64,000 nucleotides of DNA from a virus (IMGVR_UViG_3300029839_000128); one strand, 5' to 3'. Positions 1 to 64,000 are shown, counted from the stretch's first letter. Made by a program: numbers and translations. The notes: generated by a model from the letters alone, not told the origin.

Positions 1-547
1 CCATGGCGCAAATTGTTCTTGATTTCACACCAACGATGCAGGTACTCAATCAAATGCTGATTTCCTTTGGGCATCATAGTAGAAACAACAGGATGAATGG
101 TGACTGCGTGTAGACCGCATTCCTTGACCAGTTGATCCAGTCGGTTCTCGGTAAATTCCAGCACAACGGGGTTCCAGGTAGGCTCACCCATACGGGCATA
201 ATGGACATTGAAGCGGTTGGTAAAGCGCACATCCTCGTGCTCAATAATATAACGGATCTGATATTCCAAATCAGGCAGCGAGGCATTTCCGAAAAATCCA
301 TATTTATGAACATCGCAGAAAGTGCAGCTCATAGGACAACCCTTTTGTGTGCTGATCGTGGCGACCCATTTATCACGCAAATCAACCTCGCGATGGGTAA
401 CACCATCGATTTCTTTGGTCAGGCCGAGAAAATTCGCTTTAATGTTGTTCTCTTTGCCGTAGTCTCCGACGGTAAGAAACTCCAAACCGCGCATAGGGTT
501 AAAGTAGATCTTGCCGGTATGAGTCAAAACCATTTGTGTGTCTGACA
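1..547 (-). CDS. radical SAM domain protein, N-terminal part only (gene continues beyond window start)
   Basis: Hand translation of minus strand from ATG 547-545. It is absent from the ORF track because there is no stop inside the window. Sequence MSDTQMVLTHTGKIYF...KGCPMSCTFCDV...ARMGEPTWNP. CxxxCxxC cluster typical of the radical-SAM 4Fe-4S site plus a Gly-rich GEP motif. Open to position 1. Confidence 0.6.
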
Positions 548-558
548 TAATAATCCTC

Positions 559-884
559 CTATTTGCCGAACGCCTCTTCATAGGTGAGTTCGGTAACTTC
601 AAGAATGGCATTTACTTTAGCGTTGTTAATTCTGCCGCTGCTCAGGGCGGAACGCAGACGGAGGCCAGTTTTTGTCTCCAAATCTTTAATGAAGACGTGG
701 TTTTCACACATCCATTTGCGAAGTCCCGGAAACACAACAGACTGAGGTTTAACATGAATACTTCGGTTTTTGCGACCTTGGATTGCCTCATGGACGGCTT
801 GTTTGCTGATACCATACAGATCGGCAATCGCCTGATAGGTCATACCGCGTCTGCGGCATTCGATATATGCTTCAACTTTTGTCA
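559..884 (-). CDS. HTH DNA-binding protein (resolvase/sigma-region-4-like helix-turn-helix)
   Basis: ORF track 559..894. True start probably GTG 884-882 or an internal ATG. Motif GMTYQAIADLYGISKQAVHEAIQ is a classic HTH. Confidence 0.5.
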
Positions 885-903
885 AATCAATCACCTGAAT
901 AAT

Positions 904-1335
904 TTAATGAGTTGCAATAGGGCAGATGGTCATTCCGCGATCTTTGAAATATTGAATAGCATCGTCGGCGTGTAAATGCTCGAAAATCCATTCGACAGAG
1001 ACATAACGACGCTCTTTATAGGTTGTTCGGTAGGAAATGGTCTTGAAGTCTTTGGGGAAGAGTTTGCAGACGGAATCTTCCGGCCATTCACGGTGCCATG
1101 CACGAATATAAGGACGCCTACGAAAGAAGGTATGCGCCATATACAAACCTTCGTAAATATCAGCGTTCTCTGACTCCAGGCGATCTCTCATCAGTTCCCA
1201 ATCAATCGCGTTAGCAATTACCAGAACTTCCGGGATTTTTGCGTCGTCGCCACTACACCAACCGCTATACCCACACCGCACCCATTCGCCATCATCGATC
1301 TTAAATTCGTGGGCTACATCATAGATTTTCAACAT
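904..1335 (-). CDS. hypothetical protein (143 aa)
   Basis: ORF track. Tightly packed with neighbours on the same strand. Confidence 0.5.
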   Translation of the reverse strand: MLKIYDVAHEFKIDDGEWVRCGYSGWCSGDDAKIPEVLVIANAIDWELMRDRLESENADIYEGLYMAHTFFRRRPYIRAWHREWPEDSVCKLFPKDFKTISYRTTYKERRYVSVEWIFEHLHADDAIQYFKDRGMTICPIATH

Positions 1336-1704
1336 TTAACGCTTCCTCCAAGTATAACGCTTAACGCGAACATCCAACTTATAGCGTTGAGCGGTTTCTA
1401 TCATGTGGTGAGTTCCTTTGCTCTGTCCGTCCCAAAAAGCTACAAGCGCATCGGCGTTCTTTGCCATTTCCTCATTGCGGATGTATCCAGCAGCGCGTCC
1501 GTGTTCATCCCAGTCAGCTTCAAAATACCGGATACTATAACCGCGCTCTTTGGCATAGCGCTCACCAAGTCGATCGGCCCCACGAGCCATACCACAAACA
1601 ATTTGGATCTCATCGGTCACATTTGCCAGCAGTCGATCCATAACTTGAGCAAGTCCCTCGTAGTTATTGAAGTCACGGCCACCAGCAATGATTACGCGAA
1701 ACAT
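1336..1704 (-). CDS. SLOG-family (DUF2493/YspA-like, DprA/LOG-related) protein
   Basis: IIAGGRDF...GMARGADRLGERYAKERGY...ADALVAFWDGQSKGT matches the Rossmann-like SLOG/DUF2493 phage protein pattern. Confidence 0.55.
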   Translation of the reverse strand: MFRVIIAGGRDFNNYEGLAQVMDRLLANVTDEIQIVCGMARGADRLGERYAKERGYSIRYFEADWDEHGRAAGYIRNEEMAKNADALVAFWDGQSKGTHHMIETAQRYKLDVRVKRYTWRKR

Positions 1705-1716
1705 GAGACCACCTCG

Positions 1717-2175
1717 TTACAGCTTATACAGCACCAGACTATTGTGCTCAAATACTTCAGCCAACATATCCAGCACTGCGCCCCAGTCGCCACCGGCAAG
1801 ACCGCAGCCAATTCGATAAGGCATAGCAATTTCTACGTCAGGCGGAATATAGCCGGCAACTGGAGAACAGGCAGTCCGAAGAGCGCTCAGATCAGTACAA
1901 GAGCGAAAACGACTGTAATCCAGTTGACCAAACAAATTGATAATCATTCGTCCATCTCTGACATGGACACCAAGGTTTTGCCCTAACAGTTCAGCAGGGT
2001 TACGGCGGTGTTCATTGCAGACGCGCTTATACTCCTCATACACTTCAGGGTACATTGCTTTGATCTGCTTGGCAATACCAGCGCCCATAACTCCCATACA
2101 ATTCACTTGATGGCAGATATACATAGCTCTGGAACGAAGAACATCACCTTTCTTAATGGTAATCATTACAGCCAC
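1717..2175 (-). CDS. macro-domain protein (ADP-ribose binding/processing, Appr-1''-pase family)
   Basis: ICHQVNCMGVMGAGIAKQIKAMYPEVYEEYK resembles the macro-domain N-terminal Gly-rich ADP-ribose pocket. Size 152 aa. Confidence 0.6.
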   Translation of the reverse strand: MAVMITIKKGDVLRSRAMYICHQVNCMGVMGAGIAKQIKAMYPEVYEEYKRVCNEHRRNPAELLGQNLGVHVRDGRMIINLFGQLDYSRFRSCTDLSALRTACSPVAGYIPPDVEIAMPYRIGCGLAGGDWGAVLDMLAEVFEHNSLVLYKL

Positions 2176-2999
2176 ACCTCTACATATTCACGCTCTTTGG
2201 AGAAAATAGGCGGACACTTATCGACAACCCACCGTCGGCGCTCGATAATACGGTCTTCCATGGGGATACCTACGATCTGCTTATAGCAGCAAGAACCATA
2301 TTTCATACAGTGAGGATAATCCTCCCAATCAATGCCACGCTCCAGCAACATTTCCAGAATGTTGGCTTGGTTTTTCTTATGCAGTTCCTTGGCACTGTAA
2401 AATGCTTGCCCCGCTGCTTCAATACTGTTGCGAATGGCATCCTGCTGTCGCCAGATCAAACAGTTGCAGACTTCTTCTTTGGGTAGGGTAAAAACACGAG
2501 AATCAAACAGGGCATCTTTAGTAATCGCTTTTGAATATCGCCGGCACCGCTCTTTATCTTCCTCTGAATTAAAATCAACACGATGCTCCTTTTGATTGAT
2601 AGCGGAGTTCCGCATAAAGAAGTGACGCATCTGTTCTTTGAATGCGCGATTAAAAGCCAAGGTTGCCATGCTTGCAGAAACGCTTGCCATCTTCTGAATA
2701 TTGTAACCAAACCAACTGTCTGTGGTGAGGGTAGCGTAATCGGTAAGCACCAAGGTAATCTCATCGGACTGGGTATATCCGAAAACACAACCCTGAATAT
2801 TCTCACAGAGATATTTCATCGTATCCTGCATAGCGGCGGTCAACACTTCATCAAAAGGTTTTTTGAAGCCTTTGGTAAAGGTATGAAAAGCTTTACCATC
2901 CAATCGAATGATGACAGGAACACGACGGGTTAGATAATTCCGAGAGACGCCCTCGTACTTCTTCATACGATCGCCTAAGCTATCTTTCTTGTTTGCCAT
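2166..2999 (-). CDS. tRNA-His guanylyltransferase (Thg1)-like protein (TLP), 3'-5' nucleotide addition / tRNA 5'-end repair enzyme
   Basis: N-terminus RRVPVIIRLDGKAFHTFTKGF and GYTQSDEITLVL match the two Thg1-family catalytic motifs (hhhR.DG+.F.+F and SDE carboxylates). Length 277 aa fits. Confidence 0.7.
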   Translation of the reverse strand: MANKKDSLGDRMKKYEGVSRNYLTRRVPVIIRLDGKAFHTFTKGFKKPFDEVLTAAMQDTMKYLCENIQGCVFGYTQSDEITLVLTDYATLTTDSWFGYNIQKMASVSASMATLAFNRAFKEQMRHFFMRNSAINQKEHRVDFNSEEDKERCRRYSKAITKDALFDSRVFTLPKEEVCNCLIWRQQDAIRNSIEAAGQAFYSAKELHKKNQANILEMLLERGIDWEDYPHCMKYGSCCYKQIVGIPMEDRIIERRRWVVDKCPPIFSKEREYVEVWL

Positions 3000-3024
3000 A
3001 TCATTTTACCTCCTGATTGGCAGT

Positions 3025-3813
3025 TTAGTTGTTGATGGGGGGGGTAAGACAAGCGGCTTCAACTTTATCGTACTCTTCCCAAGGAATACGAACGGCGTGC
3101 TTGTGATCTTCCAGATAGGCAGTTCGACCATTAGCAATCAGCCAGTTATCAAAAAAGGTCTGCATTTCCGCAATAGCAGCATCTCCAATGTCGCTGAAAG
3201 CGTCTTCATACAAATCTTCGCAGGCAGAATCAACGATACTACGAGCGTCCAGGCTCATATGAATCTCCGAAGTACCCCATACATACTGCGGACGCTGGGT
3301 GGGATCTGTCCAGTCGTCATTATTCCAGCTATCAAAGAACTCATCCCAGTCTGTAAAGTAGCCATCGTTATATGGGAAGTAATCGCTATGACACATGGTA
3401 AATTTGGTGCCAAGAGCATTTGGCTCATACTTTGTGGCGCGGTCAAAAGCTTCCTGCAATTTCTTCTGCTCTTTTGCCCACTTGCGCTGCTGAGCCGCGC
3501 TACAGTCACATTGCAAAGTTGTTCTGGGAAGCTGTTTGCCACAGTCGGGGCAATAACGGACAATCCCGTTATAGCAGTTAGGGCAAAAAGAAATAGACTG
3601 ATGTTGATACGGAAACATACCGAATTTCTTATCAGGATCGTCAGATAAGCCATAGCGATTAGGTACAATACTTACACCGGTACCTTTGCAGACTGGACAA
3701 ATACCTTCATTGTCATGCAGATCTTTAACCAACTCTTGCTCTAACAAATGGGCAAACGCATCTTTTACACTCACTGTTTCACGAACTGGTTTAACAAAAT
3801 CAGACATAGGCAC
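3025..3813 (-). CDS. Cys-rich zinc-ribbon protein, unknown function
   Basis: Several CxxC pairs (CPVCKGTG, CPNCYNG, CPDCGKQ, CDCSAAQ). ORF track. Confidence 0.5.
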   Translation of the reverse strand: MPMSDFVKPVRETVSVKDAFAHLLEQELVKDLHDNEGICPVCKGTGVSIVPNRYGLSDDPDKKFGMFPYQHQSISFCPNCYNGIVRYCPDCGKQLPRTTLQCDCSAAQQRKWAKEQKKLQEAFDRATKYEPNALGTKFTMCHSDYFPYNDGYFTDWDEFFDSWNNDDWTDPTQRPQYVWGTSEIHMSLDARSIVDSACEDLYEDAFSDIGDAAIAEMQTFFDNWLIANGRTAYLEDHKHAVRIPWEEYDKVEAACLTPPINN

Positions 3814-3816
3814 ACC

Positions 3817-3999
3817 TCAAAACTCATTTTCCATGGAATGATATCTTTGAGGACACCCTTTGCACAACTCCTCCGCATAGGCGTCTCCATCAGGGCATTG
3901 CATACCATATCCATACTCACAGCTCAAATCCTGGGTATCTCCATACCATCTTTCTGTGATGGTGCCACCACAAGCACCAGTATAGCAAACATCGTTCAT
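3817..3999 (-). CDS. small Cys-rich protein (60 aa)
   Basis: ORF track. RBS GGAGG 7 nt upstream. Preceded by the conserved leader motif (4013-4033) and a sigma70-like promoter (4039-4066). Confidence 0.5.
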   Translation of the reverse strand: MNDVCYTGACGGTITERWYGDTQDLSCEYGYGMQCPDGDAYAEELCKGCPQRYHSMENEF

Positions 4000-4012
4000 G
4001 CACTAACCTCCA

Positions 4013-4066
4013 AATGATTTTATGAGTTGCTAAAAATAGTATATCACGGATCTCCAATTTGTCAAG
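4013..4066 (-). promoter_or_regulatory. sigma70-like promoter (TTGACA-N17-TATACT, 4039-4066) followed by the conserved 21-nt leader motif TTAGCAACTCATAAAATCATT (4013-4033) abutting the RBS
   Basis: Read on the minus strand: CTCTTGACAAATTGGAGATCCGTGATATACTATTTTTAGCAACTCATAAAATCATTTGGAGGTTAGTGCATG. Confidence 0.55.
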
Positions 4067-4117
4067 AGGAAATCCGTGATTTTATGAGTTGCTATTTGAA
4101 GTTTTTGCGAAGACGGC

Positions 4118-4705
4118 TCAGAGTGGAGCAAGATGGAAAATTACTGCCGTGGGATCGGCATTTTCCTTCAGCGTCTTCTTATACCGCTTTTTCCACCACT
4201 GGTAGATATGTTCATGGTTTTTAATAGATAAAAAACCCTCAATGAGCATTTGCGGCTCATTATAGTATAAACCAAACTCCTTTAAGTCTTCATCAGAAAA
4301 AGCACTTAAAGGCTTCTCTTGGACACCGGAGATAACTGCAGAGTGCCGAATAGCATAATCAGGAAGCTGATTAGCAGAAGACCACCGAGAAGCCTCCTCA
4401 ATTTCTGAGAAGTAGGTTTCATTGTTAGGTGGTACTATGCCACATTCTAAAACTACTTTACCGTCAAGGCGATAGAGAATGCCAGGAATATCATCTTCCG
4501 GTTTAATCTCGCCATTTTCCCGACGATAAACATGACAAATAACTTTTTTGAACGATTCTTTAATTTGCAGGGTATCGCCAATGTGGTACTCGCCTTTGCC
4601 AGCAGGAATAGCAAAAATCGAAAGTTTTTTGGCTATGAAGAGTTCCATATCAGCTGCATTCAGCGCCAGGTACATAGTCAATTCCCTCCAATCGCAACTG
4701 GGCAA
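4118..4705 (-). CDS. hypothetical protein (about 185-195 aa; start TTG 4705 or ATG 4675)
   Basis: ORF track. Its 5' end overlaps the 3' end of the frameshifted methyltransferase reading frame. Confidence 0.45.
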   Translation of the reverse strand: MPSCDWRELTMYLALNAADMELFIAKKLSIFAIPAGKGEYHIGDTLQIKESFKKVICHVYRRENGEIKPEDDIPGILYRLDGKVVLECGIVPPNNETYFSEIEEASRWSSANQLPDYAIRHSAVISGVQEKPLSAFSDEDLKEFGLYYNEPQMLIEGFLSIKNHEHIYQWWKKRYKKTLKENADPTAVIFHLAPL

Positions 4706-5455
4706 CCTCCGCCCAAGGAAGCCCGAAATAAGGGCTTTTCTTTTTGTCGCAGGTACCGTTATCGATACCTATGTACTGCCGCCCTTCCATTTTGGCAGCA
4801 ATCAAAGTGGAGCCGGTGCCGCAGCAGTTGTCCAGGACTACCCCCCCGCATTAGTGAAGGTACGGATAGCATATCGCAAAAGCTCGATAGGTTTTTCGGT
4901 AGAATGCAGCGCCACGGAAGGGTGAGGCTTGGGAAACCGCCAAATGGAAGCCGGATACTTCAAATCACTATCGGAAGACTGAACAAGAGTGTAGTCGCCA
5001 TAGCTCCGGTTAGAATGAATGTCTTTGGCCTGTTTTCCTACAGCAGAACCCTTGCTATGATTTTTCGCGCCCTTTACCATCTGCGGATGATAGACAGGCA
5101 AAAATTTATAAAAGACCATAATATCTTCGTGCTCACGCAGCGGCATTTTCTTGGCATTTAGGAAGCCGCTTTTGAGAACCTTATCCCAAATAATGTTGTA
5201 TCGGTGGAGTTTGGGATTGGAAAGCATCATGGTTGCGGTGAATTTATCCTGACCAAAAAGGAGAATGACTCCATGGGGTTTAATAATCCGCTCGTACTGC
5301 TCCCAGAGTTTATCAGGTGGGATGATCACATCCCACTGATTTTGAGTCGTTCCGTAAGGGAGATCCGCAAAGATCATATCAATGCTTTCGCTATCGATCT
5401 CCTTCATTACTTCCAGACAATCGCCGTTGATTACCGTATTGGGAGTAATGCTCAT
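4650..5455 (-). pseudogene. beta-class N6-adenine/N4-cytosine DNA methyltransferase interrupted by a frameshift in a C7/G7 homopolymer (4841-4847); possibly phase-variable
   Basis: Track ORF 4838..5455 has FADLPYG (DPPY-type motif IV) and ends NAGG* at the G7 run. Reading one nucleotide later continues VVLDNCCGTGSTLIAAKMEGRQYIGID... (motif I FxGxG) to a TGA at 4652-4650. A one-nucleotide insertion (G8) restores one 268-aa ORF. Confidence 0.7.
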
Positions 5456-5479
5456 AGTATCAACCTTTCGTTTGTTCCG

Positions 5480-5812
5480 TCATTCTTTTTTTTGAGCGCC
5501 TACAAGAGATTGATTGATACAATCGCAAACCTCACAGTAGCTCTTCATAGCTTCTTTAAGCTGAATCTGTTTTTCCTGGGGGAGCTTCTGGATCTCACGT
5601 CCCAGAATAGCAAGCGCTTCTGTTTCAGCGGCATCCATAAACAGGCTTGGGTCAATGGACTTGCCGGCATTAAAAGTTTTTTCATAAGAAGAGTTCATCC
5701 ATTCATGGAATTGGGCTTCCTGAATAGGGTTGAATGGAATACCCATCAACCCCATCAGGGTGGCCTCAAACAAACTTTGGGGAAGTTGCTGCAGATATTC
5801 AAATACGGTCAT
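5480..5812 (-). CDS. hypothetical protein (110 aa)
   Basis: ATG 5812 preceded by GGTAAGGAGG RBS. Longer track ORF 5480..5863 trimmed. Confidence 0.5.
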   Translation of the reverse strand: MTVFEYLQQLPQSLFEATLMGLMGIPFNPIQEAQFHEWMNSSYEKTFNAGKSIDPSLFMDAAETEALAILGREIQKLPQEKQIQLKEAMKSYCEVCDCINQSLVGAQKKE

Positions 5813-5822
5813 AATATCCTCC

Positions 5823-6122
5823 TTACCAGCAATCACCAAATGCCTGATAGCCAAGCTGGACACTGGATTTCCATTCGGCTTTCAGACGGGCTTTTAACTC
5901 GTTAGAGAGACCGCTGCACATGGCCTTGGTAAACTGGACGGTTTCATACTGACAAAGATAAGTGTCGTCATCAGAAGTGCCAAAGGCGACATACATACCG
6001 ACTTTATCTGCCCATTCGCAAATACCGTCGATTGTGGCTTTGTGCTTTGCGTAGTAGGCGTCCAGATCGGTAATGTTCTTGTCCAGTGTGAAAGATCCGC
6101 GCACAAACTTCTTCTTTGCCAT
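5823..6122 (-). CDS. hypothetical protein (99 aa)
   Basis: ORF track. Operon packing. Confidence 0.45.
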   Translation of the reverse strand: MAKKKFVRGSFTLDKNITDLDAYYAKHKATIDGICEWADKVGMYVAFGTSDDDTYLCQYETVQFTKAMCSGLSNELKARLKAEWKSSVQLGYQAFGDCW

Positions 6123-6127
6123 AGCGC

Positions 6128-6571
6128 TTACCTCTTTCCGGTAGAGCCGATCCCACCACGATCCTCGTTACCCAGGGTCTCCACGGCCTCGAAAATCAGC
6201 TGCGGCTGGTGCTCAATAATGCGGAACTGACAGATGCGATCGCCGGCATGAATAACGGTATCGCGTTTCGCCTCAGCAGGGAAAAACCACTGGTCATTAT
6301 CGCCACAGTAGGTTTCGTCAATGATACCAATACTATTGGTCTGGGTAATGCCGAAGTTCTTGAGGGTAGAGCTGCGAGGAGCCACAAGAGCCTCATAACC
6401 TGCGGGCAACTGCATGGCAACACCCAGGGGAATGAGTTTGCATTCGCCCTGCTTCAATTCCACATCTTCGGCAGCGCGGAGGTCAATCCAGTTTGACTTG
6501 CTTCCACCTACATAGGTAAGCGGTTCGATCTTGTCGCTAAGATAGCGAATTTTAATAGTTTGCTGGTTCAT
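6128..6571 (-). CDS. dut: dUTP diphosphatase (dUTPase)
   Basis: [11 protein letters not shown] (motif III) and C-terminal [10 protein letters not shown] (motif V) are typical of trimeric dUTPases. Confidence 0.85.
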
Positions 6572-6585
6572 ACGATATATCTCCT

Positions 6586-7101
6586 TTAACCCAGATATTT
6601 TTTGAACAATTCAGAAAGCTTCATATTATTCTGCTTTGCCAGCTCAATGGTGCAAGCACAGATATTCTTTTCGGTAGACGCGCCAATCTCATCACAAAGA
6701 TAGGTAAGAATATCACTATATTTGCGAGAGTTATAACACGCCTTTTTATCATAATCAGTGCCAAGACAACTGCCGCTTTCGAGATCTTCGCAATCATCGC
6801 ACAGGTGAATGCGCGTATAGCCATCCCACGCCTGCAGCTTTTCGCGGTGAATAGTAAACTCGGCATTGACAGCTCCAAGATTTGCGCCCTGAGCGTGCCG
6901 CCACCAACCCCAACCATTTTCCCAATCCTCCTCGTTGATAGAACAGAGATTGGAAAAATCTTCATCTGACAGCTCCCAGACCTGATATTCCTCACGGGGG
7001 CTGTCCTTGGGTGGTACATAATGGTAGGCACAAACAGCAGTGGTTAGATCGAGAGCTTGGACAGCCCGTTCAAAATGACCACCAGCAAGAATTTCAACCA
7101 T
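6586..7101 (-). CDS. hypothetical protein (171 aa, Cys/Trp-rich)
   Basis: ORF track. Confidence 0.45.
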
Positions 7102-7113
7102 TGGGAAACCTCC

Positions 7114-7377
7114 TTACAGCTCGATCTTTCGGTTCTCAAACTTCTTATAGGCGTCCAGATAAACTTCTCCCTTATCGCCATTGTAGGTAACTTCGTAATA
7201 CATCCCATCAAACAGAGTGGTAGAGAGCAATGCTTTGAAGTTTTGGAGAGTCTTGCAATACCAGACCACGAAGACCTTGTATTCTACCGGGCCGTCAGAT
7301 TTGTCCAGGTGCTCGTCGGTGTATTCTGCAACAAGGTCGATAGCTTTGCTCAAAAATTCACTATCGGTTTTAATCAT
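7114..7377 (-). CDS. hypothetical protein (87 aa)
   Basis: ORF track. Confidence 0.45.
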   Translation of the reverse strand: MIKTDSEFLSKAIDLVAEYTDEHLDKSDGPVEYKVFVVWYCKTLQNFKALLSTTLFDGMYYEVTYNGDKGEVYLDAYKKFENRKIEL

Positions 7378-7585
7378 TGAAATTCTCTCCTTTCAATACT
7401 TCATCAGATGTTTTGATATATAAGCCACAGTGACACATACCACTTTCCATTTCACGGAACTCTTTACACATACATTTAGTGTCTGGACTTCTGATAAGGA
7501 CACATGGGCAATATCCATCATTTTCTTTCAACTTCGCCCTAATTTCTTCTGCGTACTTTTTGTCGGGATTTACTTTAATCCTCAT
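7370..7585 (-). CDS. ferredoxin-thioredoxin reductase catalytic-subunit-like protein
   Basis: CPC...CMC...CHC spacing (GYCPCVLIRSPDTKCMCKEFREMESGMCHCGLY) matches the FTR catalytic-chain Cys pattern. Adjacent to nrdG/nrdD/glutaredoxin. Confidence 0.55.
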   Translation of the reverse strand: MRIKVNPDKKYAEEIRAKLKENDGYCPCVLIRSPDTKCMCKEFREMESGMCHCGLYIKTSDEVLKGENFND

Positions 7586-7597
7586 GCTATCCTCCTA

Positions 7598-8080
7598 TTA
7601 TGAAAGCTGCATAGCAAACTGGTTATCTGAAGAAAGAGTAATGCCGAGAACATCATCATATCTGTTCGCCTTATCGGGAATAAACCTGCCAAACTTAATA
7701 ATGATATTTTTATATTTCTTCAGACGATCAAGCTTAGGCTGTATTTCGTTTGGATAGTAGCCCGTGTAAATAACGATAGGGGAGATATCTCCATTTGAAC
7801 GAAATAACTTGATCAAAGTCTCGACCTCATCAATTTGCAAGAACGGCTCCATACCGCCAATTACAACCGCTTTAGTGATTGGATTATTTGCAAAATGCTG
7901 ATAAATCACTGAGTCGGGGATGTCTTTTGATGGAGCCTGGGCAAGAGGTGCGTTTTGACACACCTCAATACCCAGGTTCGATTCAGTACAGCATTTGAAA
8001 TCACAAAAACAGGTGTTAATGAACATGGAGGGGAGTTTGAAATTGGTAAAATCTTCTTCAATAATCCCCTTTACACGCAT
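7598..8080 (-). CDS. nrdG: anaerobic ribonucleoside-triphosphate reductase activating protein (radical SAM, short form)
   Basis: 160 aa. Cys cluster NTCFCDFKCC near the N-terminus. Start overlaps the nrdD stop (8080). Confidence 0.7.
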   Translation of the reverse strand: MRVKGIIEEDFTNFKLPSMFINTCFCDFKCCTESNLGIEVCQNAPLAQAPSKDIPDSVIYQHFANNPITKAVVIGGMEPFLQIDEVETLIKLFRSNGDISPIVIYTGYYPNEIQPKLDRLKKYKNIIIKFGRFIPDKANRYDDVLGITLSSDNQFAMQLS

Positions 8081-10002
8081 TACATGACCTCTTTCTTTGT
8101 CAAAACGTCATACCACTTTCTCTCATTAAACTCCTGCTTGCGAATTTTTTGGTAACTGCTTACGGGAGTATAGAAGCCAACAACGCGAGCATATGTATCT
8201 GCTACCGGTTTGCCGCAGCTGGGACAAGTGCTCGTTCCCATAAAAGCGTGTTTGTCAGCACACACAGAGATTTTCGTCGTGAACGCGAAGTAAATCACAC
8301 CCTGGCTTGCCACATAATTAAGCATATCCCAAGCAGCATCCTCATTCGGGAAGCGGCTTTCAATATCGATATGGGCGATGCAGCCACCGCCACATTTCTT
8401 ATCGAACAGATTTCCAAGCCGGCACTTTTCCTGGATCGTGCATTTCTCCATGAGCGGAATCCACTGATTGCTGTAGATAAAATACTTGTTCTGCTCGAAC
8501 AAAAGATTGTCTGCTGCACAAATGACACCGGCACAATTTTCAGCAGGAATCATCTCCAGATTGAATGTGAAATCACACTCAAAGTTGTCCTTTACATCAT
8601 TGATCGTGTCCAAAATTTCAGTGGCGAACTCCACGGCCTCATCGGAATACGACTTGTTACCCATTTCGTCCTCATTGATCAGACCGAACAGATCCATAAC
8701 CTCATACATACCGATGCCACCAATCGTACAGAACTGCTTATCCAGTTCCACAGCTCCATCCTGATAGTTCGGCAGAAGCCCTTTTTCAATGTTGCGCTTG
8801 ATTACATGACGCATAGAGAACAAAGCCTTACAATCAAGCAGCACGCGGTCTTTGAGGATATCGATATATTTCTTCTTGTTGAGCTTGCTTTCATAAGCAA
8901 TTCGTACCAGGTTAATGGTGCTCACGCGGCAAGAACCTACGCTCAGAGCAGTACCGCCGATAGAATTGATAAAGGCATCCAGCTTTTTTGTATCGCTAAG
9001 CAGTCGGCAACAGTTGCTCAAAATACCAATATTGTCACTGACAAAGAAGTTGGAATCAGACCACTTGATGTTATGATTGCTGCACCAACGAGCAAACTTT
9101 TCGTCCTGGAACTTTCCGTCTTTATAGTAGAGAGAGTATGTCAATACCGGGTAGGTGAACATATTTTCCTCGCGGATTTCACTCACAACCTCCATAAAGA
9201 CCTTCTGGAACTCAACCAAGTCTTCAATATGGTCAATAGCAAGCTGTCCATCTGGGAACTCAACGCCACCAAACAAAGACTCCAGATACGGACGATCAAA
9301 AATTGATACGTTGGTGAAAGCGCTCTGATCGATACGAAGGAAGGGCTGGTTCAAGCGATAGATAAACTTCTGGAACTGTTGACGAGCATAGTAGTTTGGA
9401 TCTTTCATGTAATATCCGCCATCTACATCTTTCTTCCAGAAATACCAAGCCCAAATCAAAACATTGGGGAGTCCAACCGCGCCAGACTGACGATTAGAAA
9501 GGAAGGAAACAAACTCAATCACATCATCAAAGTAGGTAGTAAGGTGCTTCGGTGCCTGATGGTTATAATGATCGAGAAAGAAAAGTCCTTCTGTTGCCAG
9601 CCTTGTCAAATCATTTGCCCAACAATAGGGGAAATAGCTCGCGGTTGTGCTGTCATTCAAATAGAATCCCTTACTGAACTCCTGCTCCAGCCACTGTTTT
9701 GCTGTGCGCAAACCCCACTGCTTCTTAATGGTGAGAAAAATTTTGTTCAGCGCAAACAGCTTGTCTTCGCTCTTTCCTTTTTCTGTCATAAAGCTTCTGA
9801 TATCTTTATGGTTTGCATTTGCATTAGGATCAATCGAGGCATCAGCCAGAGTGTCTTTATCAACGAAATTGTCGATAAATTCGGAAAAATCAAGCTGACT
9901 GGGATGCAGCCCGTTAATATACTCAAAGTCCTCGCCGTACCGCTTCTTCAAATCTTCAAAACAACGCTCGAAGTCTTTTGACAGTTTTAGAGTAATCTCC
10001 AT
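8080..10002 (-). CDS. nrdD: anaerobic ribonucleoside-triphosphate reductase (class III RNR)
   Basis: 640 aa. C-terminal Zn ribbon CPSCGKP plus glycyl-radical motif RVVGFYTP (C-terminal Zn ribbon plus glycyl-radical motif, typical of class III RNR). Confidence 0.85.
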   Translation of the reverse strand: MEITLKLSKDFERCFEDLKKRYGEDFEYINGLHPSQLDFSEFIDNFVDKDTLADASIDPNANANHKDIRSFMTEKGKSEDKLFALNKIFLTIKKQWGLRTAKQWLEQEFSKGFYLNDSTTASYFPYCWANDLTRLATEGLFFLDHYNHQAPKHLTTYFDDVIEFVSFLSNRQSGAVGLPNVLIWAWYFWKKDVDGGYYMKDPNYYARQQFQKFIYRLNQPFLRIDQSAFTNVSIFDRPYLESLFGGVEFPDGQLAIDHIEDLVEFQKVFMEVVSEIREENMFTYPVLTYSLYYKDGKFQDEKFARWCSNHNIKWSDSNFFVSDNIGILSNCCRLLSDTKKLDAFINSIGGTALSVGSCRVSTINLVRIAYESKLNKKKYIDILKDRVLLDCKALFSMRHVIKRNIEKGLLPNYQDGAVELDKQFCTIGGIGMYEVMDLFGLINEDEMGNKSYSDEAVEFATEILDTINDVKDNFECDFTFNLEMIPAENCAGVICAADNLLFEQNKYFIYSNQWIPLMEKCTIQEKCRLGNLFDKKCGGGCIAHIDIESRFPNEDAAWDMLNYVASQGVIYFAFTTKISVCADKHAFMGTSTCPSCGKPVADTYARVVGFYTPVSSYQKIRKQEFNERKWYDVLTKKEVM

Positions 10003-10003
10003 C

Positions 10004-10225
10004 TTACCGCTCCTTTTGTTCGTTAATCCATTTCACCGCTTCGGGAAACTCCATCAACACATTGTTACAGCCAAGAACGGGAACTTGTGTAATCCCCATG
10101 GACAGCATGGTGTCAACCGAAGTTTCTTCCGTGTAGGGAATGTTCTTTTCCGTGAGTTTTTTCTTCAAAATACCGCACTTAGGACACCCCGTAGAATAAA
10201 GAATGACCGACAAATCTTTACCCAT
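10004..10225 (-). CDS. glutaredoxin/NrdH-like redoxin
   Basis: 73 aa. CPKC active-site motif near the N-terminus. Located beside nrdD. Confidence 0.65.
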   Translation of the reverse strand: MGKDLSVILYSTGCPKCGILKKKLTEKNIPYTEETSVDTMLSMGITQVPVLGCNNVLMEFPEAVKWINEQKER

Positions 10226-10787
10226 GATTACCCTCCTTTTCTTGTTTGATCTTCTGAATTACATTAAAGATCTCATCCCAAGAGTTCACTCTTACCGCTC
10301 CAATCGCCTGTTCGTTAAACGAGCGATTATGTGGACGGTCAAACAAAATTTTGAAATAGTCTCCTCCTACAAGATTGTGCGGGCCATCGTCGATCAGAAT
10401 GTCGCCTTTTACCAACTGTTTGTTACTGGTGATGATAATATGATGGGCGTCCAGGAAGGGGAACAGCGCCAAGATACGATCAAATTTTGCCTTACAGGTG
10501 CGATAATCGGTGGCAGTAACCATGTAAAGCTGGTGCCCCTCGTCATAGAGTTGCTGAAGAATACGCTGACTGCCGGGGAGCGGATCAAGCCGCTCCCACA
10601 AGGCATCCATCTGAAGAACCCCGTAAACCTGTTCTTTTGTCAATTCGGGGAAAGCCATAGAAACATCCCACTGCTTTACGTCATCGATAGTAACGGTGGT
10701 ACCGTAACGCTCGTTCAGCATATCTACCCAGCAATTCAGCAGGTTCTCAGCAGTGTCGTCGGCGTCAAACAGAATTGTCAACGGCAT
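10218..10787 (-). CDS. HAD-family 5'(3')-deoxyribonucleotidase
   Basis: ILFDADDT (DxDxT motif I), YMVTAT (motif II), LIDDGPHN (motif IV). Likely start MPLTILF at 10787 (track ORF extends to 10835). Confidence 0.65.
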   Translation of the reverse strand: MPLTILFDADDTAENLLNCWVDMLNERYGTTVTIDDVKQWDVSMAFPELTKEQVYGVLQMDALWERLDPLPGSQRILQQLYDEGHQLYMVTATDYRTCKAKFDRILALFPFLDAHHIIITSNKQLVKGDILIDDGPHNLVGGDYFKILFDRPHNRSFNEQAIGAVRVNSWDEIFNVIQKIKQEKEGNHG

Positions 10788-11334
10788 TGTGCTTTTCCTC
10801 CATTTTCTTGTCCAAAACTTCGAGTACCATATCAATACCCAGCAAGAGATCCATCAGATCACCGTTATTGACAATGGTAAAGTCGTAGGGATAATTGTCC
10901 AGAGCCGTTTCGGAGCGGTGCGCCTGCTGCTCCGGGGTCAGAGGAGAAATAAATCCGGGGCGCTCCACTCGTACCAGCACAGCGTCAAAACCGTAGTGGA
11001 GGAAGATTTCGTACTCGTTGGGAAAACGACAGTCTGGAATCAGCACATAATCCCATTCATCCTTGAAGATAGTAAGGATATTAACGATGAAGTCCACCCA
11101 GTAGTCCGGGGAAACAGCGCGGATCTTATCAGTACCTACATACTGCAGAAGTGTTCTGCCGCGCTCATCCTTCTGACCATCCCATCCAAAAAAAGTCTTG
11201 CAGATGTACTTAACCAGATCACCAAAATGAGCAATCAAAACGCGCTGCCCCTTATCCTCCAGGGCTTGCTTCATAAAGCTGGCAGTTGTGTCTTTGCCAT
11301 TCTGAGCTTTACCTGAGATACAGATTACTTTCAT
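10765..11334 (-). CDS. deoxynucleoside monophosphate kinase (T4 gp1-like)
   Basis: P-loop ISGKAQNGKDT at the N-terminus. 189 aa. Nucleotide-metabolism neighbourhood. Confidence 0.6.
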   Translation of the reverse strand: MKVICISGKAQNGKDTTASFMKQALEDKGQRVLIAHFGDLVKYICKTFFGWDGQKDERGRTLLQYVGTDKIRAVSPDYWVDFIVNILTIFKDEWDYVLIPDCRFPNEYEIFLHYGFDAVLVRVERPGFISPLTPEQQAHRSETALDNYPYDFTIVNNGDLMDLLLGIDMVLEVLDKKMEEKHNAVDNSV

Positions 11335-11996
11335 ACCGTCACCTCAATATCATCAAAGAAAACGGGAATTTTTGCTTTGAACTCAGCCAGCAGCGGATTG
11401 GCAATCTCGCGCATCTGAGGATGTGCTGCAACAGGTGTACGCAGCTTAAAGAAGTGACGCCATTCACGCATATTCATGGTGATGCAGATCTCGGTTTTGG
11501 TAGAATTATTCAGAACAGAGCGAGCAATCTGAGGAGACGCGCCCAACTCAATCATCTTGTTATAGTGCAGCTCAGCATCCTCACAAGCCAACAACCACTC
11601 GTTGTAGATTGCCATAAAGGTTTCGGCGTCCAGGTTCTTGGTTTTGGGATCAATCTCCATACCACCGCGAAGGTCGATGTAGGTGATTTCGCTACCAAAT
11701 TTCTCGTTGGAGTAGTTGCAATAGCGGGTACTCTCCTGGGCGTAGCTGGCGATGCGATGGCGGACTTCTTCATGGGAAACACCGCGATCATTGATCAGAC
11801 GAACGGTAATGTTGTAGTGCTCAATAACAGCCTCGTGTCCGCGTTTGATGATGCCGGCGACAAAACTGCGGCAAGAGTCTTCAGTGATTTTGTCTTCGCT
11901 TTTGTAGCAGGTACGACCGACTGCTTCAATAGTCTTCAAGATCTGTTCAGGGTCAATGGGCGTGATGATCTGGAAGCTTGGTTTGATAATTTTCAT
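11331..11996 (-). CDS. thyX: FAD-dependent thymidylate synthase
   Basis: ThyX signature RHRIASYAQESTRY (RHRxxSxxxxSxR). Start preceded by AAGGAGTG RBS and the leader motif. Confidence 0.85.
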   Translation of the reverse strand: MKIIKPSFQIITPIDPEQILKTIEAVGRTCYKSEDKITEDSCRSFVAGIIKRGHEAVIEHYNITVRLINDRGVSHEEVRHRIASYAQESTRYCNYSNEKFGSEITYIDLRGGMEIDPKTKNLDAETFMAIYNEWLLACEDAELHYNKMIELGASPQIARSVLNNSTKTEICITMNMREWRHFFKLRTPVAAHPQMREIANPLLAEFKAKIPVFFDDIEVTV

Positions 11997-12035
11997 GTAA
12001 CCACTCCTTGCAATAATTTAATGAGTTGCTATGAA

Positions 12036-12647
12036 TTAGTGATAAGTCCTGAAGACATGACCACCAATCGTACAGTAATAAGTGCCGTAGGTCAAACTAC
12101 CAGTAGAAAAATACACTACGTCGGTATTTAGATCCAAAGCAGGATATCCGGCCAGGGCTTCTTCGACAGCATCCATTTGTTCTTCGGTATAGATGTTTCC
12201 TACGGCAAATTGAGAGGGAGCGAGAAGAATTTCAGAAAGAGTACCGGAGTATGCCTCGTGCATATAGCGGTTCAAAGCAACCTGAATTACGGCGACCTGC
12301 CCCTCGAAAGATTCTCCTCGCGCCTCGCTGTATGCCATACAAGCAAGCAGCTCTTTTTCCTCAAAGGTCAAATTTAGGGCAGCATACGGATGATCGGGAG
12401 CAACATCCTCTTCTGGTAGTGTTTCTGTTGTAACAGCACCAGTTTCCTCCGGTTCAGCTTCAACTCCATCAGGATTTGGGCTGTAATACACCAGAGCGCT
12501 TTCCAGCACAGCGGTGGAGTTCTGCTCGTCAGGGGTGCTCTCATTTGCAGAAATGGCGGGGATAACTCCAAGTGTTAAGCAAACAAGAATAATCATAAGT
12601 GCAGCGACAACCATTGCGGCAAGTCTCTGCCGTTTTCTTCTTCTCAT
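12036..12647 (-). CDS. cell-wall hydrolase, SleB/Hydrolase_2 family, with N-terminal transmembrane anchor
   Basis: ACMAYSEARGESFEGQVAVIQVALNRY matches the SleB-type hydrolase core. N-terminal hydrophobic segment. Confidence 0.6.
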   Translation of the reverse strand: MRRRKRQRLAAMVVAALMIILVCLTLGVIPAISANESTPDEQNSTAVLESALVYYSPNPDGVEAEPEETGAVTTETLPEEDVAPDHPYAALNLTFEEKELLACMAYSEARGESFEGQVAVIQVALNRYMHEAYSGTLSEILLAPSQFAVGNIYTEEQMDAVEEALAGYPALDLNTDVVYFSTGSLTYGTYYCTIGGHVFRTYH

Positions 12648-12661
12648 TTCGGGTGTTCCTC

Positions 12662-15600
12662 CTAAATCACATAGTCATATCCAACCAAATACCAATAGCC
12701 AGAACGCTCTTTCTGCACATCCGACGCAAAAATTACATCAAAGCGTTTGATCGGCTTTTTGTCGTAAATCCGGCTGCGTAAAGTCAGCCTGGAAGTTTTA
12801 CCGCTACCGATAGAACGTGTCTGAATGGCATATCCCCAAATAGAATTGTCTTTTTTACTTTTCAGCGGAAATACATCCATGACAATCAGCTTTCGCCGAT
12901 CTTCTGGTTTGTTGGTAGTAAGATCGATATAGCCCAAATTTTCAAGCTGTGTCTGCATTTTGATTTTTAGATCAAAATCCGGGATATTCATTTCCCGCAC
13001 CAGCTGCTCACAATGATGAAGCAGTCCCGGCATATCGGTAAAGGTATAACTCTTAGCCTGAGCGCCACCCTTTGCGACATCGGTGGCGTGTTGGGCAACG
13101 ATAGCCTCCAATTCGGGATTGAGCTTATCCTTTGCGATCTTCTTCATGGTTCCATTTTTGAAAAAGGTAAAAAACTCTACCATCCGCAACAGCTCTTTTG
13201 AGTTGCCGTATTCAGCAAAGTAGTCGATCTTAATAAGGATATCGCGCTGACGAGTATCCAGATGGGTTTTTTCACTCATTGCCATCAACAGATCCATAAA
13301 GGTTTCCGGTTTTCCAGCTTCAGCAAGGGCATACAGTTCATTGGCAACATCCCGGTTCAAAAACTTGACAGAGCTGATGCCTTTTGCGATAACTTGCTCG
13401 GCCTTGTTAAACAGATATTTGTCCTTGGAGATCCCGAAACGAGGAGGGACAATCTGAATACCGTAAAGCGTTGCCAGTTCGTTACCGCTTTTCACATCAT
13501 CTTCACCATTGGCGTTGTTTAGATAAGCGGTAATAAATTCATATGGGTGGTAGTATCGCAGATAAGCACAGAGATAGCCAATCATGCAATAGCCAATAGA
13601 ATGGTTGTATCCAAACATATAGCTGGAGGCATCCTGAATAATTTGTAGGAACTCTTTTGCCTCCTGCTCCGCAACATCACGGGGCTGAGGAGATTTAGAA
13701 CAGTAGCCCTCCAGAATATCAGGCAGTGCTTTTTTCAAACGCTCTTCATCTTTTCGACCGATAGCACGACGAGTATTGTCGGCGTCGGAACCAGTAAAGC
13801 CACAAATTTGCTGCAAGAACTTGATAACATCTTCCTGATAAATCAGGTATCCATTGTTGTCTTTCAGTAGATCATCGATAATAGGCGACGGATTTTTATG
13901 CGGTTTGTGCTGCATCAAATCGTCACGATAGGAAGCACCAGAAGGACGAAGAGCAGCAGTAATCAGACTCATATCAAAAATACTGTGCGGCTCATACTGT
14001 CGGAGCATAGAGAAAGCAAACTCACCTTCAAACTGGAAAATACCTACTGGGGAACGAAGCATATCTTTCCAGACTGCCTCATCTGTCCAGTTAATTTCGT
14101 GAGATTTAGGATAAGGCTTACCGATCAGGGCGTAAGCATCCTTGACGATCTCGATATTTTTGAGACCAAGAATGTCATACTTGACTAAGCTGACTTCGTG
14201 GACGCACTCCATATCAATCTGAAGGATTACTTTACCATCAGAATAAAATGTGCCATAGTTATCAGCTAAAGTAATCGGGCTTGCTACAATGCCTGCGGGG
14301 TGCATAGACTGAGAAATTGCCACATCCAACAGACCATCGTAGTAATAAAATACTTCGGGATACTTCTCACGAGCCTTAGCTTCGTTTGCCTCAAACTCTT
14401 TTTTGATCTGAGCGCTCACTTTGCCGGCCCAGGGGTTCTTGGCAAAAATCTTTTCATTTTCCTCTTTGAGTTTTGTGTACTCTTTGGTAAACTGGCGAAT
14501 CAGCTCAGCACGAGGAATATCCTTCATGTGGTCGGAGAAAATAAGATTGCCGTATTCGTCAAAGAAGTATAAGCCAAACCCGTCTCGCACATCTCCAAAG
14601 ACAATTTCTACATTCTCATCCTTCAGCTGCGCCATAACACGACGAAACTCTTTTTCGTCCCGCTGATGCTCACGGTTCCAGCGTAGCGCCAGAGCGCGGC
14701 AAATCTCGTCGATACAACCTTTAGATTTGATAGTGCCGATCGCCAGGATAAAAGCGGTATTCTTTTGACCAAAACGGTTGATAATGTACTCGTAGACTTT
14801 ATCTCGATCCGAAGGAGAAACATCAATATCAATGTCTCCGATTTCTTTTCTATCCTCGTTACAGAAACGAGAAAAAACCGTATGCCAGGTCTCAGGATTC
14901 AGATCGGTAATGTTAGTGACATAAGCCACACGAGATCCGCCACAGGAACCACGATTAAAACCAATAGGAATACCGTTCTCTTTGCACCAAGTCACCAGCT
15001 CAGACATGAAAAGCATAAAACCCGACATTTCAATCTTGTCGAAAACGCGCAACTCTTCTTTTATGGAAGAGTGGAAGTTTTCAATCTGGTCGGGAGTAAT
15101 AGCGCCCTCCGAAATTTTGCTATCCAAATTCCGGGCGATCGTTTTGCGCAGCATTTCCGGGTCTTTATCGCCATACAGAAGCGGATATTTGAAAGACAAA
15201 TCCAGGTCGAACGGCTCCACAGATGCCGCCATACGGTTGGTATTCTCAATAGCCTCCAGATAAAGAGCCTCCGGGAGAGCATTCTGTATGGCAAACATTT
15301 CTACAAGCTCTCCATAGGATTTATAGGAAAGATCGAAGCTATCCTCATCCTCAAATTCAATGTGCTTTGCCAACTGCATAATGCTTCGGCACTCGGCTTT
15401 ATAAGGATTGAGACTATGGGTATCAGTGCCGGCAATCAACGGAATGTGATAGCGTTTGGACATATCAGCCAAGTGTTGGTTGAATGCTACCTGCTGGGGA
15501 TGGTCGTGGGGCTGAATCTCCAGATAGTCATAGTGTTTAATCAGTCGCTCATACATGGGATGCGTAATCTCCATACGGTTAAGTGGAGAGGCCAAACAAG

Positions 15601-16027
15601 CGCTAATTTTGATTACATTTCCAGAAAGGCCCAAGAACTCATCAAAAGAAATGCGGGGTTTGTAGTAGAAGTGATCGTCCCGGCTGGAAAGACTAATCAG
15701 TTCGTTCATCTCCATCAGGCCGGCATAGTTCTTAGCGATCAAAATGGTATGGTAGTTGTCTCTGATCTTGGTTTGCTCTCCAGTCTGTCTGTCAGTATGG
15801 AGAAGTTTTTCGGTTAGATAGACTTCGCAACCGTGAAGATATTTCAAACCGGCTTTATCGCAAGCTATCTTTTTTTCTACCCATTGAAAAATGTTGCCAT
15901 GTTCGGTGAAAGCGATTGCGGTCTGTCCTAACTCTACAGCACGAGCGATATAATCGCCAAACTTAGTCGCACTGTCCAGTAAGGACAACTCAGTGTGGAC
16001 ATGATATGCAGTGTAGTTCCTATCCAC
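12662..16027 (-). CDS. DNA polymerase III alpha subunit (DnaE/PolC-type replicative polymerase with PHP domain)
   Basis: 1121 aa. N-terminal PHP motif YHVHTELSLLDS...AFTEHGN. Overall DnaE-like architecture. Confidence 0.85.
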   Translation of the reverse strand: MDRNYTAYHVHTELSLLDSATKFGDYIARAVELGQTAIAFTEHGNIFQWVEKKIACDKAGLKYLHGCEVYLTEKLLHTDRQTGEQTKIRDNYHTILIAKNYAGLMEMNELISLSSRDDHFYYKPRISFDEFLGLSGNVIKISACLASPLNRMEITHPMYERLIKHYDYLEIQPHDHPQQVAFNQHLADMSKRYHIPLIAGTDTHSLNPYKAECRSIMQLAKHIEFEDEDSFDLSYKSYGELVEMFAIQNALPEALYLEAIENTNRMAASVEPFDLDLSFKYPLLYGDKDPEMLRKTIARNLDSKISEGAITPDQIENFHSSIKEELRVFDKIEMSGFMLFMSELVTWCKENGIPIGFNRGSCGGSRVAYVTNITDLNPETWHTVFSRFCNEDRKEIGDIDIDVSPSDRDKVYEYIINRFGQKNTAFILAIGTIKSKGCIDEICRALALRWNREHQRDEKEFRRVMAQLKDENVEIVFGDVRDGFGLYFFDEYGNLIFSDHMKDIPRAELIRQFTKEYTKLKEENEKIFAKNPWAGKVSAQIKKEFEANEAKAREKYPEVFYYYDGLLDVAISQSMHPAGIVASPITLADNYGTFYSDGKVILQIDMECVHEVSLVKYDILGLKNIEIVKDAYALIGKPYPKSHEINWTDEAVWKDMLRSPVGIFQFEGEFAFSMLRQYEPHSIFDMSLITAALRPSGASYRDDLMQHKPHKNPSPIIDDLLKDNNGYLIYQEDVIKFLQQICGFTGSDADNTRRAIGRKDEERLKKALPDILEGYCSKSPQPRDVAEQEAKEFLQIIQDASSYMFGYNHSIGYCMIGYLCAYLRYYHPYEFITAYLNNANGEDDVKSGNELATLYGIQIVPPRFGISKDKYLFNKAEQVIAKGISSVKFLNRDVANELYALAEAGKPETFMDLLMAMSEKTHLDTRQRDILIKIDYFAEYGNSKELLRMVEFFTFFKNGTMKKIAKDKLNPELEAIVAQHATDVAKGGAQAKSYTFTDMPGLLHHCEQLVREMNIPDFDLKIKMQTQLENLGYIDLTTNKPEDRRKLIVMDVFPLKSKKDNSIWGYAIQTRSIGSGKTSRLTLRSRIYDKKPIKRFDVIFASDVQKERSGYWYLVGYDYVI

Positions 16028-16040
16028 TTTGCTTCACTCC

Positions 16041-17999
16041 TTATTGATTGATTGTTCCAAAGACCTCATCATCTTCTTCGGCTTCAAGAAGTTGCTGCGG
16101 TGGAAACGGCAACGGCGTCTTATAGGGGGTCTTATCCCATTTGTAGCGGTAGTCAAGCTCCGCCTCAGTGGTAAAGAAGCGCTTGGAGGGACGATCATAA
16201 AAGACTTCTATACTACGGCTTTCGTAACCGGTGAGACGGTCTTTTAGGATATCGATAATCACATCCGCCTTGATGGGTTTAACACGCCACCCACTACCAT
16301 TGAGTTTTGGTTCACCCTGTTTGTCTTTTTCCTGAACACGGTAAAGACTAATAATGCGGTGCGCAAGATCAATAATTGCGGAAATGCCCTGCACATCCAT
16401 TTTGTTCAGCCGACGCATCATGTCGATCTTATGAGGATGAACTACCAAAATCACAACCACATTGAACTTGACAGCAAAGGCGATCAATTCCATGATCAGC
16501 TCAGCCTGCTTATCATATTTGTTGTTGTCATTACCCTCCAAGTCCATAGCAGTCATATTGTCCAAGATCAACAGCTTTGTGCCGTATTTCCGAACGGAGT
16601 CTTCCATAGACTTGATAATGTCGGTTTTCTTATTAGATTCACCATCCTTACGGATATAGAGTCGGCCACGATAGAACTCGCTGATAGCTTTCTTGGCCTC
16701 CGGCGTCACCTTATAGAAAACGGAATCGTTGAAAGAGCACTCTTTCACATTGCGTTGACCGGCAAAAATGAAGTTCAGCCAGTTCTTAGCCTGGAAATTG
16801 GGAAGCTCACCGGAGAACAGATAGGCGTTCTCACCACGATCCAGGCATTGACAGATTACTTGGTTTAGAAAAGATGATTTACCGCTGCCGTTGATACCGG
16901 TTACGATATTCAGCGTGCCGTAAAAAAGCTTCATCAGATAGCGATCAAGGTTAGGCAGACCGGTGGGAATACCGTCCAGAGCATCAAGGTCAATATCTTC
17001 AATGTCGGAGAAGTCCACGACACCGGGCACCGGAGATTCCTTAGCGTCCAAAATCAGCTCCAGAACTTTTTCCTTTCCGAAGTAGAAAAGCACCTCGTTC
17101 AGATCGTTGATCGCCCGTTTGGTCTGCGTCTTCTCATCGATGTAGAAGTGTGGAACCTCAACAACCTTGGTGCGCCAGCTGCCCAGACGGTAAATACATT
17201 CCTTTTGCATCTTGAGACCGGCCTCATCGTTATCGGAACAGATGATGATAGAGTCAAACTGTTCCAACCACTCCCAATTTTCTTCAATCCAGCCAAAGTT
17301 GGTGCTGCCCAAGGGGACAGATACTGCATTGGTAAAGCCAGCTTCAATCGCTGACAGACAATCTGGTTCGCCCTCGCAGATCAGCAAAGGAACGGTGGCA
17401 TTTACACGATTCATATTGAATAGCAGCGGCGTCGTATCAGCACCTTTCTGACACCAACATTTGTTTTCTCCTTTGTTGACCTTACGGGAAGGACGATACT
17501 TAACCATAGTCAAAACATCATTAGTATCGTAGTAGTTGAAAACAGTATTACCTTCGTCGTCTTGCCGGACATCAGCATAATCGATGGTAGAACGGCTGAT
17601 TTTTCGCCGCTTAAAATAATCGTACACTTTGGTTTTGTCGTCACACACAACCTCTTTGGGATAGTGGTATTGGCGGCGGGTCTTAACGCCCAACTCGCCA
17701 AAAGAGTACGGCATTCCTGCCAGCTCAAAGAGCTTGCGACAAGCCTGGTTATAAGTCATGCCCTTCAGCATAAAAACATCCAGAATATCATAGCTGCGAG
17801 AACAGGCACCAAAACACCGAAAATTGTATGCCTTTTTGTTATAAATAAAAGAGGCGTGGTTTTCTGCATGAAATGGGCAACAACACTTCATGTCGCGCTC
17901 GTCATAATCTGTGATCCCCAGTTCCTCAACAATGATACGGGCGTTTTCATCGCCAAGCTTTTCTTTTGCCCGCATAATCACATCGCGTTCAATCTGCAA
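16041..17999 (-). CDS. bifunctional DNA primase/helicase (zinc-binding CHC2 + TOPRIM + DnaB-like helicase; T7 gp4-like)
   Basis: CPFHAENHASF...CFGAC zinc finger. TOPRIM LLICEGEPD / IIICSDNDEAG. Walker A GINGSGKSSF and Walker B LILDN. Confidence 0.85.
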   Translation of the reverse strand: MQIERDVIMRAKEKLGDENARIIVEELGITDYDERDMKCCCPFHAENHASFIYNKKAYNFRCFGACSRSYDILDVFMLKGMTYNQACRKLFELAGMPYSFGELGVKTRRQYHYPKEVVCDDKTKVYDYFKRRKISRSTIDYADVRQDDEGNTVFNYYDTNDVLTMVKYRPSRKVNKGENKCWCQKGADTTPLLFNMNRVNATVPLLICEGEPDCLSAIEAGFTNAVSVPLGSTNFGWIEENWEWLEQFDSIIICSDNDEAGLKMQKECIYRLGSWRTKVVEVPHFYIDEKTQTKRAINDLNEVLFYFGKEKVLELILDAKESPVPGVVDFSDIEDIDLDALDGIPTGLPNLDRYLMKLFYGTLNIVTGINGSGKSSFLNQVICQCLDRGENAYLFSGELPNFQAKNWLNFIFAGQRNVKECSFNDSVFYKVTPEAKKAISEFYRGRLYIRKDGESNKKTDIIKSMEDSVRKYGTKLLILDNMTAMDLEGNDNNKYDKQAELIMELIAFAVKFNVVVILVVHPHKIDMMRRLNKMDVQGISAIIDLAHRIISLYRVQEKDKQGEPKLNGSGWRVKPIKADVIIDILKDRLTGYESRSIEVFYDRPSKRFFTTEAELDYRYKWDKTPYKTPLPFPPQQLLEAEEDDEVFGTINQ

Positions 18000-18017
18000 T
18001 GATTAAACACCCCTCTC

Positions 18018-18788
18018 TTAAAGTAGATCTTCGTATTCGCAATCCTCAGCTACATCACATAGGTACTTGCAAAACCAAAACTCAAGGTTGGCCGGCCACT
18101 TGCCTTCGGACGTAATCTGCTCAATTAAATTACGCGCCCAATTTTCAACCTCTTGCATCCGCTCCATAGAAAACGGTTCGCAAATCCATGTGTTTGTACG
18201 GAAGCAGTTAAATTCCAGATAGTCTGGATAGCGCCCGTATAAAACGAAAACAGCGTGGGCGTAAATGTAAAGCTGTCTCAAATATTTGTCCAGCTCTATA
18301 TCCGATTGAGTAGGTTTTGAACGGTTCGAGCGGGGTTTTAGCGCTCTTGATTTATGATCGGTAATATAGAGCTTTCCATCTTCATCTTCCGACATCAGAT
18401 CTAAAAAACCAATAAATGGATAACCAGCAAACTCGAAGTGTAATTCACTTTCCACTTCGAGAATTTTCCGAGCAGGGAACGACAGCGTTTTCAAATACTG
18501 CCGCCCCTGCTCCAGATAGCTCGTGTAGATCTTATAGGAAGGAGCTTTCCCTGTAATTTGGTTTTGAAATTGTGTGAGATAATAGGGTACAAGCTCATCT
18601 TTTGCAAGCACTCCAGTCAGATACTTTTGAAGAATAGAGTGCATCAAGCTTCCATACTGCGCGAAAAATTTTGATTGTCCGCGAATACGAAAGATATATC
18701 GTTGCAGCCAAAGGTATGGACAGTCTTCATACGCCGTCAATCGTGAATAGCTCCATTCCATTGACCCGATCATCAAATCGTATCGCAT
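18018..18788 (-). CDS. PD-(D/E)xK nuclease, Cas4/RecB-like with C-terminal Fe-S Cys cluster
   Basis: LYITDHKS (D..DxK) plus Cys at CPYLW and FWFCKYLCDVAEDC. Adjacent to SSB and ERF genes. Confidence 0.65.
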   Translation of the reverse strand: MRYDLMIGSMEWSYSRLTAYEDCPYLWLQRYIFRIRGQSKFFAQYGSLMHSILQKYLTGVLAKDELVPYYLTQFQNQITGKAPSYKIYTSYLEQGRQYLKTLSFPARKILEVESELHFEFAGYPFIGFLDLMSEDEDGKLYITDHKSRALKPRSNRSKPTQSDIELDKYLRQLYIYAHAVFVLYGRYPDYLEFNCFRTNTWICEPFSMERMQEVENWARNLIEQITSEGKWPANLEFWFCKYLCDVAEDCEYEDLL

Positions 18789-18797
18789 AAAGACTCC

Positions 18798-19247
18798 TTA
18801 AAAGGGCAGATCGCCGTCGTCGTCACTTCCGTCATCATCGCCCAAGGCGGTAGGAGGCGGAGTATCCTTCTTGGTGGTCTTCTTGTTGCCTGAAGCGGAC
18901 TTCTTGGCAGCAGGAGCTTCGTCACTGCCACCGCCGTCAGACTTGTTACCGCAGAACTCCACACGGTCAGCCTTGACCTCCCAAGCGATACGGTTGTTGC
19001 CCTCCTTATCTTCGTACTTGCGACTTTGCATTTCGCCCTGCACCAGCATCTCGCGCCCCTTGGTAAAATACTGAGCGACGAACTCTGCGGCCTGACGCCA
19101 GAAAACAACGGTAAAGAAATCAGTCTCTTTTTCCTTAGAATAAGGGCGATCGACGGCCAGATCCACAGTACAAACAGAGGTACCATTTCCGGTCTGGCGC
19201 AGCTCAGGATCGCGCACAAGGCGTCCTTTAATCACAATAAGATTCAT
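18798..19247 (-). CDS. ssb: single-stranded DNA-binding protein
   Basis: OB-fold N-terminus MNLIVIKGRLVRDPELRQT and acidic tail DDDGDLPF. Confidence 0.85.
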   Translation of the reverse strand: MNLIVIKGRLVRDPELRQTGNGTSVCTVDLAVDRPYSKEKETDFFTVVFWRQAAEFVAQYFTKGREMLVQGEMQSRKYEDKEGNNRIAWEVKADRVEFCGNKSDGGGSDEAPAAKKSASGNKKTTKKDTPPPTALGDDDGSDDDGDLPF

Positions 19248-19996
19248 TCAGCGTTTCCTCCCACAAATTTGGTGATTGCGTCCATCAAATCAGTTGCAGT
19301 CTTGACATTATTGATGAGACGGTAGTTTCCAGAAGGTTTGCCCTTCTCATCTCTGACATATTTTTTGACCAAAGCGGTCAGCTTGGTTCTGGCGTCCTTC
19401 AGCTTGTCTTCGTCAGTAATGGCGGTAAGATAGTTGGACACCACACCATCGATTTCCTCAACCAACCCCTCTACGATCTGCCGCTCCTCAGCAACAACAG
19501 CTTCCATCTTCTTGGAGCGCCAGTTATCGGGATCATCATCAGGAGTCGCGATCTGGAAAAACTTCAGCATAAAATAGCGATGCAAATAACTCAGACCGCT
19601 GCCAACTGCTTGGCTGGCATCTCCTTGTTGCCCAACGATTACCCAGGGAACCACCAGCTGATCACTGGGATTATCCAGATTGACCCAGGTGAAGGTCATA
19701 TCGGCATTAACCAGAACCTCGTTGACGCTCTCTTCCAGCTTGTCGCCGTTCTTGGTGGACTTAATCTTGGTGTAGTTGTACGGCGTAATGACTGCGGTAG
19801 CAGGAACAATTCCGGGGTACAACAGTACATGGTATTTATCCATGCCAGCGGTTACACGCGCCAAAATCTCGTCCTCGGAGACATATTTGTAGTTGTAACC
19901 AGACTTGTTTTTACGGATGACCTCAACCATCTTGCGGATACCAGCCAGCTTCTGGTAAATTGTCATCTCTTCGATTGGTCTCTCAGTAGCAGACAT
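19244..19996 (-). CDS. ERF-family single-strand annealing protein (recombinase)
   Basis: GYNYKYVSEDEI and overall ERF-like N-terminal domain. Start overlaps the ssb stop. Confidence 0.7.
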   Translation of the reverse strand: MSATERPIEEMTIYQKLAGIRKMVEVIRKNKSGYNYKYVSEDEILARVTAGMDKYHVLLYPGIVPATAVITPYNYTKIKSTKNGDKLEESVNEVLVNADMTFTWVNLDNPSDQLVVPWVIVGQQGDASQAVGSGLSYLHRYFMLKFFQIATPDDDPDNWRSKKMEAVVAEERQIVEGLVEEIDGVVSNYLTAITDEDKLKDARTKLTALVKKYVRDEKGKPSGNYRLINNVKTATDLMDAITKFVGGNAE

Positions 19997-20014
19997 TTTA
20001 ACCTCCTAAATGAT

Positions 20015-20647
20015 TTAATCAGTTGCTTTCTCGGTTAAAAAGGTTGCCTCCATATCAGCTAAATGCGCCATAGCAGCCAGCGGGCACATTTCATATGCCT
20101 TATTCATACTGCTGTCACCGCCCTTGACTGCTGCATCAAAAGCTCCCATATGGAACCGGATCGCAAAAATTTCGTCTCGCTTGAGTTTGATAAAACTCTG
20201 AAGAATAATAACGGATTTTTCGCCATGGCCGAGAGGGAGCCGATCCTCAACCTTATAGTAAGGTTCTGCCACCCAATCAAAATAGCCACGCTCATCTTTC
20301 TTCGATCCACTATCGCTATATACCTTGACATTTTTGTAGTCAACAGCATAGTAGTTGGCTTTGGTCAGATCGTGAAACAAGGCAACAACAATAACCGATT
20401 CGGGATCAATACTCAAATCGGGATACCTGCCGACCATACCAACCAGGGCATCATAGACATTCAGACTGTGCTCAAGCAGCCCACCACGATAGCAGCCGTG
20501 AAAGCGAGAACTCGCAGGAGCAGTATAGAAATCAGACTTTTCAAGCCACTCCATCAAGGCATTCATGCCATCACGCTTAACAGTGCTACACAAGCTGATG
20601 AAGCGAGATTTCAATGCCTCCAGCTTCTCACCATCTTCCATAGACAT
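20015..20647 (-). CDS. HD-domain phosphohydrolase
   Basis: H...LFHDLTK HD motif. Start MSMEDGEK at 20647 with AGGAGTG RBS (track ORF extends to 20728). Confidence 0.6.
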   Translation of the reverse strand: MSMEDGEKLEALKSRFISLCSTVKRDGMNALMEWLEKSDFYTAPASSRFHGCYRGGLLEHSLNVYDALVGMVGRYPDLSIDPESVIVVALFHDLTKANYYAVDYKNVKVYSDSGSKKDERGYFDWVAEPYYKVEDRLPLGHGEKSVIILQSFIKLKRDEIFAIRFHMGAFDAAVKGGDSSMNKAYEMCPLAAMAHLADMEATFLTEKATD

Positions 20648-20756
20648 TCCATCACTCCTATTTGGTTTTTCTTTTACGGAAATTGTGTGAAAATCTGTTG
20701 CAGCTTTAGGGAGAAATAAGTGTCCCAAGGTAAGTTGTAACTCAGGATGAAGTAGA

Positions 20757-21008
20757 TCAATCTCCCAAAGATTTCAACAGAAAACAGGCGTCACAATAAC
20801 ATTTACCCTCTGCCTCAACTCTGGCATAATCACCAGTGATTGCTTCACCACAACCATCACAGTAGATTGCAGGAACATAGGAGCCACCACATACAGGACA
20901 GCCGCTAAATTCTTCATAAGGCGGGGTATCTAACCCATGACGCTCGATATAGCGTTTGGGTTCGTCAAAAATAGTGAGACAATCCAAGCAGATATACTTG
21001 TTTAACAA
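20757..21008 (-). CDS. zinc-ribbon protein (83 aa)
   Basis: CLDC...CPVCGG...CDGCGE...CYCDAC. Confidence 0.5.
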   Translation of the reverse strand: MLNKYICLDCLTIFDEPKRYIERHGLDTPPYEEFSGCPVCGGSYVPAIYCDGCGEAITGDYARVEAEGKCYCDACFLLKSLGD

Positions 21009-21298
21009 GGAACCACCTTCCAGACAGCAGTGTTGCGTCCGGTAATCGCACTGGGACGCCGGCCAATCACCTGAACCATCCCACTTTCTTTCAGCTCCGT
21101 GAGTCTGGGACGAACAAAATTCATATCCATATGAGAGATCTTGCCGTTATCCACAAGAGCTTGAACAACTTCTTCGGCAGTCATTCCGTCAGGATGCTCT
21201 TTCAGCACAGACAAAATCAAACCCTTACGATTATTACGCTTAGGGATGATTTTATCGTATGCCTCACGACGATTCTTCCTCGTGATATTCAAAACCAT
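21002..21298 (-). CDS. winged-helix DNA-binding protein
   Basis: Sequence resembles a winged-helix DNA-binding fold. Confidence 0.45.
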   Translation of the reverse strand: MVLNITRKNRREAYDKIIPKRNNRKGLILSVLKEHPDGMTAEEVVQALVDNGKISHMDMNFVRPRLTELKESGMVQVIGRRPSAITGRNTAVWKVVPC

Positions 21299-21335
21299 CG
21301 CTCCTTTGCTTTATTTTAGGGATTGCTAAATTGAC

Positions 21336-22178
21336 TTAGAATGAACAGTCACAAGGCAAAACATCTTCTTCCTGAATAAGTTTTCTTGCTACTGCCCAAA
21401 ATTTTTGTGGCGTTGTCTTTTCTGTCGGGGGCAATGCCTTTTGCTTGAGACGGGCGAACTCCGGTTCCAGCTCAAACAGAAATGCCTGCCGTAAAATGCT
21501 GAAGCCAATCTCTTTTTCTGCTTGCTTTGCTTTTTCCCAGATCTCAGGGTATAAACAGTACACGATAAACCAGTGTTGCTTACCGGCTTTCAGACAGCCA
21601 ATGCAGTTTGCGTGATTGAAAATACTGTAAGATTTCGGACGTTTAATCCCAATCTCCTCAATTTGATAAATAGAGCGATCATTCCAGATCAGCGGATATT
21701 CTGTGCGATACCCCATCACTGCCATAACACCGATGCGACGCCTAATTCTGGTCTGCTCGCTTGCATCAAATCCGTACACCAAAGACACATCTTCTCGGAT
21801 ATGAGGAGGATCGGCAGGGTAGTGCTCAGCCAGCCATTTATGAAATGGCTTAGTCTTTAACTCTTGTGTACAAAGCGCAGAGGATTGAATACCATATTTG
21901 AATGCTTTCAACTCCATACATACATCGAACTGGTCTTTATTTTCCCATCCAGGCATATTAGCGTAGGTAATAGGAACACCTAAATAATCCGAAACCTCTT
22001 GCTTGAAACGCTTAATATCAGGATCTTCGGTGCGAGAACATAAATCATGGTTAAGTAAGATTGTGTTTTCCGCTCCGTATTTCCGAACAATTTCTACGGC
22101 AGCAATCGCTGAGGAATGCCCGCCGGAATAACAGACGATATGCTTCATACCGACCACAACCATCTCGGTTGAGGTCAA
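21336..22178 (-). CDS. PAPS-reductase/PP-loop ATP pyrophosphatase family protein
   Basis: PP-loop variant VCYSGGHSSA near the N-terminus. C-terminal Cys pairs (CIGC, CDC). Confidence 0.55.
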   Translation of the reverse strand: MTSTEMVVVGMKHIVCYSGGHSSAIAAVEIVRKYGAENTILLNHDLCSRTEDPDIKRFKQEVSDYLGVPITYANMPGWENKDQFDVCMELKAFKYGIQSSALCTQELKTKPFHKWLAEHYPADPPHIREDVSLVYGFDASEQTRIRRRIGVMAVMGYRTEYPLIWNDRSIYQIEEIGIKRPKSYSIFNHANCIGCLKAGKQHWFIVYCLYPEIWEKAKQAEKEIGFSILRQAFLFELEPEFARLKQKALPPTEKTTPQKFWAVARKLIQEEDVLPCDCSF

Positions 22179-22284
22179 CTGCCCAATCCTCCAATGCTAC
22201 TTACCATATGGCGTTCACGCTGCAACGGACAGTTTTACTCTGCACTTATCAATTTTACAGAAACCCGGACTACCGGGATTAGTA

Positions 22285-22569
22285 TTAGCTCCTTCCTGTT
22301 TTAATAGTATTGATAGCGCTCTGTGCAGCGCCAAATCCATTGTCGCGGTCATACAGCCGCTCATCAAACTCTTCATCTGAGCTGAGATCTACTTTCATTA
22401 CGCGCCCACGCACATAATCAAAGTAATTAGTCTGCTGCAGCAAAAGTTCTGCTTGCTCCTTGGTCATATCTTCAGGTGTGTAATGGATGAATCCCATACC
22501 CTGGGGACGGGCACGGTTGTAAAGAGCAGCAAGAACATCGGGCTTACTCAAACCCTTGATTGAAACCAT
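22285..22569 (-). CDS. hypothetical protein (94 aa)
   Basis: ORF track. Confidence 0.45.
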   Translation of the reverse strand: MVSIKGLSKPDVLAALYNRARPQGMGFIHYTPEDMTKEQAELLLQQTNYFDYVRGRVMKVDLSSDEEFDERLYDRDNGFGAAQSAINTIKTGRS

Positions 22570-22715
22570 GTTAGTTACTCCTCTCGTGTGTTATGTGGAG
22601 AGGAGACGCCTCATGCGAAGCGTCCACCTCCTCCATTATTTCTGTTGTTCCAGAAGTCCCATAAGAGCGCAAATACCAACAGCAACAATGCGCCCGCTTG
22701 CAAGACTTCCATTTT

Positions 22716-23141
22716 TTACTCAGTTGCCGCCGGAAGCTGAGGCACCAGCTCATCCAACCAGTAGTTAAGCACCTTATTGTAGGTGTTGTCATTGCCCATG
22801 TAACGCTTGAGCATTGCGGCCATCAGACCAGTCTCAGCGTTAAAGGTATCACCAGGCTGACACTTTACGACAGTCTTGGTACCATCGTTCCAGTAGATAA
22901 TGGTAGCGGGGCCGTTGATAATCACACGATCAGGATGAGGCAAAGACCGGAGAGCGGGGGGGGTCTGACGGAAGTGGTCGGCGGCTGCGTTCCATCCCTT
23001 GATGAACTCATCAGTCAGGCAACCTCTCGGCGCAGACTTTGCGGGGATACCAAAGCGTACATACGGGGCGACGGGCAGCAAACTCTTTGCTGCTGCGATA
23101 TCGTCAACTGAAAGAGACCATACGGGCTTAATAGGATACAT
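22716..23141 (-). CDS. hypothetical protein (141 aa)
   Basis: ORF track. Preceded by a phage promoter motif (23157-23185) and AGGAGG RBS. Confidence 0.5.
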   Translation of the reverse strand: MYPIKPVWSLSVDDIAAAKSLLPVAPYVRFGIPAKSAPRGCLTDEFIKGWNAAADHFRQTPPALRSLPHPDRVIINGPATIIYWNDGTKTVVKCQPGDTFNAETGLMAAMLKRYMGNDNTYNKVLNYWLDELVPQLPAATE

Positions 23142-23156
23142 ATTAGTTCCTCCTCT

Positions 23157-23185
23157 ATTACAAATAGATTTTTAGGTTTGCTAAC
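23157..23185 (-). promoter_or_regulatory. phage promoter motif (TTAGCAAA-N16-TGTAAT family)
   Basis: Minus strand reads AGTTAGCAAACCTAAAAATCTATTTGTAATAGAGGAGG, then ATG. Confidence 0.5.
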
Positions 23186-23431
23186 TTATTTTTCTTTAGA
23201 GCTGCTTGAACTGTGGCTAAACAGTAGGTAACACAAGAAGTACAGCGCGTAAGCCTGCCAGTATGTAATAGCAGGGAGGCTAAACACAGCCGGCACTACC
23301 GCATTCCAAAGCAGCATGACCGGAAGTGCAGCCACCAAACCAATCACGGCCACCAGAACAGCAGCAAGGAACACCACACCAATACCATAAATCAGGGTTT
23401 TCACTACATTTCCTCCTCTCTTAATGGGCAT
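23186..23431 (-). CDS. small membrane protein (2 TM segments)
   Basis: Hydrophobic segments. Start overlaps the stop of the kinase-HD gene (operon end). Confidence 0.5.
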   Translation of the reverse strand: MPIKRGGNVVKTLIYGIGVVFLAAVLVAVIGLVAALPVMLLWNAVVPAVFSLPAITYWQAYALYFLCYLLFSHSSSSSKEK

Positions 23432-24332
23432 GAAGATCGCATTCGTTCAAGATCAGAAGACGGTTCCACTCCGCCTCGCCAATCAAATTAACGAGCTTTT
23501 TCATAGTCTTCTGGGGATTATCAGACTTGGAAACCACATAAGGGTACATATGCCAGCGGATCAGGAGCGCGACGGCCAGACGCTCTTTGGTGCTGAGATC
23601 TCCGGTATAGGCGAAGCTATCGTAAGCACCAACGCGCTCATGGTGATAGTAATGAGCAACCTCAGTGGGTTCGCCATGGGAATCATGGAAAACCTTGGTG
23701 TGCTCTTTACCAATATCATGGAGAATAACCGCACGCTTGAGAGCAATATCGGCATCGGGATAGTGGTCGAGCAGATAAGCCCAAGCCACCAAACAATGCT
23801 GACCAATGGTGAACTCGTGGTGGGGATTGTCATGTTCAATGGCGCAAAGGCGTCTGAGAGCATCGTCCAAAATCTCGTATCCGTAGTCGTTCTCGATCCA
23901 GATATCGTCCCAGCCCTCAGACATCATAGGAATGTCGAAGCTCTCATACATTCGCTTAATGACACTTTCAGGAATGGTGCGCTCTCTGGCGGCGTTGTTT
24001 TCCAAGCATTTGTAATAAGGCGCTGCCGTAAAAACACAGGCGGCATTGAGATTGGGAATGCGAAGCGCCCGTACACGGCTCAAAAACTGCTGGCGGCGGC
24101 GGAAGTTGATATTAGTGGCGTCGTAGACCACATTCTTGCCGGTGCGGAGGTCTTCAAGCACCCGGTCATGGAGCGTCTGGAAAACCAACTCCTGATTGCT
24201 CTGGTCGGAGATATTGCCCAGCAGCTCCTCGCGGATCGCGTCGCTGGAATGGATTACGGCGTCGGGCAGCTTTTGGGCATAATAGCTTTTGCCGCTTCCA
24301 GGGAGACCGACCATCATATAGAAATATTGCAT
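23421..24332 (-). CDS. P-loop polynucleotide kinase domain fused to HD phosphohydrolase domain (putative RNA 5'-kinase / 2',3'-phosphoesterase end-healing enzyme)
   Basis: N-terminus MMVGLPGSGKSYYA (Walker A, T4 Pnk-like). C-terminal HD motifs ...H...ILHDIGKEH...H. Translationally coupled to the upstream NTase. Confidence 0.65.
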   Translation of the reverse strand: MQYFYMMVGLPGSGKSYYAQKLPDAVIHSSDAIREELLGNISDQSNQELVFQTLHDRVLEDLRTGKNVVYDATNINFRRRQQFLSRVRALRIPNLNAACVFTAAPYYKCLENNAARERTIPESVIKRMYESFDIPMMSEGWDDIWIENDYGYEILDDALRRLCAIEHDNPHHEFTIGQHCLVAWAYLLDHYPDADIALKRAVILHDIGKEHTKVFHDSHGEPTEVAHYYHHERVGAYDSFAYTGDLSTKERLAVALLIRWHMYPYVVSKSDNPQKTMKKLVNLIGEAEWNRLLILNECDLHAH

Positions 24333-25144
24333 CAGTTCATACCTCCAATCTCAGAAAGAAAACAACGCTTGAGAATTTCTACCGTTGCGGTTTGAAGAAC
24401 TTCCTCCGCGTGCTTGTTGATAATGGGAGGGTAGGTATCCATATAATTCTTCTTGTCGGCAATCATGGTCTCAATGGTCTTGGACATAAGCTCCCGTGCT
24501 TGTTCCAAAGTGCAGCACCCACGTTTGACATCCATCAGGTAATCATGCTGGGCGCTGATCAGGCAATCCTCATAAGGAACGCCGGCAAGGTATCGGGTCA
24601 TAAACTCCCGCATACGCAAGGCGTGATGGAGTTGCTTGGGATCGTAGCCAAAGCGCTCGATCTTATCCATGGTGGCGGGATAGGGATGTTCCATTGCCTT
24701 TTGCTTTTCCAGAGCCATACCGACCAAACAGTTGACCCCGGCATAGTTGTTGTAGCGAGCAATATCCTCTCTGGCATCCAACACAGATTGGAAAAGATCT
24801 TCGTATTTGGGATTGAGGATCATATAGCGCGTAAACAAAATTTCGACAAAATTGACATTTTGCTTCTTGATACAATCGAACATCAAACGAATGTCTTTGA
24901 AGTCTAAGTGCTCATTATTCTCCATGATATGGGTAGTGCTAACTGGCTTACGGTTAAGTACAAAATCAGTGAAACTGGGAAGCACGATCACTTTGGTATC
25001 AATGTCGCTGCCCTCGTAATCCAGATCGTAGTTTTGAGATCCCTGCAAAAACAGCCCGACCCACTCCATACCAGATTTCATAACGGGCACCAGATGTTCT
25101 GCCATCCGTGCATAGATTTTCTTAGCTTTTTCAAAATCAGTCAT
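24332..25144 (-). CDS. pol-beta superfamily nucleotidyltransferase (possibly tRNA nucleotidyltransferase-like)
   Basis: GSQNYDLDYEGSDIDTKV equals the GS..(x)..DxD NTase signature. 270 aa with a helical C-terminal domain. In the operon with the RNA ligase and kinase-HD. Confidence 0.55.
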   Translation of the reverse strand: MTDFEKAKKIYARMAEHLVPVMKSGMEWVGLFLQGSQNYDLDYEGSDIDTKVIVLPSFTDFVLNRKPVSTTHIMENNEHLDFKDIRLMFDCIKKQNVNFVEILFTRYMILNPKYEDLFQSVLDAREDIARYNNYAGVNCLVGMALEKQKAMEHPYPATMDKIERFGYDPKQLHHALRMREFMTRYLAGVPYEDCLISAQHDYLMDVKRGCCTLEQARELMSKTIETMIADKKNYMDTYPPIINKHAEEVLQTATVEILKRCFLSEIGGMN

Positions 25145-25448
25145 CGTATGGCTCCTTTCTGATACAGTCTCGAACGAGTCGCTGATACAACAGTGGGTCG
25201 TATTGTTCCATATCCGACCAGAACATCAGATACTCGCTGTTCTTATATGTGTCTGTCACATCGCCAGAAGCGTCATAGAATCGGCCTCCAATCTCCTGAA
25301 CGAAATGGTTTTTGACTGGCTCATACATCATAGTTCCGCCAAAACGCTCTTGGAGGATAAAGGCAAACCAATAGCAACATCCACATAAAAAAGTTTCCTC
25401 AGCACCTTTGAAATGACGAATGAAATCAAGAACGATTTCTTTATCCAT
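25137..25448 (-). CDS. hypothetical protein (about 103 aa)
   Basis: Start MDKEIVLDF at 25448, overlapping the ligase stop by 8 nt (track ORF is longer). Confidence 0.4.
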   Translation of the reverse strand: MDKEIVLDFIRHFKGAEETFLCGCCYWFAFILQERFGGTMMYEPVKNHFVQEIGGRFYDASGDVTDTYKNSEYLMFWSDMEQYDPLLYQRLVRDCIRKEPYDD

Positions 25449-26940
25449 TGACTTCCTCGGAAACCTCCTGCTGCTCTTCCATATCAGGAGCGGCAGCGGA
25501 TTCTTTGATAATGCCCTCCAGCACCTTGAACGCAAAATTCTTATGCTTGTAGGCAGTAAACTTGGGACGGTTGACAATGCGAACAACCACACCCTCGCGA
25601 ACATGAGACTTTCCTACGGGATCAGGGCCGTCATAGAACTTCTCAGCCTGTTCCTTAACATAAGCACCAGCGTCGATATCGATAATGCTGCCCACATCAT
25701 CGGCGAGCGTAGAATAATGAGGAATATATTCCTTGCAGAAAACAGGAACACACTTGACACCCATCTGCTCACAACGGTAACGCATGAAGTCGGGGGTATA
25801 TTCCACCACATCGCCGTCCTCGTTAGTCATAGTCATACGATAGACATACATATCAGACTTAGGAGCATCCTCATACATCGCCTTGGTATTGACGCTGGTA
25901 GCAGAGAGATCCCCAATATCTGAGGTGGGGGTTGCAACCGGCTGATCACTGATGAACTTACGGCCATTGGGTTCACATCCATAGCTGAAAACAGTGGTTT
26001 TCCCGTACTGTTTGGTAAACTCCTTATCTCCAACCTTTGAATTGCTACCAGGAGACATAATTGGCGTTCCGTCATCAGTAAAGCCTACCACTTCATAGTA
26101 GACAGTTTCGCCTTTGTGGAGCTTTCCCTCAAAGGCTTTCGCGTGCTTCTCACGAAACGCATTGCTGCCATAAAATCCGCCGTCATAGCCATCCAAAACC
26201 ACACGACGAGTGCCAGTCACATAACCCCAATCGTAGATAGGAGTACGTTTGATGCGACGAGCAAGCCATCCAGGAATCTTCTCACTCTCATACAATGCCT
26301 TTGTCAAACGATTGCGGTAAGAGTATCCTTGAAGGATAGGAAGGAAGCCGGTACGCTGAGAAGTTCCGTGCATTTTCAGAGTAATCTCAATGAGATCACC
26401 AGGGCGAAATGCGCTCAGATTATAGGCCAGCTGCTCAGTATCGGAATGCTCGGTAAACAGAGGGGAAATAGGATCGTGCTTTTTACGAACGCGATTTCCG
26501 CCAATACCTCCACTATGAGATCGGCTTGCCTTGGGAATGTATTTCTCACAAATGGTAACACCATTCAAAATGGAGATGGTATCTCCCTCTTTGAGCTTGG
26601 AGATGTCTGTAAAATCTTTCAGACTGGACAGGGGAAGAAACAAACCGTCACTCTTCTCTCCTCTCAGCTTCAGCGCCTTGATATTGCGTTTTTCGGGATC
26701 AAGATATCCGCCGGCAGGATTCCCGTTCTGATCTTTACGACGCAGCAGATCATTCTTCTGAGCAAACTCAATACCCAGCTTACCGTCTGTAGGGAAGTAA
26801 ATGCCCAGCTGGTCAGGTTCCGTACCAAGATCCACAATAACGGTGTTGCCAAAACATTCGCCGCAGAGCAGACGATCTGCATTGGTATGCTTTCGCAGAT
26901 TGCGAATCCTGGTCACATACGCGCAGTACAAATTGATCAC
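25441..26940 (-). CDS. ATP-dependent RNA ligase, Rnl2-like nucleotidyltransferase domain with N-terminal extension
   Basis: Motif I EITLKMHGTSQR (KxHGT, as in T4 Rnl2 KIHGTN). Motif IV-like YYEVVGF. Motif V-like KHKNFAFK. 499 aa. Preceded by the leader motif and AAGGAG RBS. Confidence 0.7.
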   Translation of the reverse strand: MINLYCAYVTRIRNLRKHTNADRLLCGECFGNTVIVDLGTEPDQLGIYFPTDGKLGIEFAQKNDLLRRKDQNGNPAGGYLDPEKRNIKALKLRGEKSDGLFLPLSSLKDFTDISKLKEGDTISILNGVTICEKYIPKASRSHSGGIGGNRVRKKHDPISPLFTEHSDTEQLAYNLSAFRPGDLIEITLKMHGTSQRTGFLPILQGYSYRNRLTKALYESEKIPGWLARRIKRTPIYDWGYVTGTRRVVLDGYDGGFYGSNAFREKHAKAFEGKLHKGETVYYEVVGFTDDGTPIMSPGSNSKVGDKEFTKQYGKTTVFSYGCEPNGRKFISDQPVATPTSDIGDLSATSVNTKAMYEDAPKSDMYVYRMTMTNEDGDVVEYTPDFMRYRCEQMGVKCVPVFCKEYIPHYSTLADDVGSIIDIDAGAYVKEQAEKFYDGPDPVGKSHVREGVVVRIVNRPKFTAYKHKNFAFKVLEGIIKESAAAPDMEEQQEVSEEVNG

Positions 26941-26946
26941 TCCTTT

Positions 26947-26968
26947 AATGATTTTATGAGTTGCTATT
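26947..26968 (-). promoter_or_regulatory. conserved leader motif (TAGCAACTCATAAAATCATTA) immediately upstream of RBS
   Basis: Minus-strand read AATAGCAACTCATAAAATCATTAAAGGAGTG. Confidence 0.5.
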
Positions 26969-26989
26969 GAAAAGTATATACTCCTCCCG

Positions 26990-28144
26990 TTAAAGAGAGG
27001 TGGTATTCATGGATTTGAGGCTTTTTGCAGCCGCAGCGATTGCTTTGGCAGCAGTTCTCATTTCATCAGCCGTAGTGTCTGTACCCATGGAAATACGAAT
27101 AGTAGACGCAGCCAACTCTTCGGGAATACCAGCTCCCATAAGAACATGAGAAGGGTTAGGACTTCCAGCGCTACAGGCAGATCCGGCGGAAACACAAATA
27201 TCATCCTGATCCAATCGAAGCACCATTGCCTCACTATTTACACCAGGTACGGTCAAGCTGATAATGTTTAGCGCGGTATTATTCCCACCATTGATGGAAT
27301 ACTCATCGGGTTCCATATGAATAGCAAGACTATCAAAGAAGACCTTGCGAAGCGACTGCCATTTATCTTTCCATACGTTCAAATTTTTAACAACAAGCTC
27401 AGCAGCAACTCCCAGAGCGATGATACCAGGAACATTTTCAGTACCTCCACGAATACCGCACTCCTGACCTCCGCCGTAAATAAAAGGTTTTTTAGGGATA
27501 TCACTGCGGATATATAGAATACCAGTCCCCATAGGAGCGCCAAACTTATGGCCGGAAAGGGAAAGCATATCTATATGACAAGCTTTTACATCCATAGGCA
27601 CATGACCTGCGGCCTGAATTGCATCCACATGGAAAGGAACATTATAGGTTTTACAAAGAGTTCCAATATCTTTGATGGGATTGATAGTTCCCAACTCATT
27701 ATTGACCCACATAACGGACACAGCACCAACAATGCCATGGTATTGATCCAGTTTTGCTTTCAAGTCTTCCAAGTCTACTGCGCCAGCAATGTCTACTTTT
27801 GCGAAGATTGGACGGGCATAAGCAGCAGAGATAACGCATTTTTCTACCGGTTCTAAAATGGAGTGGTGCTCTACTTTAGTGGTAATAATAATATGACGGT
27901 TAAGATTTTTGATCCAAGCATTGTTCGATTCGGTGCCTCCGCTGGTAAAATAGATCTCAGACGGATCGGCATTGATCATCCGGGCAACCTGCCGGCGTGC
28001 CTTTTCGATTGCTTGATGTGCCCGCACACCCTGAGAATGAATGCTGCTTGGATTGCCTACATGATCAGGCTGAAGCCATTGAAGCATCTGTTTAAGCACT
28101 TCGGGGTGTACGGGAGTGGTTGCTGCGTGATCAAGGTAAATCAT
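26990..28144 (-). CDS. cysteine desulfurase (class V aminotransferase, IscS/NifS-like)
   Basis: MIYLDHAATTP start. SLSGHKFGAPMGTGILYIRS PLP-lysine motif. GSACSAG C-terminal catalytic Cys loop. 384 aa. Confidence 0.85.
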   Translation of the reverse strand: MIYLDHAATTPVHPEVLKQMLQWLQPDHVGNPSSIHSQGVRAHQAIEKARRQVARMINADPSEIYFTSGGTESNNAWIKNLNRHIIITTKVEHHSILEPVEKCVISAAYARPIFAKVDIAGAVDLEDLKAKLDQYHGIVGAVSVMWVNNELGTINPIKDIGTLCKTYNVPFHVDAIQAAGHVPMDVKACHIDMLSLSGHKFGAPMGTGILYIRSDIPKKPFIYGGGQECGIRGGTENVPGIIALGVAAELVVKNLNVWKDKWQSLRKVFFDSLAIHMEPDEYSINGGNNTALNIISLTVPGVNSEAMVLRLDQDDICVSAGSACSAGSPNPSHVLMGAGIPEELAASTIRISMGTDTTADEMRTAAKAIAAAAKSLKSMNTTSL

Positions 28145-28218
28145 TCAATACACTCCCCGTAAATAAAGGAGACTCAGAAACGATTAACATTAGGTGTTTC
28201 TTTCGTTCTGAGCCTCCC

Positions 28219-28239
28219 TTAATTTAATGAGTTGCTAAC
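28219..28239 (-). promoter_or_regulatory. conserved leader motif (GTTAGCAACTCATTAAATTAA)
   Basis: Upstream of the cysteine desulfurase. Followed by AAGGGAGG and a hairpin (CTCAGAACG...CGTTTCTGAG). Confidence 0.45.
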
Positions 28240-29775
28240 TTATGCTAAAGAGCGCATAGCATCCTCTACGGGCTGATAGCGCTCAGTATTGAGGGTTTCC
28301 AGCAGGCACTCATAAGGATCGAGCTTCCCACTCATTACCATTTTGGCAATGTTGGGAGAGAAACCGCTAACCAAAGCCACACCCAGATCGTTCTCCTTAA
28401 CAGGAATGGTGCCGGTGCGCGAATTGACATTCCAGAAGACCATCCGGGGCAACTGGTAGCCAGCATCCTGATATCGCTGAGCGATAGTGTCAAAGAGAGT
28501 GACGCTGGGGCGATTACGGGTATAGCTGTACCGAGATCTGACACCGCAAGTAGCACACCCATCGAACTCCATATCTGAGATGATGAGGATGTTCTGAGGA
28601 AGATCTTCCTGACACATATTGTTCTGGATGGCGGTATCCAGAATGAGATTGAAAACCGCCTCAATATTGGTATTGGCGACCTCATTATGGCGGCGGGCGA
28701 TACTCAACTTCTCGCGCAAGCTTTTACCCTTGCTGAGATCCACCAGCCTGGGAGTCTCGGAGAAGGTGATGTAGTTATCCTTAAACTGACCGGAGGAACG
28801 CTCAGCGAAATAAATTGCCAGAGCATTGGCAACTTCCAGAGCGGACACATCAGTGCCACCGACGCGGACGCTCATGCTTCCACTGCCGTCCGCCACAACA
28901 ATGGTATTGCCACATTCCTGAACAGTATCAGGCAAAGACTGCCACAGCGCCTCCAAAGTGGCGTCAGTACCAGACTTGCGACCATACTGATGTACGATGT
29001 CGTGAGGGAAAAGGGTTCCAGCGTTAATCTTTGCCTCGCCACGCTCGACGCTGGCAAGGAACTCACGACGACGATCCTCGTCGTGACGGAGGAACGCACT
29101 ATTGTAACGCAGATTTGCACGAGAAGGAACGCGCTGATAATCAATCTTATCCCAATCACGGGAAGACATCTGGCGCTCTACAACCTTCAGATACTCGGAC
29201 AGATTAGACAGGGTATGCTGATACTCTCGTTCGGTCATGTTCAGTGCCTTGCACAGCATGGATGCGTAACGACGTGACAGCTGAGAAGAGGATTTACGGC
29301 GAGGCATCCACTTGGCAAGCAGAGAAATACTCTTGTTCTCTTTGGCATCGGCCACATCCTGATAAAGCTGTTGAGCAACCAGAGTAAACACCTCGTCAGC
29401 AACGGCAGTATCCAACAGACACCAGAGGTCGTCCCAGCGGCCATATTCAGGCACCAGCGACACAACCGCCTGAATATATTCGGGATGCTCCTTTGCCATA
29501 GCCTCAATTACGGAGCGGAACAGACGACGCTCGCCCAGACCACCACGAATATCACGGGCAAAGAACAGCCACTTCATAGCGACAATCTTATCCTCAAAGA
29601 AAGCCGTAATGAAACGATCGGCGATATCTTGTTCAGAAGCAGAACGCAGAGAAGCGACCGCGAAGTTGAGATCCAGCAGCTTCCTTCCGGTAGTACGATA
29701 GCCCACAGCACCATTTTCGGTAATAGCGGGCGCACCATCAAGAGTAGTCTTGACAGCAGACATAAAATTGCTCAT
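28240..29775 (-). CDS. DUF2828-like protein with vWA/MIDAS motif (possibly Ro60/TROVE-like RNA-binding module)
   Basis: 511 aa. Helical N-terminal half followed by VVADGSGSM (DxSxS MIDAS). Immediately downstream of the tRNA-like cluster. Confidence 0.45.
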   Translation of the reverse strand: MSNFMSAVKTTLDGAPAITENGAVGYRTTGRKLLDLNFAVASLRSASEQDIADRFITAFFEDKIVAMKWLFFARDIRGGLGERRLFRSVIEAMAKEHPEYIQAVVSLVPEYGRWDDLWCLLDTAVADEVFTLVAQQLYQDVADAKENKSISLLAKWMPRRKSSSQLSRRYASMLCKALNMTEREYQHTLSNLSEYLKVVERQMSSRDWDKIDYQRVPSRANLRYNSAFLRHDEDRRREFLASVERGEAKINAGTLFPHDIVHQYGRKSGTDATLEALWQSLPDTVQECGNTIVVADGSGSMSVRVGGTDVSALEVANALAIYFAERSSGQFKDNYITFSETPRLVDLSKGKSLREKLSIARRHNEVANTNIEAVFNLILDTAIQNNMCQEDLPQNILIISDMEFDGCATCGVRSRYSYTRNRPSVTLFDTIAQRYQDAGYQLPRMVFWNVNSRTGTIPVKENDLGVALVSGFSPNIAKMVMSGKLDPYECLLETLNTERYQPVEDAMRSLA

Positions 29776-29852
29776 TTTCTCTTACCTCCTAAAAAATTGA
29801 GATACCCGGAACACGATTTTCATTTGTTTGCTGTTTGTGTTCAGAGAAGTGA

Positions 29853-29965
29853 AACGGCAGGCAGGATTTGAACCTGCGAATGGCGGCTTGGCATTTTTAC
29901 CTTGCTGTTAGCGAAACTTGTTCGCATTTTTATGGCCGCTGTCTTAACCACTTGACTACTGCCGC
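29853..29965 (-). tRNA. tRNA-like gene t1 (113 nt) with ~40-nt insertion replacing the anticodon loop
   Basis: Minus-strand read: acceptor GCGGCAG/CTGCCGT, D arm GTC-AAGTGGTTAA-GAC, 5-bp stem GCGGC/GCCGC enclosing a 47-nt loop (hairpin GCGAA-CAAGT-TTCGC then TAACAGCAA), variable loop CATTC, T arm GCAGG-TTCAAAT-CCTGC. No CCA encoded. Confidence 0.55.
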
Positions 29966-30049
29966 GTATATGTCTGTCTTTCCAGACCGTCACCATTTCT
30001 GCCCATTTATGAGGTTGGTTTAGAATGGTTTAAGCAGCTCTTCCTCCGG

Positions 30050-30162
30050 TGCCGGGAGCAGGACTCGAACCTGCGACCACGGGATTAACAGTCCTAATTC
30101 ATTGCTGATGGCGTACACCCGGTACGCACAATTACGCGCTCTATCCGCTGAGCTATCCCGGC
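30050..30162 (-). tRNA. tRNA-Asn(GUU)-like gene t2 (113 nt) with ~40-nt insertion between D arm and anticodon arm
   Basis: Acceptor GCCGGGA/TCCCGGC, D arm GCTC-AGCGGATA-GAGC. Insertion GCGTAATTGT[GCGTAC-CGGGT-GTACGC]CATCAGCAATGAAT. Anticodon arm TAGGA-CTGTTAA-TCCCG (E. coli tRNA-Asn-type loop CUGUUAA). T arm GCAGG-TTCGAGT-CCTGC. Discriminator A. Confidence 0.6.
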
Positions 30163-30372
30163 ATATATAATGAGCTATGAGCGCTTCCCTCATAGAAATG
30201 ATGCCCTCCGCAGTTGCGCACCCGCTTCGGTAAGGCGCACGGTACTCTAACTACCCCGTTACGTTATTCACACGCTACACCATTTTGCATCAACCTTGAA
30301 TGCCGTTGTTTACACCGAGTAGCTATCTCGATGCGCGTAGTTAGCTAAACCACGACGCCTGTTCTGTTTGTT

Positions 30373-30449
30373 CGCTCCAGCCTGGGACTCGAACCCCGGC
30401 CCTCCGGCCATACTTCGGCCAGCGTGCTTTCCGCCTACACCACTGGAAC
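30373..30449 (-). tRNA. tRNA-like element t3 (77 nt), non-canonical (A33, mismatched T stem), possible pseudo-tRNA
   Basis: Acceptor GTTCCAG/CTGGAGC pairs 7 bp. T loop TTCGAGT present but T stem has a G-A mismatch. Anticodon-like loop GAAGTAT lacks U33. Confidence 0.35.
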
Positions 30450-30616
30450 TAAGGCACGACAAACTTAGTCAATGGGCTTTATCTTTGCCCACTCATTATT
30501 AACTTTTGGATGTCGGACTCACCAGAATTGCACTGGAGCGGCTGCAACCGTGACCCTTATCCGACAAAGATCATATATACTTTTCAGAAAGGAGGTCAAC
30601 GCCAAATGTACGCTGA

Positions 30617-30728
30617 TGCAGAAGGTGGGACTCGAACCCACGACACATCATTCCCTTTTTTAGATTGCTGTTGGTGTCACATCAATAACACACTTTTATG
30701 ATTACTCTACCAGCTGAGCTACTTCTGC
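30617..30728 (-). tRNA. tRNA-like gene t4 (112 nt) with ~39-nt insertion replacing the anticodon loop
   Basis: Acceptor GCAGAAG/CTTCTGC, canonical D arm GCTC-AGCTGGTA-GAGT. Stem ATCAT/ATGAT encloses a 46-nt loop (hairpin GTGT-N12-ACAC then CAACAGCAA). Variable loop GTGTC. T arm GTGGG-TTCGAGT-CCCAC. Discriminator A. Confidence 0.6.
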
Positions 30729-30811
30729 ATATTGCCGTCTGTCCGGCTGTCAAGCGTCAATCCGCTTTGTTTGAGAGAGAGGGGGAGAAATGAGAGTTAG
30801 CGGCTTGAGGG

Positions 30812-30923
30812 GAGGGAGCTACGGAATCGAACCGTAAACAAAAGATTTCAAGTCTTTTTTGTTTAAGTTTGCTGTAAGTGTCCGCCGCCAATTACACTGA
30901 AAATGTTGCCACCAGACGCTCCC
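30812..30923 (-). tRNA. tRNA-like gene t5 (112 nt) with insertion; anticodon arm with UGA anticodon (Ser-type loop CUUGAAA) but short variable loop
   Basis: Acceptor GGGAGCG/AGCTCCC (one mismatch). Hairpin GTGT-AATTGGCGGCGG-ACAC then TTACAGCAAACTT. Anticodon arm AAAGA-CTTGAAA-TCTTT. T arm TACGG-TTCGATT-CCGTA. D region atypical. Confidence 0.45.
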
Positions 30924-31018
30924 ATATAGATGCCGCACTTACACGGCAGTAGTGGTCTTTCCCACCGTCATTTGAAAGGGGGTCAATACGGATTTACTAT
31001 CGCCGGCCACCACACCAG

Positions 31019-31112
<94 letters not shown>

Positions 31113-31116
31113 ATAT

Positions 31117-31145
31117 AACGGGCCGGGGTTCGACCCGTTTTTGAC
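31117..31145 (+). terminator. hairpin plus T-run (ACGGGCCGGGGTTCGACCCGTTTTT), candidate intrinsic terminator / boundary element upstream of the tRNA cluster
   Basis: Stem ACGGG/CCCGT followed by TTTTT on the plus strand. Superficially T-arm-like but no tRNA fold around it. Confidence 0.35.
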
Positions 31146-31255
31146 TATGTTCCGTATTACCGCATCAGGGAAAACATCGGATGATTCAAGTGACGCACTT
31201 ACATTTATGTACCCAAAACATATGTATAAAGTTGCTGTGGGCGTCACAAACTCCC

Positions 31256-31537
31256 TTATTGCTCTTCTGTGATCAGAAGCTTAGAAAAGTTGGAAATAAT
31301 CGCAGAGTTATGAGAACGCTGCTTATTCATGTTCTCACGGGTTTTTGCCAGACTTTCGGCATATTCGTCGATCTCCCGCACAGCATCATCAAGTTGCTGA
31401 TTGATCAACTCCAAACTGGAGATAGTACGAGTCACCAAATCCACAGCCTCATTTGCCTGCTGCGTCAGCAGTGCAACCTCACTGGTTTTTTCCTGAAGGA
31501 TATCAGTAGAAACGCTCTGTTTCTTTACAAAAGCCAT
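31256..31537 (-). CDS. small coiled-coil protein (93 aa)
   Basis: ORF track. Heptad-like composition. Confidence 0.45.
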   Translation of the reverse strand: MAFVKKQSVSTDILQEKTSEVALLTQQANEAVDLVTRTISSLELINQQLDDAVREIDEYAESLAKTRENMNKQRSHNSAIISNFSKLLITEEQ

Positions 31538-31546
31538 ATACCCTCC

Positions 31547-32446
31547 TTAATTCATACCGTCAATACTAACAATAGCATTTGAACCGGACACGGTGGGCAG
31601 CTCACCATCCCACTGCTCATACTTAATCTTCTCAATCAGGGTGTCGGTCAAAGAGGCAGCAATTACGCGATTAGCTTCGGCCTCGGCCTCAGCAGCAATA
31701 CGAATTACATCAGCCTCGGCATTTGCCTCAATAATGGCCTTTTCTGCGGCGATCTGAGCGACTTCCTTATCCTTCTCGGCGTTGATCTTGGCAGTCTCCG
31801 CCTCAATATTCGCCAACTCAAGTTCTTGCTGAGCGGTAACTTTCTTTTGGATAGCTGCGGCAGTTTCAGCGTCTACAGAAATATCGGTGAAATTTACGGT
31901 GTCAATAATAATTCCGTACTTATCAAACTTTTCACGCAAGTAGGTATCCAGCTCGGCATTGATCTGGGTGCGCTTATCTCCAAAAATATCCGTTACGGGA
32001 TAATTTGCGGAAACTTCCTGCGTCCAGGCCACAATCTTGGGCTTGATAAAGGTATCCTTGATGCTCTCTCCAGACTTGCCCTTAAACATTGTGAATGTCT
32101 GGGCTACACGATCTTCATCGAAACGATAGGAAAACTCCAGGTTGACGCGAACTGTTTTACCATCAGAAGTGGGGATGCTAAAACTCTCGTCCTTGGGAGA
32201 GTCGCCTTTATCCTCAGCGGTCAGGTAGGACTGTTCAATTCCAATGGAATAGGTTGTGACCTTCTTGGTGGGAGCGACGATGTGCCAGCCCTGAGTCAAC
32301 ACCTCACCGTCCACGCCACCGTTCATATTGTATACGACACCTACATAACCTGCAGGAATACGCTCAGTACAGGTCAGTGTCAAAATTAGGCCACCAAAGA
32401 TGATGATTGCCAGGACGATGGCTCCAATAAAGCCTTTCTTTCTCAA
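31547..32446 (-). CDS. SPFH/band-7 (prohibitin/HflKC-like) membrane protein
   Basis: N-terminal TM helix then a band-7 core (VVYNMNGGVDGEVLTQGWHIV..) and a long Ala/Glu-rich coiled-coil tail. 299 aa. Confidence 0.65.
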   Translation of the reverse strand: MRKKGFIGAIVLAIIIFGGLILTLTCTERIPAGYVGVVYNMNGGVDGEVLTQGWHIVAPTKKVTTYSIGIEQSYLTAEDKGDSPKDESFSIPTSDGKTVRVNLEFSYRFDEDRVAQTFTMFKGKSGESIKDTFIKPKIVAWTQEVSANYPVTDIFGDKRTQINAELDTYLREKFDKYGIIIDTVNFTDISVDAETAAAIQKKVTAQQELELANIEAETAKINAEKDKEVAQIAAEKAIIEANAEADVIRIAAEAEAEANRVIAASLTDTLIEKIKYEQWDGELPTVSGSNAIVSIDGMN

Positions 32447-32452
32447 CTTACA

Positions 32453-32653
32453 TTACCTCGATTCGTCATTATTTGTTTTGATCTCTGCTGTGTTTTCCGG
32501 TGTGTCTTCCGGTTGCGGATCTTCATGCTGCATTGCGTCTTTCGCATCGCCTAACACTCGACTTATCAGCCTGCCGATCGGGATGAATGCGAACGATAGC
32601 AAAAGCCACAACACAGCCGCTATCAGGAAGACAAGAAAGATGAATACAGGCAA
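32453..32653 (-). CDS. small membrane protein (NfeD-like partner of SPFH protein)
   Basis: 66 aa, one TM segment, acidic tail. 6-nt gap to the SPFH gene. Leader motif 32678-32699 upstream. Confidence 0.5.
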   Translation of the reverse strand: MPVFIFLVFLIAAVLWLLLSFAFIPIGRLISRVLGDAKDAMQHEDPQPEDTPENTAEIKTNNDESR

Positions 32654-32723
32654 CGATACCCCCCCCTATGTTAAAATAGATGATTTAATGAGTTGCTATT
32701 CTAAACCTAAATGGCCGAAGCCA

Positions 32724-33641
32724 TTAGGTAAAGAGCTGCTTATAAAGCTTGTAGTCACGCACTCGCGCAACACGTTTGGCTTTGTTATTCAGATCCTCGC
32801 AAAATACCTTGGAAGCAAATTCCGGGTCATCCAAATCAAAAGAAGAGCTTTCGCACTCCAATCGGTATGCGCGGTAGAAAATACCAGAGATATATACCAC
32901 ATCATACCGAAGAGAATAAACGCGACCAGCGATGGCGTTCAGACGATAAAGCATTCCGCGCATATTGTCCAAGTCAATCTGAGGATTCCGCTCGGTACGA
33001 ATCAAATACTCGGAATACATATATTTGTGAAAGATCAAGCCTCTGGCTTGCTGATAATATCCTTCGGCATCCCGCAAGCGTTCAAATAGCCGGCAAATTT
33101 CGTAGGGCATTTCGATCTTCTCATCGCCCTTCATCACACCATCCTCAAGAACTGCATCTTTTCGGAAGTTGATAATTTCATCCTCGGTGAATCCATACCA
33201 GGCAAGGTAAAGTATTGCGGAAGGAAGATCGTAAAGTGTATCGTCATAGCTATCTGCGGATCTTACAGAATCGTTAATAGCCGCCTGCAATGTTGCAAGA
33301 TTTTTGTGGTAATGAATGTGCTTACTGTTCTTGATACTCAGGTCATCAACGGTGACAGATGCTAAAATTTGTTCCTGTTCCGCAGGAAGAATCCCGTGAG
33401 CAATCAAATATCGGATATAGAACATTACTACTGCCTTGTGGTTGGGGAGAGTTCTGGTGTGCCGGATACGCATGGAATTAAACATGGCAACAAACTCTTC
33501 TTTGGTAAATCCGCTATCCAGAGATTTTCCAATCTCCTGCTCATAAGCTTCGACCTTTTTCCAGACCTGATCGAATACTTTCAGATTTGCGAAAGAGGAG
33601 TATCCGTTTTCGGAGTCCTCGAAAAACTTCTTGCGGATCAT
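32724..33641 (-). CDS. hypothetical protein (305 aa)
   Basis: Start MIRKKFF at 33641 with GGATAGGAGAGGGG RBS (track ORF extends to 33716). Confidence 0.5.
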   Translation of the reverse strand: MIRKKFFEDSENGYSSFANLKVFDQVWKKVEAYEQEIGKSLDSGFTKEEFVAMFNSMRIRHTRTLPNHKAVVMFYIRYLIAHGILPAEQEQILASVTVDDLSIKNSKHIHYHKNLATLQAAINDSVRSADSYDDTLYDLPSAILYLAWYGFTEDEIINFRKDAVLEDGVMKGDEKIEMPYEICRLFERLRDAEGYYQQARGLIFHKYMYSEYLIRTERNPQIDLDNMRGMLYRLNAIAGRVYSLRYDVVYISGIFYRAYRLECESSSFDLDDPEFASKVFCEDLNNKAKRVARVRDYKLYKQLFT

Positions 33642-33751
33642 ATTCCCCTCTCCTATCCGTCGAATATTTTTCTGTGTTACTATAATAGCACTTGCGCTGA
33701 ACTTTGTCAATAGCAAATCAGAAAATTATTCAAAGAACTTATCGAGGAGTT

Positions 33752-34207
33752 TTACTTGCATTTGCGAGAAAGATATTCCAGTAAGTATGCTCGATCCTGG
33801 TCGGAGATATTATCCAGAAAATCAGTCAGGCGGTCAGGTTGTGCGGTAAGCTGCCGCCAAGTGATGTAGTTGGCCTGCCAAACGCCAAGCCAATATGCAG
33901 AAAGCCCGGAGTTTTCTTTTTGATCAAAGAAGCGATCTAACAGAGACTTGATTTCTTCTGTGGCAGCCTCCAGAGTATATCGTCTCTTATTTCTTCCGTT
34001 ACCGAGGATCACCAACACCACTTTGATTGGCTGGGAAACCTGAATATTCAGATAGATTTGAGCGCCGGACGCCTCTGAAAGCTGCGCAGGCAGCGAGCCA
34101 TGATAGGGAAGCATGATATTGTCTTTACTCGCACTGCACAAATCAATGGCATTGGCATCCAGCGCGAAACCACCGAAATCTTCGACCAGGCTATTCAAAA
34201 CTTTCAT
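33752..34207 (-). CDS. hypothetical protein (151 aa)
   Basis: ORF track. Divergent from the XRE gene. Confidence 0.45.
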   Translation of the reverse strand: MKVLNSLVEDFGGFALDANAIDLCSASKDNIMLPYHGSLPAQLSEASGAQIYLNIQVSQPIKVVLVILGNGRNKRRYTLEAATEEIKSLLDRFFDQKENSGLSAYWLGVWQANYITWRQLTAQPDRLTDFLDNISDQDRAYLLEYLSRKCK

Positions 34208-34245
34208 TTAGCATCTCCTCCAAACCTTTAACTCATTGACTCACA

Positions 34246-34274
34246 CGAACTGATGTGATATAATCAGGCTGAAG
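34246..34274 (+). promoter_or_regulatory. sigma70-type promoter TTGACT-N17-TATAAT for the XRE/ImmA pair
   Basis: TTGACTCACACGAACTGATGTGATATAAT located 90 nt upstream of ATG 34364. Confidence 0.6.
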
Positions 34275-34363
34275 ACACGATTATATTCGTTCTGGGTGTT
34301 ATAATACCAGAATAAAAGCGTGTTGTCAATACCCTTTCACGAAAACTTTCGGGAGGTTGTATA

Positions 34364-34738
34364 ATGGATTCCATAATTTATACCAGAATAAAAGAATTGT
34401 GCTCTGAAAATGGGATCACAATCAATAAATTGGAAGCTGAACTGGGAATGAGCCAATACTCCATTGGAAAATGGAAAAATACTACCACGCCGACTATTGA
34501 TAAAATTTCCAGAATTTCAAAATACTTTAATGTATCCATTGATTATCTTGTGGGTGCTTCCGAAATCCGATCCACCGTAGATGATTTGATGAAAGATCGG
34601 GACTTTGTTTCTCTGCAGCGAGCCAGAGAACGACTGTCCGAAAAAGATAAGAGTCGCATGATGGCAATGCTTAGGATTGGCTTTGACCATGCCTTTGCCG
34701 ACGAAGATACCGATACGTCCAATTTATCGGACACCTGA
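34364..34738 (+). CDS. XRE-family HTH transcriptional regulator (Cro/CI-type)
   Basis: LEAELGMSQYSIGKWKNTTTPTIDKISRISKYFNVSIDYLVG is an XRE-type HTH. Confidence 0.75.
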   Translation: MDSIIYTRIKELCSENGITINKLEAELGMSQYSIGKWKNTTTPTIDKISRISKYFNVSIDYLVGASEIRSTVDDLMKDRDFVSLQRARERLSEKDKSRMMAMLRIGFDHAFADEDTDTSNLSDT

Positions 34739-34779
34739 TATGGTTTAATATAAATTGCCATAAAAGGAGGGAGGTCAAA

Positions 34780-35382
34780 ATGGTTAGAAGAGTTTTTGTA
34801 CAGCGTAAGGTTTTGGAGCTGTATCAAAAGATGGACGCTATTCAATTTCCTATTCAGACTAACAAGCTGTTGACATATATTCCGTATCGCTGCCGTATTC
34901 TGACCTACCAAGAGATGGCTGCGGTGGCGAACTGTTCTAAAGAAGATGTAGCTATAATGTGCAAGAGTAGCTCCGGCGCAACCCACTATGATATTGAAAA
35001 CGATCGCTATCTAATTTTGTATAATGAGTCGATGAACCAAGGTAGAATTTTATGGACGCTATGCCATGAAACCGGGCATATCTGTTTAGGACATTTGCAA
35101 ACAATCGACTGCGCGGAAATTGCCAATAACGACGGGCAGGAACCCTACAATCAGTACGAGAGCGAGGCAGATTACTTTGCATGGAATCTCATTGCGCCGT
35201 TACCAATTATGCGGGAGATGAGTATTCGATCTGCTTCCGAGATTAAGGCAAAGTTTGGTTTATCTACTCAAGCTGCCGCCCTACAATACGATCGATATGT
35301 TAAGTGGTGCCAAGGGCACATTAAAACATCGTGGGAAAACAACATACTCCGAGAATTTCATGGGAAATTCATTCGACAGTAA
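34780..35382 (+). CDS. ImmA/IrrE-family metallopeptidase (HEXXH)
   Basis: LCHETGHICLGH (HExxH) with a downstream E. Paired with an upstream XRE regulator as in ImmR/ImmA modules. Confidence 0.7.
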   Translation: MVRRVFVQRKVLELYQKMDAIQFPIQTNKLLTYIPYRCRILTYQEMAAVANCSKEDVAIMCKSSSGATHYDIENDRYLILYNESMNQGRILWTLCHETGHICLGHLQTIDCAEIANNDGQEPYNQYESEADYFAWNLIAPLPIMREMSIRSASEIKAKFGLSTQAAALQYDRYVKWCQGHIKTSWENNILREFHGKFIRQ

Positions 35383-35401
35383 CTTAGATGTCTATTTGCA
35401 G

Positions 35402-35432
35402 AAAACCGCCCTCAAATGAGGGCGGTTTTTTT
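35402..35432. terminator. bidirectional intrinsic terminator
   Basis: AAAACCGCCCTCAAATGAGGGCGGTTTTTTT lies between convergent genes. Confidence 0.7.
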
Positions 35433-38400
35433 AACTGATTTTTTGTTGACCCCAGGTAATCTGAAACTTTCCGTTTTCATCCTCTTCACGGCTCATTAAC
35501 AAAGACATAAGATCGTAATCCACGCCAAAACGATCATAAATTTCATCCAGATCTACATCTTGTCCCTTCATAAAGAGATTGAGACGTTCTTTAGATAGAA
35601 CCATCTGCATTTGGTTGGACTCAATACTTCCGCCATAAGTGACAAAATAAATGTCTTTCCAATCCACGGAGGTAAAGCGGATAAAGCGGTGATAAAACTG
35701 GCTCATGCGAGCGTTATTGAAATGCAGTTCTGGGATAATGATCTTGTTTACAAACTCGAAGTTGACACTGGATGGGAGACTTTGCTGGGTACAGAGCAAA
35801 ATACCATTGCCACTTGCTCGCAAAGTTTTTCGCAAAGCACGGCGCTTTGTAAGAGTGGTTGTAGACCCAGTAACGACGAAAAGAGAACGGTTAGGAAAAC
35901 GAGCGCGAATTTCTTCAGCGTATGACTCTACTACATTCTTGTGGCGGACGCCAATGACAACAATCTCCTCAGAGTTTTCCTCCAACATATCCATGACTTT
36001 GGCAATCTTTACTGGAGTGTCATTAGAATGATACTCTTCTACCGTATTAGGGGCGGCAGAAATACGGAGCAATAAGGTAATCTGCTGAATTAACGCCATC
36101 ATGCTATCCTTACGACTGTTTCCAGTTGAAGCAAAATAGCGACTACGCATGGTATAGAACTCCTCAATCGCCTGATTATAAACAGCATATTCAGCAGGGG
36201 AGAATTTAACGGGAACCTGATGAATGCGGCGAATATCTTTACCGGTAATCTCCTCAAAAGTGCGGGTGATCACAGAATAAGACAGGATTTTGCTAAGTAC
36301 ATCCGCATTATAAATATCCTGGGAGCGCTTGCCTACACCAAAGACAGTGATCTTCTCCGGCAGATGAGACTGCGAAAACAAAGTATAACCAGGCTTGTAA
36401 GCCGGGATAGGACTTCCATAATAAGGGTTGTTTGTAACTTCCAGATATCGCTCGCCCTCACTATCCTTATCATAGTGATACAGAGTTTCCGCCCAAGAGA
36501 TCATATTGTAAGAGTTATTATAAAGTAACTCAAGTTGGGGTGCAGCTTCCGAAATATTGTTGCGAGTAACCGTACCGGTCATCGCCAATTTGAATTTAAC
36601 GCGACGAAAACAGTCCAAAATAGCTTTGGTGCGTTTACTGTTGGGATTTGTCATCTCATCGCTTTCATCCAAAACCAAACATACATTTTGGTTACGGGAC
36701 TTAATATGACGCTTGATGTGCTTGCGATACTTTGTGAGCATATTCATAGTGATAATTACATACTCACCATCCTGTACCTGTTCCAGATCTTTCAGCCTCG
36801 TAACCATCCGGTAGGGCAGGGAGTAGTTACTAAGCACTTCATCCCAGTTGTTATTGATAGAAATAGCAGTAGACACCACCCAAGTGTTTCTGGCGTGCTG
36901 GTACCGCATACGGTACATACCAACGGCGATGCCGGCCAAAGTTTTGCCGCTGCCTTGTTCCCATTGGAGGAGATGATACTGCTTCTGAAGAATAAGATTG
37001 ATGTCGGATTTTTGCCTGTCGTTAAGATGAATTTCTTCCTCGTTCTCAAGATCGTACACCATGAACGCATCCAAAAACTGTGCAATTTTAGGGTCGGGAG
37101 ACATCTCTTCAAAAGGCATAGTCTCGATATGGTACTGCCGCTGTTTACGACGAATGACGCGAGCAAATTCACCAAGATTCTCAGGAATTTCACCCTCAGT
37201 GACAAGGCGGTGAATAGGGCCAGGATTCTCCAGCTTTTGAAGGACGGGTAACACCTTCCGGCTATACGCCTTAAAGACGATTTCGTGATCTCGCTTTACC
37301 ATTTTTACCACATCTGCGGTAGGTTTGGTATGCTGAGAGCGAACTGTGCGACGAAGATAAGCCAAGACCTTAGCTTCCGTAATGCGGATCTTCGCCCATT
37401 CTTTGTACTTCATATTCTCCGGCATGACCTGGTGCTCAAATCTGTAAAGATATTCCTGACACTTGGCATACTTATCCCGGATTTTCGGATTGCTCTTAAT
37501 CTGATAGAGCATCTTTTGGACTTGATAGTGAAAATCGCTGTCGTTCCCAGAATGAAGCGCAAGTTTTGCACGACTACGATCCCGTTGCATACGCTCTTTT
37601 GCGGGAGCCACTACGTTCTGACGAACAGTATTCAGGAGACTACCTGTGTTTTCCAGAGCAACCATAGAGAAGCAGTTGGCTTCCGTTAGATCGTAACGAT
37701 TTCCCTGATCTTCTGGATTTAGCTTTTTCTGCCAAAACATCAAGCTGGTAGGAAAATTTGAAACGCCCAGATATTTGAAGGCACCGGCAGGAATAGATAC
37801 CTGTCCCAAAAAAGAAAAATCTTTTTCCAGTTCAGAGATTTTTGCGTGATCCAAAAACTCATCCGCAAGGAATGAAGAAGGAACAACGATTGCCATAATC
37901 CCCAAGGGTTTAAGCAACTGCGCAGCTTTGACACAATAATACATCTGGGAAAGATATTCACCCTGGTCGGTGTCCCACTTCAGATTGAAAGGGGGATTGC
38001 CAACCACATAATCAAAGCGCATATTGGGATTATAATAGCGAATGTCACGATGTTCCAGATTGGCGGCTGGATAGAGATAGTGGGCAACTTTATGTGATTT
38101 GATGTCCAGTTCACATCCATAAAAGTTGGCCTCTATGGGCATGAAATTACAAAAGTTAGCAATGCCGCTTGTCAGATCGGCCACGGTCTCGTCCATACCA
38201 GGCTGCAACGCCTCCATGACAAACCGGCAAAGCGCAGGGGGTGTGAAGAACTGCCCATTTTCAATCTCTTTCTTGGCTTCTGAAAATTCGTGGTAGTTGT
38301 CAAAGTCAGAGCGGTTAAGTCCGTGTAAACCACCATCGCCAGTATAGGCATTGAAAATATCCTCGCAAGAGATCCCGGACTGAGCAGCCAAATCCTGATC

Positions 38401-38481
38401 CACCAAATAAAGAATCTTTTCGTTCAGCTCTTTGCGGGCTTCCTGGGGGATAGGCTGATTATGATATTGATACTTCATCAT
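35431..38481 (-). CDS. fused gamma-class N6-adenine DNA methyltransferase and SNF2/DEAD-box (SF2) helicase (1016 aa), DarB-like
   Basis: N-terminus GQFFTPP (motif X), DLTSGIANF (motif I), DYVVGNPPFN (motif IV NPPF). C-terminal helicase motifs QWEQGSGKTLAGI (I), LVLDESDEM (II), AMTGTV (III) plus a helicase-C region. Preceded by the phage promoter motif 38502-38531. Confidence 0.75.
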   Translation of the reverse strand: MMKYQYHNQPIPQEARKELNEKILYLVDQDLAAQSGISCEDIFNAYTGDGGLHGLNRSDFDNYHEFSEAKKEIENGQFFTPPALCRFVMEALQPGMDETVADLTSGIANFCNFMPIEANFYGCELDIKSHKVAHYLYPAANLEHRDIRYYNPNMRFDYVVGNPPFNLKWDTDQGEYLSQMYYCVKAAQLLKPLGIMAIVVPSSFLADEFLDHAKISELEKDFSFLGQVSIPAGAFKYLGVSNFPTSLMFWQKKLNPEDQGNRYDLTEANCFSMVALENTGSLLNTVRQNVVAPAKERMQRDRSRAKLALHSGNDSDFHYQVQKMLYQIKSNPKIRDKYAKCQEYLYRFEHQVMPENMKYKEWAKIRITEAKVLAYLRRTVRSQHTKPTADVVKMVKRDHEIVFKAYSRKVLPVLQKLENPGPIHRLVTEGEIPENLGEFARVIRRKQRQYHIETMPFEEMSPDPKIAQFLDAFMVYDLENEEEIHLNDRQKSDINLILQKQYHLLQWEQGSGKTLAGIAVGMYRMRYQHARNTWVVSTAISINNNWDEVLSNYSLPYRMVTRLKDLEQVQDGEYVIITMNMLTKYRKHIKRHIKSRNQNVCLVLDESDEMTNPNSKRTKAILDCFRRVKFKLAMTGTVTRNNISEAAPQLELLYNNSYNMISWAETLYHYDKDSEGERYLEVTNNPYYGSPIPAYKPGYTLFSQSHLPEKITVFGVGKRSQDIYNADVLSKILSYSVITRTFEEITGKDIRRIHQVPVKFSPAEYAVYNQAIEEFYTMRSRYFASTGNSRKDSMMALIQQITLLLRISAAPNTVEEYHSNDTPVKIAKVMDMLEENSEEIVVIGVRHKNVVESYAEEIRARFPNRSLFVVTGSTTTLTKRRALRKTLRASGNGILLCTQQSLPSSVNFEFVNKIIIPELHFNNARMSQFYHRFIRFTSVDWKDIYFVTYGGSIESNQMQMVLSKERLNLFMKGQDVDLDEIYDRFGVDYDLMSLLMSREEDENGKFQITWGQQKIS

Positions 38482-38501
38482 GTCACCTACTTTCTACTCC
38501 T

Positions 38502-38531
38502 ATTACAGACGATTATGACATACTGCTAACC
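38502..38531 (-). promoter_or_regulatory. phage promoter motif (variant CTGCTAACC) upstream of the MTase-helicase gene
   Basis: Plus strand tattacagacgattatgacatactgctaacc. Confidence 0.45.
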
Positions 38532-38580
38532 GTTCCAAAAAAAAATAGAGGGAGATTTTATCAGAGATCTCCCATAACTC

Positions 38581-38979
38581 TTAGTAGTCTTCCTTGCTGA
38601 GATTGCAATAATTGACACGCGCCGCCCATTCCGCATTTATAAACATGACCACAGCTTTGCCACTGTCATCCCGAATGAATGCGCACCGCGTTTTCAACTC
38701 AGGATTTTGCGGCGAAGTATAAATTAAACGATCCCCAAAAGAAAATCTATTAGTGGCAACGAGATCTGAGGAAGCCTCCGCTTCGGAATCGTCCGTGCAG
38801 AGCGCCAGAAAGTCGGGTTTAGATTTCTGCTTAATTTCATCCATAATAGGCTTCATCGCCAGCTCATGCGTCCAAACCGGACGCCCCATGATTTTCTCAA
38901 TGTACTCGTGCATATCTCCAAAGTTACACATGAGGAAACCAGTGTAAGCAGAAACAATTACTCGCTCTTGCTTAGTCAT
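38581..38979 (-). CDS. hypothetical protein (about 132 aa)
   Basis: Start MTKQERVIV at 38979 (track ORF is longer and low-complexity at its N-terminus). Confidence 0.45.
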   Translation of the reverse strand: MTKQERVIVSAYTGFLMCNFGDMHEYIEKIMGRPVWTHELAMKPIMDEIKQKSKPDFLALCTDDSEAEASSDLVATNRFSFGDRLIYTSPQNPELKTRCAFIRDDSGKAVVMFINAEWAARVNYCNLSKEDY

Positions 38980-38993
38980 CCTAACACCTCCGC

Positions 38994-39320
38994 TCAACAG
39001 TAAACAGGATCTTTTCCGCGCTCTTCGATTTCGCCACAGAAGCAATGTCCGCGATACTCCCAAATACTGTTCGGCCATTCGCCGCCGATCTTGGTAAAGG
39101 TGGCAAAAGTGGGACGAAGCTTCCCGGTGTCGGGATCTTCTCGGTGAGAATAAGGTTCTCCCATCTGAGAGCAGCGGGAGCAATAGCAGGCAGGCGGTAA
39201 GCAATCCATTGCGTTGTCCACAACCTCTTGATTTACATAGTCGCCGATCTTAGCGGTAGAGTAATCGAACTCTTCCGGGGTAAGTACGGGCTTATTATTG
39301 AACATCATTGGGAAATACAT
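38994..39320 (-). CDS. hypothetical Cys-rich protein (108 aa)
   Basis: ORF track. Confidence 0.45.
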   Translation of the reverse strand: MYFPMMFNNKPVLTPEEFDYSTAKIGDYVNQEVVDNAMDCLPPACYCSRCSQMGEPYSHREDPDTGKLRPTFATFTKIGGEWPNSIWEYRGHCFCGEIEERGKDPVYC

Positions 39321-39681
39321 CTCCTTCCTTAATACAAAGCGAGTGCTCCAGATCCAAATAAACTCCAGCTTTATCGCTGTATATTATGTAGGTTTCGTCC
39401 TTAGAAATCAGTTCGTCTTCGGAATGGCAAATATGGAGACGAGTTCCAGGTAAGGCGTCACTAATACTGGAATGATAGTATCCAGTAATCCGGGCGATAG
39501 CCTGCAGAAACTCACTGAGCGAGTGGACTTCGTTCAGATCATCCAAAATCTCCTGCCAAGTTTTTTCGCAGGTATCTTGCATACCCCAGAACTCCATCTC
39601 CCGTTTGTCTCCGTTGAACTCTTCGGAAACATAGTAGGTATTATTCTTCCGGTTATGAAAAATGATTTGTCGTCTGGTCAT
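39295..39681 (-). CDS. hypothetical protein (128 aa)
   Basis: ORF track. Overlapping stop/start with neighbours. Confidence 0.45.
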   Translation of the reverse strand: MTRRQIIFHNRKNNTYYVSEEFNGDKREMEFWGMQDTCEKTWQEILDDLNEVHSLSEFLQAIARITGYYHSSISDALPGTRLHICHSEDELISKDETYIIYSDKAGVYLDLEHSLCIKEGDVFPNDVQ

Positions 39682-40214
39682 TTGTGCCTCCTAAGCGGTA
39701 AGACAAGTGCAAAAGAGCAGCTGTCAGGATTATCCATCCAATTCTTGGGATAGATCAGTAGCGTGGAATTACGGGCATTGGGAATACGACCCAGATATGC
39801 CAGAGCACCAGTGCCAATGGCCTCCATAGCATCTACCACCAGGCGAGGATTAAAGTCTGTATCTTGTGCCGGCCCAATAGTAACGCGAGCAGTAGTGCCG
39901 TTCCGTTCTGCTTGACGCGCCAGCTTCTTCCAATCATCCAGCGGGAACTTTTCCTCAATCAAGGTATGATTCCCGTTATTGCGCTCGTTCATAATAACCC
40001 TACCCAAGCTATCAGCTTGGCTTGCATCTGCGAATCCCTCCGGCTTCTGATGGTAGTAAACAGCAACATAACCATCGGTTATGACATATCCATCTTCGAC
40101 CGGATGGACGCCTCCGAGAACAAAATTTCCATGATCCTTCACACCATTCTCGTTGTTGCGGGAAGTCTCACGGTTAATAATCCGCTGCAATGCCGCCTGC
40201 TGTTTCTTAGTCAT
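39678..40214 (-). CDS. hypothetical protein (178 aa)
   Basis: ORF track. Confidence 0.45.
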   Translation of the reverse strand: MTKKQQAALQRIINRETSRNNENGVKDHGNFVLGGVHPVEDGYVITDGYVAVYYHQKPEGFADASQADSLGRVIMNERNNGNHTLIEEKFPLDDWKKLARQAERNGTTARVTIGPAQDTDFNPRLVVDAMEAIGTGALAYLGRIPNARNSTLLIYPKNWMDNPDSCSFALVLPLRRHK

Positions 40215-41200
40215 GCTGCACTTCCTTTCAAATAACCATTGACGAACTCGTTGACTGCCGCTGCGCTGGCGAACTTAATATCCACACGCCCGTTTTTGAA
40301 GAGCTTTACGCTGCGCACCTTGTCCATCCAGGGAAACTCAAAGTAATTGGTTTCAATCTGCCAATTAAACATGGAAGGAAACGCCTTACATCCATATCCA
40401 AACTCACCACGATCGAAATGAGCAATGGCATCCAAAATGTGTCTGGTGCTTTCGGGAATCGACCATCTGGGTGTGCTCCATCCCGGATCAAAGTGACAGG
40501 CATATCGGGACAACTGCAGGACATCCTTCTTTACCTCAAAATCCTCAGCGTCCTTATCGCAACGCCAGTCGCGATGATGAGCGGCGTTGTAACACTTCTC
40601 TTTTAACTCTTTAAGAGCCTGTTCTGTAAAGGAAAACCCTCCCAGCTGGACGAAAATTTCGTCTATGATATCTTCATATCGAAGCGTGAGATTATAAATG
40701 GTGTCATGGTAGGATTTCAGTTCCGCTTCATAGGTCTCCTGGTAAATACGGTTAGCCTCTATCTGCTCCTTAGTCAGAGAATCCCAGCCCCAACGACTAT
40801 ACGGGGGCTTGTGTTCCGGTTGGCTGGGGATTAAGTGCTTCTGAATGTCGCTGCATTCCAGCTCCACATTGTAGGTGTGGGAGAAATAGGACACAATACG
40901 CTGAATTAAGGTCTTGTGGCGATCTACCAAGGCATTCGTCACATTGCGGACAGTCAGGTGATCGTGATCCATATAGGACTCATAAAACTCGGACTCTTTC
41001 TTACAAAGGAGCTGACGCTGTTCCTCAAGTGCTGCTTCCAACTCAACCATCACCTTGCGGAGAAACTCGCCGGCTTTTTCATAAGCTGTCTGGTTTTGTG
41101 TACAGAAGAGACGATCTGCCTCAGAGATGCGATTGTCTGCCTTAATCTCAACGGTAGCGAATTTATCAAGCAGGTTCATCCAAAATTCCCTCACTTTCAC
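40211..41200 (-). CDS. hypothetical protein (329 aa)
   Basis: ORF track. Confidence 0.5.
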   Translation of the reverse strand: MKVREFWMNLLDKFATVEIKADNRISEADRLFCTQNQTAYEKAGEFLRKVMVELEAALEEQRQLLCKKESEFYESYMDHDHLTVRNVTNALVDRHKTLIQRIVSYFSHTYNVELECSDIQKHLIPSQPEHKPPYSRWGWDSLTKEQIEANRIYQETYEAELKSYHDTIYNLTLRYEDIIDEIFVQLGGFSFTEQALKELKEKCYNAAHHRDWRCDKDAEDFEVKKDVLQLSRYACHFDPGWSTPRWSIPESTRHILDAIAHFDRGEFGYGCKAFPSMFNWQIETNYFEFPWMDKVRSVKLFKNGRVDIKFASAAAVNEFVNGYLKGSAA

Positions 41201-41885
41201 TTAACTCCAAAAGCTTTCCTACAGTCTCATCCATGGTTTTATCCAGATTGGCAGAGGAAACGGTCTGGAAAAGTTCATCCAAAATGCGAGGTGTATACTT
41301 GCGATTTTCCAAACCGTTCTCAAATCTGGCGAAGCTATCTTTCAAATTATTCAAACTGGAAATCACACCAGACTGGTTGATCAAGTTGAGCATAGTACAG
41401 ATGTCCTTGTATTGTCTTCGGCGCAAACGCATACTCTGTACGGCCTTGTACAGCTTATAGCCATCCACTACACCCACATTGGTAAATTCAATCTTATGCA
41501 ATAGGTCTTCCAGCGCTAAATCTGCGCTTCGCACTTGATTTGAGTAGTAGCATAATAGCACCCGCATGACGCGCCCGGTCTCGTAAAGGTTATTAACTAA
41601 ACCGGGCAGCGTTTCCAGATAGTTACTTGCCTGTTCCTCAGTAATCGTGGCTTCTGGGGATACCATAGGTTCAATCCCGCCTCCTACTGTGCAAGGTAAA
41701 ATTTCTACTTGGTCAATAGGAACAGAGGGTTTTACAGAATGAGCAAAATTGTTTGCCATATAGTTTTTCACGGCCTCTTCGTTATTGAACTTGCAGGCTC
41801 TTTTTAGCGTACCCCAAGTCCCAGTGCCGCTGCTTAGTTTTAAGAACTCCCCAGTGTCCTTACGCCGGACACAATACTTCATCAT
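41166..41885 (-). CDS. hypothetical protein (239 aa)
   Basis: ORF track. Confidence 0.45.
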   Translation of the reverse strand: MMKYCVRRKDTGEFLKLSSGTGTWGTLKRACKFNNEEAVKNYMANNFAHSVKPSVPIDQVEILPCTVGGGIEPMVSPEATITEEQASNYLETLPGLVNNLYETGRVMRVLLCYYSNQVRSADLALEDLLHKIEFTNVGVVDGYKLYKAVQSMRLRRRQYKDICTMLNLINQSGVISSLNNLKDSFARFENGLENRKYTPRILDELFQTVSSANLDKTMDETVGKLLELSESEGILDEPA

Positions 41886-42006
41886 GTACTACCCTCCTTA
41901 TAACGCTTGCGAACTACCATCTCAGCGTATTGATCAGCCTTGCGTCTTGCGCGTGCATCAATACACAGCTTGACTGCTATCAAGATAACACTGATGAATA
42001 TATCCA

Positions 42007-42846
42007 TCAGTTGATCACCTCCTGATGCGCCTCAATATACATTGCAAAATCAAACTCTGTTTTGCTAACTACATAGAAAAGTTCTCCGTCCGTCATACGG
42101 TGTTCAGTTTTAGGCTTGTTTCGCTCGCCAGTGCGTTTGTTCCATGAAACCACATTTTCTCGAAGCTGCGGAGTGTAACCCTTCTTTAAGAGAGCAATGA
42201 TAAACTCGCGCTTTGGCATTACCTTACCATCCACACGCACCAGGCTTTCCATACGCGCTTTAACCTTGCCAAATTTCATAGGTGTCATATCATCAGCCCA
42301 ACCCAGGTACTTGTCTTTCTCAGCCTGAAACTCAGCTTCCTGCTCAGCTTTCTTACGGGCTTCCTCAGCTTCATATTCTTGCTGGCGAACCGCTTCCTGC
42401 TCAGCTCTCCGGTGTAAATAATCCTCGCGATAAGTAGCACAGCGGTCGGCCAGGACAGGATTCCACTGGCGAACAAAACGGATCATGGCGTTGCCAACAA
42501 AATGCCCCTCATCCATAGCCTTTTCCAGATATTGCTCGAAGTTTTCCGGTGTATCCATTTTGAAGCGAACAATCTCTTCCAGCATCTTCTCTGGGGTATA
42601 CCGAGAAAGATTACGCATTTTGTACTGCCAAAGAAAGCCATCCTTTACATTGGGGAAGAATAGGAACAGACTGCTTTCATCTTCGCCCCATTCATTTTTA
42701 ACTTCACGCTCTTTGTAAAGCGGGCCAACGATATGCTGGACATCATAGAAATTGCGGACAGCGGTGCAGCCGTCTGCCTTGCTGTAAGAAATGGCGGAAC
42801 GACGCTCATACTCAGTAGTGAAATCAGCCAGCGTCATATTGATCAT
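42007..42846 (-). CDS. hypothetical protein (279 aa) with Glu/Ala-rich coiled-coil segment
   Basis: ORF track. Confidence 0.5.
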   Translation of the reverse strand: MINMTLADFTTEYERRSAISYSKADGCTAVRNFYDVQHIVGPLYKEREVKNEWGEDESSLFLFFPNVKDGFLWQYKMRNLSRYTPEKMLEEIVRFKMDTPENFEQYLEKAMDEGHFVGNAMIRFVRQWNPVLADRCATYREDYLHRRAEQEAVRQQEYEAEEARKKAEQEAEFQAEKDKYLGWADDMTPMKFGKVKARMESLVRVDGKVMPKREFIIALLKKGYTPQLRENVVSWNKRTGERNKPKTEHRMTDGELFYVVSKTEFDFAMYIEAHQEVIN

Positions 42847-42848
42847 GC

Positions 42849-43004
42849 TTAAACGCTCCTTTCTACCGTATAATCAATGTGGTGATCTGCCAGCCCAAGA
42901 AGAGCTTCGGCCAAAACATTATTCAGGCGAGAAGCGGTCTGTGCCTCGGTTTCTCCTTCGCGTGCAAGGATAGAAAGATTGATAGTAAAATTTAATATAT
43001 CCAT
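42849..43004 (-). CDS. small hypothetical protein (51 aa)
   Basis: ATG 43004 with AAGAGGAGGG RBS. Promoter motif 43035-43065 upstream. Track ORF 42849..43178 trimmed. Confidence 0.4.
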   Translation of the reverse strand: MDILNFTINLSILAREGETEAQTASRLNNVLAEALLGLADHHIDYTVERSV

Positions 43005-43034
43005 GATTCGCCCTCCTCTTAAACTCGTCATTAT

Positions 43035-43065
43035 ATTTACAGAAGAAATATCATTCTTGCTAACC
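43035..43065 (-). promoter_or_regulatory. phage promoter motif (TTAGCAAG...TGTAAAT)
   Basis: Plus strand atttacagaagaaatatcattcttgctaacc. Confidence 0.45.
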
Positions 43066-43074
43066 ATAAAAATA

Positions 43075-43101
43075 AAAAGCGCCCACATTGTGGGCGCTTT
43101 A
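43075..43101. terminator. intrinsic terminator hairpin
   Basis: AAAAAGCGCCCACATTGTGGGCGCTTT. Confidence 0.6.
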
Positions 43102-43125
43102 CATTTCGGGTCTGCCTGGTCTTCC

Positions 43126-43413
43126 TCAATCTTCCTCATCGATCTCATCCGAGTATCCAAGCTCAGTTCCGGTTTCAATGCGGTACAGAGTCTCCACAGC
43201 CTGCAACTGCTTCATATGATGGGGGAGCTGATCCTGAAGCATATTACGAACGTACTCTGCTTCATTCTGCTGACCAGCCAACTCTAACTTCTTTGTCAAA
43301 TCAGCGGCCTCTTTGCGCAACTTGATAATTTCAGACTGGATATGCTGTCCAGCCATTGCCAGGATCGCAGCATGAGTAATAATGGGTTCCAAATTTTTAA
43401 CTTTTGCCATCAT
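43126..43413 (-). CDS. hypothetical protein (95 aa)
   Basis: ORF track. Promoter motif 43452-43480 upstream. Confidence 0.45.
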   Translation of the reverse strand: MMAKVKNLEPIITHAAILAMAGQHIQSEIIKLRKEAADLTKKLELAGQQNEAEYVRNMLQDQLPHHMKQLQAVETLYRIETGTELGYSDEIDEED

Positions 43414-43492
43414 TGATTCCTCCTACCGTATAAATCATTTATCCTGTTTGTATTACAGGAAAACGCCAGCATCTGCTAACTTGAAAGAAAAA

Positions 43493-43870
43493 TTATCTCA
43501 AATCGGATTCGCTTTGTTTAATCAGCACATCAGTAAACCCGTTCATATACTGATAAACCCCATTTGATTTTTTCTTTACCTGAGTAAGCTGAAACATGGT
43601 ACAAATACGCTCAGAAAGTGTAGGATTATGAGTAGGATACTGATAAAAAAGCTGCCGCAATTCATATCCGGGACGAGTCGCCGTATTCATAAAATCATAT
43701 AGAGCTTCCAGAAGAATACTTTCAATCATCCGTTCGGAATACTTCTCCCACGGATAATCGCACTCCTTGCCAAGATAAATTTTTACGGCGTCCACCAGGG
43801 TATCAGCCATCGCCGCATAGCCGCAGTTCCCCTTGCAGGTCATTATGATATTACAGGTTCTTTGCTCCAT
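43493..43870 (-). CDS. hypothetical protein (125 aa)
   Basis: ORF track. GAAGGAGTG RBS. Confidence 0.45.
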   Translation of the reverse strand: MEQRTCNIIMTCKGNCGYAAMADTLVDAVKIYLGKECDYPWEKYSERMIESILLEALYDFMNTATRPGYELRQLFYQYPTHNPTLSERICTMFQLTQVKKKSNGVYQYMNGFTDVLIKQSESDLR

Positions 43871-43892
43871 ATAATCACTCCTTCAAAAAGAG

Positions 43893-43916
43893 TAGGGGCG
43901 GGAATGATCCCGCCCC
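43893..43916. terminator. intrinsic terminator hairpin (GGGGCGGGAATGATCCCGCCCC)
   Basis: Located after the stop of the DUF932 gene. Confidence 0.55.
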
Positions 43917-43923
43917 GTTCTGT

Positions 43924-44847
43924 TCAGCGCACCAGCAAGGAAGCCATCTTATCCATCATGGCGTGACCGTCCATGATACGCCCCCAGTTATTCTCCCGAT
44001 AGTTGGCCGTCTGCCGGCGAGGAGCATTGTGGGAAACCATATCACTCATAGCATTCAGAGCGCCCCAAGCGGTGCCTTTGAACTTGAGAATGTCGGGAGC
44101 GAAGTAGCAGATCATATACTCATCACGAACTGCCTTGACATTCCGCTTTTCGCGGTCGCTGGCATCCTCAGCAATAGGGAACATCTCTTCCAGAATGGCC
44201 TTGATCTTATCGTCGGTGACGGTAGTGTTTGCCATCTGGTCGGCGTAGACCGCCAGATGATCCATGTACTTGTTCGCCATATCCAGACACATCCGCGCCT
44301 CATGGAGCTTGGCCTGAATATCACCGGTGTGACGCACAGACCACGCACGCTTGGCAGTACCCAGCGCAAAATTCAGGGTGTTGTTACAGACCACACGGAT
44401 GGGGGTCATACAAACACGGATCGCCCCGCTGCCATCGTGGGTATTAGAGAAGCACAGGTAGGGTTCCGTCTTATCGCCGACAATCTCGGTATCCGGGAGT
44501 TTGGCAAGCAACCAGATCTTTTTGCCTCCGTTAAGACTTCCGGCGGTCTCGTAGTGAACCTCACCATCGATCAACGAATCAGTGAACGCGAACGCCTCCG
44601 CATTCTGGACGATCTTATAGCGGTCAGAAACGACGCCCAGCACAGCGCCGTCACTACTACGGACATTGGCCTTGAAATTCTGAATTTTTGCGCCGCCGCA
44701 GACCTGGATGTTTTTCTTATCCACCGTCCAGTCCAGACCAGCCAACCGCAAAGCATCAGCGCTGGTGGGAGCTTCCTCAACCATAGTGCCCAGCCCATGC
44801 CAGGGCTTCTCGCGCACATACATCATAGTTTCAACATTAGCTGCCAT
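43924..44847 (-). CDS. DUF932-like phage/plasmid-related protein
   Basis: 307 aa. Conserved block CFSNTHDGSGAIRV resembles the DUF932 (phage/plasmid-like) core. Promoter motif 44896-44926 upstream. Confidence 0.5.
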   Translation of the reverse strand: MAANVETMMYVREKPWHGLGTMVEEAPTSADALRLAGLDWTVDKKNIQVCGGAKIQNFKANVRSSDGAVLGVVSDRYKIVQNAEAFAFTDSLIDGEVHYETAGSLNGGKKIWLLAKLPDTEIVGDKTEPYLCFSNTHDGSGAIRVCMTPIRVVCNNTLNFALGTAKRAWSVRHTGDIQAKLHEARMCLDMANKYMDHLAVYADQMANTTVTDDKIKAILEEMFPIAEDASDREKRNVKAVRDEYMICYFAPDILKFKGTAWGALNAMSDMVSHNAPRRQTANYRENNWGRIMDGHAMMDKMASLLVR

Positions 44848-44895
44848 TGTATTGACCTCCTCAAAATTGTGTGGCAGGTGGTGCTGCCTATTCTT

Positions 44896-44926
44896 ATTTC
44901 AGAATAATTTAGTTATTTGCTAACTT
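44896..44926 (-). promoter_or_regulatory. phage promoter motif
   Basis: Plus strand atttcagaataatttagttatttgctaac. Confidence 0.45.
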
Positions 44927-44937
44927 GGATTTTGCTA

Positions 44938-45135
44938 TCAATCATAGATGAAATTATCACGACCGATATACTCACCACACTCGTAATCCTCATCGCAATA
45001 TCCAGAATACCAAGTGAGCGATCCATGCTTTTCCTCCAAGTCAACAAGTTTTCCCATACAGTCTTCTTCGCTGTTTCCACATACGATAACCTCTTCGCCA
45101 TCAGAAAACTGACCGACCATTTTCCAAGGACTCAT
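44938..45135 (-). CDS. small Cys-rich protein (65 aa)
   Basis: ATG 45135 with AGGAGGTG RBS. Promoter motif 45157-45187. Confidence 0.45.
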   Translation of the reverse strand: MSPWKMVGQFSDGEEVIVCGNSEEDCMGKLVDLEEKHGSLTWYSGYCDEDYECGEYIGRDNFIYD

Positions 45136-45192
45136 TTTCTCGCACCTCCTATTGCTCTCACAGATCAAAATGCAGTTTTGCTAACCGTTACT

Positions 45193-45540
45193 TTATTCTG
45201 TCCAGATTTTTTCCGTTGCGAACGAAACGCGGATATGATCGGCATCAGCAGAAATCACAACGCTATCCGCCATACCCATAATTTGTGCCAGCATTTCTGC
45301 CGATACCTTATCCAACGCGGCGGGACGACGAAGATCAACAAAAACCAACGAGTTCTGTTCGCACTTGTTGGGTTTAATCTCCTCAACGCTACGGACGCAA
45401 TCGCACACGCCCATGAAATCAATCAGCCCCTCTTTGATCTCCCGGTGTTGCTGGATTTTGACAAAGTTGGCGGTGCGGCCAACAAAGCTTTCATTATAGT
45501 CGTGCATCTCTGCAATCTGCTCAGGGGTATAATCTTTCAC
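45193..45540 (-). CDS. hypothetical protein (115 aa)
   Basis: ORF track. 4-nt overlap with the upstream gene. Confidence 0.45.
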   Translation of the reverse strand: MKDYTPEQIAEMHDYNESFVGRTANFVKIQQHREIKEGLIDFMGVCDCVRSVEEIKPNKCEQNSLVFVDLRRPAALDKVSAEMLAQIMGMADSVVISADADHIRVSFATEKIWTE

Positions 45541-45722
45541 TGATCTTTCCTCCTCAAATCCATGTAGTCTTTATAGCTCAACCCCATGCACTCAGCTGCA
45601 ACATGGAGCGCATCTTTCTTACTGCCCATAGAACCAGGTACAGGAATTTTGGGCGTTTCAACCTTGTGTGCATAATAGCGATTACTGCCCCTCTGCTTAG
45701 AGACATCATAAGTAATAGTCAT
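45537..45722 (-). CDS. small protein (61 aa)
   Basis: ATG 45722 with GAGGAGG RBS (track ORF is longer). Confidence 0.4.
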   Translation of the reverse strand: MTITYDVSKQRGSNRYYAHKVETPKIPVPGSMGSKKDALHVAAECMGLSYKDYMDLRRKDQ

Positions 45723-45729
45723 AAGGCTA

Positions 45730-45975
45730 TCATACCTCCTCACATTCAATTCCGAGTTCTGCATGGCACAGGACTTCATAAAACGCAATAGCCTGATCGA
45801 GATCGTCGAACCCCCAAACGAATGTAGGTGTCTTTTCTTCGGTAACAGGCACAACCCACACTCTATTTCCGTCACAATCGATCCACCTGTATTTCACCGC
45901 TTCTTCAGCAGAGAAAATAGACACAAGCTCTCGCTCTTGATACAAACGCTGCAAAACAACGTAAAACGCTTTCAC
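45730..45975 (-). CDS. hypothetical protein (81 aa)
   Basis: ORF track. Confidence 0.45.
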   Translation of the reverse strand: MKAFYVVLQRLYQERELVSIFSAEEAVKYRWIDCDGNRVWVVPVTEEKTPTFVWGFDDLDQAIAFYEVLCHAELGIECEEV

Positions 45976-45987
45976 GGAATTTACCTC

Positions 45988-46368
45988 CTAATAAACCGTA
46001 TGCCATTCCGGGTTCGACACAAGCTTTTTAAGATCAAGCTCTCGCAGATCGGCGGCTTCTTGCTCACCAACATCTGGAAAATCAGAAACATCCAAATCGT
46101 AAACATCGACGGAGATATCACCATTAGCATACGCGGCCTGAACAAGTCCGCCCTTAACCTCTACGGCAACACTCAAACGCTCCACAGGCGACTCCATCTG
46201 CGACCGGAGATTTTCAATCACAGCATCGATCATGTCAATCGCGCTGGCATTTGCCTCCAGAATATCGTCAGCGTCGGTATAACGATTTTCGCTTTCACGA
46301 TCTTCGAGCGCGGCATTCAAAGCATCCATAATGATGCTTAGCTCGATGTCGGTCAAATTGATATTCAT
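45988..46368 (-). CDS. acidic hypothetical protein (126 aa)
   Basis: ORF track. Promoter motif 46399-46430. Confidence 0.45.
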   Translation of the reverse strand: MNINLTDIELSIIMDALNAALEDRESENRYTDADDILEANASAIDMIDAVIENLRSQMESPVERLSVAVEVKGGLVQAAYANGDISVDVYDLDVSDFPDVGEQEAADLRELDLKKLVSNPEWHTVY

Positions 46369-46398
46369 AAAAAACCTCCTATTTTTTAATTGGTATTA

Positions 46399-46430
46399 TA
46401 TTTACAGACAAAGCGTGCAGTTTGCTAACC
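46399..46430 (-). promoter_or_regulatory. phage promoter motif
   Basis: Plus strand tatttacagacaaagcgtgcagtttgctaacc. Confidence 0.45.
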
Positions 46431-46437
46431 ATTAAAT

Positions 46438-46466
46438 AAAAAAAGCCCGCCTGGTGGCGGGCTTTT
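46438..46466. terminator. intrinsic terminator hairpin
   Basis: AAAAAAGCCCGCCTGGTGGCGGGCTTTT. Confidence 0.6.
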
Positions 46467-46474
46467 ACCTCCTA

Positions 46475-47011
46475 TCAAGATACAGCAGCATACAGTCTGG
46501 TACGGGGAGTGGCAATAGAGAATCGGGTTTCACCATTGGAAAACCATCCCGTGCAGACCAACTCATCAAATCCATACCGTTTGGCAAGATTACTTAACTT
46601 GCGATTGATCTTGTTGATCTCGGATTGATATTTCCGGTAGGCCACGCTACGGCAGCAGTCGAAATAATAATGACACTCATCATTGTCATAATCGTATCCG
46701 TGAAGGTCATGCTCTACTTCAACATAGAGCTGGATACCGGAATAGTATCCGCTCTCCAGCGTGATCTTGTGGAACATATACTCACTGTTCAGATCGTCCA
46801 ACTCAGAACGGATAATATCGCAGACATCCTCGCATTCCACATCATCAAAATAGCAGCAATCTTCCAGCTCTTCATTGGTATCGCAAAACTCACATCGCTC
46901 ATTTTGAGCATCCTGAATAGCACCACAAGCAGGGCATTGTTTGGCTTCCACATAGAACTCTTTGGCAAAGAGGGGAAAGTCCCTCATTATTCTAAAATTG
47001 GGAGCACTCAT
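46475..47011 (-). CDS. Cys-rich zinc-ribbon protein (178 aa)
   Basis: CPACGA...CEFCD motifs. ORF track. Confidence 0.45.
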   Translation of the reverse strand: MSAPNFRIMRDFPLFAKEFYVEAKQCPACGAIQDAQNERCEFCDTNEELEDCCYFDDVECEDVCDIIRSELDDLNSEYMFHKITLESGYYSGIQLYVEVEHDLHGYDYDNDECHYYFDCCRSVAYRKYQSEINKINRKLSNLAKRYGFDELVCTGWFSNGETRFSIATPRTRLYAAVS

Positions 47012-47013
47012 CT

Positions 47014-47226
47014 TTACACCTCCATCAGTTTGGAAAGTACCGCATAAAGGGTGCGGTAGTAATCGGAATTATACTTGTTCTGTGCGATTGCTTTGAGCTG
47101 ATACAACGCTTCGGTACAATCATTGATTTCAGCTTCGCTGGTGACGCCCACAATCTTGCATAACGCCTGGGCAATATCGTCGGGGTAGTATTGATCATGT
47201 GCAGGTTTCATAACTTGCCTCCTCAT
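47014..47226 (-). CDS. small protein (70 aa)
   Basis: ORF track. Promoter motif 47231-47260. Confidence 0.4.
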   Translation of the reverse strand: MRRQVMKPAHDQYYPDDIAQALCKIVGVTSEAEINDCTEALYQLKAIAQNKYNSDYYRTLYAVLSKLMEV

Positions 47227-47231
47227 TTTTA

Positions 47232-47483
47232 TTACAGACCGATATGGGCATTTGCTAACCCGGTAGAAAGATTTTTCCCGTCATAATAATCCAGAACAGA
47301 TTGAATACAGTCCAGCGCGGAAGGAGTAAAATGATCGCGCAAATCATCAATAATAGCCGGTACATCCAGCCGACATCCAATATACGGCTCGATTGCCTGC
47401 TCTATATACAGTTTTGCAGCAGGAGAATCAGCAACGCCAGCCTCAACAATTTCATCGTATAGGTCGCTAAAAATAATACTCAT
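47232..47483 (-). CDS. small protein (83 aa)
   Basis: ORF track. Its 3' end overlaps the next promoter motif. Confidence 0.4.
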   Translation of the reverse strand: MSIIFSDLYDEIVEAGVADSPAAKLYIEQAIEPYIGCRLDVPAIIDDLRDHFTPSALDCIQSVLDYYDGKNLSTGLANAHIGL

Positions 47484-47716
47484 ATTAAGTCCTCCACTTC
47501 ATGCCCCAGCGCAAAGACTTCATAGGCAGCAGACTCCAACCGCTTGATGGAAACTGTAGCATAGGGTTCATTTTCTTTGATTGCATCAGCCTCAGCACAC
47601 AAGAGATCGTGAACAAAGTTCAGAGCCTCAATAGGATCGGCTTCCAGAATCAACAGGGTAGAGTAGCGACTCTTGATCTCGTCAAACTTTTCTTTGGAAA
47701 TACTCACATTTTCCAC
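47480..47716 (-). CDS. small protein (78 aa)
   Basis: ORF track. Promoter motif 47727-47757. Confidence 0.4.
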   Translation of the reverse strand: MENVSISKEKFDEIKSRYSTLLILEADPIEALNFVHDLLCAEADAIKENEPYATVSIKRLESAAYEVFALGHEVEDLI

Positions 47717-47823
47717 CTCCTATTATATTTACAGACTCCTATCACTTTTTGCTAACCAAAAAGTAAAAAAAGATAAAAGGGGAGACCGACCACCACGACG
47801 ATCTCCCCAGGGGTTCCTACTAT

Positions 47824-48078
47824 TCAGAAGGTTAAAACATATCGATTATCCGGGACAACATCCATCCGAGAAATATGTAATACCAAAGAATCCAGAAAAT
47901 CGTGAATTACCTCACGCCCCTGCTCATTATCAGTGATATAGACGGTCTTCTCCCAGACTGGTGGACGCTCAATAGACTGGCCGGGAGTAAAGCATTGAAC
48001 ATTCACATAAAAAGTCTTTCCGTCTATCCAGGGGAAAACACGCACCTTAAAACTGCCTATCCATTTTTCAAAGTCCAT
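47824..48078 (-). CDS. small protein (84 aa)
   Basis: ORF track. Terminator hairpin downstream (47768-47812). Confidence 0.4.
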   Translation of the reverse strand: MDFEKWIGSFKVRVFPWIDGKTFYVNVQCFTPGQSIERPPVWEKTVYITDNEQGREVIHDFLDSLVLHISRMDVVPDNRYVLTF

Positions 48079-48089
48079 TCTTGACCTCC

Positions 48090-48293
48090 TTAATAAATGT
48101 CAATGCGTTTCGTAATTAGCAGATGAATACCCATTGGAGCCAGCAGAAAGACGGCACCAGCGTCTTGATCCTCTACTGTTTTTCCAGTGGAACATACCCA
48201 CAGGATCACACCACACAGTATCAGTAAAACCAATCCCATCAAACGCTGTTCTCTTCTTTTGCGACGATACATCTCTCTTGTCATTCGTGCCAT
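48090..48293 (-). CDS. small membrane protein (67 aa)
   Basis: One TM segment. Promoter motif 48317-48346. Confidence 0.4.
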   Translation of the reverse strand: MARMTREMYRRKRREQRLMGLVLLILCGVILWVCSTGKTVEDQDAGAVFLLAPMGIHLLITKRIDIY

Positions 48294-48352
48294 TATTTAT
48301 CACTCTCCTCATTCATATTCCAGAGTGATTTTCTGTTTTGCTAACTGAAAAA

Positions 48353-48384
48353 TAAAAAAAAGCGGGGAGGAAACCTCCCCGCTT
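48353..48384. terminator. intrinsic terminator hairpin
   Basis: AAAAAAAAGCGGGGAGGAAACCTCCCCGCTTG. Confidence 0.6.
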
Positions 48385-48388
48385 GATG

Positions 48389-48802
48389 TTATGCCACGAT
48401 GTAAGGGTTGTTCAGAGCCTTGGCATATTTCTTAGCCTCAGCCATGATCCGCTCGTCGTTCCACTCTACGGTGAACTTTGCCAGCTCGTTCCAAACTTTC
48501 CGGGGAAAGCCGGTCTCGCTCAGTTTGAAAGCCGCTCCCATGCCGCTACTGGTCATCATGCCGTTGTCGGTAGGCGTCCAGATCGACAGGTGCATCTCAG
48601 GCTGTACCAGACCGGTATAGCGGAAGCCGTCACGAACTTCTACCCAGCTGATCGACGCTTGAAGAACTTTGCCATCGGGCAGTTTGATGTTTCGCACAGC
48701 ACTCTTTTCATTCCACATCAGCAGCCGGTTCAGATCAAGCTGAAAACCGTTGGACAACTTTTTGTTCCAGCGGGAAATCTGATCTCTCGTATAACTCGCC
48801 AT
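48389..48802 (-). CDS. hypothetical protein (137 aa)
   Basis: ORF track. Confidence 0.45.
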   Translation of the reverse strand: MASYTRDQISRWNKKLSNGFQLDLNRLLMWNEKSAVRNIKLPDGKVLQASISWVEVRDGFRYTGLVQPEMHLSIWTPTDNGMMTSSGMGAAFKLSETGFPRKVWNELAKFTVEWNDERIMAEAKKYAKALNNPYIVA

Positions 48803-48814
48803 TGTATTTCCTCC

Positions 48815-49024
48815 TCAATACTCAATCTTAATCCGTTTATCGCCGTCTTTAATAGCATCACCCAGGCGGTCAGCAATCCCGGATAGCTGCTCGGAGCGCA
48901 GCCGCAGCAGCCCAGTCTCAATCTTCCCGACATCTGGATTTTCTGCCGCCTGAAGATATTGGGAAGACAACTTTCCCAACGTGCCAATTATCCAGGTCAG
49001 CTCATGCTTGGTGAAAGTCTGCAT
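48815..49024 (-). CDS. small protein (69 aa)
   Basis: ORF track. AGGAGG RBS. Promoter motif 49044-49072. Confidence 0.45.
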   Translation of the reverse strand: MQTFTKHELTWIIGTLGKLSSQYLQAAENPDVGKIETGLLRLRSEQLSGIADRLGDAIKDGDKRIKIEY

Positions 49025-49043
49025 ATCTACACCTCCTATTACT

Positions 49044-49072
49044 ATTACAGAAAGAAAAAGTTATTTGCTAAC
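49044..49072 (-). promoter_or_regulatory. phage promoter motif (reference example)
   Basis: Minus strand GGTTAGCAAATAACTTTTTCTTTCTGTAATAGTAATAGGAGG, then ATG. Confidence 0.5.
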
Positions 49073-49079
49073 CAATAGG

Positions 49080-49487
49080 TTAAATTTCTTCAATCTTGTA
49101 ATCGTAATCCGCATTCATCGGCCAACAGGGTTCCCCGAATAAGTCGTTTCCGGTAGAGGTGTAGAGAATATCATGGCAAAGGCGGGGCTGGTCTCCAGGC
49201 TCGCTATACTTCCAGAGCTTGCCATCCTCGTCCTCATAAGTCTCTCTGCCCCACTGGTCAATCCCGTGAAAATGCAAGGTCTTGGTCTTGATCGGTGCCG
49301 GCGTTAGCTCATAGTTTCTGACGGTATCGGGATCAAGAGGTTCTGCATACTCCACATAACCCCAGGCTTCGCGTCCGATTTCTTCACGAAACACTTTTTG
49401 ATCAAAATTCACCAGATTGACAGGATGATGTAGGTGGTTTGGAAAAGCGCCTGGTGTCAGAGGCCGCTGAGTGCTGAAATATTTCAT
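49080..49487 (-). CDS. hypothetical protein (135 aa)
   Basis: ATG 49487 with TAAGGAGGG RBS (track ORF extends to 49526). Confidence 0.45.
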   Translation of the reverse strand: MKYFSTQRPLTPGAFPNHLHHPVNLVNFDQKVFREEIGREAWGYVEYAEPLDPDTVRNYELTPAPIKTKTLHFHGIDQWGRETYEDEDGKLWKYSEPGDQPRLCHDILYTSTGNDLFGEPCWPMNADYDYKIEEI

Positions 49488-49497
49488 AAAACCCTCC

Positions 49498-49794
49498 TTA
49501 TCTCCGATTGAAAAGAGCTTGGTCAATTACACAAGTGATAGCGCTCATAGCGTCCATCAATTCCATAGCCTTTTTGGAATCATTCTCCATTGCAGCGTCT
49601 GTCCAGTTGCCATACAGTATTACGGTCATATCCCGAACATTTTGCAACTCAATGGTTGTACGGGTATCGATTTCTAACACGCCTTGGATTAACTTAATCT
49701 CAGCCTCGCTGACTATTCCTCGCTGTGCAGGATGGTAACGCTCACTCAAATCTCGGATAGAATGGAAATCGGTTTTGGTAGTCAAGTGTATCAC
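49498..49794 (-). CDS. hypothetical protein (98 aa)
   Basis: ORF track. Promoter motif 49824-49852. Confidence 0.45.
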   Translation of the reverse strand: MIHLTTKTDFHSIRDLSERYHPAQRGIVSEAEIKLIQGVLEIDTRTTIELQNVRDMTVILYGNWTDAAMENDSKKAMELMDAMSAITCVIDQALFNRR

Positions 49795-49860
49795 CTCTCA
49801 AAGTATTTGGGCTTTCTATTTTAATTACAGATAAAAAGTATGATTTGCTAACCATAAAAT

Positions 49861-49888
49861 AAAAAAGCGGGGAGAAATCCCCGCTTTT
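49861..49888. terminator. intrinsic terminator hairpin
   Basis: AAAAAAGCGGGGAGAAATCCCCGCTTTT. Confidence 0.65.
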
Positions 49889-49899
49889 GATCATATTGC

Positions 49900-50289
49900 T
49901 TATACTGCATAAACCAGCTCCACCCCATCGCGATCCGCAAAGAACTTCTCAGCCACAGGACAGTTGGAACAAAGCATAGTGTTACACTCGCCGGGATGTC
50001 GGCAGGCTCTCCCTTCAATGCCGCAGATCTCAGGAACTTTCCGCTTCTGGTGAAGAATGATCCGCTTCCCGGTCAGCTTCTCTGCCACAAGTCGCTTTAA
50101 GTAATCCAAGGCATACCCGTCCTTGCCGAATACCTGGCCGCCGATCCTCCACTCCCAGGTCTGACCGTTGTACTCAGGCTCTTTCTCCACGGCAATGGTT
50201 TTTCCGTTGCTCAGATGGATGATCCAGCGCTTTTCGTCTAATGCTTCGGCATTCAGAAATAGACTATCAGAAACATACATTTCAGTCAT
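49900..50289 (-). CDS. hypothetical Cys-containing protein (129 aa)
   Basis: ORF track. Promoter motif 50328-50358. Confidence 0.45.
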   Translation of the reverse strand: MTEMYVSDSLFLNAEALDEKRWIIHLSNGKTIAVEKEPEYNGQTWEWRIGGQVFGKDGYALDYLKRLVAEKLTGKRIILHQKRKVPEICGIEGRACRHPGECNTMLCSNCPVAEKFFADRDGVELVYAV

Positions 50290-50375
50290 GGTCTCGCCTC
50301 CAAAGTTTATTCTGTTATTGCTATTTCTATTACAGAACCGAAGAGCATTTTGCTAACCGGAAAAATAAAAAAAAT

Positions 50376-50530
50376 GGGAGGCTTGATCCCGGCTCAAGTC
50401 CTCCCAGAAAGCCGACCATTTCATCGGGGAAACGGCCTCAAAAACCCCGCTGCTGGCTATTCAATCAATTTTGTCAAGAAACAAAGGTTAATAGGGAGGG
50501 GAGCGTGCGTGCGTCATATGATCAACTCCT
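50376..50530 (-). ncRNA. candidate small RNA: promoter-to-terminator unit without convincing ORF
   Basis: Promoter motif at 50541-50569. Only a 9-codon ORF (MTHARSPPY). Internal hairpin CGGGG-N-CCCCG. Terminator GGGAGGCTTGATCCCGGCTCAAGTCCTCCC plus U-run at 50376-50406. Confidence 0.35.
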
Positions 50531-50575
50531 TCTATTTATGTTTCAGAAACTACTCTGGTTTTGCTAACCATAAAA

Positions 50576-50962
50576 TTATCCGTAAATTATTTCTCCAAAG
50601 GCGGCATATTGAATAACAGCATCGCCGTCATTGGCGTCCCAATCATCCATATCGGTACTTGCGCCGTTTTCAAGGTGAAGTTTGACGCCTTTCTTCAAAT
50701 CCTCAATAGTCATAGGATGATCCTTATCCTCTTCACGATCCCAGATATTCAGCTTTCCGCCTCTCTCCAAAATCTCGGCCATAACATCCTCATAACACGG
50801 ATCGTTCTTTTTGGCATCCACCAAACGCTTCCGCGCCGCCTCATAATCCTCTTGTTCAAAGCAAAGCTCTGCCCAGTAGTCAAAGCCGCCGGCTTCCATG
50901 GAGAGAATGTTTACTATGCTGTCAGTGGTCAGAGTAAATTCTACATTGATCTTGTGTTCCAT
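50576..50962 (-). CDS. acidic hypothetical protein (128 aa)
   Basis: ORF track. Promoter motif 50983-51012. Confidence 0.45.
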   Translation of the reverse strand: MEHKINVEFTLTTDSIVNILSMEAGGFDYWAELCFEQEDYEAARKRLVDAKKNDPCYEDVMAEILERGGKLNIWDREEDKDHPMTIEDLKKGVKLHLENGASTDMDDWDANDGDAVIQYAAFGEIIYG

Positions 50963-51006
50963 TGTATCAGCCTCCTATTTTTATTACAGAAGGGAAGCGG
51001 TGTTTG

Positions 51007-51264
51007 CTAACCGCCTCCACAATTTATTCCCTTGTAAATATCGCCTCGTGACGCAACACGGTGAACAATTACATCCCCATTGCTTTTGTCGTAGGCAAAA
51101 ATGATCCGATATTTTCCAACGCGCAGCCGATAGGTTCCCTCATAGTACATAGGAATAATATCGCCCTCCGGCAGTAATCCCAAAGCTCTCTCCACCCGTT
51201 CCCTGTTACGGTGATCCATTGCTTTAACACTACGCTTCGCTGTATTCAGATATTTGATCTTCAT
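51007..51264 (-). CDS. RelE/ParE-family toxin-like protein (type II TA toxin fold)
   Basis: 85 aa. LPEGDIIPMYYEGTYRLRVGKYRIIFAYDKSNGDVIVHRVASRGDIY matches the RelE/ParE core (YRlRvGdYRiiy...R). GGAGG RBS. Co-transcribed with the upstream 150-aa gene. Confidence 0.6.
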   Translation of the reverse strand: MKIKYLNTAKRSVKAMDHRNRERVERALGLLPEGDIIPMYYEGTYRLRVGKYRIIFAYDKSNGDVIVHRVASRGDIYKGINCGGG

Positions 51265-51277
51265 GGCAGCGCCTCCA

Positions 51278-51730
51278 TTATAAGTCGATCCACCATTGCG
51301 GTGCCAAATAGTAGCCCTCTTCAGCCTCCATCAAATCTATTGCGCCATCCAGGTCTTTTTCAAAACCGGGATAAAGATAGAGAAAGCTACCATTGTCCAG
51401 CTGACAGCGAATTTCCCCGCTTCCGATATGATCCACAGCAGTCAATAAGCGGGTAACAGTTCCGTTTGTGACATAAACCGGACGAAGAGAGAAAAGCGCC
51501 TTAACTATGCGGTCAAATAATGTGGGTGTGGTTTCCGGCTGATCCTGGGCTGAAATCTTAACGTAGGTGCTCACGGTGCCATCCATAAACCGCACAGTAG
51601 TGGTGCCGTCTACGGTTTCGATGTGATCCACCCCAAAACCACGACTTTCCAGACTCAAAACCATCCGAATCTCTTCTTCGGATAATCTCAGCTGCTTACC
51701 AGTGGTAGTCTTAAACTTATGCTGCTTCAT
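51278..51730 (-). CDS. hypothetical protein (150 aa), upstream partner of RelE-like gene
   Basis: ORF track. Promoter motif 51764-51792. Confidence 0.45.
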   Translation of the reverse strand: MKQHKFKTTTGKQLRLSEEEIRMVLSLESRGFGVDHIETVDGTTTVRFMDGTVSTYVKISAQDQPETTPTLFDRIVKALFSLRPVYVTNGTVTRLLTAVDHIGSGEIRCQLDNGSFLYLYPGFEKDLDGAIDLMEAEEGYYLAPQWWIDL

Positions 51731-51807
51731 GGTGTTGCCTCCTTTGTTTCTGTTCTCATTTTTATTACAGATAGTTTTTGATATCTGCTAACCAAAAAAA
51801 ATAAAAA

Positions 51808-51830
51808 AACGGGAGCCATAAGACTCCCGT
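51808..51830. terminator. intrinsic terminator hairpin (ACGGGAGCCATAAGACTCCCGT)
   Basis: A-run / hairpin / T-rich flank. Confidence 0.55.
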
Positions 51831-51837
51831 TCTGTTA

Positions 51838-52242
51838 TCAGATTTCAAAAGTTGACAGGTTCCAGGCATTTCCCAGCTCATAGCTCAGGCCGTATTTCAT
51901 CAAGATACCTCGGAACTCGGCCTCCACGCTGTTATAGTAGCTTATTGGAACATACATATTCAGCAGCTCGTACATCGGCCCTTCAAAACTCATACAAAGG
52001 ATATTTTCGCCGGTGTAATCGAAATATCGCCGTGGGTCAACGTCTTCTATCACATAATCCACAGCGGGATCATTGTAGGCATAGTGGCCTTTTCCATCAT
52101 CGGTGCTCAGCGCTTTCCCGTTGAAATAAATGCGGGTATCCATCCAAAGTCCATGGCGAATCATAAAATCTTTGATCTCGTAGGCCAGTTTTTCTCTCCG
52201 TGCGGCTTCGGTTTGCTCATCAGATTTCGCCCTCCTTTTCAA
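51838..52242 (-). CDS. hypothetical protein (134 aa)
   Basis: ORF track. Promoter motif 52256-52286. Confidence 0.45.
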   Translation of the reverse strand: MKRRAKSDEQTEAARREKLAYEIKDFMIRHGLWMDTRIYFNGKALSTDDGKGHYAYNDPAVDYVIEDVDPRRYFDYTGENILCMSFEGPMYELLNMYVPISYYNSVEAEFRGILMKYGLSYELGNAWNLSTFEI

Positions 52243-52305
52243 TCGTTCCTATTCTTATTACAGAATACTTTTTGATTTTGCTAACCAGTCAATAAAAAAA
52301 GATAA

Positions 52306-52327
52306 GCGGGCTGGTACTCCAGCCCGC
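52306..52327. terminator. intrinsic terminator hairpin (GCGGGCTGGTACTCCAGCCCGC)
   Basis: Flanked by an A-run. Confidence 0.55.
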
Positions 52328-52334
52328 TCAGATG

Positions 52335-52841
52335 TTACGCGATTGCGACGCGCTTACTTCCCGCCTGTTCCATATCGATCCGCTCGCTCCCGTAAAAACC
52401 ACGGATATCGTCAAGGCTCATATGTTTGTTGCTACGCTTGCGGTATCCGTCCCGATGGAAATACCATGCGCTCTTGTTGCTGCTCCACCGGAAGGAAAGC
52501 GCCTTCAGCTCTTCTTTATGCTCCTTGGTGTTTCCCGTAACCCATACCCAGGAACCGCAAACCTCAATGATAATCCCGTCCATATGGATCAGCTTCTCAA
52601 TGATATCCATAAACTCGGCGGCGGTTTCGGTGCTGGCGGTCTTTGCGGTGTAGGTCTCGCCCTCGGCGGTCTTATGAATGTCTTTTAGTCTGGAAAATAG
52701 CGTCTCATACTCGGCGTTGATTTGCTGCATAGCCTCCGTGGAACCACCACGATCCGGGTGATGCTTCATTGCTAATCTCTTGTACTGCTTCTTCAGGTCT
52801 TCCAAAGTCTCAGGATGATCAAACCACTTCATAATATGCAA
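52335..52841 (-). CDS. J-domain (DnaJ-like) co-chaperone protein
   Basis: LEDLKKQYKRLAMKHHPDRGGS contains the HPD tripeptide in J-domain helix II/III context. 168 aa. Confidence 0.7.
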   Translation of the reverse strand: MHIMKWFDHPETLEDLKKQYKRLAMKHHPDRGGSTEAMQQINAEYETLFSRLKDIHKTAEGETYTAKTASTETAAEFMDIIEKLIHMDGIIIEVCGSWVWVTGNTKEHKEELKALSFRWSSNKSAWYFHRDGYRKRSNKHMSLDDIRGFYGSERIDMEQAGSKRVAIA

Positions 52842-52858
52842 CCTCCGTCTGTGATATC

Positions 52859-52887
52859 TTGACTTGATTTCAAGTTCCTATTATAAT
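52859..52887 (+). promoter_or_regulatory. sigma70-type promoter TTGACT-N17-TATAAT on the plus strand (antisense to the early region)
   Basis: TTGACTTGATTTCAAGTTCCTATTATAAT. Overlaps the minus-strand phage promoter motif 52885-52915. Confidence 0.5.
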
Positions 52888-52951
52888 TACAGACAGAAAA
52901 GCGGTCTTGCTAACCGTTCCAAAAAATTATTTTTCGGGTGATTTCGTGGAG

Positions 52952-53152
52952 CTTGCGCTTGTAATCGTCGTGATCTGGCTAATAGCCGATGCAATCAAAG
53001 GATATAAGGCAGAGCGGTACGCGCAGAAAACCGTATTCGATCGTAAGCTTTCGTTCCCGGATTATATGTGTTCAAAACACCCGATCATGTCCACTTGCAT
53101 GATAATTTTGCTCTTGCTAACCGTAATTGCAATTTTTCTTAAAATTTTCTAA
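52952..53152 (+). CDS. small hydrophobic protein (about 66 aa, two predicted TM helices) encoded antisense within the early region
   Basis: GTG 52952 with GGGTGA RBS (track ORF 52907..53152). Own sigma70 promoter upstream. Plus-strand terminator CCCGCTGGAAGATGATCCAGCGGG plus T7 at 53164-53195. Confidence 0.45.
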   Translation, partial: LALVIVVIWLIADAIKGYKAERYAQKTVFDRKLSFPDYMCSKHPIMSTCMIILLLLTVIAIFLKIF

Positions 53153-53163
53153 AGTAAAATAGC

Positions 53164-53195
53164 CCGCTGGAAGATGATCCAGCGGGCATTTTTTT
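53164..53195 (+). terminator. intrinsic terminator (hairpin + TTTTTTT)
   Basis: AGCCCGCTGGAAGATGATCCAGCGGGCATTTTTTT. Confidence 0.6.
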
Positions 53196-53700
53196 ATAGC
53201 ATAGCCTCCATGATCTTGACTTTTTCCAGAGCTTCGGCCAGCAGTTCCCGATCCCGTGGCAAGCATTTTTCCATCTCCGGGTCTGCTTGGTCTTCCTCAA
53301 TCTCTTCCTCCCAATATTTCACCGTATTCCGCGCATCTTCAAGCTGCTTTAGGAAGCGATCTGGGCATCTTTCTCGGAGCCGCCGCAAACTTCTCAACTC
53401 TCTTTCCGTTCTTTCAACCTCTCGGCGCTTAGCAAGGTCTGCCCGCTCCTGCTCTGTCGATCCAAAAGAAATTGTCCCGCAGCCGTTCAACTTTGAATAG
53501 TTCAGGGTAACTATGCGGCCTCTCCATTCTCTGGTGTAGTAATGGTGTCGTGTCCGGTCTCCCTGGAACTGGTCAACCATGACCGTGTGCCGTTCCATGT
53601 ATCGCGTGCATATAGCCGTCTGTTTGCGTGTCAGCCAGTGTGTCTCCCGTCCAAACCGCTCAAAAAGAGACGGAAGAAAAGTATCGTCAAACCAGCTCAT
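53194..53700 (-). CDS. hypothetical protein (about 168 aa, Arg/Glu-rich C-terminus)
   Basis: Start MSWFDDTF at 53700 (track ORF is longer). Promoter motif 53732-53761. Confidence 0.45.
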   Translation of the reverse strand: MSWFDDTFLPSLFERFGRETHWLTRKQTAICTRYMERHTVMVDQFQGDRTRHHYYTREWRGRIVTLNYSKLNGCGTISFGSTEQERADLAKRREVERTERELRSLRRLRERCPDRFLKQLEDARNTVKYWEEEIEEDQADPEMEKCLPRDRELLAEALEKVKIMEAML

Positions 53701-53805
53701 TGTTACGCCTCCATTCGTTCTATCTATTATTATTACAAACACAAAAGAGGATTTGCTAACCTGTTTTCAAATAAAAAAACGGCAGGCCGTAGCCTGCCGC
53801 CCTGG

Positions 53806-54063
53806 TCAACTCAATTCAAATTCCAGCGCTTCAATAATCTCGGCCCGCATAGTTGACGGGCGATCCGATATAGCACCCAGCGCCGGCGCTTTCAGACACT
53901 CAAAAGCCATATAGGTAACACGTCCGACCGTCGCCGTCTTGACCTGACAGCTTTCACAGTGGAGACATTCACCATTGCAAGCCTTTACTGCTCGGAGCTG
54001 GCGCTTTAAGTCGGCAATCTCTTTTTTGGTCTTGACTATTCCGTTCCAATTATACGCACTCAT
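53806..54063 (-). CDS. small Cys-rich protein (85 aa)
   Basis: ORF track. Promoter motif 54096-54127. Terminator 53781-53798. Confidence 0.45.
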   Translation of the reverse strand: MSAYNWNGIVKTKKEIADLKRQLRAVKACNGECLHCESCQVKTATVGRVTYMAFECLKAPALGAISDRPSTMRAEIIEALEFELS

Positions 54064-54141
54064 TTTACACCCTCCATTTTTCGTTGTTCTATTTATATTA
54101 CAGAACGAAAGAGGATTTTGCTAACCAGTTCCATAAAAAAA

Positions 54142-54162
54142 GCGGCGGGAAACCCCGCCGCC
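54142..54162. terminator. terminator hairpin GCGGCGGGAAACCCCGCCGC (copy 1)
   Basis: Identical 20-nt hairpin recurs at 54644-54664. Confidence 0.6.
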
Positions 54163-54165
54163 GTC

Positions 54166-54576
54166 TTAGAATGGACATACGACATCACGCGGTCTATACC
54201 CATAGACATCCTTGTGATAATCGGAATAGTAGGAATAGAGATCATCCCATTCGTCTCTGTCTATTCCGCCTTGTTCCAGCCGCTTCTTAATATCCAACAA
54301 CTTCTTTTTGTCATCTTCAGCCTCTTCGAGCATCTTTTTATATCCATTCAGCTGCTCCGCGATCTTCTCCAGGGTGTCTCCACCCAGCCACGGAAGGGAA
54401 GGAGAGAACACCAGATAATACTCCACCTGATCAAAAGACTTAGGCTCCACGACGCCGCCGCAGGGCTTAATCGTCACCTCATCACCATTGCACGCCATTG
54501 TTACGGATATTTCCTGAAACTGCGCAGCGATGATCCGCCTCCGTAACTCCTGAGCTGTTCTTTCTATTGTCATCAT
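54166..54576 (-). CDS. hypothetical protein (136 aa)
   Basis: ORF track. Promoter motif 54597-54628. Confidence 0.45.
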   Translation of the reverse strand: MMTIERTAQELRRRIIAAQFQEISVTMACNGDEVTIKPCGGVVEPKSFDQVEYYLVFSPSLPWLGGDTLEKIAEQLNGYKKMLEEAEDDKKKLLDIKKRLEQGGIDRDEWDDLYSYYSDYHKDVYGYRPRDVVCPF

Positions 54577-54643
54577 CTTTTATCGCCTCCTATTATTATT
54601 ACAGACTCCGATCCGAATTTGCTAACCATCTAAATAAAAAAAA

Positions 54644-54664
54644 GCGGCGGGAAACCCCGCCGCC
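54644..54664. terminator. terminator hairpin GCGGCGGGAAACCCCGCCGC (copy 2)
   Basis: Exact duplicate of the hairpin at 54142-54162. Confidence 0.6.
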
Positions 54665-54667
54665 AGT

Positions 54668-54976
54668 TTATAATGAATGTGCCTCTTCATACTGGGAGAC
54701 CGTTTCCTGCAGGCGCTCGCGCTCCCTGTCCAGCTCTGCCAGTCTCTGCTTTGCGTCGTCGTACCGCTCCCGTGCGGCCAGCATATCATCGGCACGCCGC
54801 AGCCTGTCATAATGTCCGCGTTTTGCGGTCAGCTTCTCCACGCCGATCAAGTCCACGATCTTGCAAAAGTCGTCCTTGTCCAAGTCCAGAAGCAGATACA
54901 AAGAGTTGAGCGCCCACAGCTGCCCCTCGTTGATCTGCACGGTCTTCAACCGTTCATTAGCTTCACATAGCATCAT
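54668..54976 (-). CDS. coiled-coil protein (102 aa)
   Basis: ORF track. Promoter motif 55015-55046. Confidence 0.45.
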   Translation of the reverse strand: MMLCEANERLKTVQINEGQLWALNSLYLLLDLDKDDFCKIVDLIGVEKLTAKRGHYDRLRRADDMLAARERYDDAKQRLAELDRERERLQETVSQYEEAHSL

Positions 54977-55088
54977 AATTCACAGCCTCCATTCTGTGTT
55001 CTTGTTCCTATTATCATTACAGACGCTGAATCTGATTTGCTAACCAGAAACAAAAAAAAAGAACGGTGGGAGATCCCCGCCGCTTCTT

Positions 55089-55310
55089 TTACAGCCAGCC
55101 GTCCATCATCTGCTTCAAAATGTGCGCTGCATCCTCTTCGCCGCTGCACGTCCCCAGCAGCCGGAGCGCCCGATCCATCCGCCGCCGTAGCTCCGCCACA
55201 ATTAGAGCTTGCGTCTGCTTGCGGTCTTCCTGGTTGATCCGGTTCTGCTCAAACCCGTAGGCGCGAAAGAGCTGTTCCATGGTTCGCGCTTCGTAAATCA
55301 GTTTATCCAT
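55089..55310 (-). CDS. small protein (73 aa)
   Basis: ORF track. Promoter motif 55352-55381. Confidence 0.4.
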   Translation of the reverse strand: MDKLIYEARTMEQLFRAYGFEQNRINQEDRKQTQALIVAELRRRMDRALRLLGTCSGEEDAAHILKQMMDGWL

Positions 55311-55455
55311 CTCCGTCCTCCTGTTCCGTTGTGCGTTACTCTTCTGTTATTATTACAGACGCAGCCCACGATCTGCTAACCGATACGGAAAATTTTCTTG
55401 TGCGGATGGAAAAGAAAACGGGCGGGAGCCTCAGCCCTCGCCCGTCGTCCTTCGT

Positions 55456-55737
55456 TTACCACCTGACAATAATCATCTTATCGTTGCCGCTATGCTCAAT
55501 AGCGAATCCGTTGCTCTCCAGGATGTCACAAACGGCGCTGCACAGCTTCTCGGACTCAATGCGCATGGAATAGGAAGAGCGCCCCATGTTTGCCTCCTGC
55601 ATGATGCTCTGCTCCACGCTGGAGACCTTCTTTTCTGCGGCCTCAATCAATGCGGCCTGCCGCATGGCTTCACAGTTCTTGACCGCCGCTTTTGCGGCCT
55701 CGGCGTTGAAATTCATAATCATCATATGTCCCTCCAT
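55456..55737 (-). CDS. small protein (93 aa)
   Basis: ORF track. Promoter motif 55774-55802. Confidence 0.4.
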   Translation of the reverse strand: MEGHMMIMNFNAEAAKAAVKNCEAMRQAALIEAAEKKVSSVEQSIMQEANMGRSSYSMRIESEKLCSAVCDILESNGFAIEHSGNDKMIIVRW

Positions 55738-55820
55738 GATTTATCTGTTCGTGTTCTGGATTTCTCTATTCTTATTACAGAAACTTTCCCGGCTCTGCTA
55801 ACCATTCCAGCAAAAAAAAC

Positions 55821-55845
55821 AGGCCGGAGTTTTGCCCCGGCCTGC
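55821..55845. terminator. intrinsic terminator hairpin (AGGCCGGAGTTTTGCCCCGGCCT)
   Basis: A-run before, T-rich after. Confidence 0.5.
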
Positions 55846-55853
55846 CGTTCCAT

Positions 55854-56003
55854 TCAGTCTTCCATGTTGTCAGCCAGTCGATTGATCCAGCGATCCAGCG
55901 GCGGGATCAGCGGGAAAACATAGTCCGCAATCAGACCGCCCACGGCCAGGATCAGGAGAAACGCGGCCAGGATGCCCAGCCAGATAATAGCGTCTGCGAT
56001 CAT
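55854..56003 (-). CDS. small membrane protein (49 aa), GC-rich codon usage
   Basis: ATG 56003 with GGGAGG RBS (track ORF is longer). Confidence 0.4.
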   Translation of the reverse strand: MIADAIIWLGILAAFLLILAVGGLIADYVFPLIPPLDRWINRLADNMED

Positions 56004-56016
56004 GTTCCCGCCTCCC

Positions 56017-56376
56017 TCAGATGAAGTACATCTCGCCATTGATTTCCAGGGCAACGGCTTCCTGCTCCATCTCGTTCTTCAGTTCTTCGCACAGGGAGAC
56101 GACTTCCTCAATGTGCTGCTGCAGGTCGGCGTCGCTGGCATAGGCGAAAACTACGGTGGTGTTCTCAGCTACCAGACCAGCCACAGGGGAAAGCCAGTAG
56201 CCCAGCGCCGGGGTGCTGGTGGCACCGCCGAAATACTCAGAGAGGGCAGAGGCAACGCGCTTGACCTGCGCGGTGTTGTCGGTGGCCGTGTCCACGCCGT
56301 TGGTGGCGGGCACATAGACGGTGATCTTGCTGGAGAGCTTCAGGCAGTTCTTGAGCTTGGCGTTGACGATGTTCAT
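56017..56376 (-). CDS. hypothetical protein (119 aa), GC-rich codon usage
   Basis: ORF track. Hybrid promoter/leader motif 56446-56475. Confidence 0.45.
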   Translation of the reverse strand: MNIVNAKLKNCLKLSSKITVYVPATNGVDTATDNTAQVKRVASALSEYFGGATSTPALGYWLSPVAGLVAENTTVVFAYASDADLQQHIEEVVSLCEELKNEMEQEAVALEINGEMYFI

Positions 56377-56445
56377 AATTCAAACCCCTTTTCTATTCAT
56401 GGCCGGCGGCCTGGTGTTGACCGCCGGCTCGGTGTTCCTGTTCTT

Positions 56446-56475
56446 ATTTCAGAATGGTTTTATGAGTTGCTAACC
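56446..56475 (-). promoter_or_regulatory. hybrid motif containing both the TTATGAGTTGCTAACC leader-type and the ATTTCAGAA promoter-type elements
   Basis: Plus strand atttcagaatggttttatgagttgctaacc. Confidence 0.45.
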
Positions 56476-56491
56476 AAAGGAAAAGATTTTT

Positions 56492-57307
56492 TCAGCAGGC
56501 CACGGACTGGAGAGCCGCCCGCATTTTCACGATCCGCTTGTGTACAGCCACATTGGAGATCTTGACCTCGGCGGCAATCTCCCGCTCGGTCATCCCAGCG
56601 GCCACGCGCTCCAGAATGGCCTGATCCATCGCGTCCCGCCCGCTCTTGAAGCGTTCCAGGTCAGCCCGGATGATGGCGCTGGTCTCGGTGTTCGTGGTCA
56701 GGTCGGCAACTCTGGTCTCGGTGTAGCTCTCGGCCTCGCCGTTGTCGTTGGTAATCTCGAAGTCGGTCGCGGCGGCGTGCTTGCTGTCCTGGTAGAAGAT
56801 GGCCGCGATGCTGGCGCGGGCGGCGTTGTAAACGATGGAGATCAAGGTGATAGGGCGCTTGCCCTGAGCGGCGCGGCGCTCATTGGTGGCGGTCAGCTTG
56901 TCAGGATCAAGGGCAGCGGCCACGCGCAGCCAGGTTTCAGAAACAAACTCGTCGAGATCATGCGGCCCGTACAGGCCAAAGGCGGGAACCTCGGAGAACT
57001 GCAGGTAATGGTCTTCGGTGCTGTAGCCGATGGCGTTGCGGGCGGCGCGGTGAATGCAACGCTTCATCATGTTGACCTGCTCGGCCTCGGTCATGTTGCC
57101 CCAGCTGGCGACGCGCTCCGCAGCGTTGCGGGCGGCGTGCTGTCCCTCGGCCTCCGCCCACGCTATGCGCAGGCACTCGCCCATGATGACCTCGGAGACC
57201 TTGCAGCCGATTTCCTCGGCGGCGTTGCGGCGGATGTCCCAGGCGCGCCCCATGATGGCGGTGAGGTCGTAGGTCTTGCGGGTGGTGGTGTTGGTGGTGG
57301 TAGTCAT
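56492..57307 (-). CDS. sigma-70-family-like transcription factor (region-4 HTH), GC-rich
   Basis: C-terminus GMTEREIAAEVKISNVAVHKRIVKMRAAL resembles sigma70 region 4.2 / ECF-type HTH. 271 aa. GC about 65 percent with strong third-position GC bias, unlike the rest of the window. Two tandem leader motifs upstream. Confidence 0.5.
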   Translation of the reverse strand: MTTTTNTTTRKTYDLTAIMGRAWDIRRNAAEEIGCKVSEVIMGECLRIAWAEAEGQHAARNAAERVASWGNMTEAEQVNMMKRCIHRAARNAIGYSTEDHYLQFSEVPAFGLYGPHDLDEFVSETWLRVAAALDPDKLTATNERRAAQGKRPITLISIVYNAARASIAAIFYQDSKHAAATDFEITNDNGEAESYTETRVADLTTNTETSAIIRADLERFKSGRDAMDQAILERVAAGMTEREIAAEVKISNVAVHKRIVKMRAALQSVAC

Positions 57308-57323
57308 AGTATTGAACCCCTTT

Positions 57324-57465
57324 CAATCATTTTATGAGTTGCTATCGGAAGCGATCCGGGAATCCGATCCATCCGCCACGGCGGAGGCCGTTTCCCGCTC
57401 CCTTTATCTATACCTATTTTACCACCGTCAAGGGTATTTGTCAATCATTTTATGAGTTGCTAACC
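57324..57465 (-). promoter_or_regulatory. two tandem copies of the conserved leader motif (57324-57345 and 57443-57465) upstream of the sigma-like gene
   Basis: caatcattttatgagttgctat and caatcattttatgagttgctaac. Confidence 0.45.
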
Positions 57466-57479
57466 TGACAGAGAGGGGT

Positions 57480-58300
57480 GAAAAGTGACGAAATACAAGG
57501 CACAAAATTGTGCAGTATAACGAACGGCAACCGCCTGCCCCCAGCCCACCAGCCCAGCGGGATCATGCCAGCCCAGCGCCCAGCCTGCCCACCTGAGACG
57601 GCAGCGCCACGCCGCAGGCCAGCAGGAGCAAGGCCAGACGGCAGCGCGGAGCAGCCCGCGCCCGTACAGGCAGAGAGGCAGGCCAGCGGGAGAGCAGTAA
57701 CGACGGAGCAGGAGCGGAGCAGGCAAGCCGCCGCCAGAGCCGCACCAGCCCCACCCAGCCACACCACCAGCCGCCAGCCCCGACCAGCAGACCAACCACG
57801 CCCAGCCGGAGACCGTGCAGCCGATCCAATCCAACCCAGCCCCAGCGCCCGGAGCGATCCCGTGAGAGAGTCCAGAGGAGGGGAGGAGGGGAGGGAGGGA
57901 GAGAGGAGCGGCGCGGCCATCGGTGCAAATTTCCCGCCCAGGTCATAATATGCCGAACACGCCGCCCAACCGCCCAGGGCAGACCGTCCCGGAGCGATCC
58001 AGCCCCAGCGCCACCAGAGAGCAACCGGAACCGCCCGCCGTGCTGCGCTGCAGTTCTGCTTTTGGAGAGAATGCAGAACCAGCGACCCCGCAACCCCCGA
58101 AGAGCGACGGAAGACAGCCCCACCCGGCAGCAGTAGCCCCACCAGACCGGGGGAGCCTCGACATTTCCGCGACGCCCGCTCATCTACGATAAGCGTTCAG
58201 TACCTTCACCTCCACACCATTTCCCCAAAAACCAACTCAACCCCCAACCGCCATCGTATGTTATACCCTTACAACTCCTCGTCGGAGCCTCACTCAAGCT
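57480..58300. repeat. GC-rich (above 65 percent), strongly T-depleted low-complexity region with CCAGCC/CAGC-type short repeats and a purine tract
   Basis: Direct reading finds very few T on the plus strand. Track ORFs here encode Pro/Ala/Gln/Arg-rich low-complexity peptides on both strands. No RBS or promoter found. Confidence 0.5.
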
Positions 58301-58450
58301 AACCCACGTTTGTCAAGGTATTTTTGCTGTTTTCATGCACTTTTGAAACTGCTGTCCTTTCAGGGCTTTCCGTCATTTTGACGAAACCGTAACCTACGAA
58401 GATCTCCGTTGGTTCAATCCGAAAAGCAACAAATTAAATTAAAGATACTA

Positions 58451-58479
58451 TTGACTTTGACGGTACTTTTGTGTATAAT
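58451..58479 (+). promoter_or_regulatory. sigma70 consensus promoter TTGACT-N17-TATAAT
   Basis: ttgactttgacggtacttttgtgtataat. Followed by leader hairpin GTGGAAATCCAC and leader motif 58512-58528. Confidence 0.65.
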
Positions 58480-58511
58480 AGTGATGTGGAAATCCACGAC
58501 TTTAATCGTAG

Positions 58512-58528
58512 ATAGCAACTCATAAAAT
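58512..58528 (+). promoter_or_regulatory. conserved leader motif ATAGCAACTCATAAAAT (plus-strand copy) immediately upstream of RBS GAGGTGA
   Basis: Same motif as the minus-strand copies. Shows the motif follows gene orientation. Confidence 0.5.
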
Positions 58529-58540
58529 GAGGTGATTTGA

Positions 58541-59338
58541 ATGGAAATTCAGATGTCCTTGTTCGATACGGTACCTCAGATCACTGAGACGCCGGCAAGA
58601 GAACCTGGAAAAGTGATCCTTTTCCCTGGCATTCAGGAGACTCAGCCGCCCAAGCCTACTAACTACCGTAAGGGTGGAGAGCAAACCGTATTCCCCATCA
58701 AGAAGCAGGAAGAACTTGAGGCTATGGCGAACTGGCTGCACAAGAATGCAGATCGAAAGTATCTCCTCGGATTTATCCTTGGTATCAATCTGGGTCTGAG
58801 AGCAAACGAGCTGCTTACCCTGAAGCCGGCAGATCTCTTCCATGAGGATCATACTGTAAGGTACTCCCTGGATTTCTCTGATACTTCTGATCAGTATTCC
58901 CTCTACCAGAAGAAGGTTAATAAGCGCAGGCGGTTCTTCCTGAACGAAGCCTGTGTGTCTGCCCTTACATGGTACTATCACGGAGACTTCTCTAAGGCTT
59001 ATAAACATGAATACATTTTTTACTCTCGTGAGGGTGGTCACATCGAGGTAGACACCTTCCGTAAGAAGCTGAAGGATGCAGCTACGGCCTGCGGCATCCG
59101 GCAGAACATCGGAACCCATACACTCCGCAAGACCTTTGGTTATATGCACTACATGAGAAATAAAGATATTGTGTTTCTCCAGAGGCTCTTTGGACATTCA
59201 AGTGCTCTGATCACCATGCGCTATATTGGTATCGCTGAGGAAGAGGAGAAGAGAGCGTATCACTCGGTATCTATCAATTTGCTTGACTCTCTTCCTGTTG
59301 AGGCTGACAGCGACATTGAAAGCACCACCGGCCAGTAG
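58541..59338 (+). CDS. tyrosine recombinase/integrase-family protein (catalytic domain only, 265 aa)
   Basis: LRANELLTLK (box I Arg), HTLRKTF (HxxR), GHSSALITMRYI (box II with Tyr nucleophile). Confidence 0.7.
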   Translation: MEIQMSLFDTVPQITETPAREPGKVILFPGIQETQPPKPTNYRKGGEQTVFPIKKQEELEAMANWLHKNADRKYLLGFILGINLGLRANELLTLKPADLFHEDHTVRYSLDFSDTSDQYSLYQKKVNKRRRFFLNEACVSALTWYYHGDFSKAYKHEYIFYSREGGHIEVDTFRKKLKDAATACGIRQNIGTHTLRKTFGYMHYMRNKDIVFLQRLFGHSSALITMRYIGIAEEEEKRAYHSVSINLLDSLPVEADSDIESTTGQ

Positions 59339-59616
59339 GGGAGGAGGCTTCTTCCTGCAATGACCTTGCTACGGTCTGCCGAGCGAAGCGAGGCAGGAAG
59401 AAGGCAACCCCCTCAGAATTAAAAATTGCGTTTTTCATAACTTTTTAGCCTATTTTGAATGAAGTGAAAAAGAACCTTTTTCCTTTAAGGGCTTGATTTC
59501 ACAAACCCCGATGAATCAAGGGGTTGCGAGGGGTCAAAATCCGAATTTATAACCTCGAAAGTTATAAGCCCATTTTTCGATATCAGAACTTTTGAACATT
59601 TTTGGCTTTTTAGGAG

Positions 59617-60039
59617 GTGTCTATTTTGAGTCGTATAAGCAAGGATGACTACTACCTGAACATTGCTGCGGCGGTGTCAAAGAGATCTACCTGTATCCGC
59701 CGCCAGTACGGAGCGATCATCGTTAAGAATGACCGCATTATTTCCACCGGGTATAATGGCTCTGCTCGCGGAGAGGTAAACTGCTGTGACTCCGGGCGCT
59801 GCTGGAGAGAGGAGAACGGTATTCCTCATGGTGAACGGTATGAGGCTTGTGTAGCCGTACACGCTGAGGACAACGCAATTTCTCAAGCCGGCAGAGAGAC
59901 GATCGGCGCTACGCTTTACTTGGCAGGATTTGAAAACGGAAAGTCTATTCAGGCAGAGCCGTGTATGATGTGCGCCAGAAAGATCAAGAACGCAGGGATT
60001 GTTAAGGTCATTGCTTCGCAACCGGAGGGAGAGGTTTAA
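59617..60039 (+). CDS. deoxycytidylate (dCMP) deaminase
   Basis: HAEDNAI (HAE zinc ligand motif) and PCMMCARKI (PCxxC). Confidence 0.85.
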   Translation: MSILSRISKDDYYLNIAAAVSKRSTCIRRQYGAIIVKNDRIISTGYNGSARGEVNCCDSGRCWREENGIPHGERYEACVAVHAEDNAISQAGRETIGATLYLAGFENGKSIQAEPCMMCARKIKNAGIVKVIASQPEGEV

Positions 60040-60042
60040 TAA

Positions 60043-60627
60043 GTGGGAAGAAATTTATACATCGCCGATACCCATTTCGGCCACAAGAATATTATCCGAT
60101 TTGACAGCCGGCCATTTGCTACGGTTGATGAAATGGAGGAAGAGATGGTCAAACGGTGGAACGTGGCCGTCGAACCATCTGACACCGTATATATCTTAGG
60201 AGATTTCTGCTGGGGAAAGGAAGATGAATGGCTGCGCATCCTGAATATGCTGAAAGGTAGTAAAGTGCTGATTTTAGGCAATCACGATTTGAAGAATATG
60301 AGCAGCCAGCTTCGCAATAAGTTCCAAGATGTCAAAGATAAGAAGGAGATCACGGACGGCGGGCGTCATGTGATCATGTCTCATTATCCAGAGCTGCTTT
60401 ACAAGGGTTCTTATAATCCCTACTGCTATATGCTTTGCGGTCATGTCCATGTTACCCGCGAGAATGATTTCTTGGAGCGCTGGACAGAGGAGCTGCGGCA
60501 GAGTCGGCGAGAACCCAGTCATAGCTTCGGCAACATTATCAATGTAGGCTGCATGATGCCATGGATGGACTTTACTCCCCGCACGCTGGAAGATATTATT
60601 TCCCGAAGGTGGCTGAAATGTATTTAA
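60043..60627 (+). CDS. calcineurin-like metallophosphoesterase
   Basis: DTHFGH, GDFCWG and GNHD motifs. Confidence 0.75.
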   Translation: MGRNLYIADTHFGHKNIIRFDSRPFATVDEMEEEMVKRWNVAVEPSDTVYILGDFCWGKEDEWLRILNMLKGSKVLILGNHDLKNMSSQLRNKFQDVKDKKEITDGGRHVIMSHYPELLYKGSYNPYCYMLCGHVHVTRENDFLERWTEELRQSRREPSHSFGNIINVGCMMPWMDFTPRTLEDIISRRWLKCI

Positions 60628-60824
60628 GCGAAAAGCAGACTCATGCTTTAGAGATGGCTCTTGACGCTATGGACTATCGAAACAGCGGGGCAAAGGACGA
60701 AGAGCAAGAAGAGGCTTACGATACAATTTGTGAAATGCTGAAATCTGCTGCGGAAACAAAGGTTAGGCAAAAGAAAAGACGGGATGAAAAATCCCGGCGT
60801 AATTCTTACAATAGCAACTCATAA
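60618..60824 (+). CDS. small acidic protein (68 aa)
   Basis: Start MYLSEKQ overlaps the upstream stop (track ORF 60561..60824). Confidence 0.4.
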   Translation: MYLSEKQTHALEMALDAMDYRNSGAKDEEQEEAYDTICEMLKSAAETKVRQKKRRDEKSRRNSYNSNS

Positions 60825-60827
60825 AAT
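60811..60827 (+). promoter_or_regulatory. conserved leader motif ATAGCAACTCATAAAAT (plus-strand copy)
   Basis: Followed by hairpin CAGGAGTATCCCATATATCTCCTG and RBS AGGAGGAG before ATG 60892. Confidence 0.45.
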
Positions 60828-60891
60828 TATACAGCAAAAAGTAATGCAGGAGTATCCCATATATCTCCTGTCAGAATAGGAGGAGATATAT

Positions 60892-62592
60892 ATGGGGCTG
60901 TTTGTAGATAACTTTGCCGGTGGTGGCGGTGCGAGTACCGGAATTGAGCTGGCGATTGGACGCAATGTTGATATTGCCATCAACCACGACCCGGATGCTA
61001 TAGCAATGCACCGAGCAAACCATCCCAACACCAAGCACTACTGTGAAGATGTGTGGGAAGTTGATCCGGTGGAGGCGTGTGACGGTAGGCCGGTAACGCT
61101 TGCGTGGTTCAGCCCGGATTGCAAACATTTCTCCCGTGCTAAGGGCGGTAAGCCCGCCGATAAAAATATTCGTGGTTTGGCATGGGTAGCTGTCAAGTGG
61201 GCATATCTGGTACGCCCCAGCGTGATCATGTTGGAGAATGTACCTGAGATCCAGACTTGGGGGCCGCTTGGGAAAGACAACCGCCCTATCAAAGAGCGGG
61301 CTGGAGAGACATTCGACGGCTTTATTAAGGCGCTGTCTACTGGTATTTCGACAGATCATCCGGCATTCCCGGAGATGTGTGAAGCGCTGAGTATTTCGTG
61401 GGAGTCAGAAATGGCGATTGCGCTGGTAAAGGGGTTGGGGTACGATATCCAGTTTCGTACACTGCGCTCCTGTGATTATGGAGCACCCACAACACGGCAG
61501 CGTTTTTATATGATCGCTCGTTGTGATGGAAGGAAGATTGTGTGGCCGAAACCCACTCATGGACAGAAAAACAGCGCTGATGTGAAGTCGGGCAAAAAGA
61601 AGCCGTATCACACTGCTGCGGAGTGTATTGATTGGAGTATTCCGGCGCAGAGCATTTTTGAGCGAGATCGACCGCTTGCAGAAAATACGCTGCGCAGAAT
61701 CGCAAGAGGTATTCGGCGCTTCGTGATCGATAACCCGGAGCCTTTCATTGTGACGGTCAATCATGGCGGAGATAATTTTAGAGGTCAAAGTATCAATGAG
61801 CCGCTACAGACCGTGACTGCAAAGCACGGATACGGTATTGTGACTCCTACCATTATGTGCAACAACGAAAACAACGTGGGCGCAAGGGTAGACTCTCCGC
61901 TGCCTACCGTAACTACTGGAAACCGGAATTTCCTGGTGGCACCTACATTGATCCAGTATCACAGCGAAACTTCAAAAGAAGAGGTGCGTGGGCAAGAGGT
62001 GGATCAGCCGATTATGACTATTGACACCGCTCCTCGGTATGCACTTTCTTGTGCGCACATTATGAAAAATTATGGCGGCGGATATACGGGAGCCGGTAGT
62101 AAGGCGGACGCCCCATTGGATACAGTGACTGCAACCGATCACAATAGTTTGGTAACGGCTCACATTATGACTATGCGGAACCATATGGATGGTCAGCCTG
62201 TAGATGAACCTCTTGGAACCATTACGGCGGGCACAACCCATCATCTGGAAGTGCAGGCGTTCCTTCTGAAATACTACGGAAATGGGACGGCCAACTCTGT
62301 AAGTGAGCCGCTGGACACGGTAACGGCGAGGGATCGTTTTGCTTTGGTAACAATCCATGGTGAGGAGTACATTATTACCGACATTCGTATGCGTATGCTG
62401 CAGCCTCGCGAGTTGTTTAATGCCCAGGGATTCCCGGAAGATTACATCATCGACCATGACGCGGATGGCAAGGTATACCCCAAGGTAAAGCAGGTGGCGA
62501 GATGTGGAAACGCGGTGACGCCGCCGGTACCTGCGGCACTGGTAAGAGCCAATTTGCCGGAGTGCTGTGTGGCCGAGGTCAATGTAGCATGA
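60892..62592 (+). CDS. DNA (cytosine-5)-methyltransferase
   Basis: Motif I FAGGGGAS, motif IV SPDCKHFS, motif VI IMLENVPE. 566 aa with a large variable/TRD region. Confidence 0.85.
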   Translation: MGLFVDNFAGGGGASTGIELAIGRNVDIAINHDPDAIAMHRANHPNTKHYCEDVWEVDPVEACDGRPVTLAWFSPDCKHFSRAKGGKPADKNIRGLAWVAVKWAYLVRPSVIMLENVPEIQTWGPLGKDNRPIKERAGETFDGFIKALSTGISTDHPAFPEMCEALSISWESEMAIALVKGLGYDIQFRTLRSCDYGAPTTRQRFYMIARCDGRKIVWPKPTHGQKNSADVKSGKKKPYHTAAECIDWSIPAQSIFERDRPLAENTLRRIARGIRRFVIDNPEPFIVTVNHGGDNFRGQSINEPLQTVTAKHGYGIVTPTIMCNNENNVGARVDSPLPTVTTGNRNFLVAPTLIQYHSETSKEEVRGQEVDQPIMTIDTAPRYALSCAHIMKNYGGGYTGAGSKADAPLDTVTATDHNSLVTAHIMTMRNHMDGQPVDEPLGTITAGTTHHLEVQAFLLKYYGNGTANSVSEPLDTVTARDRFALVTIHGEEYIITDIRMRMLQPRELFNAQGFPEDYIIDHDADGKVYPKVKQVARCGNAVTPPVPAALVRANLPECCVAEVNVA

Positions 62593-62673
62593 GAAAGCAA
62601 TGCTATGGACGATGTGATCGGTGTGTATGGAAGTATAATGGCGGCTGTTCAGAGTGGCCGTTGATATGGAGGT

Positions 62674-62979
62674 TTGAAAATGACGAGCATTTTAGAGTTG
62701 ATCGCGGTTTTAGAGTGGATCGCCCTGGGTGTATTTGTACTCTTCCGGTTCCGAAAACTCGATAAGAAACTGAATGGGGTGCTGGATGATATTAAGCGGC
62801 AGGAAGAGGAGAGCGAAAAGAATGTTTGCTATCAGGAATGCAACTTGAGCTGTGATAGCTGCGCTAATCAAAAGGAAGATGGCTGTATGTTTAGGAGCGT
62901 CTGCGTAGCAGCTGTCTTCCAAGGGAAACAAGTGTCAAAACCCTCGTTTTATGTGCCAAAGGAGGCCGGCAATGAGTGA
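62674..62979 (+). CDS. membrane-anchored Cys-rich protein (101 aa)
   Basis: N-terminal TM helix, CxxC...C cluster. Confidence 0.45.
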   Translation: MKMTSILELIAVLEWIALGVFVLFRFRKLDKKLNGVLDDIKRQEEESEKNVCYQECNLSCDSCANQKEDGCMFRSVCVAAVFQGKQVSKPSFYVPKEAGNE

Positions 62980-63331
62980 GGGAAAAGTCGGGTTTATCAG
63001 TCCGTTTCAGAACGATCCTTTTGCGATTGTTTGTCAGGCGTACAAAAATCTATTCGACAAGCCTTTTGTAGCCTACTATGATCAGCACACGGAGAAAGAG
63101 CATAAGGAAGAGTACGGTTTTACTCACTTTGTCGATGGTGAGATTCCTGTTGTCATTATCTTTGCTGAACATCCCATCAATATCCAGGTAGAGACCTTTG
63201 CACATGAATTGGCTCATGTGGCAGTGGGAGTAGACCACGAGCATGATGAAGTGTGGAAGAAAGCTTTTGATGATATCTTTCGAGAGTACAACCGTCTTGG
63301 AGATGAGCTTTTTGAAGAAAGGGATGAATGA
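62972..63331 (+). CDS. putative Zn-metallopeptidase-like protein (HExxH), about 119 aa
   Basis: Start MSEGKV. FAHELAHVAVGVDHEHDE contains HExxH plus a downstream His/Glu. Confidence 0.45.
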   Translation: MSEGKVGFISPFQNDPFAIVCQAYKNLFDKPFVAYYDQHTEKEHKEEYGFTHFVDGEIPVVIIFAEHPINIQVETFAHELAHVAVGVDHEHDEVWKKAFDDIFREYNRLGDELFEERDE

Positions 63332-63576
63332 TTATGGCATGGTATTGGATTGTACTTCTCACGTTGCTTGGTGTGTGGACGGTTTCGGTTGTTCTGGCAC
63401 AGTTTGATGAAGACTATACGCTCTGGTGGGCGTGTGGTCTGTTGTATCCGGTGCTGTATCTTATCTTCTATCCCATTCGGGCAGTAAAACGCTACAATAG
63501 CGGGAAGCAGTATTATGAACGGCATGGAATTTCAAAGGTGCAGTACATATTTGGAAAACGTCCGAAAGAGAGATGA
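63328..63576 (+). CDS. small membrane protein (82 aa)
   Basis: Two hydrophobic segments. ORF track. Confidence 0.45.
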   Translation: MIMAWYWIVLLTLLGVWTVSVVLAQFDEDYTLWWACGLLYPVLYLIFYPIRAVKRYNSGKQYYERHGISKVQYIFGKRPKER

Positions 63577-63764
63577 CCCCTATGAGTAAAGGAAACGCTT
63601 TTCACAAGCTCTTTCAGATAGATGAATTTGCGCGGAGGTTTTATTGTGAACACGCACGGTTGAATCAGCTGCGTAGCGATAAATTCAGGTCAAAACGAAA
63701 GGTGCGCCGTCAGATGAAAGAAGAAACAAAAAGGAGTGCTGATGAGTATGATGACCGAGATTGA
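63573..63764 (+). CDS. small basic protein (63 aa)
   Basis: ORF track. Confidence 0.35.
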   Translation: MTPMSKGNAFHKLFQIDEFARRFYCEHARLNQLRSDKFRSKRKVRRQMKEETKRSADEYDDRD

Positions 63765-64000
63765 TAAGGCGATTCAGGAGTTTGAAGATGAAGCATATCA
63801 CCATAGTCTTCATCCTGAGATTAGTGATAAAGCTAAAACAACAGCTCTGGCTGCTTTGTACCGGGTCAAGGCGTTGGAGTCAGAATTGCAAGATTACCAA
63901 GAGATCAAGAAAGAGGTTTTAGAGTATCGAAATGCAGCAAGGTTGTATGGTGTGGATGCCCATACCATGCTGATGTTGGCAAAAAGTAAGATCGTGACCT
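63745..64000 (+). CDS. hypothetical protein, N-terminal part (continues beyond window end)
   Basis: ATG 63745 (MSMMTEIDKAIQEFEDE...) open to the end of the window. Confidence 0.4.

Follow-up and report, generated by a model that had tools for sequence, protein, structure and literature searches.

The window analysed here, a 64,000-nucleotide stretch of viral DNA (IMGVR_UViG_3300029839_000128), contains a switch of gene orientation, and the polarity flip noted in the first-pass annotation was located between minus-strand genes, which extend to 57307, and plus-strand genes, which begin at 58541. The gene nearest the switch on the left (56492..57307, minus strand, 64% GC, GC3 0.85) encodes a sigma-like (ECF-like) protein of 271 aa; it is accompanied by a second early gene of 119 aa belonging to phrog_3543 (56017..56376, minus strand, GC3 0.80) and by a small ORF encoding a hydrophobic product (55854..56003, minus strand, GC3 0.72). 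Divergent from the sigma-like gene lies that of a Xer-like tyrosine recombinase of 265 aa (58541..59338, plus strand), which matches Pfam Phage_integrase (6.5e-22) and falls under the cut-offs of the XerA, XerC and XerD models. The phage also encodes its own replisome and an Erf/exonuclease pair, and the hosts of these phages are Oscillospiraceae. The assignment of a sigma-like factor, made at first pass, has weak support: matches were weak yet consistent, with Sigma70_r4_2 at 15.0 bits (cut-off 25.7), Sigma70_ECF at 16.4 (cut-off 21.1), TIGR02937 at 21.4 (cut-off 42.9) and the PHROG sigma factor family at 2.2e-5, but all lay under the curated cut-offs, and GerE was also among the weak matches. 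One source labels a relative as a sigma24 family protein. When a structure model of the protein (pLDDT 75.8) was compared with the PDB by Foldseek, the top matches were nearly all ECF or other sigma factors, at E values of 0.09-1 and TM scores of about 0.2-0.3. The protein resembles phage-encoded sigma factors of the SPO1 gp28 and phiEco32 gp36 type, ECF-like, in being a small early protein with weak region 2/4 signals and in the repeated promoter-like cassette found here before downstream genes. It differs from them in that its matches all lie under the curated cut-offs, and in that its N-terminal part matches Phage_Gp111 only.

Each side of the switch carries a sigma-70-type promoter scoring 11/12. 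The leftward one (57416..57444, minus strand) reads TTGACA-17-TAAAAT with a TG before the second hexamer, and an equivalent was found in 6 of the 9 lineages scanned; that of the rightward operon (58451..58479, plus strand) reads TTGACT-17-TATAAT and has an equivalent in all 9. Beside the -35 hexamer of the leftward promoter stands a lineage-specific box, GGTTAGCAACTCATAAAATGA (57445..57465, minus strand), with further copies in the 5' leaders at 57327-57346 (minus strand) and 58511-58530 (plus strand). This box co-varies by lineage, and a 20-nt perfect inverted repeat is present on both sides of the element described below. The phage's own promoter motif, which the first-pass annotation had attributed to the early genes, was recovered as a repeated cassette, GGTTAGCA-N14-TCTGTAAT (56445..56475, minus strand; repeat family D1), with other copies at 54096, 54597, 55015, 55351 and 55773 and in cluster B relatives. 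Within the early region, a terminator follows every small gene.

The DNA between the two promoters includes a tract almost devoid of one base. A maximal-segment scan placed it at 57519..58157 on the minus strand, with 5.6% A (T 5.6% on the plus strand) and about 70% GC. Over 57480-58180, GC amounts to 68.3% and T on the plus strand to 6.8%, and T drops to 1% at 57600-57799. The lowest T content of any 500-nt window was 4.6%, against a mean of 26.7% (sd 3.1), and the same 500 nt are the GC maximum of the 64 kb. The five longest T-free runs on the plus strand (117, 70, 61, 48 and 42 nt) all lie inside the tract, the longest elsewhere in the window being 38 nt, and no other region of the 64 kb has T or A below 15%, except the adjoining sigma-like gene. 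T depletion was therefore stronger than first claimed, and this is the sole such region in 64 kb. The micro-repeats and the purine tract reported with it were also found, CCAGC on the plus strand (GCTGG on the minus strand) occurring 19 times in 639 nt, a 2.3-fold enrichment, and the purines occupying 57872-57911. An AT-rich stretch (38-41% GC) adjoins the tract at 58200-58540. The cumulative GC skew reaches the minimum of the window at about 58-59 kb, which is not independent evidence of anything at this site since it coincides with the flip in gene orientation. We found the same tract in about 70 independent viral, metagenome and genome assemblies, and it is therefore no assembly artefact. 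Its length in relatives ranges from 330 to 640 nt and its A content on the minus strand from 4 to 9%; the sequence is hypervariable, distant relatives giving short blastn matches only. The G/C ratio of the tract reverses between lineages and GC skew is conserved in neither sense, indicating that the selected property depends on A or T alone. That the tail of the element drifts in sequence while holding its composition suggests a constraint on composition.

This tract belongs to a conserved, single-copy, noncoding and strand-specific element of about 0.7 kb, which fills the gap separating the divergent early promoters in this large gut phage, whose hosts are Oscillospiraceae. In general terms, the functional noncoding site that had been proposed at the strand switch is thus supported. 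The order recombinase gene, spacer of 1.1-1.45 kb and sigma-like gene was seen in all 18 IMG/VR relatives with upstream DNA, in 4 genome contigs and in nearly all metagenome loci (the recombinase gene lying upstream of the element in 34 of the 36 with enough flank). Inside the element, the layout is constant across 19 clusters of <93% identity and runs, on the minus strand, from a three-hairpin module through an A/T island, a polypyrimidine tract and an A-free tail to an end box. The module at the 5' end (58050..58218, minus strand) spans about 170 nt and combines three hairpins with conserved single-stranded boxes; covariance model R1 detected it once in each of 72 loci with scores of 97-160 bits, 147 bits being that of the copy in the window. 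Hairpin P1, CGCTTATC gta GATGAGCG (58177..58195, minus strand), directly follows an invariant GGTACTGA at 58197-58204. It has at least 7 different fully compensated stems across lineages, changes on both sides in 7 of its 8 pairs, and wobbles that are all T·G on the minus strand. The conserved unpaired box AAATGTNNAGGCTCCCCC (58149..58166, minus strand) has invariant columns in a 16-sequence alignment, and a pattern including it retrieved 23 viral DNA stretches with one match each. Hairpin P3 (58097..58110, minus strand) is a CCG / CGG stem with an 8-nt loop, in which two pairs alternate between C-G and U-G (UG 39 / CG 7 and UG 28 / CG 11). The terminal hairpin (58052..58080, minus strand) consists of GGTTCTGC, a 13-nt loop ATTCTCTCCAAAA and GCAGAACT, with 99.5% of cells paired. 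At its base two adjacent G·U pairs are kept in 49/52 and 46/52 distinct sequences, another pair is CG in 44 and UG in 7, and a pattern of this hairpin retrieved 43 true metagenome loci.

Downstream of the module, the A/T-containing island (57941..57960, minus strand) lies mid-element in most lineages with the consensus GGGGTTCGG-TATAT(A/T)ATGAC. Its ATG is not a gene start, because the frames that it opens have only 5 to 169 codons. The polypyrimidine tract (57872..57911, minus strand; GGGAGGAGGGGAGGGAGGGAGAGAGGAG as the purine tract of the plus strand) has 34-40 pyrimidines out of 40 in the 19 clusters and in every case has its start 167-200 nt beyond that of the terminal hairpin; a search for a conserved pairing partner of this CU tract found none. 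A G-quadruplex motif is seen here in the lineage of the window only. The A-free tail is closed by an end box (57503..57525, minus strand) with the consensus TTCGTCATATTGCACAA, as read from the sequences. Neither a consistent terminator after the tail nor a promoter for the element was found, the only sigma-70-type promoters in each lineage scanned being the outward ones at the spacer edges. Rfam 15 gave no match in the spacer at E <= 1 for the window or at E <= 5 for five other lineages, and no GenBank phage DNA or protein matching the locus was found.

Compensatory changes preserve the hairpins, and G·U pairs are confined to the minus strand. The covariation score was 0.154, compared with 0.092 (sd 0.006) in shuffled alignments, none of 500 shuffles reaching 0.154, and it exceeded every slid control too. 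Of the pairs in helices 2 and 3, 458 are Watson-Crick and 177 are G·U as read on the minus strand, with a single A·C, which gives a G·U count of 177 for the minus strand and 1 for the opposite one. Compensatory changes together with wobble pairs on one strand are what is generally expected of structured RNA, and the module shows both. Single-stranded DNA of minus polarity with G·T pairs would yield an equal asymmetry. Turning to the upkeep of the base exclusion, we compared 25 close variants: G>A was observed at 10 of 113 sites and C>T at 32 of 99 (p = 2e-5), while C>A was observed at 0 of 99 and G>T at 7 of 113 (p = 0.015). New As on the minus strand are thus selectively absent among close variants and the exclusion of A is actively maintained. 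That C<->T changes are common and G>A changes few is consistent with G:Y pairing in a minus-polarity RNA. Folding of the minus-sense RNA yields -0.48 kcal/mol per nt, which is not better than shuffles, indicating that its stability is independent of sequence.

From these sequence patterns, the reading that we favour, with a little less than even confidence, is that the element may be a leftward-transcribed noncoding RNA or leader. Transcription would run in the same sense as the sigma-like gene and produce either a separate noncoding RNA or a long leader entering the early operon. In such an RNA, A would be retained solely in a few conserved unpaired boxes, and the A-free tail could contain no AUG, stop codon, canonical Shine-Dalgarno sequence or -10 hexamer. 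Each G would be able to pair with C or U, so that C-to-U drift and slippage would be harmless and the tail would be as stable as its own shuffles. The likely working surfaces would be the unpaired C-rich motifs, namely the CUCUCC loop, the GGCUCCCCC box and the CU tract; these might act by pairing to purine-rich ribosome-binding sites or by loading Rho, either of which would control early expression. This is the least supported step of the proposal, put forward as a possibility, and the targets are guesses. Reading the element as an RNA also leaves a puzzle: A-U pairs would serve equally well in helices, yet A is almost absent and not merely rare. A broader proposal, which we hold more doubtfully, is that the element represents a new kind of phage control element, a structured RNA module joined to an 'A-free RNA / T-free DNA' tail that is defined by excluding one base on one strand and not by its sequence. 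There, the physical chemistry of the tail would carry the function, as a replication start or an early-transcription switch in a large family of gut Oscillospiraceae phages, through the lack of weak rU:dA or A-dependent contacts and of start, stop, Shine-Dalgarno and -10 signals, promiscuous G:Y pairing and maximal hybrid stability.

Among the alternatives to a leftward RNA or leader, the one that survives best, though we consider it unlikely, is an origin of replication, as suggested at first pass, and specifically one of the R-loop (RNA-primed) type. According to it, a transcript would remain annealed to its template within the negatively supercoiled DNA that separates two strong divergent promoters and would then open the duplex or prime replication, and T would be excluded from the plus strand to give a U-free RNA without weak rU:dA pairs. 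The main strand switch and the minimum of cumulative GC skew in the window do both fall at the element, but that minimum coincides with the flip in gene orientation and is hence not independent. The phage-encoded replisome with its Erf/exonuclease pair, the conserved polypurine tract and the AT-rich stretch next door (58200-58540, 38-41% GC) would all suit an origin, as would a layout reminiscent of RNA II, in which three hairpins at the 5' end precede a tail several hundred nt long. As calculated with nearest-neighbour RNA:DNA and DNA:DNA parameters, the difference RNA:DNA minus DNA:DNA would be lower in the tract than anywhere else in the 64 kb, for transcription in either sense (z about -5.5 and -4.8). 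The U-free plus-sense RNA is calculated to form a favourable hybrid, at -0.15 to -0.21 kcal/mol per nt, in all 10 lineages, but its dinucleotide order is not optimised for hybrid formation (z of 0 or above). The minus-sense hybrid was favourable in 8 of 10, L017 not being prone (+0.01) and L021 only weakly so (-0.08). The sole structural evidence favours the minus strand. GC skew is conserved in neither sense, an inward promoter was not found, there is no DnaA-box cluster and there are no shared iterons, and RNase H/Pol I was not seen among the proteins scanned, which represent part of the ORFs. To our knowledge, near-total loss of one base is not a feature of R-loop-primed origins. A DnaA/iteron-type origin was rejected: the spacer has one DnaA box with 1 mismatch, the total in the window is near chance expectation, and k-mer repeats common to the lineages comprise none beyond G+C-rich slippage motifs.

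It is less probable still that the element works purely at the DNA level, as a spacer or insulator. Confining T to one strand would eliminate any -10/-35 hexamer and any TpA/ApT step on either strand, and any palindrome containing A/T with the restriction or methylation sites of that kind, and the high GC would shield both early promoters from AT-seeking silencing proteins and from spurious initiation. These properties follow straight from the sequence (T 5.6% on the plus strand, T-free runs of up to 117 nt), no lineage has a promoter-like site inside the spacer, and GC peaks at the early promoters and decays along the operon. For this purpose, however, exclusion of A or T on either strand or in patches would suffice, whereas the polarity is uniform in all lineages and over the whole tract. 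An insulator also leaves the strand-specific hairpins and the fixed polypyrimidine tract unexplained, and GC-only palindromes are not avoided.

Slightly more improbable is a recombination site or hotspot, either as the target of the Xer-like recombinase, serving dimer resolution or folding into a single-stranded site like those of integron attC and CTX phage, or as an oriented array of Chi-like G-rich motifs. That the recombinase gene adjoins the element in 34/36 metagenome loci with flank and 18/18 IMG/VR relatives speaks for a target, and a structure conserved on one strand while the sequence varies is attC-like. The stems, however, are of 4-8 bp only, far smaller than those of attC or dif-type sites, and the element lacks a pair of inverted binding sites of 11-13 bp. 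The recombination site suggested at first pass is unlikely to be of the attP type, since recombinase, spacer and sigma-like genes are contiguous in 4 bacterial genome contigs, where the locus is unbroken, and the sequence is hypervariable. A Chi-like array could draw on the 2.3-fold enrichment of GCTGG, on two exact GCTGGTGG copies in the window and on the encoded Erf and exonuclease, and GC-biased repair would account for a GC3 gradient, which is indeed one-sided. GCTGG is missing from L017 and L021, however, and the orientation rule of E. coli Chi would place stimulation on the side of the recombinase, opposite to that of the gradient.

The gradient also bears on the origin of the early genes. 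GC content is 61.3% over 55850-58300 (60.6% for the genes at 55854-57307) and 45.9% over 1-55000, so the high-GC island seen in the first-pass annotation is real. The GC-rich genes stand at the head of the leftward immediate-early operon of the phage. GC3 is not raised in 55854-57307 only, as had been thought, and declines leftwards along the operon past those genes (0.85, 0.80, 0.72, 0.72, 0.73, 0.71, 0.56, 0.51). High GC3 is common to more than 20 related phages: the sigma-like genes of all 21 IMG/VR relatives, whose proteins are 55-99% identical to the query, have 58-64% GC and GC3 of 0.68-0.86 at a locus GC of about 0.46-0.55. High GC3 is therefore an old trait of the whole phage family that fades with distance along the operon. 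The genome of Dysosmobacter segnis BX15 has a GC content of 55.5% (PMC8140505), and the early genes are thus host-like or above the host in GC. A recent import from a high-GC donor, proposed at first pass and favoured by the local GC of 61-68% against a background of 46%, is accordingly very improbable. The composition is present in relatives down to 55% protein identity, GC3 drops gradually as a gradient and with no step or block, and the genes bear the phage family's own promoter cassette. Furthermore, the best 120 sigma-like matches are all at least 59% identical, homologues were found only within this phage family, and none was found in a GenBank phage. A horizontally acquired genomic island was rejected, the composition being neither atypical for the lineage nor absent from relatives. 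Annotators should bear in mind that early genes richer in GC than the phage that carries them are not necessarily imports.

The weakest explanation, a gene for a low-complexity disordered protein (Pro/Ala/Gln/Arg-rich from the plus strand, the Pro/Ala/Gln-rich product considered at first pass, or Gly/Trp/Leu/Arg-rich from the minus strand), can draw on the conserved ATG of the central island and on six mostly open frames, as no stop codon can form without both T and A, but is refuted by a period-3 signal-to-noise of 1-4 in the tracts compared with 9-28 in neighbouring genes, by indels of 1, 2, 7, 10, 21 and 58 nt between relatives about 95% identical, by frames from the conserved ATG that vary erratically from 5 to 169 codons even inside one 95%-identical cluster, and by the lack of Pfam matches and of an evident ribosome-binding site.

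In an uncultured yet widespread family of 120-140-kb gut phages, the element occupies the master control point and is a sharp marker of that family. If it is an RNA, it would be a structured phage RNA motif absent from Rfam, with dozens of independent examples and clear covariation. Explaining the base exclusion could reveal a constraint on composition only, through hybrid stability, nuclease resistance or enforced untranslatability. The question is directly testable, since D. segnis BX15, a host strain in culture, seems to harbour a relative (NZ_JACOQI010000002.1, 268-277 kb).

We know of no described element that matches a strand-specific, maintained, near-total exclusion of a single base over 0.3-0.6 kb of drifting sequence. 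Partial likenesses exist. ColE1 RNA II and other R-loop-primed origins (T4 oriF/oriG, mitochondrial LSP/CSB) share with it a noncoding stretch of about 0.6-0.7 kb at a possible replication start, three hairpins in its 5' domain and, after these, a long G+C-rich part with the highest calculated hybrid propensity of the region. Unlike in these origins, neither a primer promoter nor an antisense RNA I was found here, no RNase H/Pol I was seen, G-richness is not conserved and minus-sense hybrid propensity fails in two lineages. A diversity-generating retroelement is likewise adenine-specific and hypervariable, and 5-6% A is about what a variable region would retain, but the tract here is noncoding, is 3-6x the typical length of a variable region and varies by indels. 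This candidate was rejected, the 64-kb window having no template repeat and no ORF of at least 200 aa with a YxDD reverse-transcriptase motif. Processive antitermination RNAs (HK022 put, EAR) are similar as structured RNAs heading an early region; the module here, however, lies upstream and not downstream of the mapped promoter-like site, and shows neither sequence nor Rfam similarity to them. The C-rich regulatory RNAs of Firmicutes of the RsaE/RoxS type come from the host phylum, and the element resembles them in having several unpaired C-rich motifs (CUCUCC loop, GGCUCCCCC box, CU tract) that might bind purine-rich ribosome-binding sites; the element here is about 10x longer, without a terminator hairpin and without an Rfam match. 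Finally, rRNA expansion segments and 'cryptically simple' G+C-rich RNA inserts also unite a conserved structured core with a part that varies by slippage and indels and is held to composition alone, with scarce A and abundant G:Y pairing, whereas the setting here is a phage intergenic region with no ribosome, and the exclusion of A is far stronger.

The T-poor, GC-rich anomaly reported in the first-pass annotation is real. By composition count, GC content reaches 61.3% at 55850-58300 compared with 45.9% across positions 1-55000, with 60.6% in the genes at 55854-57307 and 68.3% at 57480-58180, where T makes up just 6.8% of the plus strand and only 1% at 57600-57799. Over the 64 kb, the minimum T content per 500-nt window is 4.6%, compared with a mean of 26.7% (sd 3.1), and the same 500-nt window holds the GC maximum. 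A maximal-segment scan delimited the depleted tract as 57519-58157, and it contains all five of the longest T-free runs of the whole window (117, 70, 61, 48, and 42 nt); the longest run outside is 38 nt. The CCAGC/GCTGG micro-repeats (n = 19) and the purine tract (57872-57911) noted on the same occasion were recovered, and the tract does lie at the strand switch, minus-strand ORFs extending up to 57307 and plus-strand ORFs starting from 58541. The GC-skew analysis proposed there, run on the window, gave a cumulative minimum at about 58-59 kb.

The tract occupies part of a spacer between a Xer-like recombinase gene (58541-59338, plus strand) and a sigma-like gene (56492-57307, minus strand), so that few T on the plus strand means few A on the sigma-sense strand. 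The two genes diverge in each of the 18 IMG/VR relatives for which upstream DNA is available, with a spacer of 1.1-1.45 kb, and each spacer carries a tract of 330-640 nt in which A makes up 4-8% of the sigma-sense strand. The same arrangement, tract included, was found in four bacterial genome contigs. When metagenome loci were pulled by an independent DNA pattern, the sigma-like gene was present in 23 of 24 and the recombinase gene in 34 of 36 loci with enough flank; L095, a chance pattern match, is the locus lacking the sigma-like gene and one of the two lacking the recombinase gene. In another locus, L068 (OHPV01000225.1), the structured module is present and no upstream recombinase match was seen despite enough flank; it may represent a lineage with another left-hand neighbour. 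Two relatives, L047 (D. segnis BX15, NZ_JACOQI010000002.1, 268-277 kb of a 388-kb contig) and L050, lie within large bacterial contigs, and in both an unbroken spacer joins the recombinase gene to the sigma-like gene. The tracts of distant relatives have only short blastn matches in common, and between the window and the L002 locus, whose sigma-like proteins are 90% identical, the tract alignment covers just 300 nt at 78% identity. The tract is kept as a feature, not as a sequence.

Read on the minus strand, the element has one constant layout across 19 clusters (<93% identity). It starts with a module of about 170 nt (58218-58050) containing an invariant GGTACTGA, the hairpin P1, the box AAATGTNNAGGCTCCCCC, the hairpin P3, and a terminal hairpin with a 13-nt loop, NNNCTCTCCAAAA. 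About 100-150 nt beyond the module comes an A/T-containing island (57960-57941), and then a polypyrimidine tract (57911-57872; pyrimidines at 34-40 of 40 positions), which always starts 167-200 nt past the start of the terminal hairpin. An A-free tail leads from there to an end box, TTCGTCATATTGCACAA (57525-57503), after which comes the sigma promoter.

A covariance model of the module, built from 16 sequences, picked up a single copy per locus in 72 loci (97-160 bits). On the alignment it produced, the covariation score was 0.154 against 0.092 for shuffles (sd 0.006); none of 500 shuffles attained this value, which was also above every slid control. Because this alignment had been fitted to the model, with P1 partly out of register, the hand analysis, in which P1 takes the form of at least seven unrelated stems, each fully compensated, is the better evidence for this helix. 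The two well-aligned helices comprise 458 Watson-Crick pairs, 177 G·U pairs in the minus-strand reading, and a single A·C. A G·U pair would appear as A·C on the opposite strand. The terminal hairpin has two adjacent G·U pairs at its base, kept in 49 and 46 of the 52 distinct sequences. This is the signature of a folded single strand with the polarity of the sigma-like gene, probably RNA and less likely single-stranded DNA.

Substitutions were compared among 25 close variants of the tail, with polarity assigned crudely by majority allele: G>A was seen at 10 of 113 G sites against 32 of 99 C sites for the complementary C>T (p = 2e-5), C>A at 0 of 99 against 7 of 113 for G>T (p = 0.015), and A>G equalled T>C. 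A exclusion is thus actively maintained. Frequent exchange of C and T with rare G>A is the pattern that G:Y pairing in a minus-sense RNA would permit; strand-specific cytosine deamination on an exposed minus strand would give a similar one. On the minus strand, C equals or exceeds G in the L017/L018 and L021 lineages. The G/C ratio therefore flips between lineages, and the selected property is neither G-richness nor GC skew. Other readings of the tail were discarded: GATC is enriched only about 2-fold, CAGG being the commoner context of A; a specially evolved tail fold is not seen, neither strand being better than shuffles (z = +0.9 and +0.7); and a G-quadruplex or H-DNA in the purine tract is confined to the window lineage. 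No conserved pairing partner of the polypyrimidine tract was found. The only universal rule is a minus strand without A, that is, a plus strand without T, in fixed orientation.

We rank first, tentatively and with slightly less than even confidence, a leftward-transcribed noncoding RNA or leader. In such an RNA, A would be tolerated only within conserved unpaired boxes, and the tail would be a composition-only, untranslatable, and very stable G-C/G·U body displaying single-stranded C-rich motifs. The analysis demonstrates conservation, a noncoding nature, a common architecture, strand-specific structure, and a maintained exclusion of A; transcription of the element, the direction it takes across the tail and, most of all, the function are inferences. 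Scans and regular expressions in nine lineages revealed no promoter in the interior of the spacer or pointing into the element; the only spacer promoters in the lineages examined are of the sigma-70 type, firing outward at both edges. No consistent terminator was found past the tail, and the end box, judged by eye, does not fit a sigma-54 or extended -10 site.

The strongest rival, in our view an unlikely one, is an R-loop-type replication origin. It offers the neatest physical reason for T exclusion, the removal of weak rU:dA pairs. The RNA:DNA and DNA:DNA nearest-neighbour energies used here are provisional values attributed to Sugimoto 1995 and SantaLucia 1998. With these provisional parameters, the tract is the global minimum of hybrid-minus-duplex energy in the 64 kb in both senses (z about -5.5 and -4.8), and composition alone brings a gain for U-free RNA and a loss for A-free RNA. 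Under the same values, the plus-sense (U-free) hybrid is favourable in 10 of 10 lineages (-0.15 to -0.21 kcal/mol per nt), and the minus-sense hybrid lies between -0.22 and +0.01. However, such an origin requires a transcription sense opposite to that indicated by the hairpins. Moreover, the spacer contains no cluster of DnaA boxes, and no iterons are shared across lineages.

A purely duplex-DNA explanation is disfavoured because the orientation is fixed, although either strand could satisfy a duplex rule; we regard a DNA-level insulator as improbable. A recombination site or hotspot is somewhat less probable still. GCTGG is enriched 2.3-fold overall and in 7 of 10 lineages; it is absent from L017/L018 and L021, and a Chi-like array of this motif was rejected since these two lineages miss it. 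A DGR was also dismissed, as neither a template repeat nor a reverse transcriptase is found in the window.

Recent acquisition of the island from a high-GC donor, as first suggested, is very doubtful. Relatives of the sigma-like protein are encoded at 21 IMG/VR loci (55-99% identity), and in all 21 the gene has 58-64% GC and a GC3 of 0.68-0.86, in loci of about 46-55% GC. Along the leftward operon of the window (53194-57307, minus strand), GC3 runs 0.85, 0.80, 0.72, 0.72, 0.73, 0.71, 0.56, 0.51, and 0.53 and third-position A climbs from 0.04 to 0.29, both gradients spanning the first 3.5 kb; the rightward genes stay at a GC3 of about 0.55 throughout, without gradient. Oscillospiraceae genome contigs, including those of Dysosmobacter segnis and Hominicoprocola fusiformis, contain relatives of the gene, and the GC content of D. 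segnis BX15 is 55.5% (PMC8140505). Since the sigma-like genes of all relatives are GC-rich and GC3 falls smoothly, the high GC of the immediate-early genes is an old, graded property, equal to or above host GC, and not a block of foreign DNA. Candidates for the cause of the gradients are host codon usage adaptation, biased repair, or the force shaping the tract.

The sigma-like assignment made at first reading stands as a working label only. Pfam Sigma70_r4_2, Sigma70_ECF, and GerE match the protein, all under cut-off, as does TIGR02937 at residues 116-268; a PHROG sigma factor family matches at 2.2e-5, and a relative carries the annotation 'sigma24 family protein' in one source. The AlphaFold model has a pLDDT of 75.8, and ECF or other sigma factors make up nearly all of its best Foldseek matches, with E of 0.09-1 and low TM-scores. 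Each line is weak and all agree. The suspicion that the early genes carry the phage's own promoter motif was well founded: a repeated promoter-like cassette, CGGTTAGCA-N14-TCTGTAAT(T/A)AT, occurs on the minus strand at 54096-56475, and also in the L004 locus (6800-12150). Spaced about 350-650 nt apart, a copy precedes each small early gene, which also has its own intrinsic terminator, and the sequence is identical in distant relatives. The sigma-like protein may recognise the cassette, or the cassette may be a promoter of host type. Furthermore, a 16-20-nt box adjoins both divergent early promoters and is present in both 5' leaders (57327-57346 and 57445-57465, minus strand; 58511-58530, plus strand), its copies forming a 20-nt perfect inverted repeat that flanks the spacer. 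Equivalents occur in L003, L004, L018, and L021, and the sequence changes with the lineage (TAGCAACTCATAAAAT in the window, TAGCAACAAAGAAAAT in cluster B relatives, TAGCACGCCAAAAAT in L018, TAGCGCGTCATTAG in L021). This co-variation suggests a lineage-specific binding protein, the box looking like a putative operator.

The Pro/Ala/Gln-rich disordered protein once envisaged for the tract is the least credible reading, given a period-3 signal-to-noise of 1-4 against 9-28 in the flanking genes, indels of 1, 2, 7, 10, 21, and 58 nt that cluster in the tract among relatives about 95% identical, and a single conserved ATG that opens frames of anything from 5 to 169 codons. The many long ORFs, present in each of the six frames, are a by-product, because every stop codon requires T plus A. 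By these criteria, the tract is noncoding.

Related contigs of this large phage measure 119-139 kb. A deoxynucleotide supply set at 8080-11996 and 59617-60627 (NrdD, ThyX, a dNMP kinase, an NT5C-type 5' nucleotidase, a dCMP deaminase, and a metallophosphatase) fits a phage more A+T-rich than its host. Thymine replacement as the cause of T avoidance was rejected: because the thymidylate synthase is ThyX, which yields ordinary dTMP, ordinary thymine is expected. An RNA-repair style set on the minus strand (2166-2999, 23421-25144, 25441-26940, 28240-29775) comprises a Thg1-like tRNA-His guanylyltransferase, a polynucleotide kinase-like protein, a nucleotidyltransferase, and an RNA ligase, together with a 511-aa DUF2828+DUF7788+VWA protein of Ro60-like architecture that PHROGs labels 'RNA-binding'; tRNA-Thr and tRNA-Ser (tRNA genes at 30373-30449 and 31020-31112) also belong to the set. 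These genes suggest that the phage counters RNA-cleaving host defences. A NifS/DndA-like cysteine desulfurase (26990-28144, minus strand) and a PAPS-reductase-like protein (21336-22178, minus strand), the latter with no Pfam match, could serve sulfur modification of DNA or tRNA. There are three DNA methyltransferase-related proteins (35431-38481 and 4838-5455, minus strand; 60892-62592, plus strand), among them a 1016-aa fusion of a helicase with a methyltransferase-like region and, encoded early in the rightward operon, a C5-cytosine methylase of 566 aa.

The phage also encodes its own DnaE-type polymerase, a primase-helicase, and Erf with an exonuclease; the Pol III alpha subunit shares 33-39% identity with those of large Bacillus siphophages and a Clostridioides phage. 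The BLAST-type comparison proposed for the locus returned no GenBank phage match to the DNA at 55000-59500 and none to the sigma-like protein. The recoded-stop phage group phAss-1 (PMC10607447) belongs to a different family and, if it is in the GenBank phage collection, is without match to the locus. Rfam gave no match to the element, no description of base-free tracts in phages was found in the literature, and the feature combination is not described in Rfam, the GenBank phages, or the literature found. To our knowledge, this combination of features sets the element apart from every described one.
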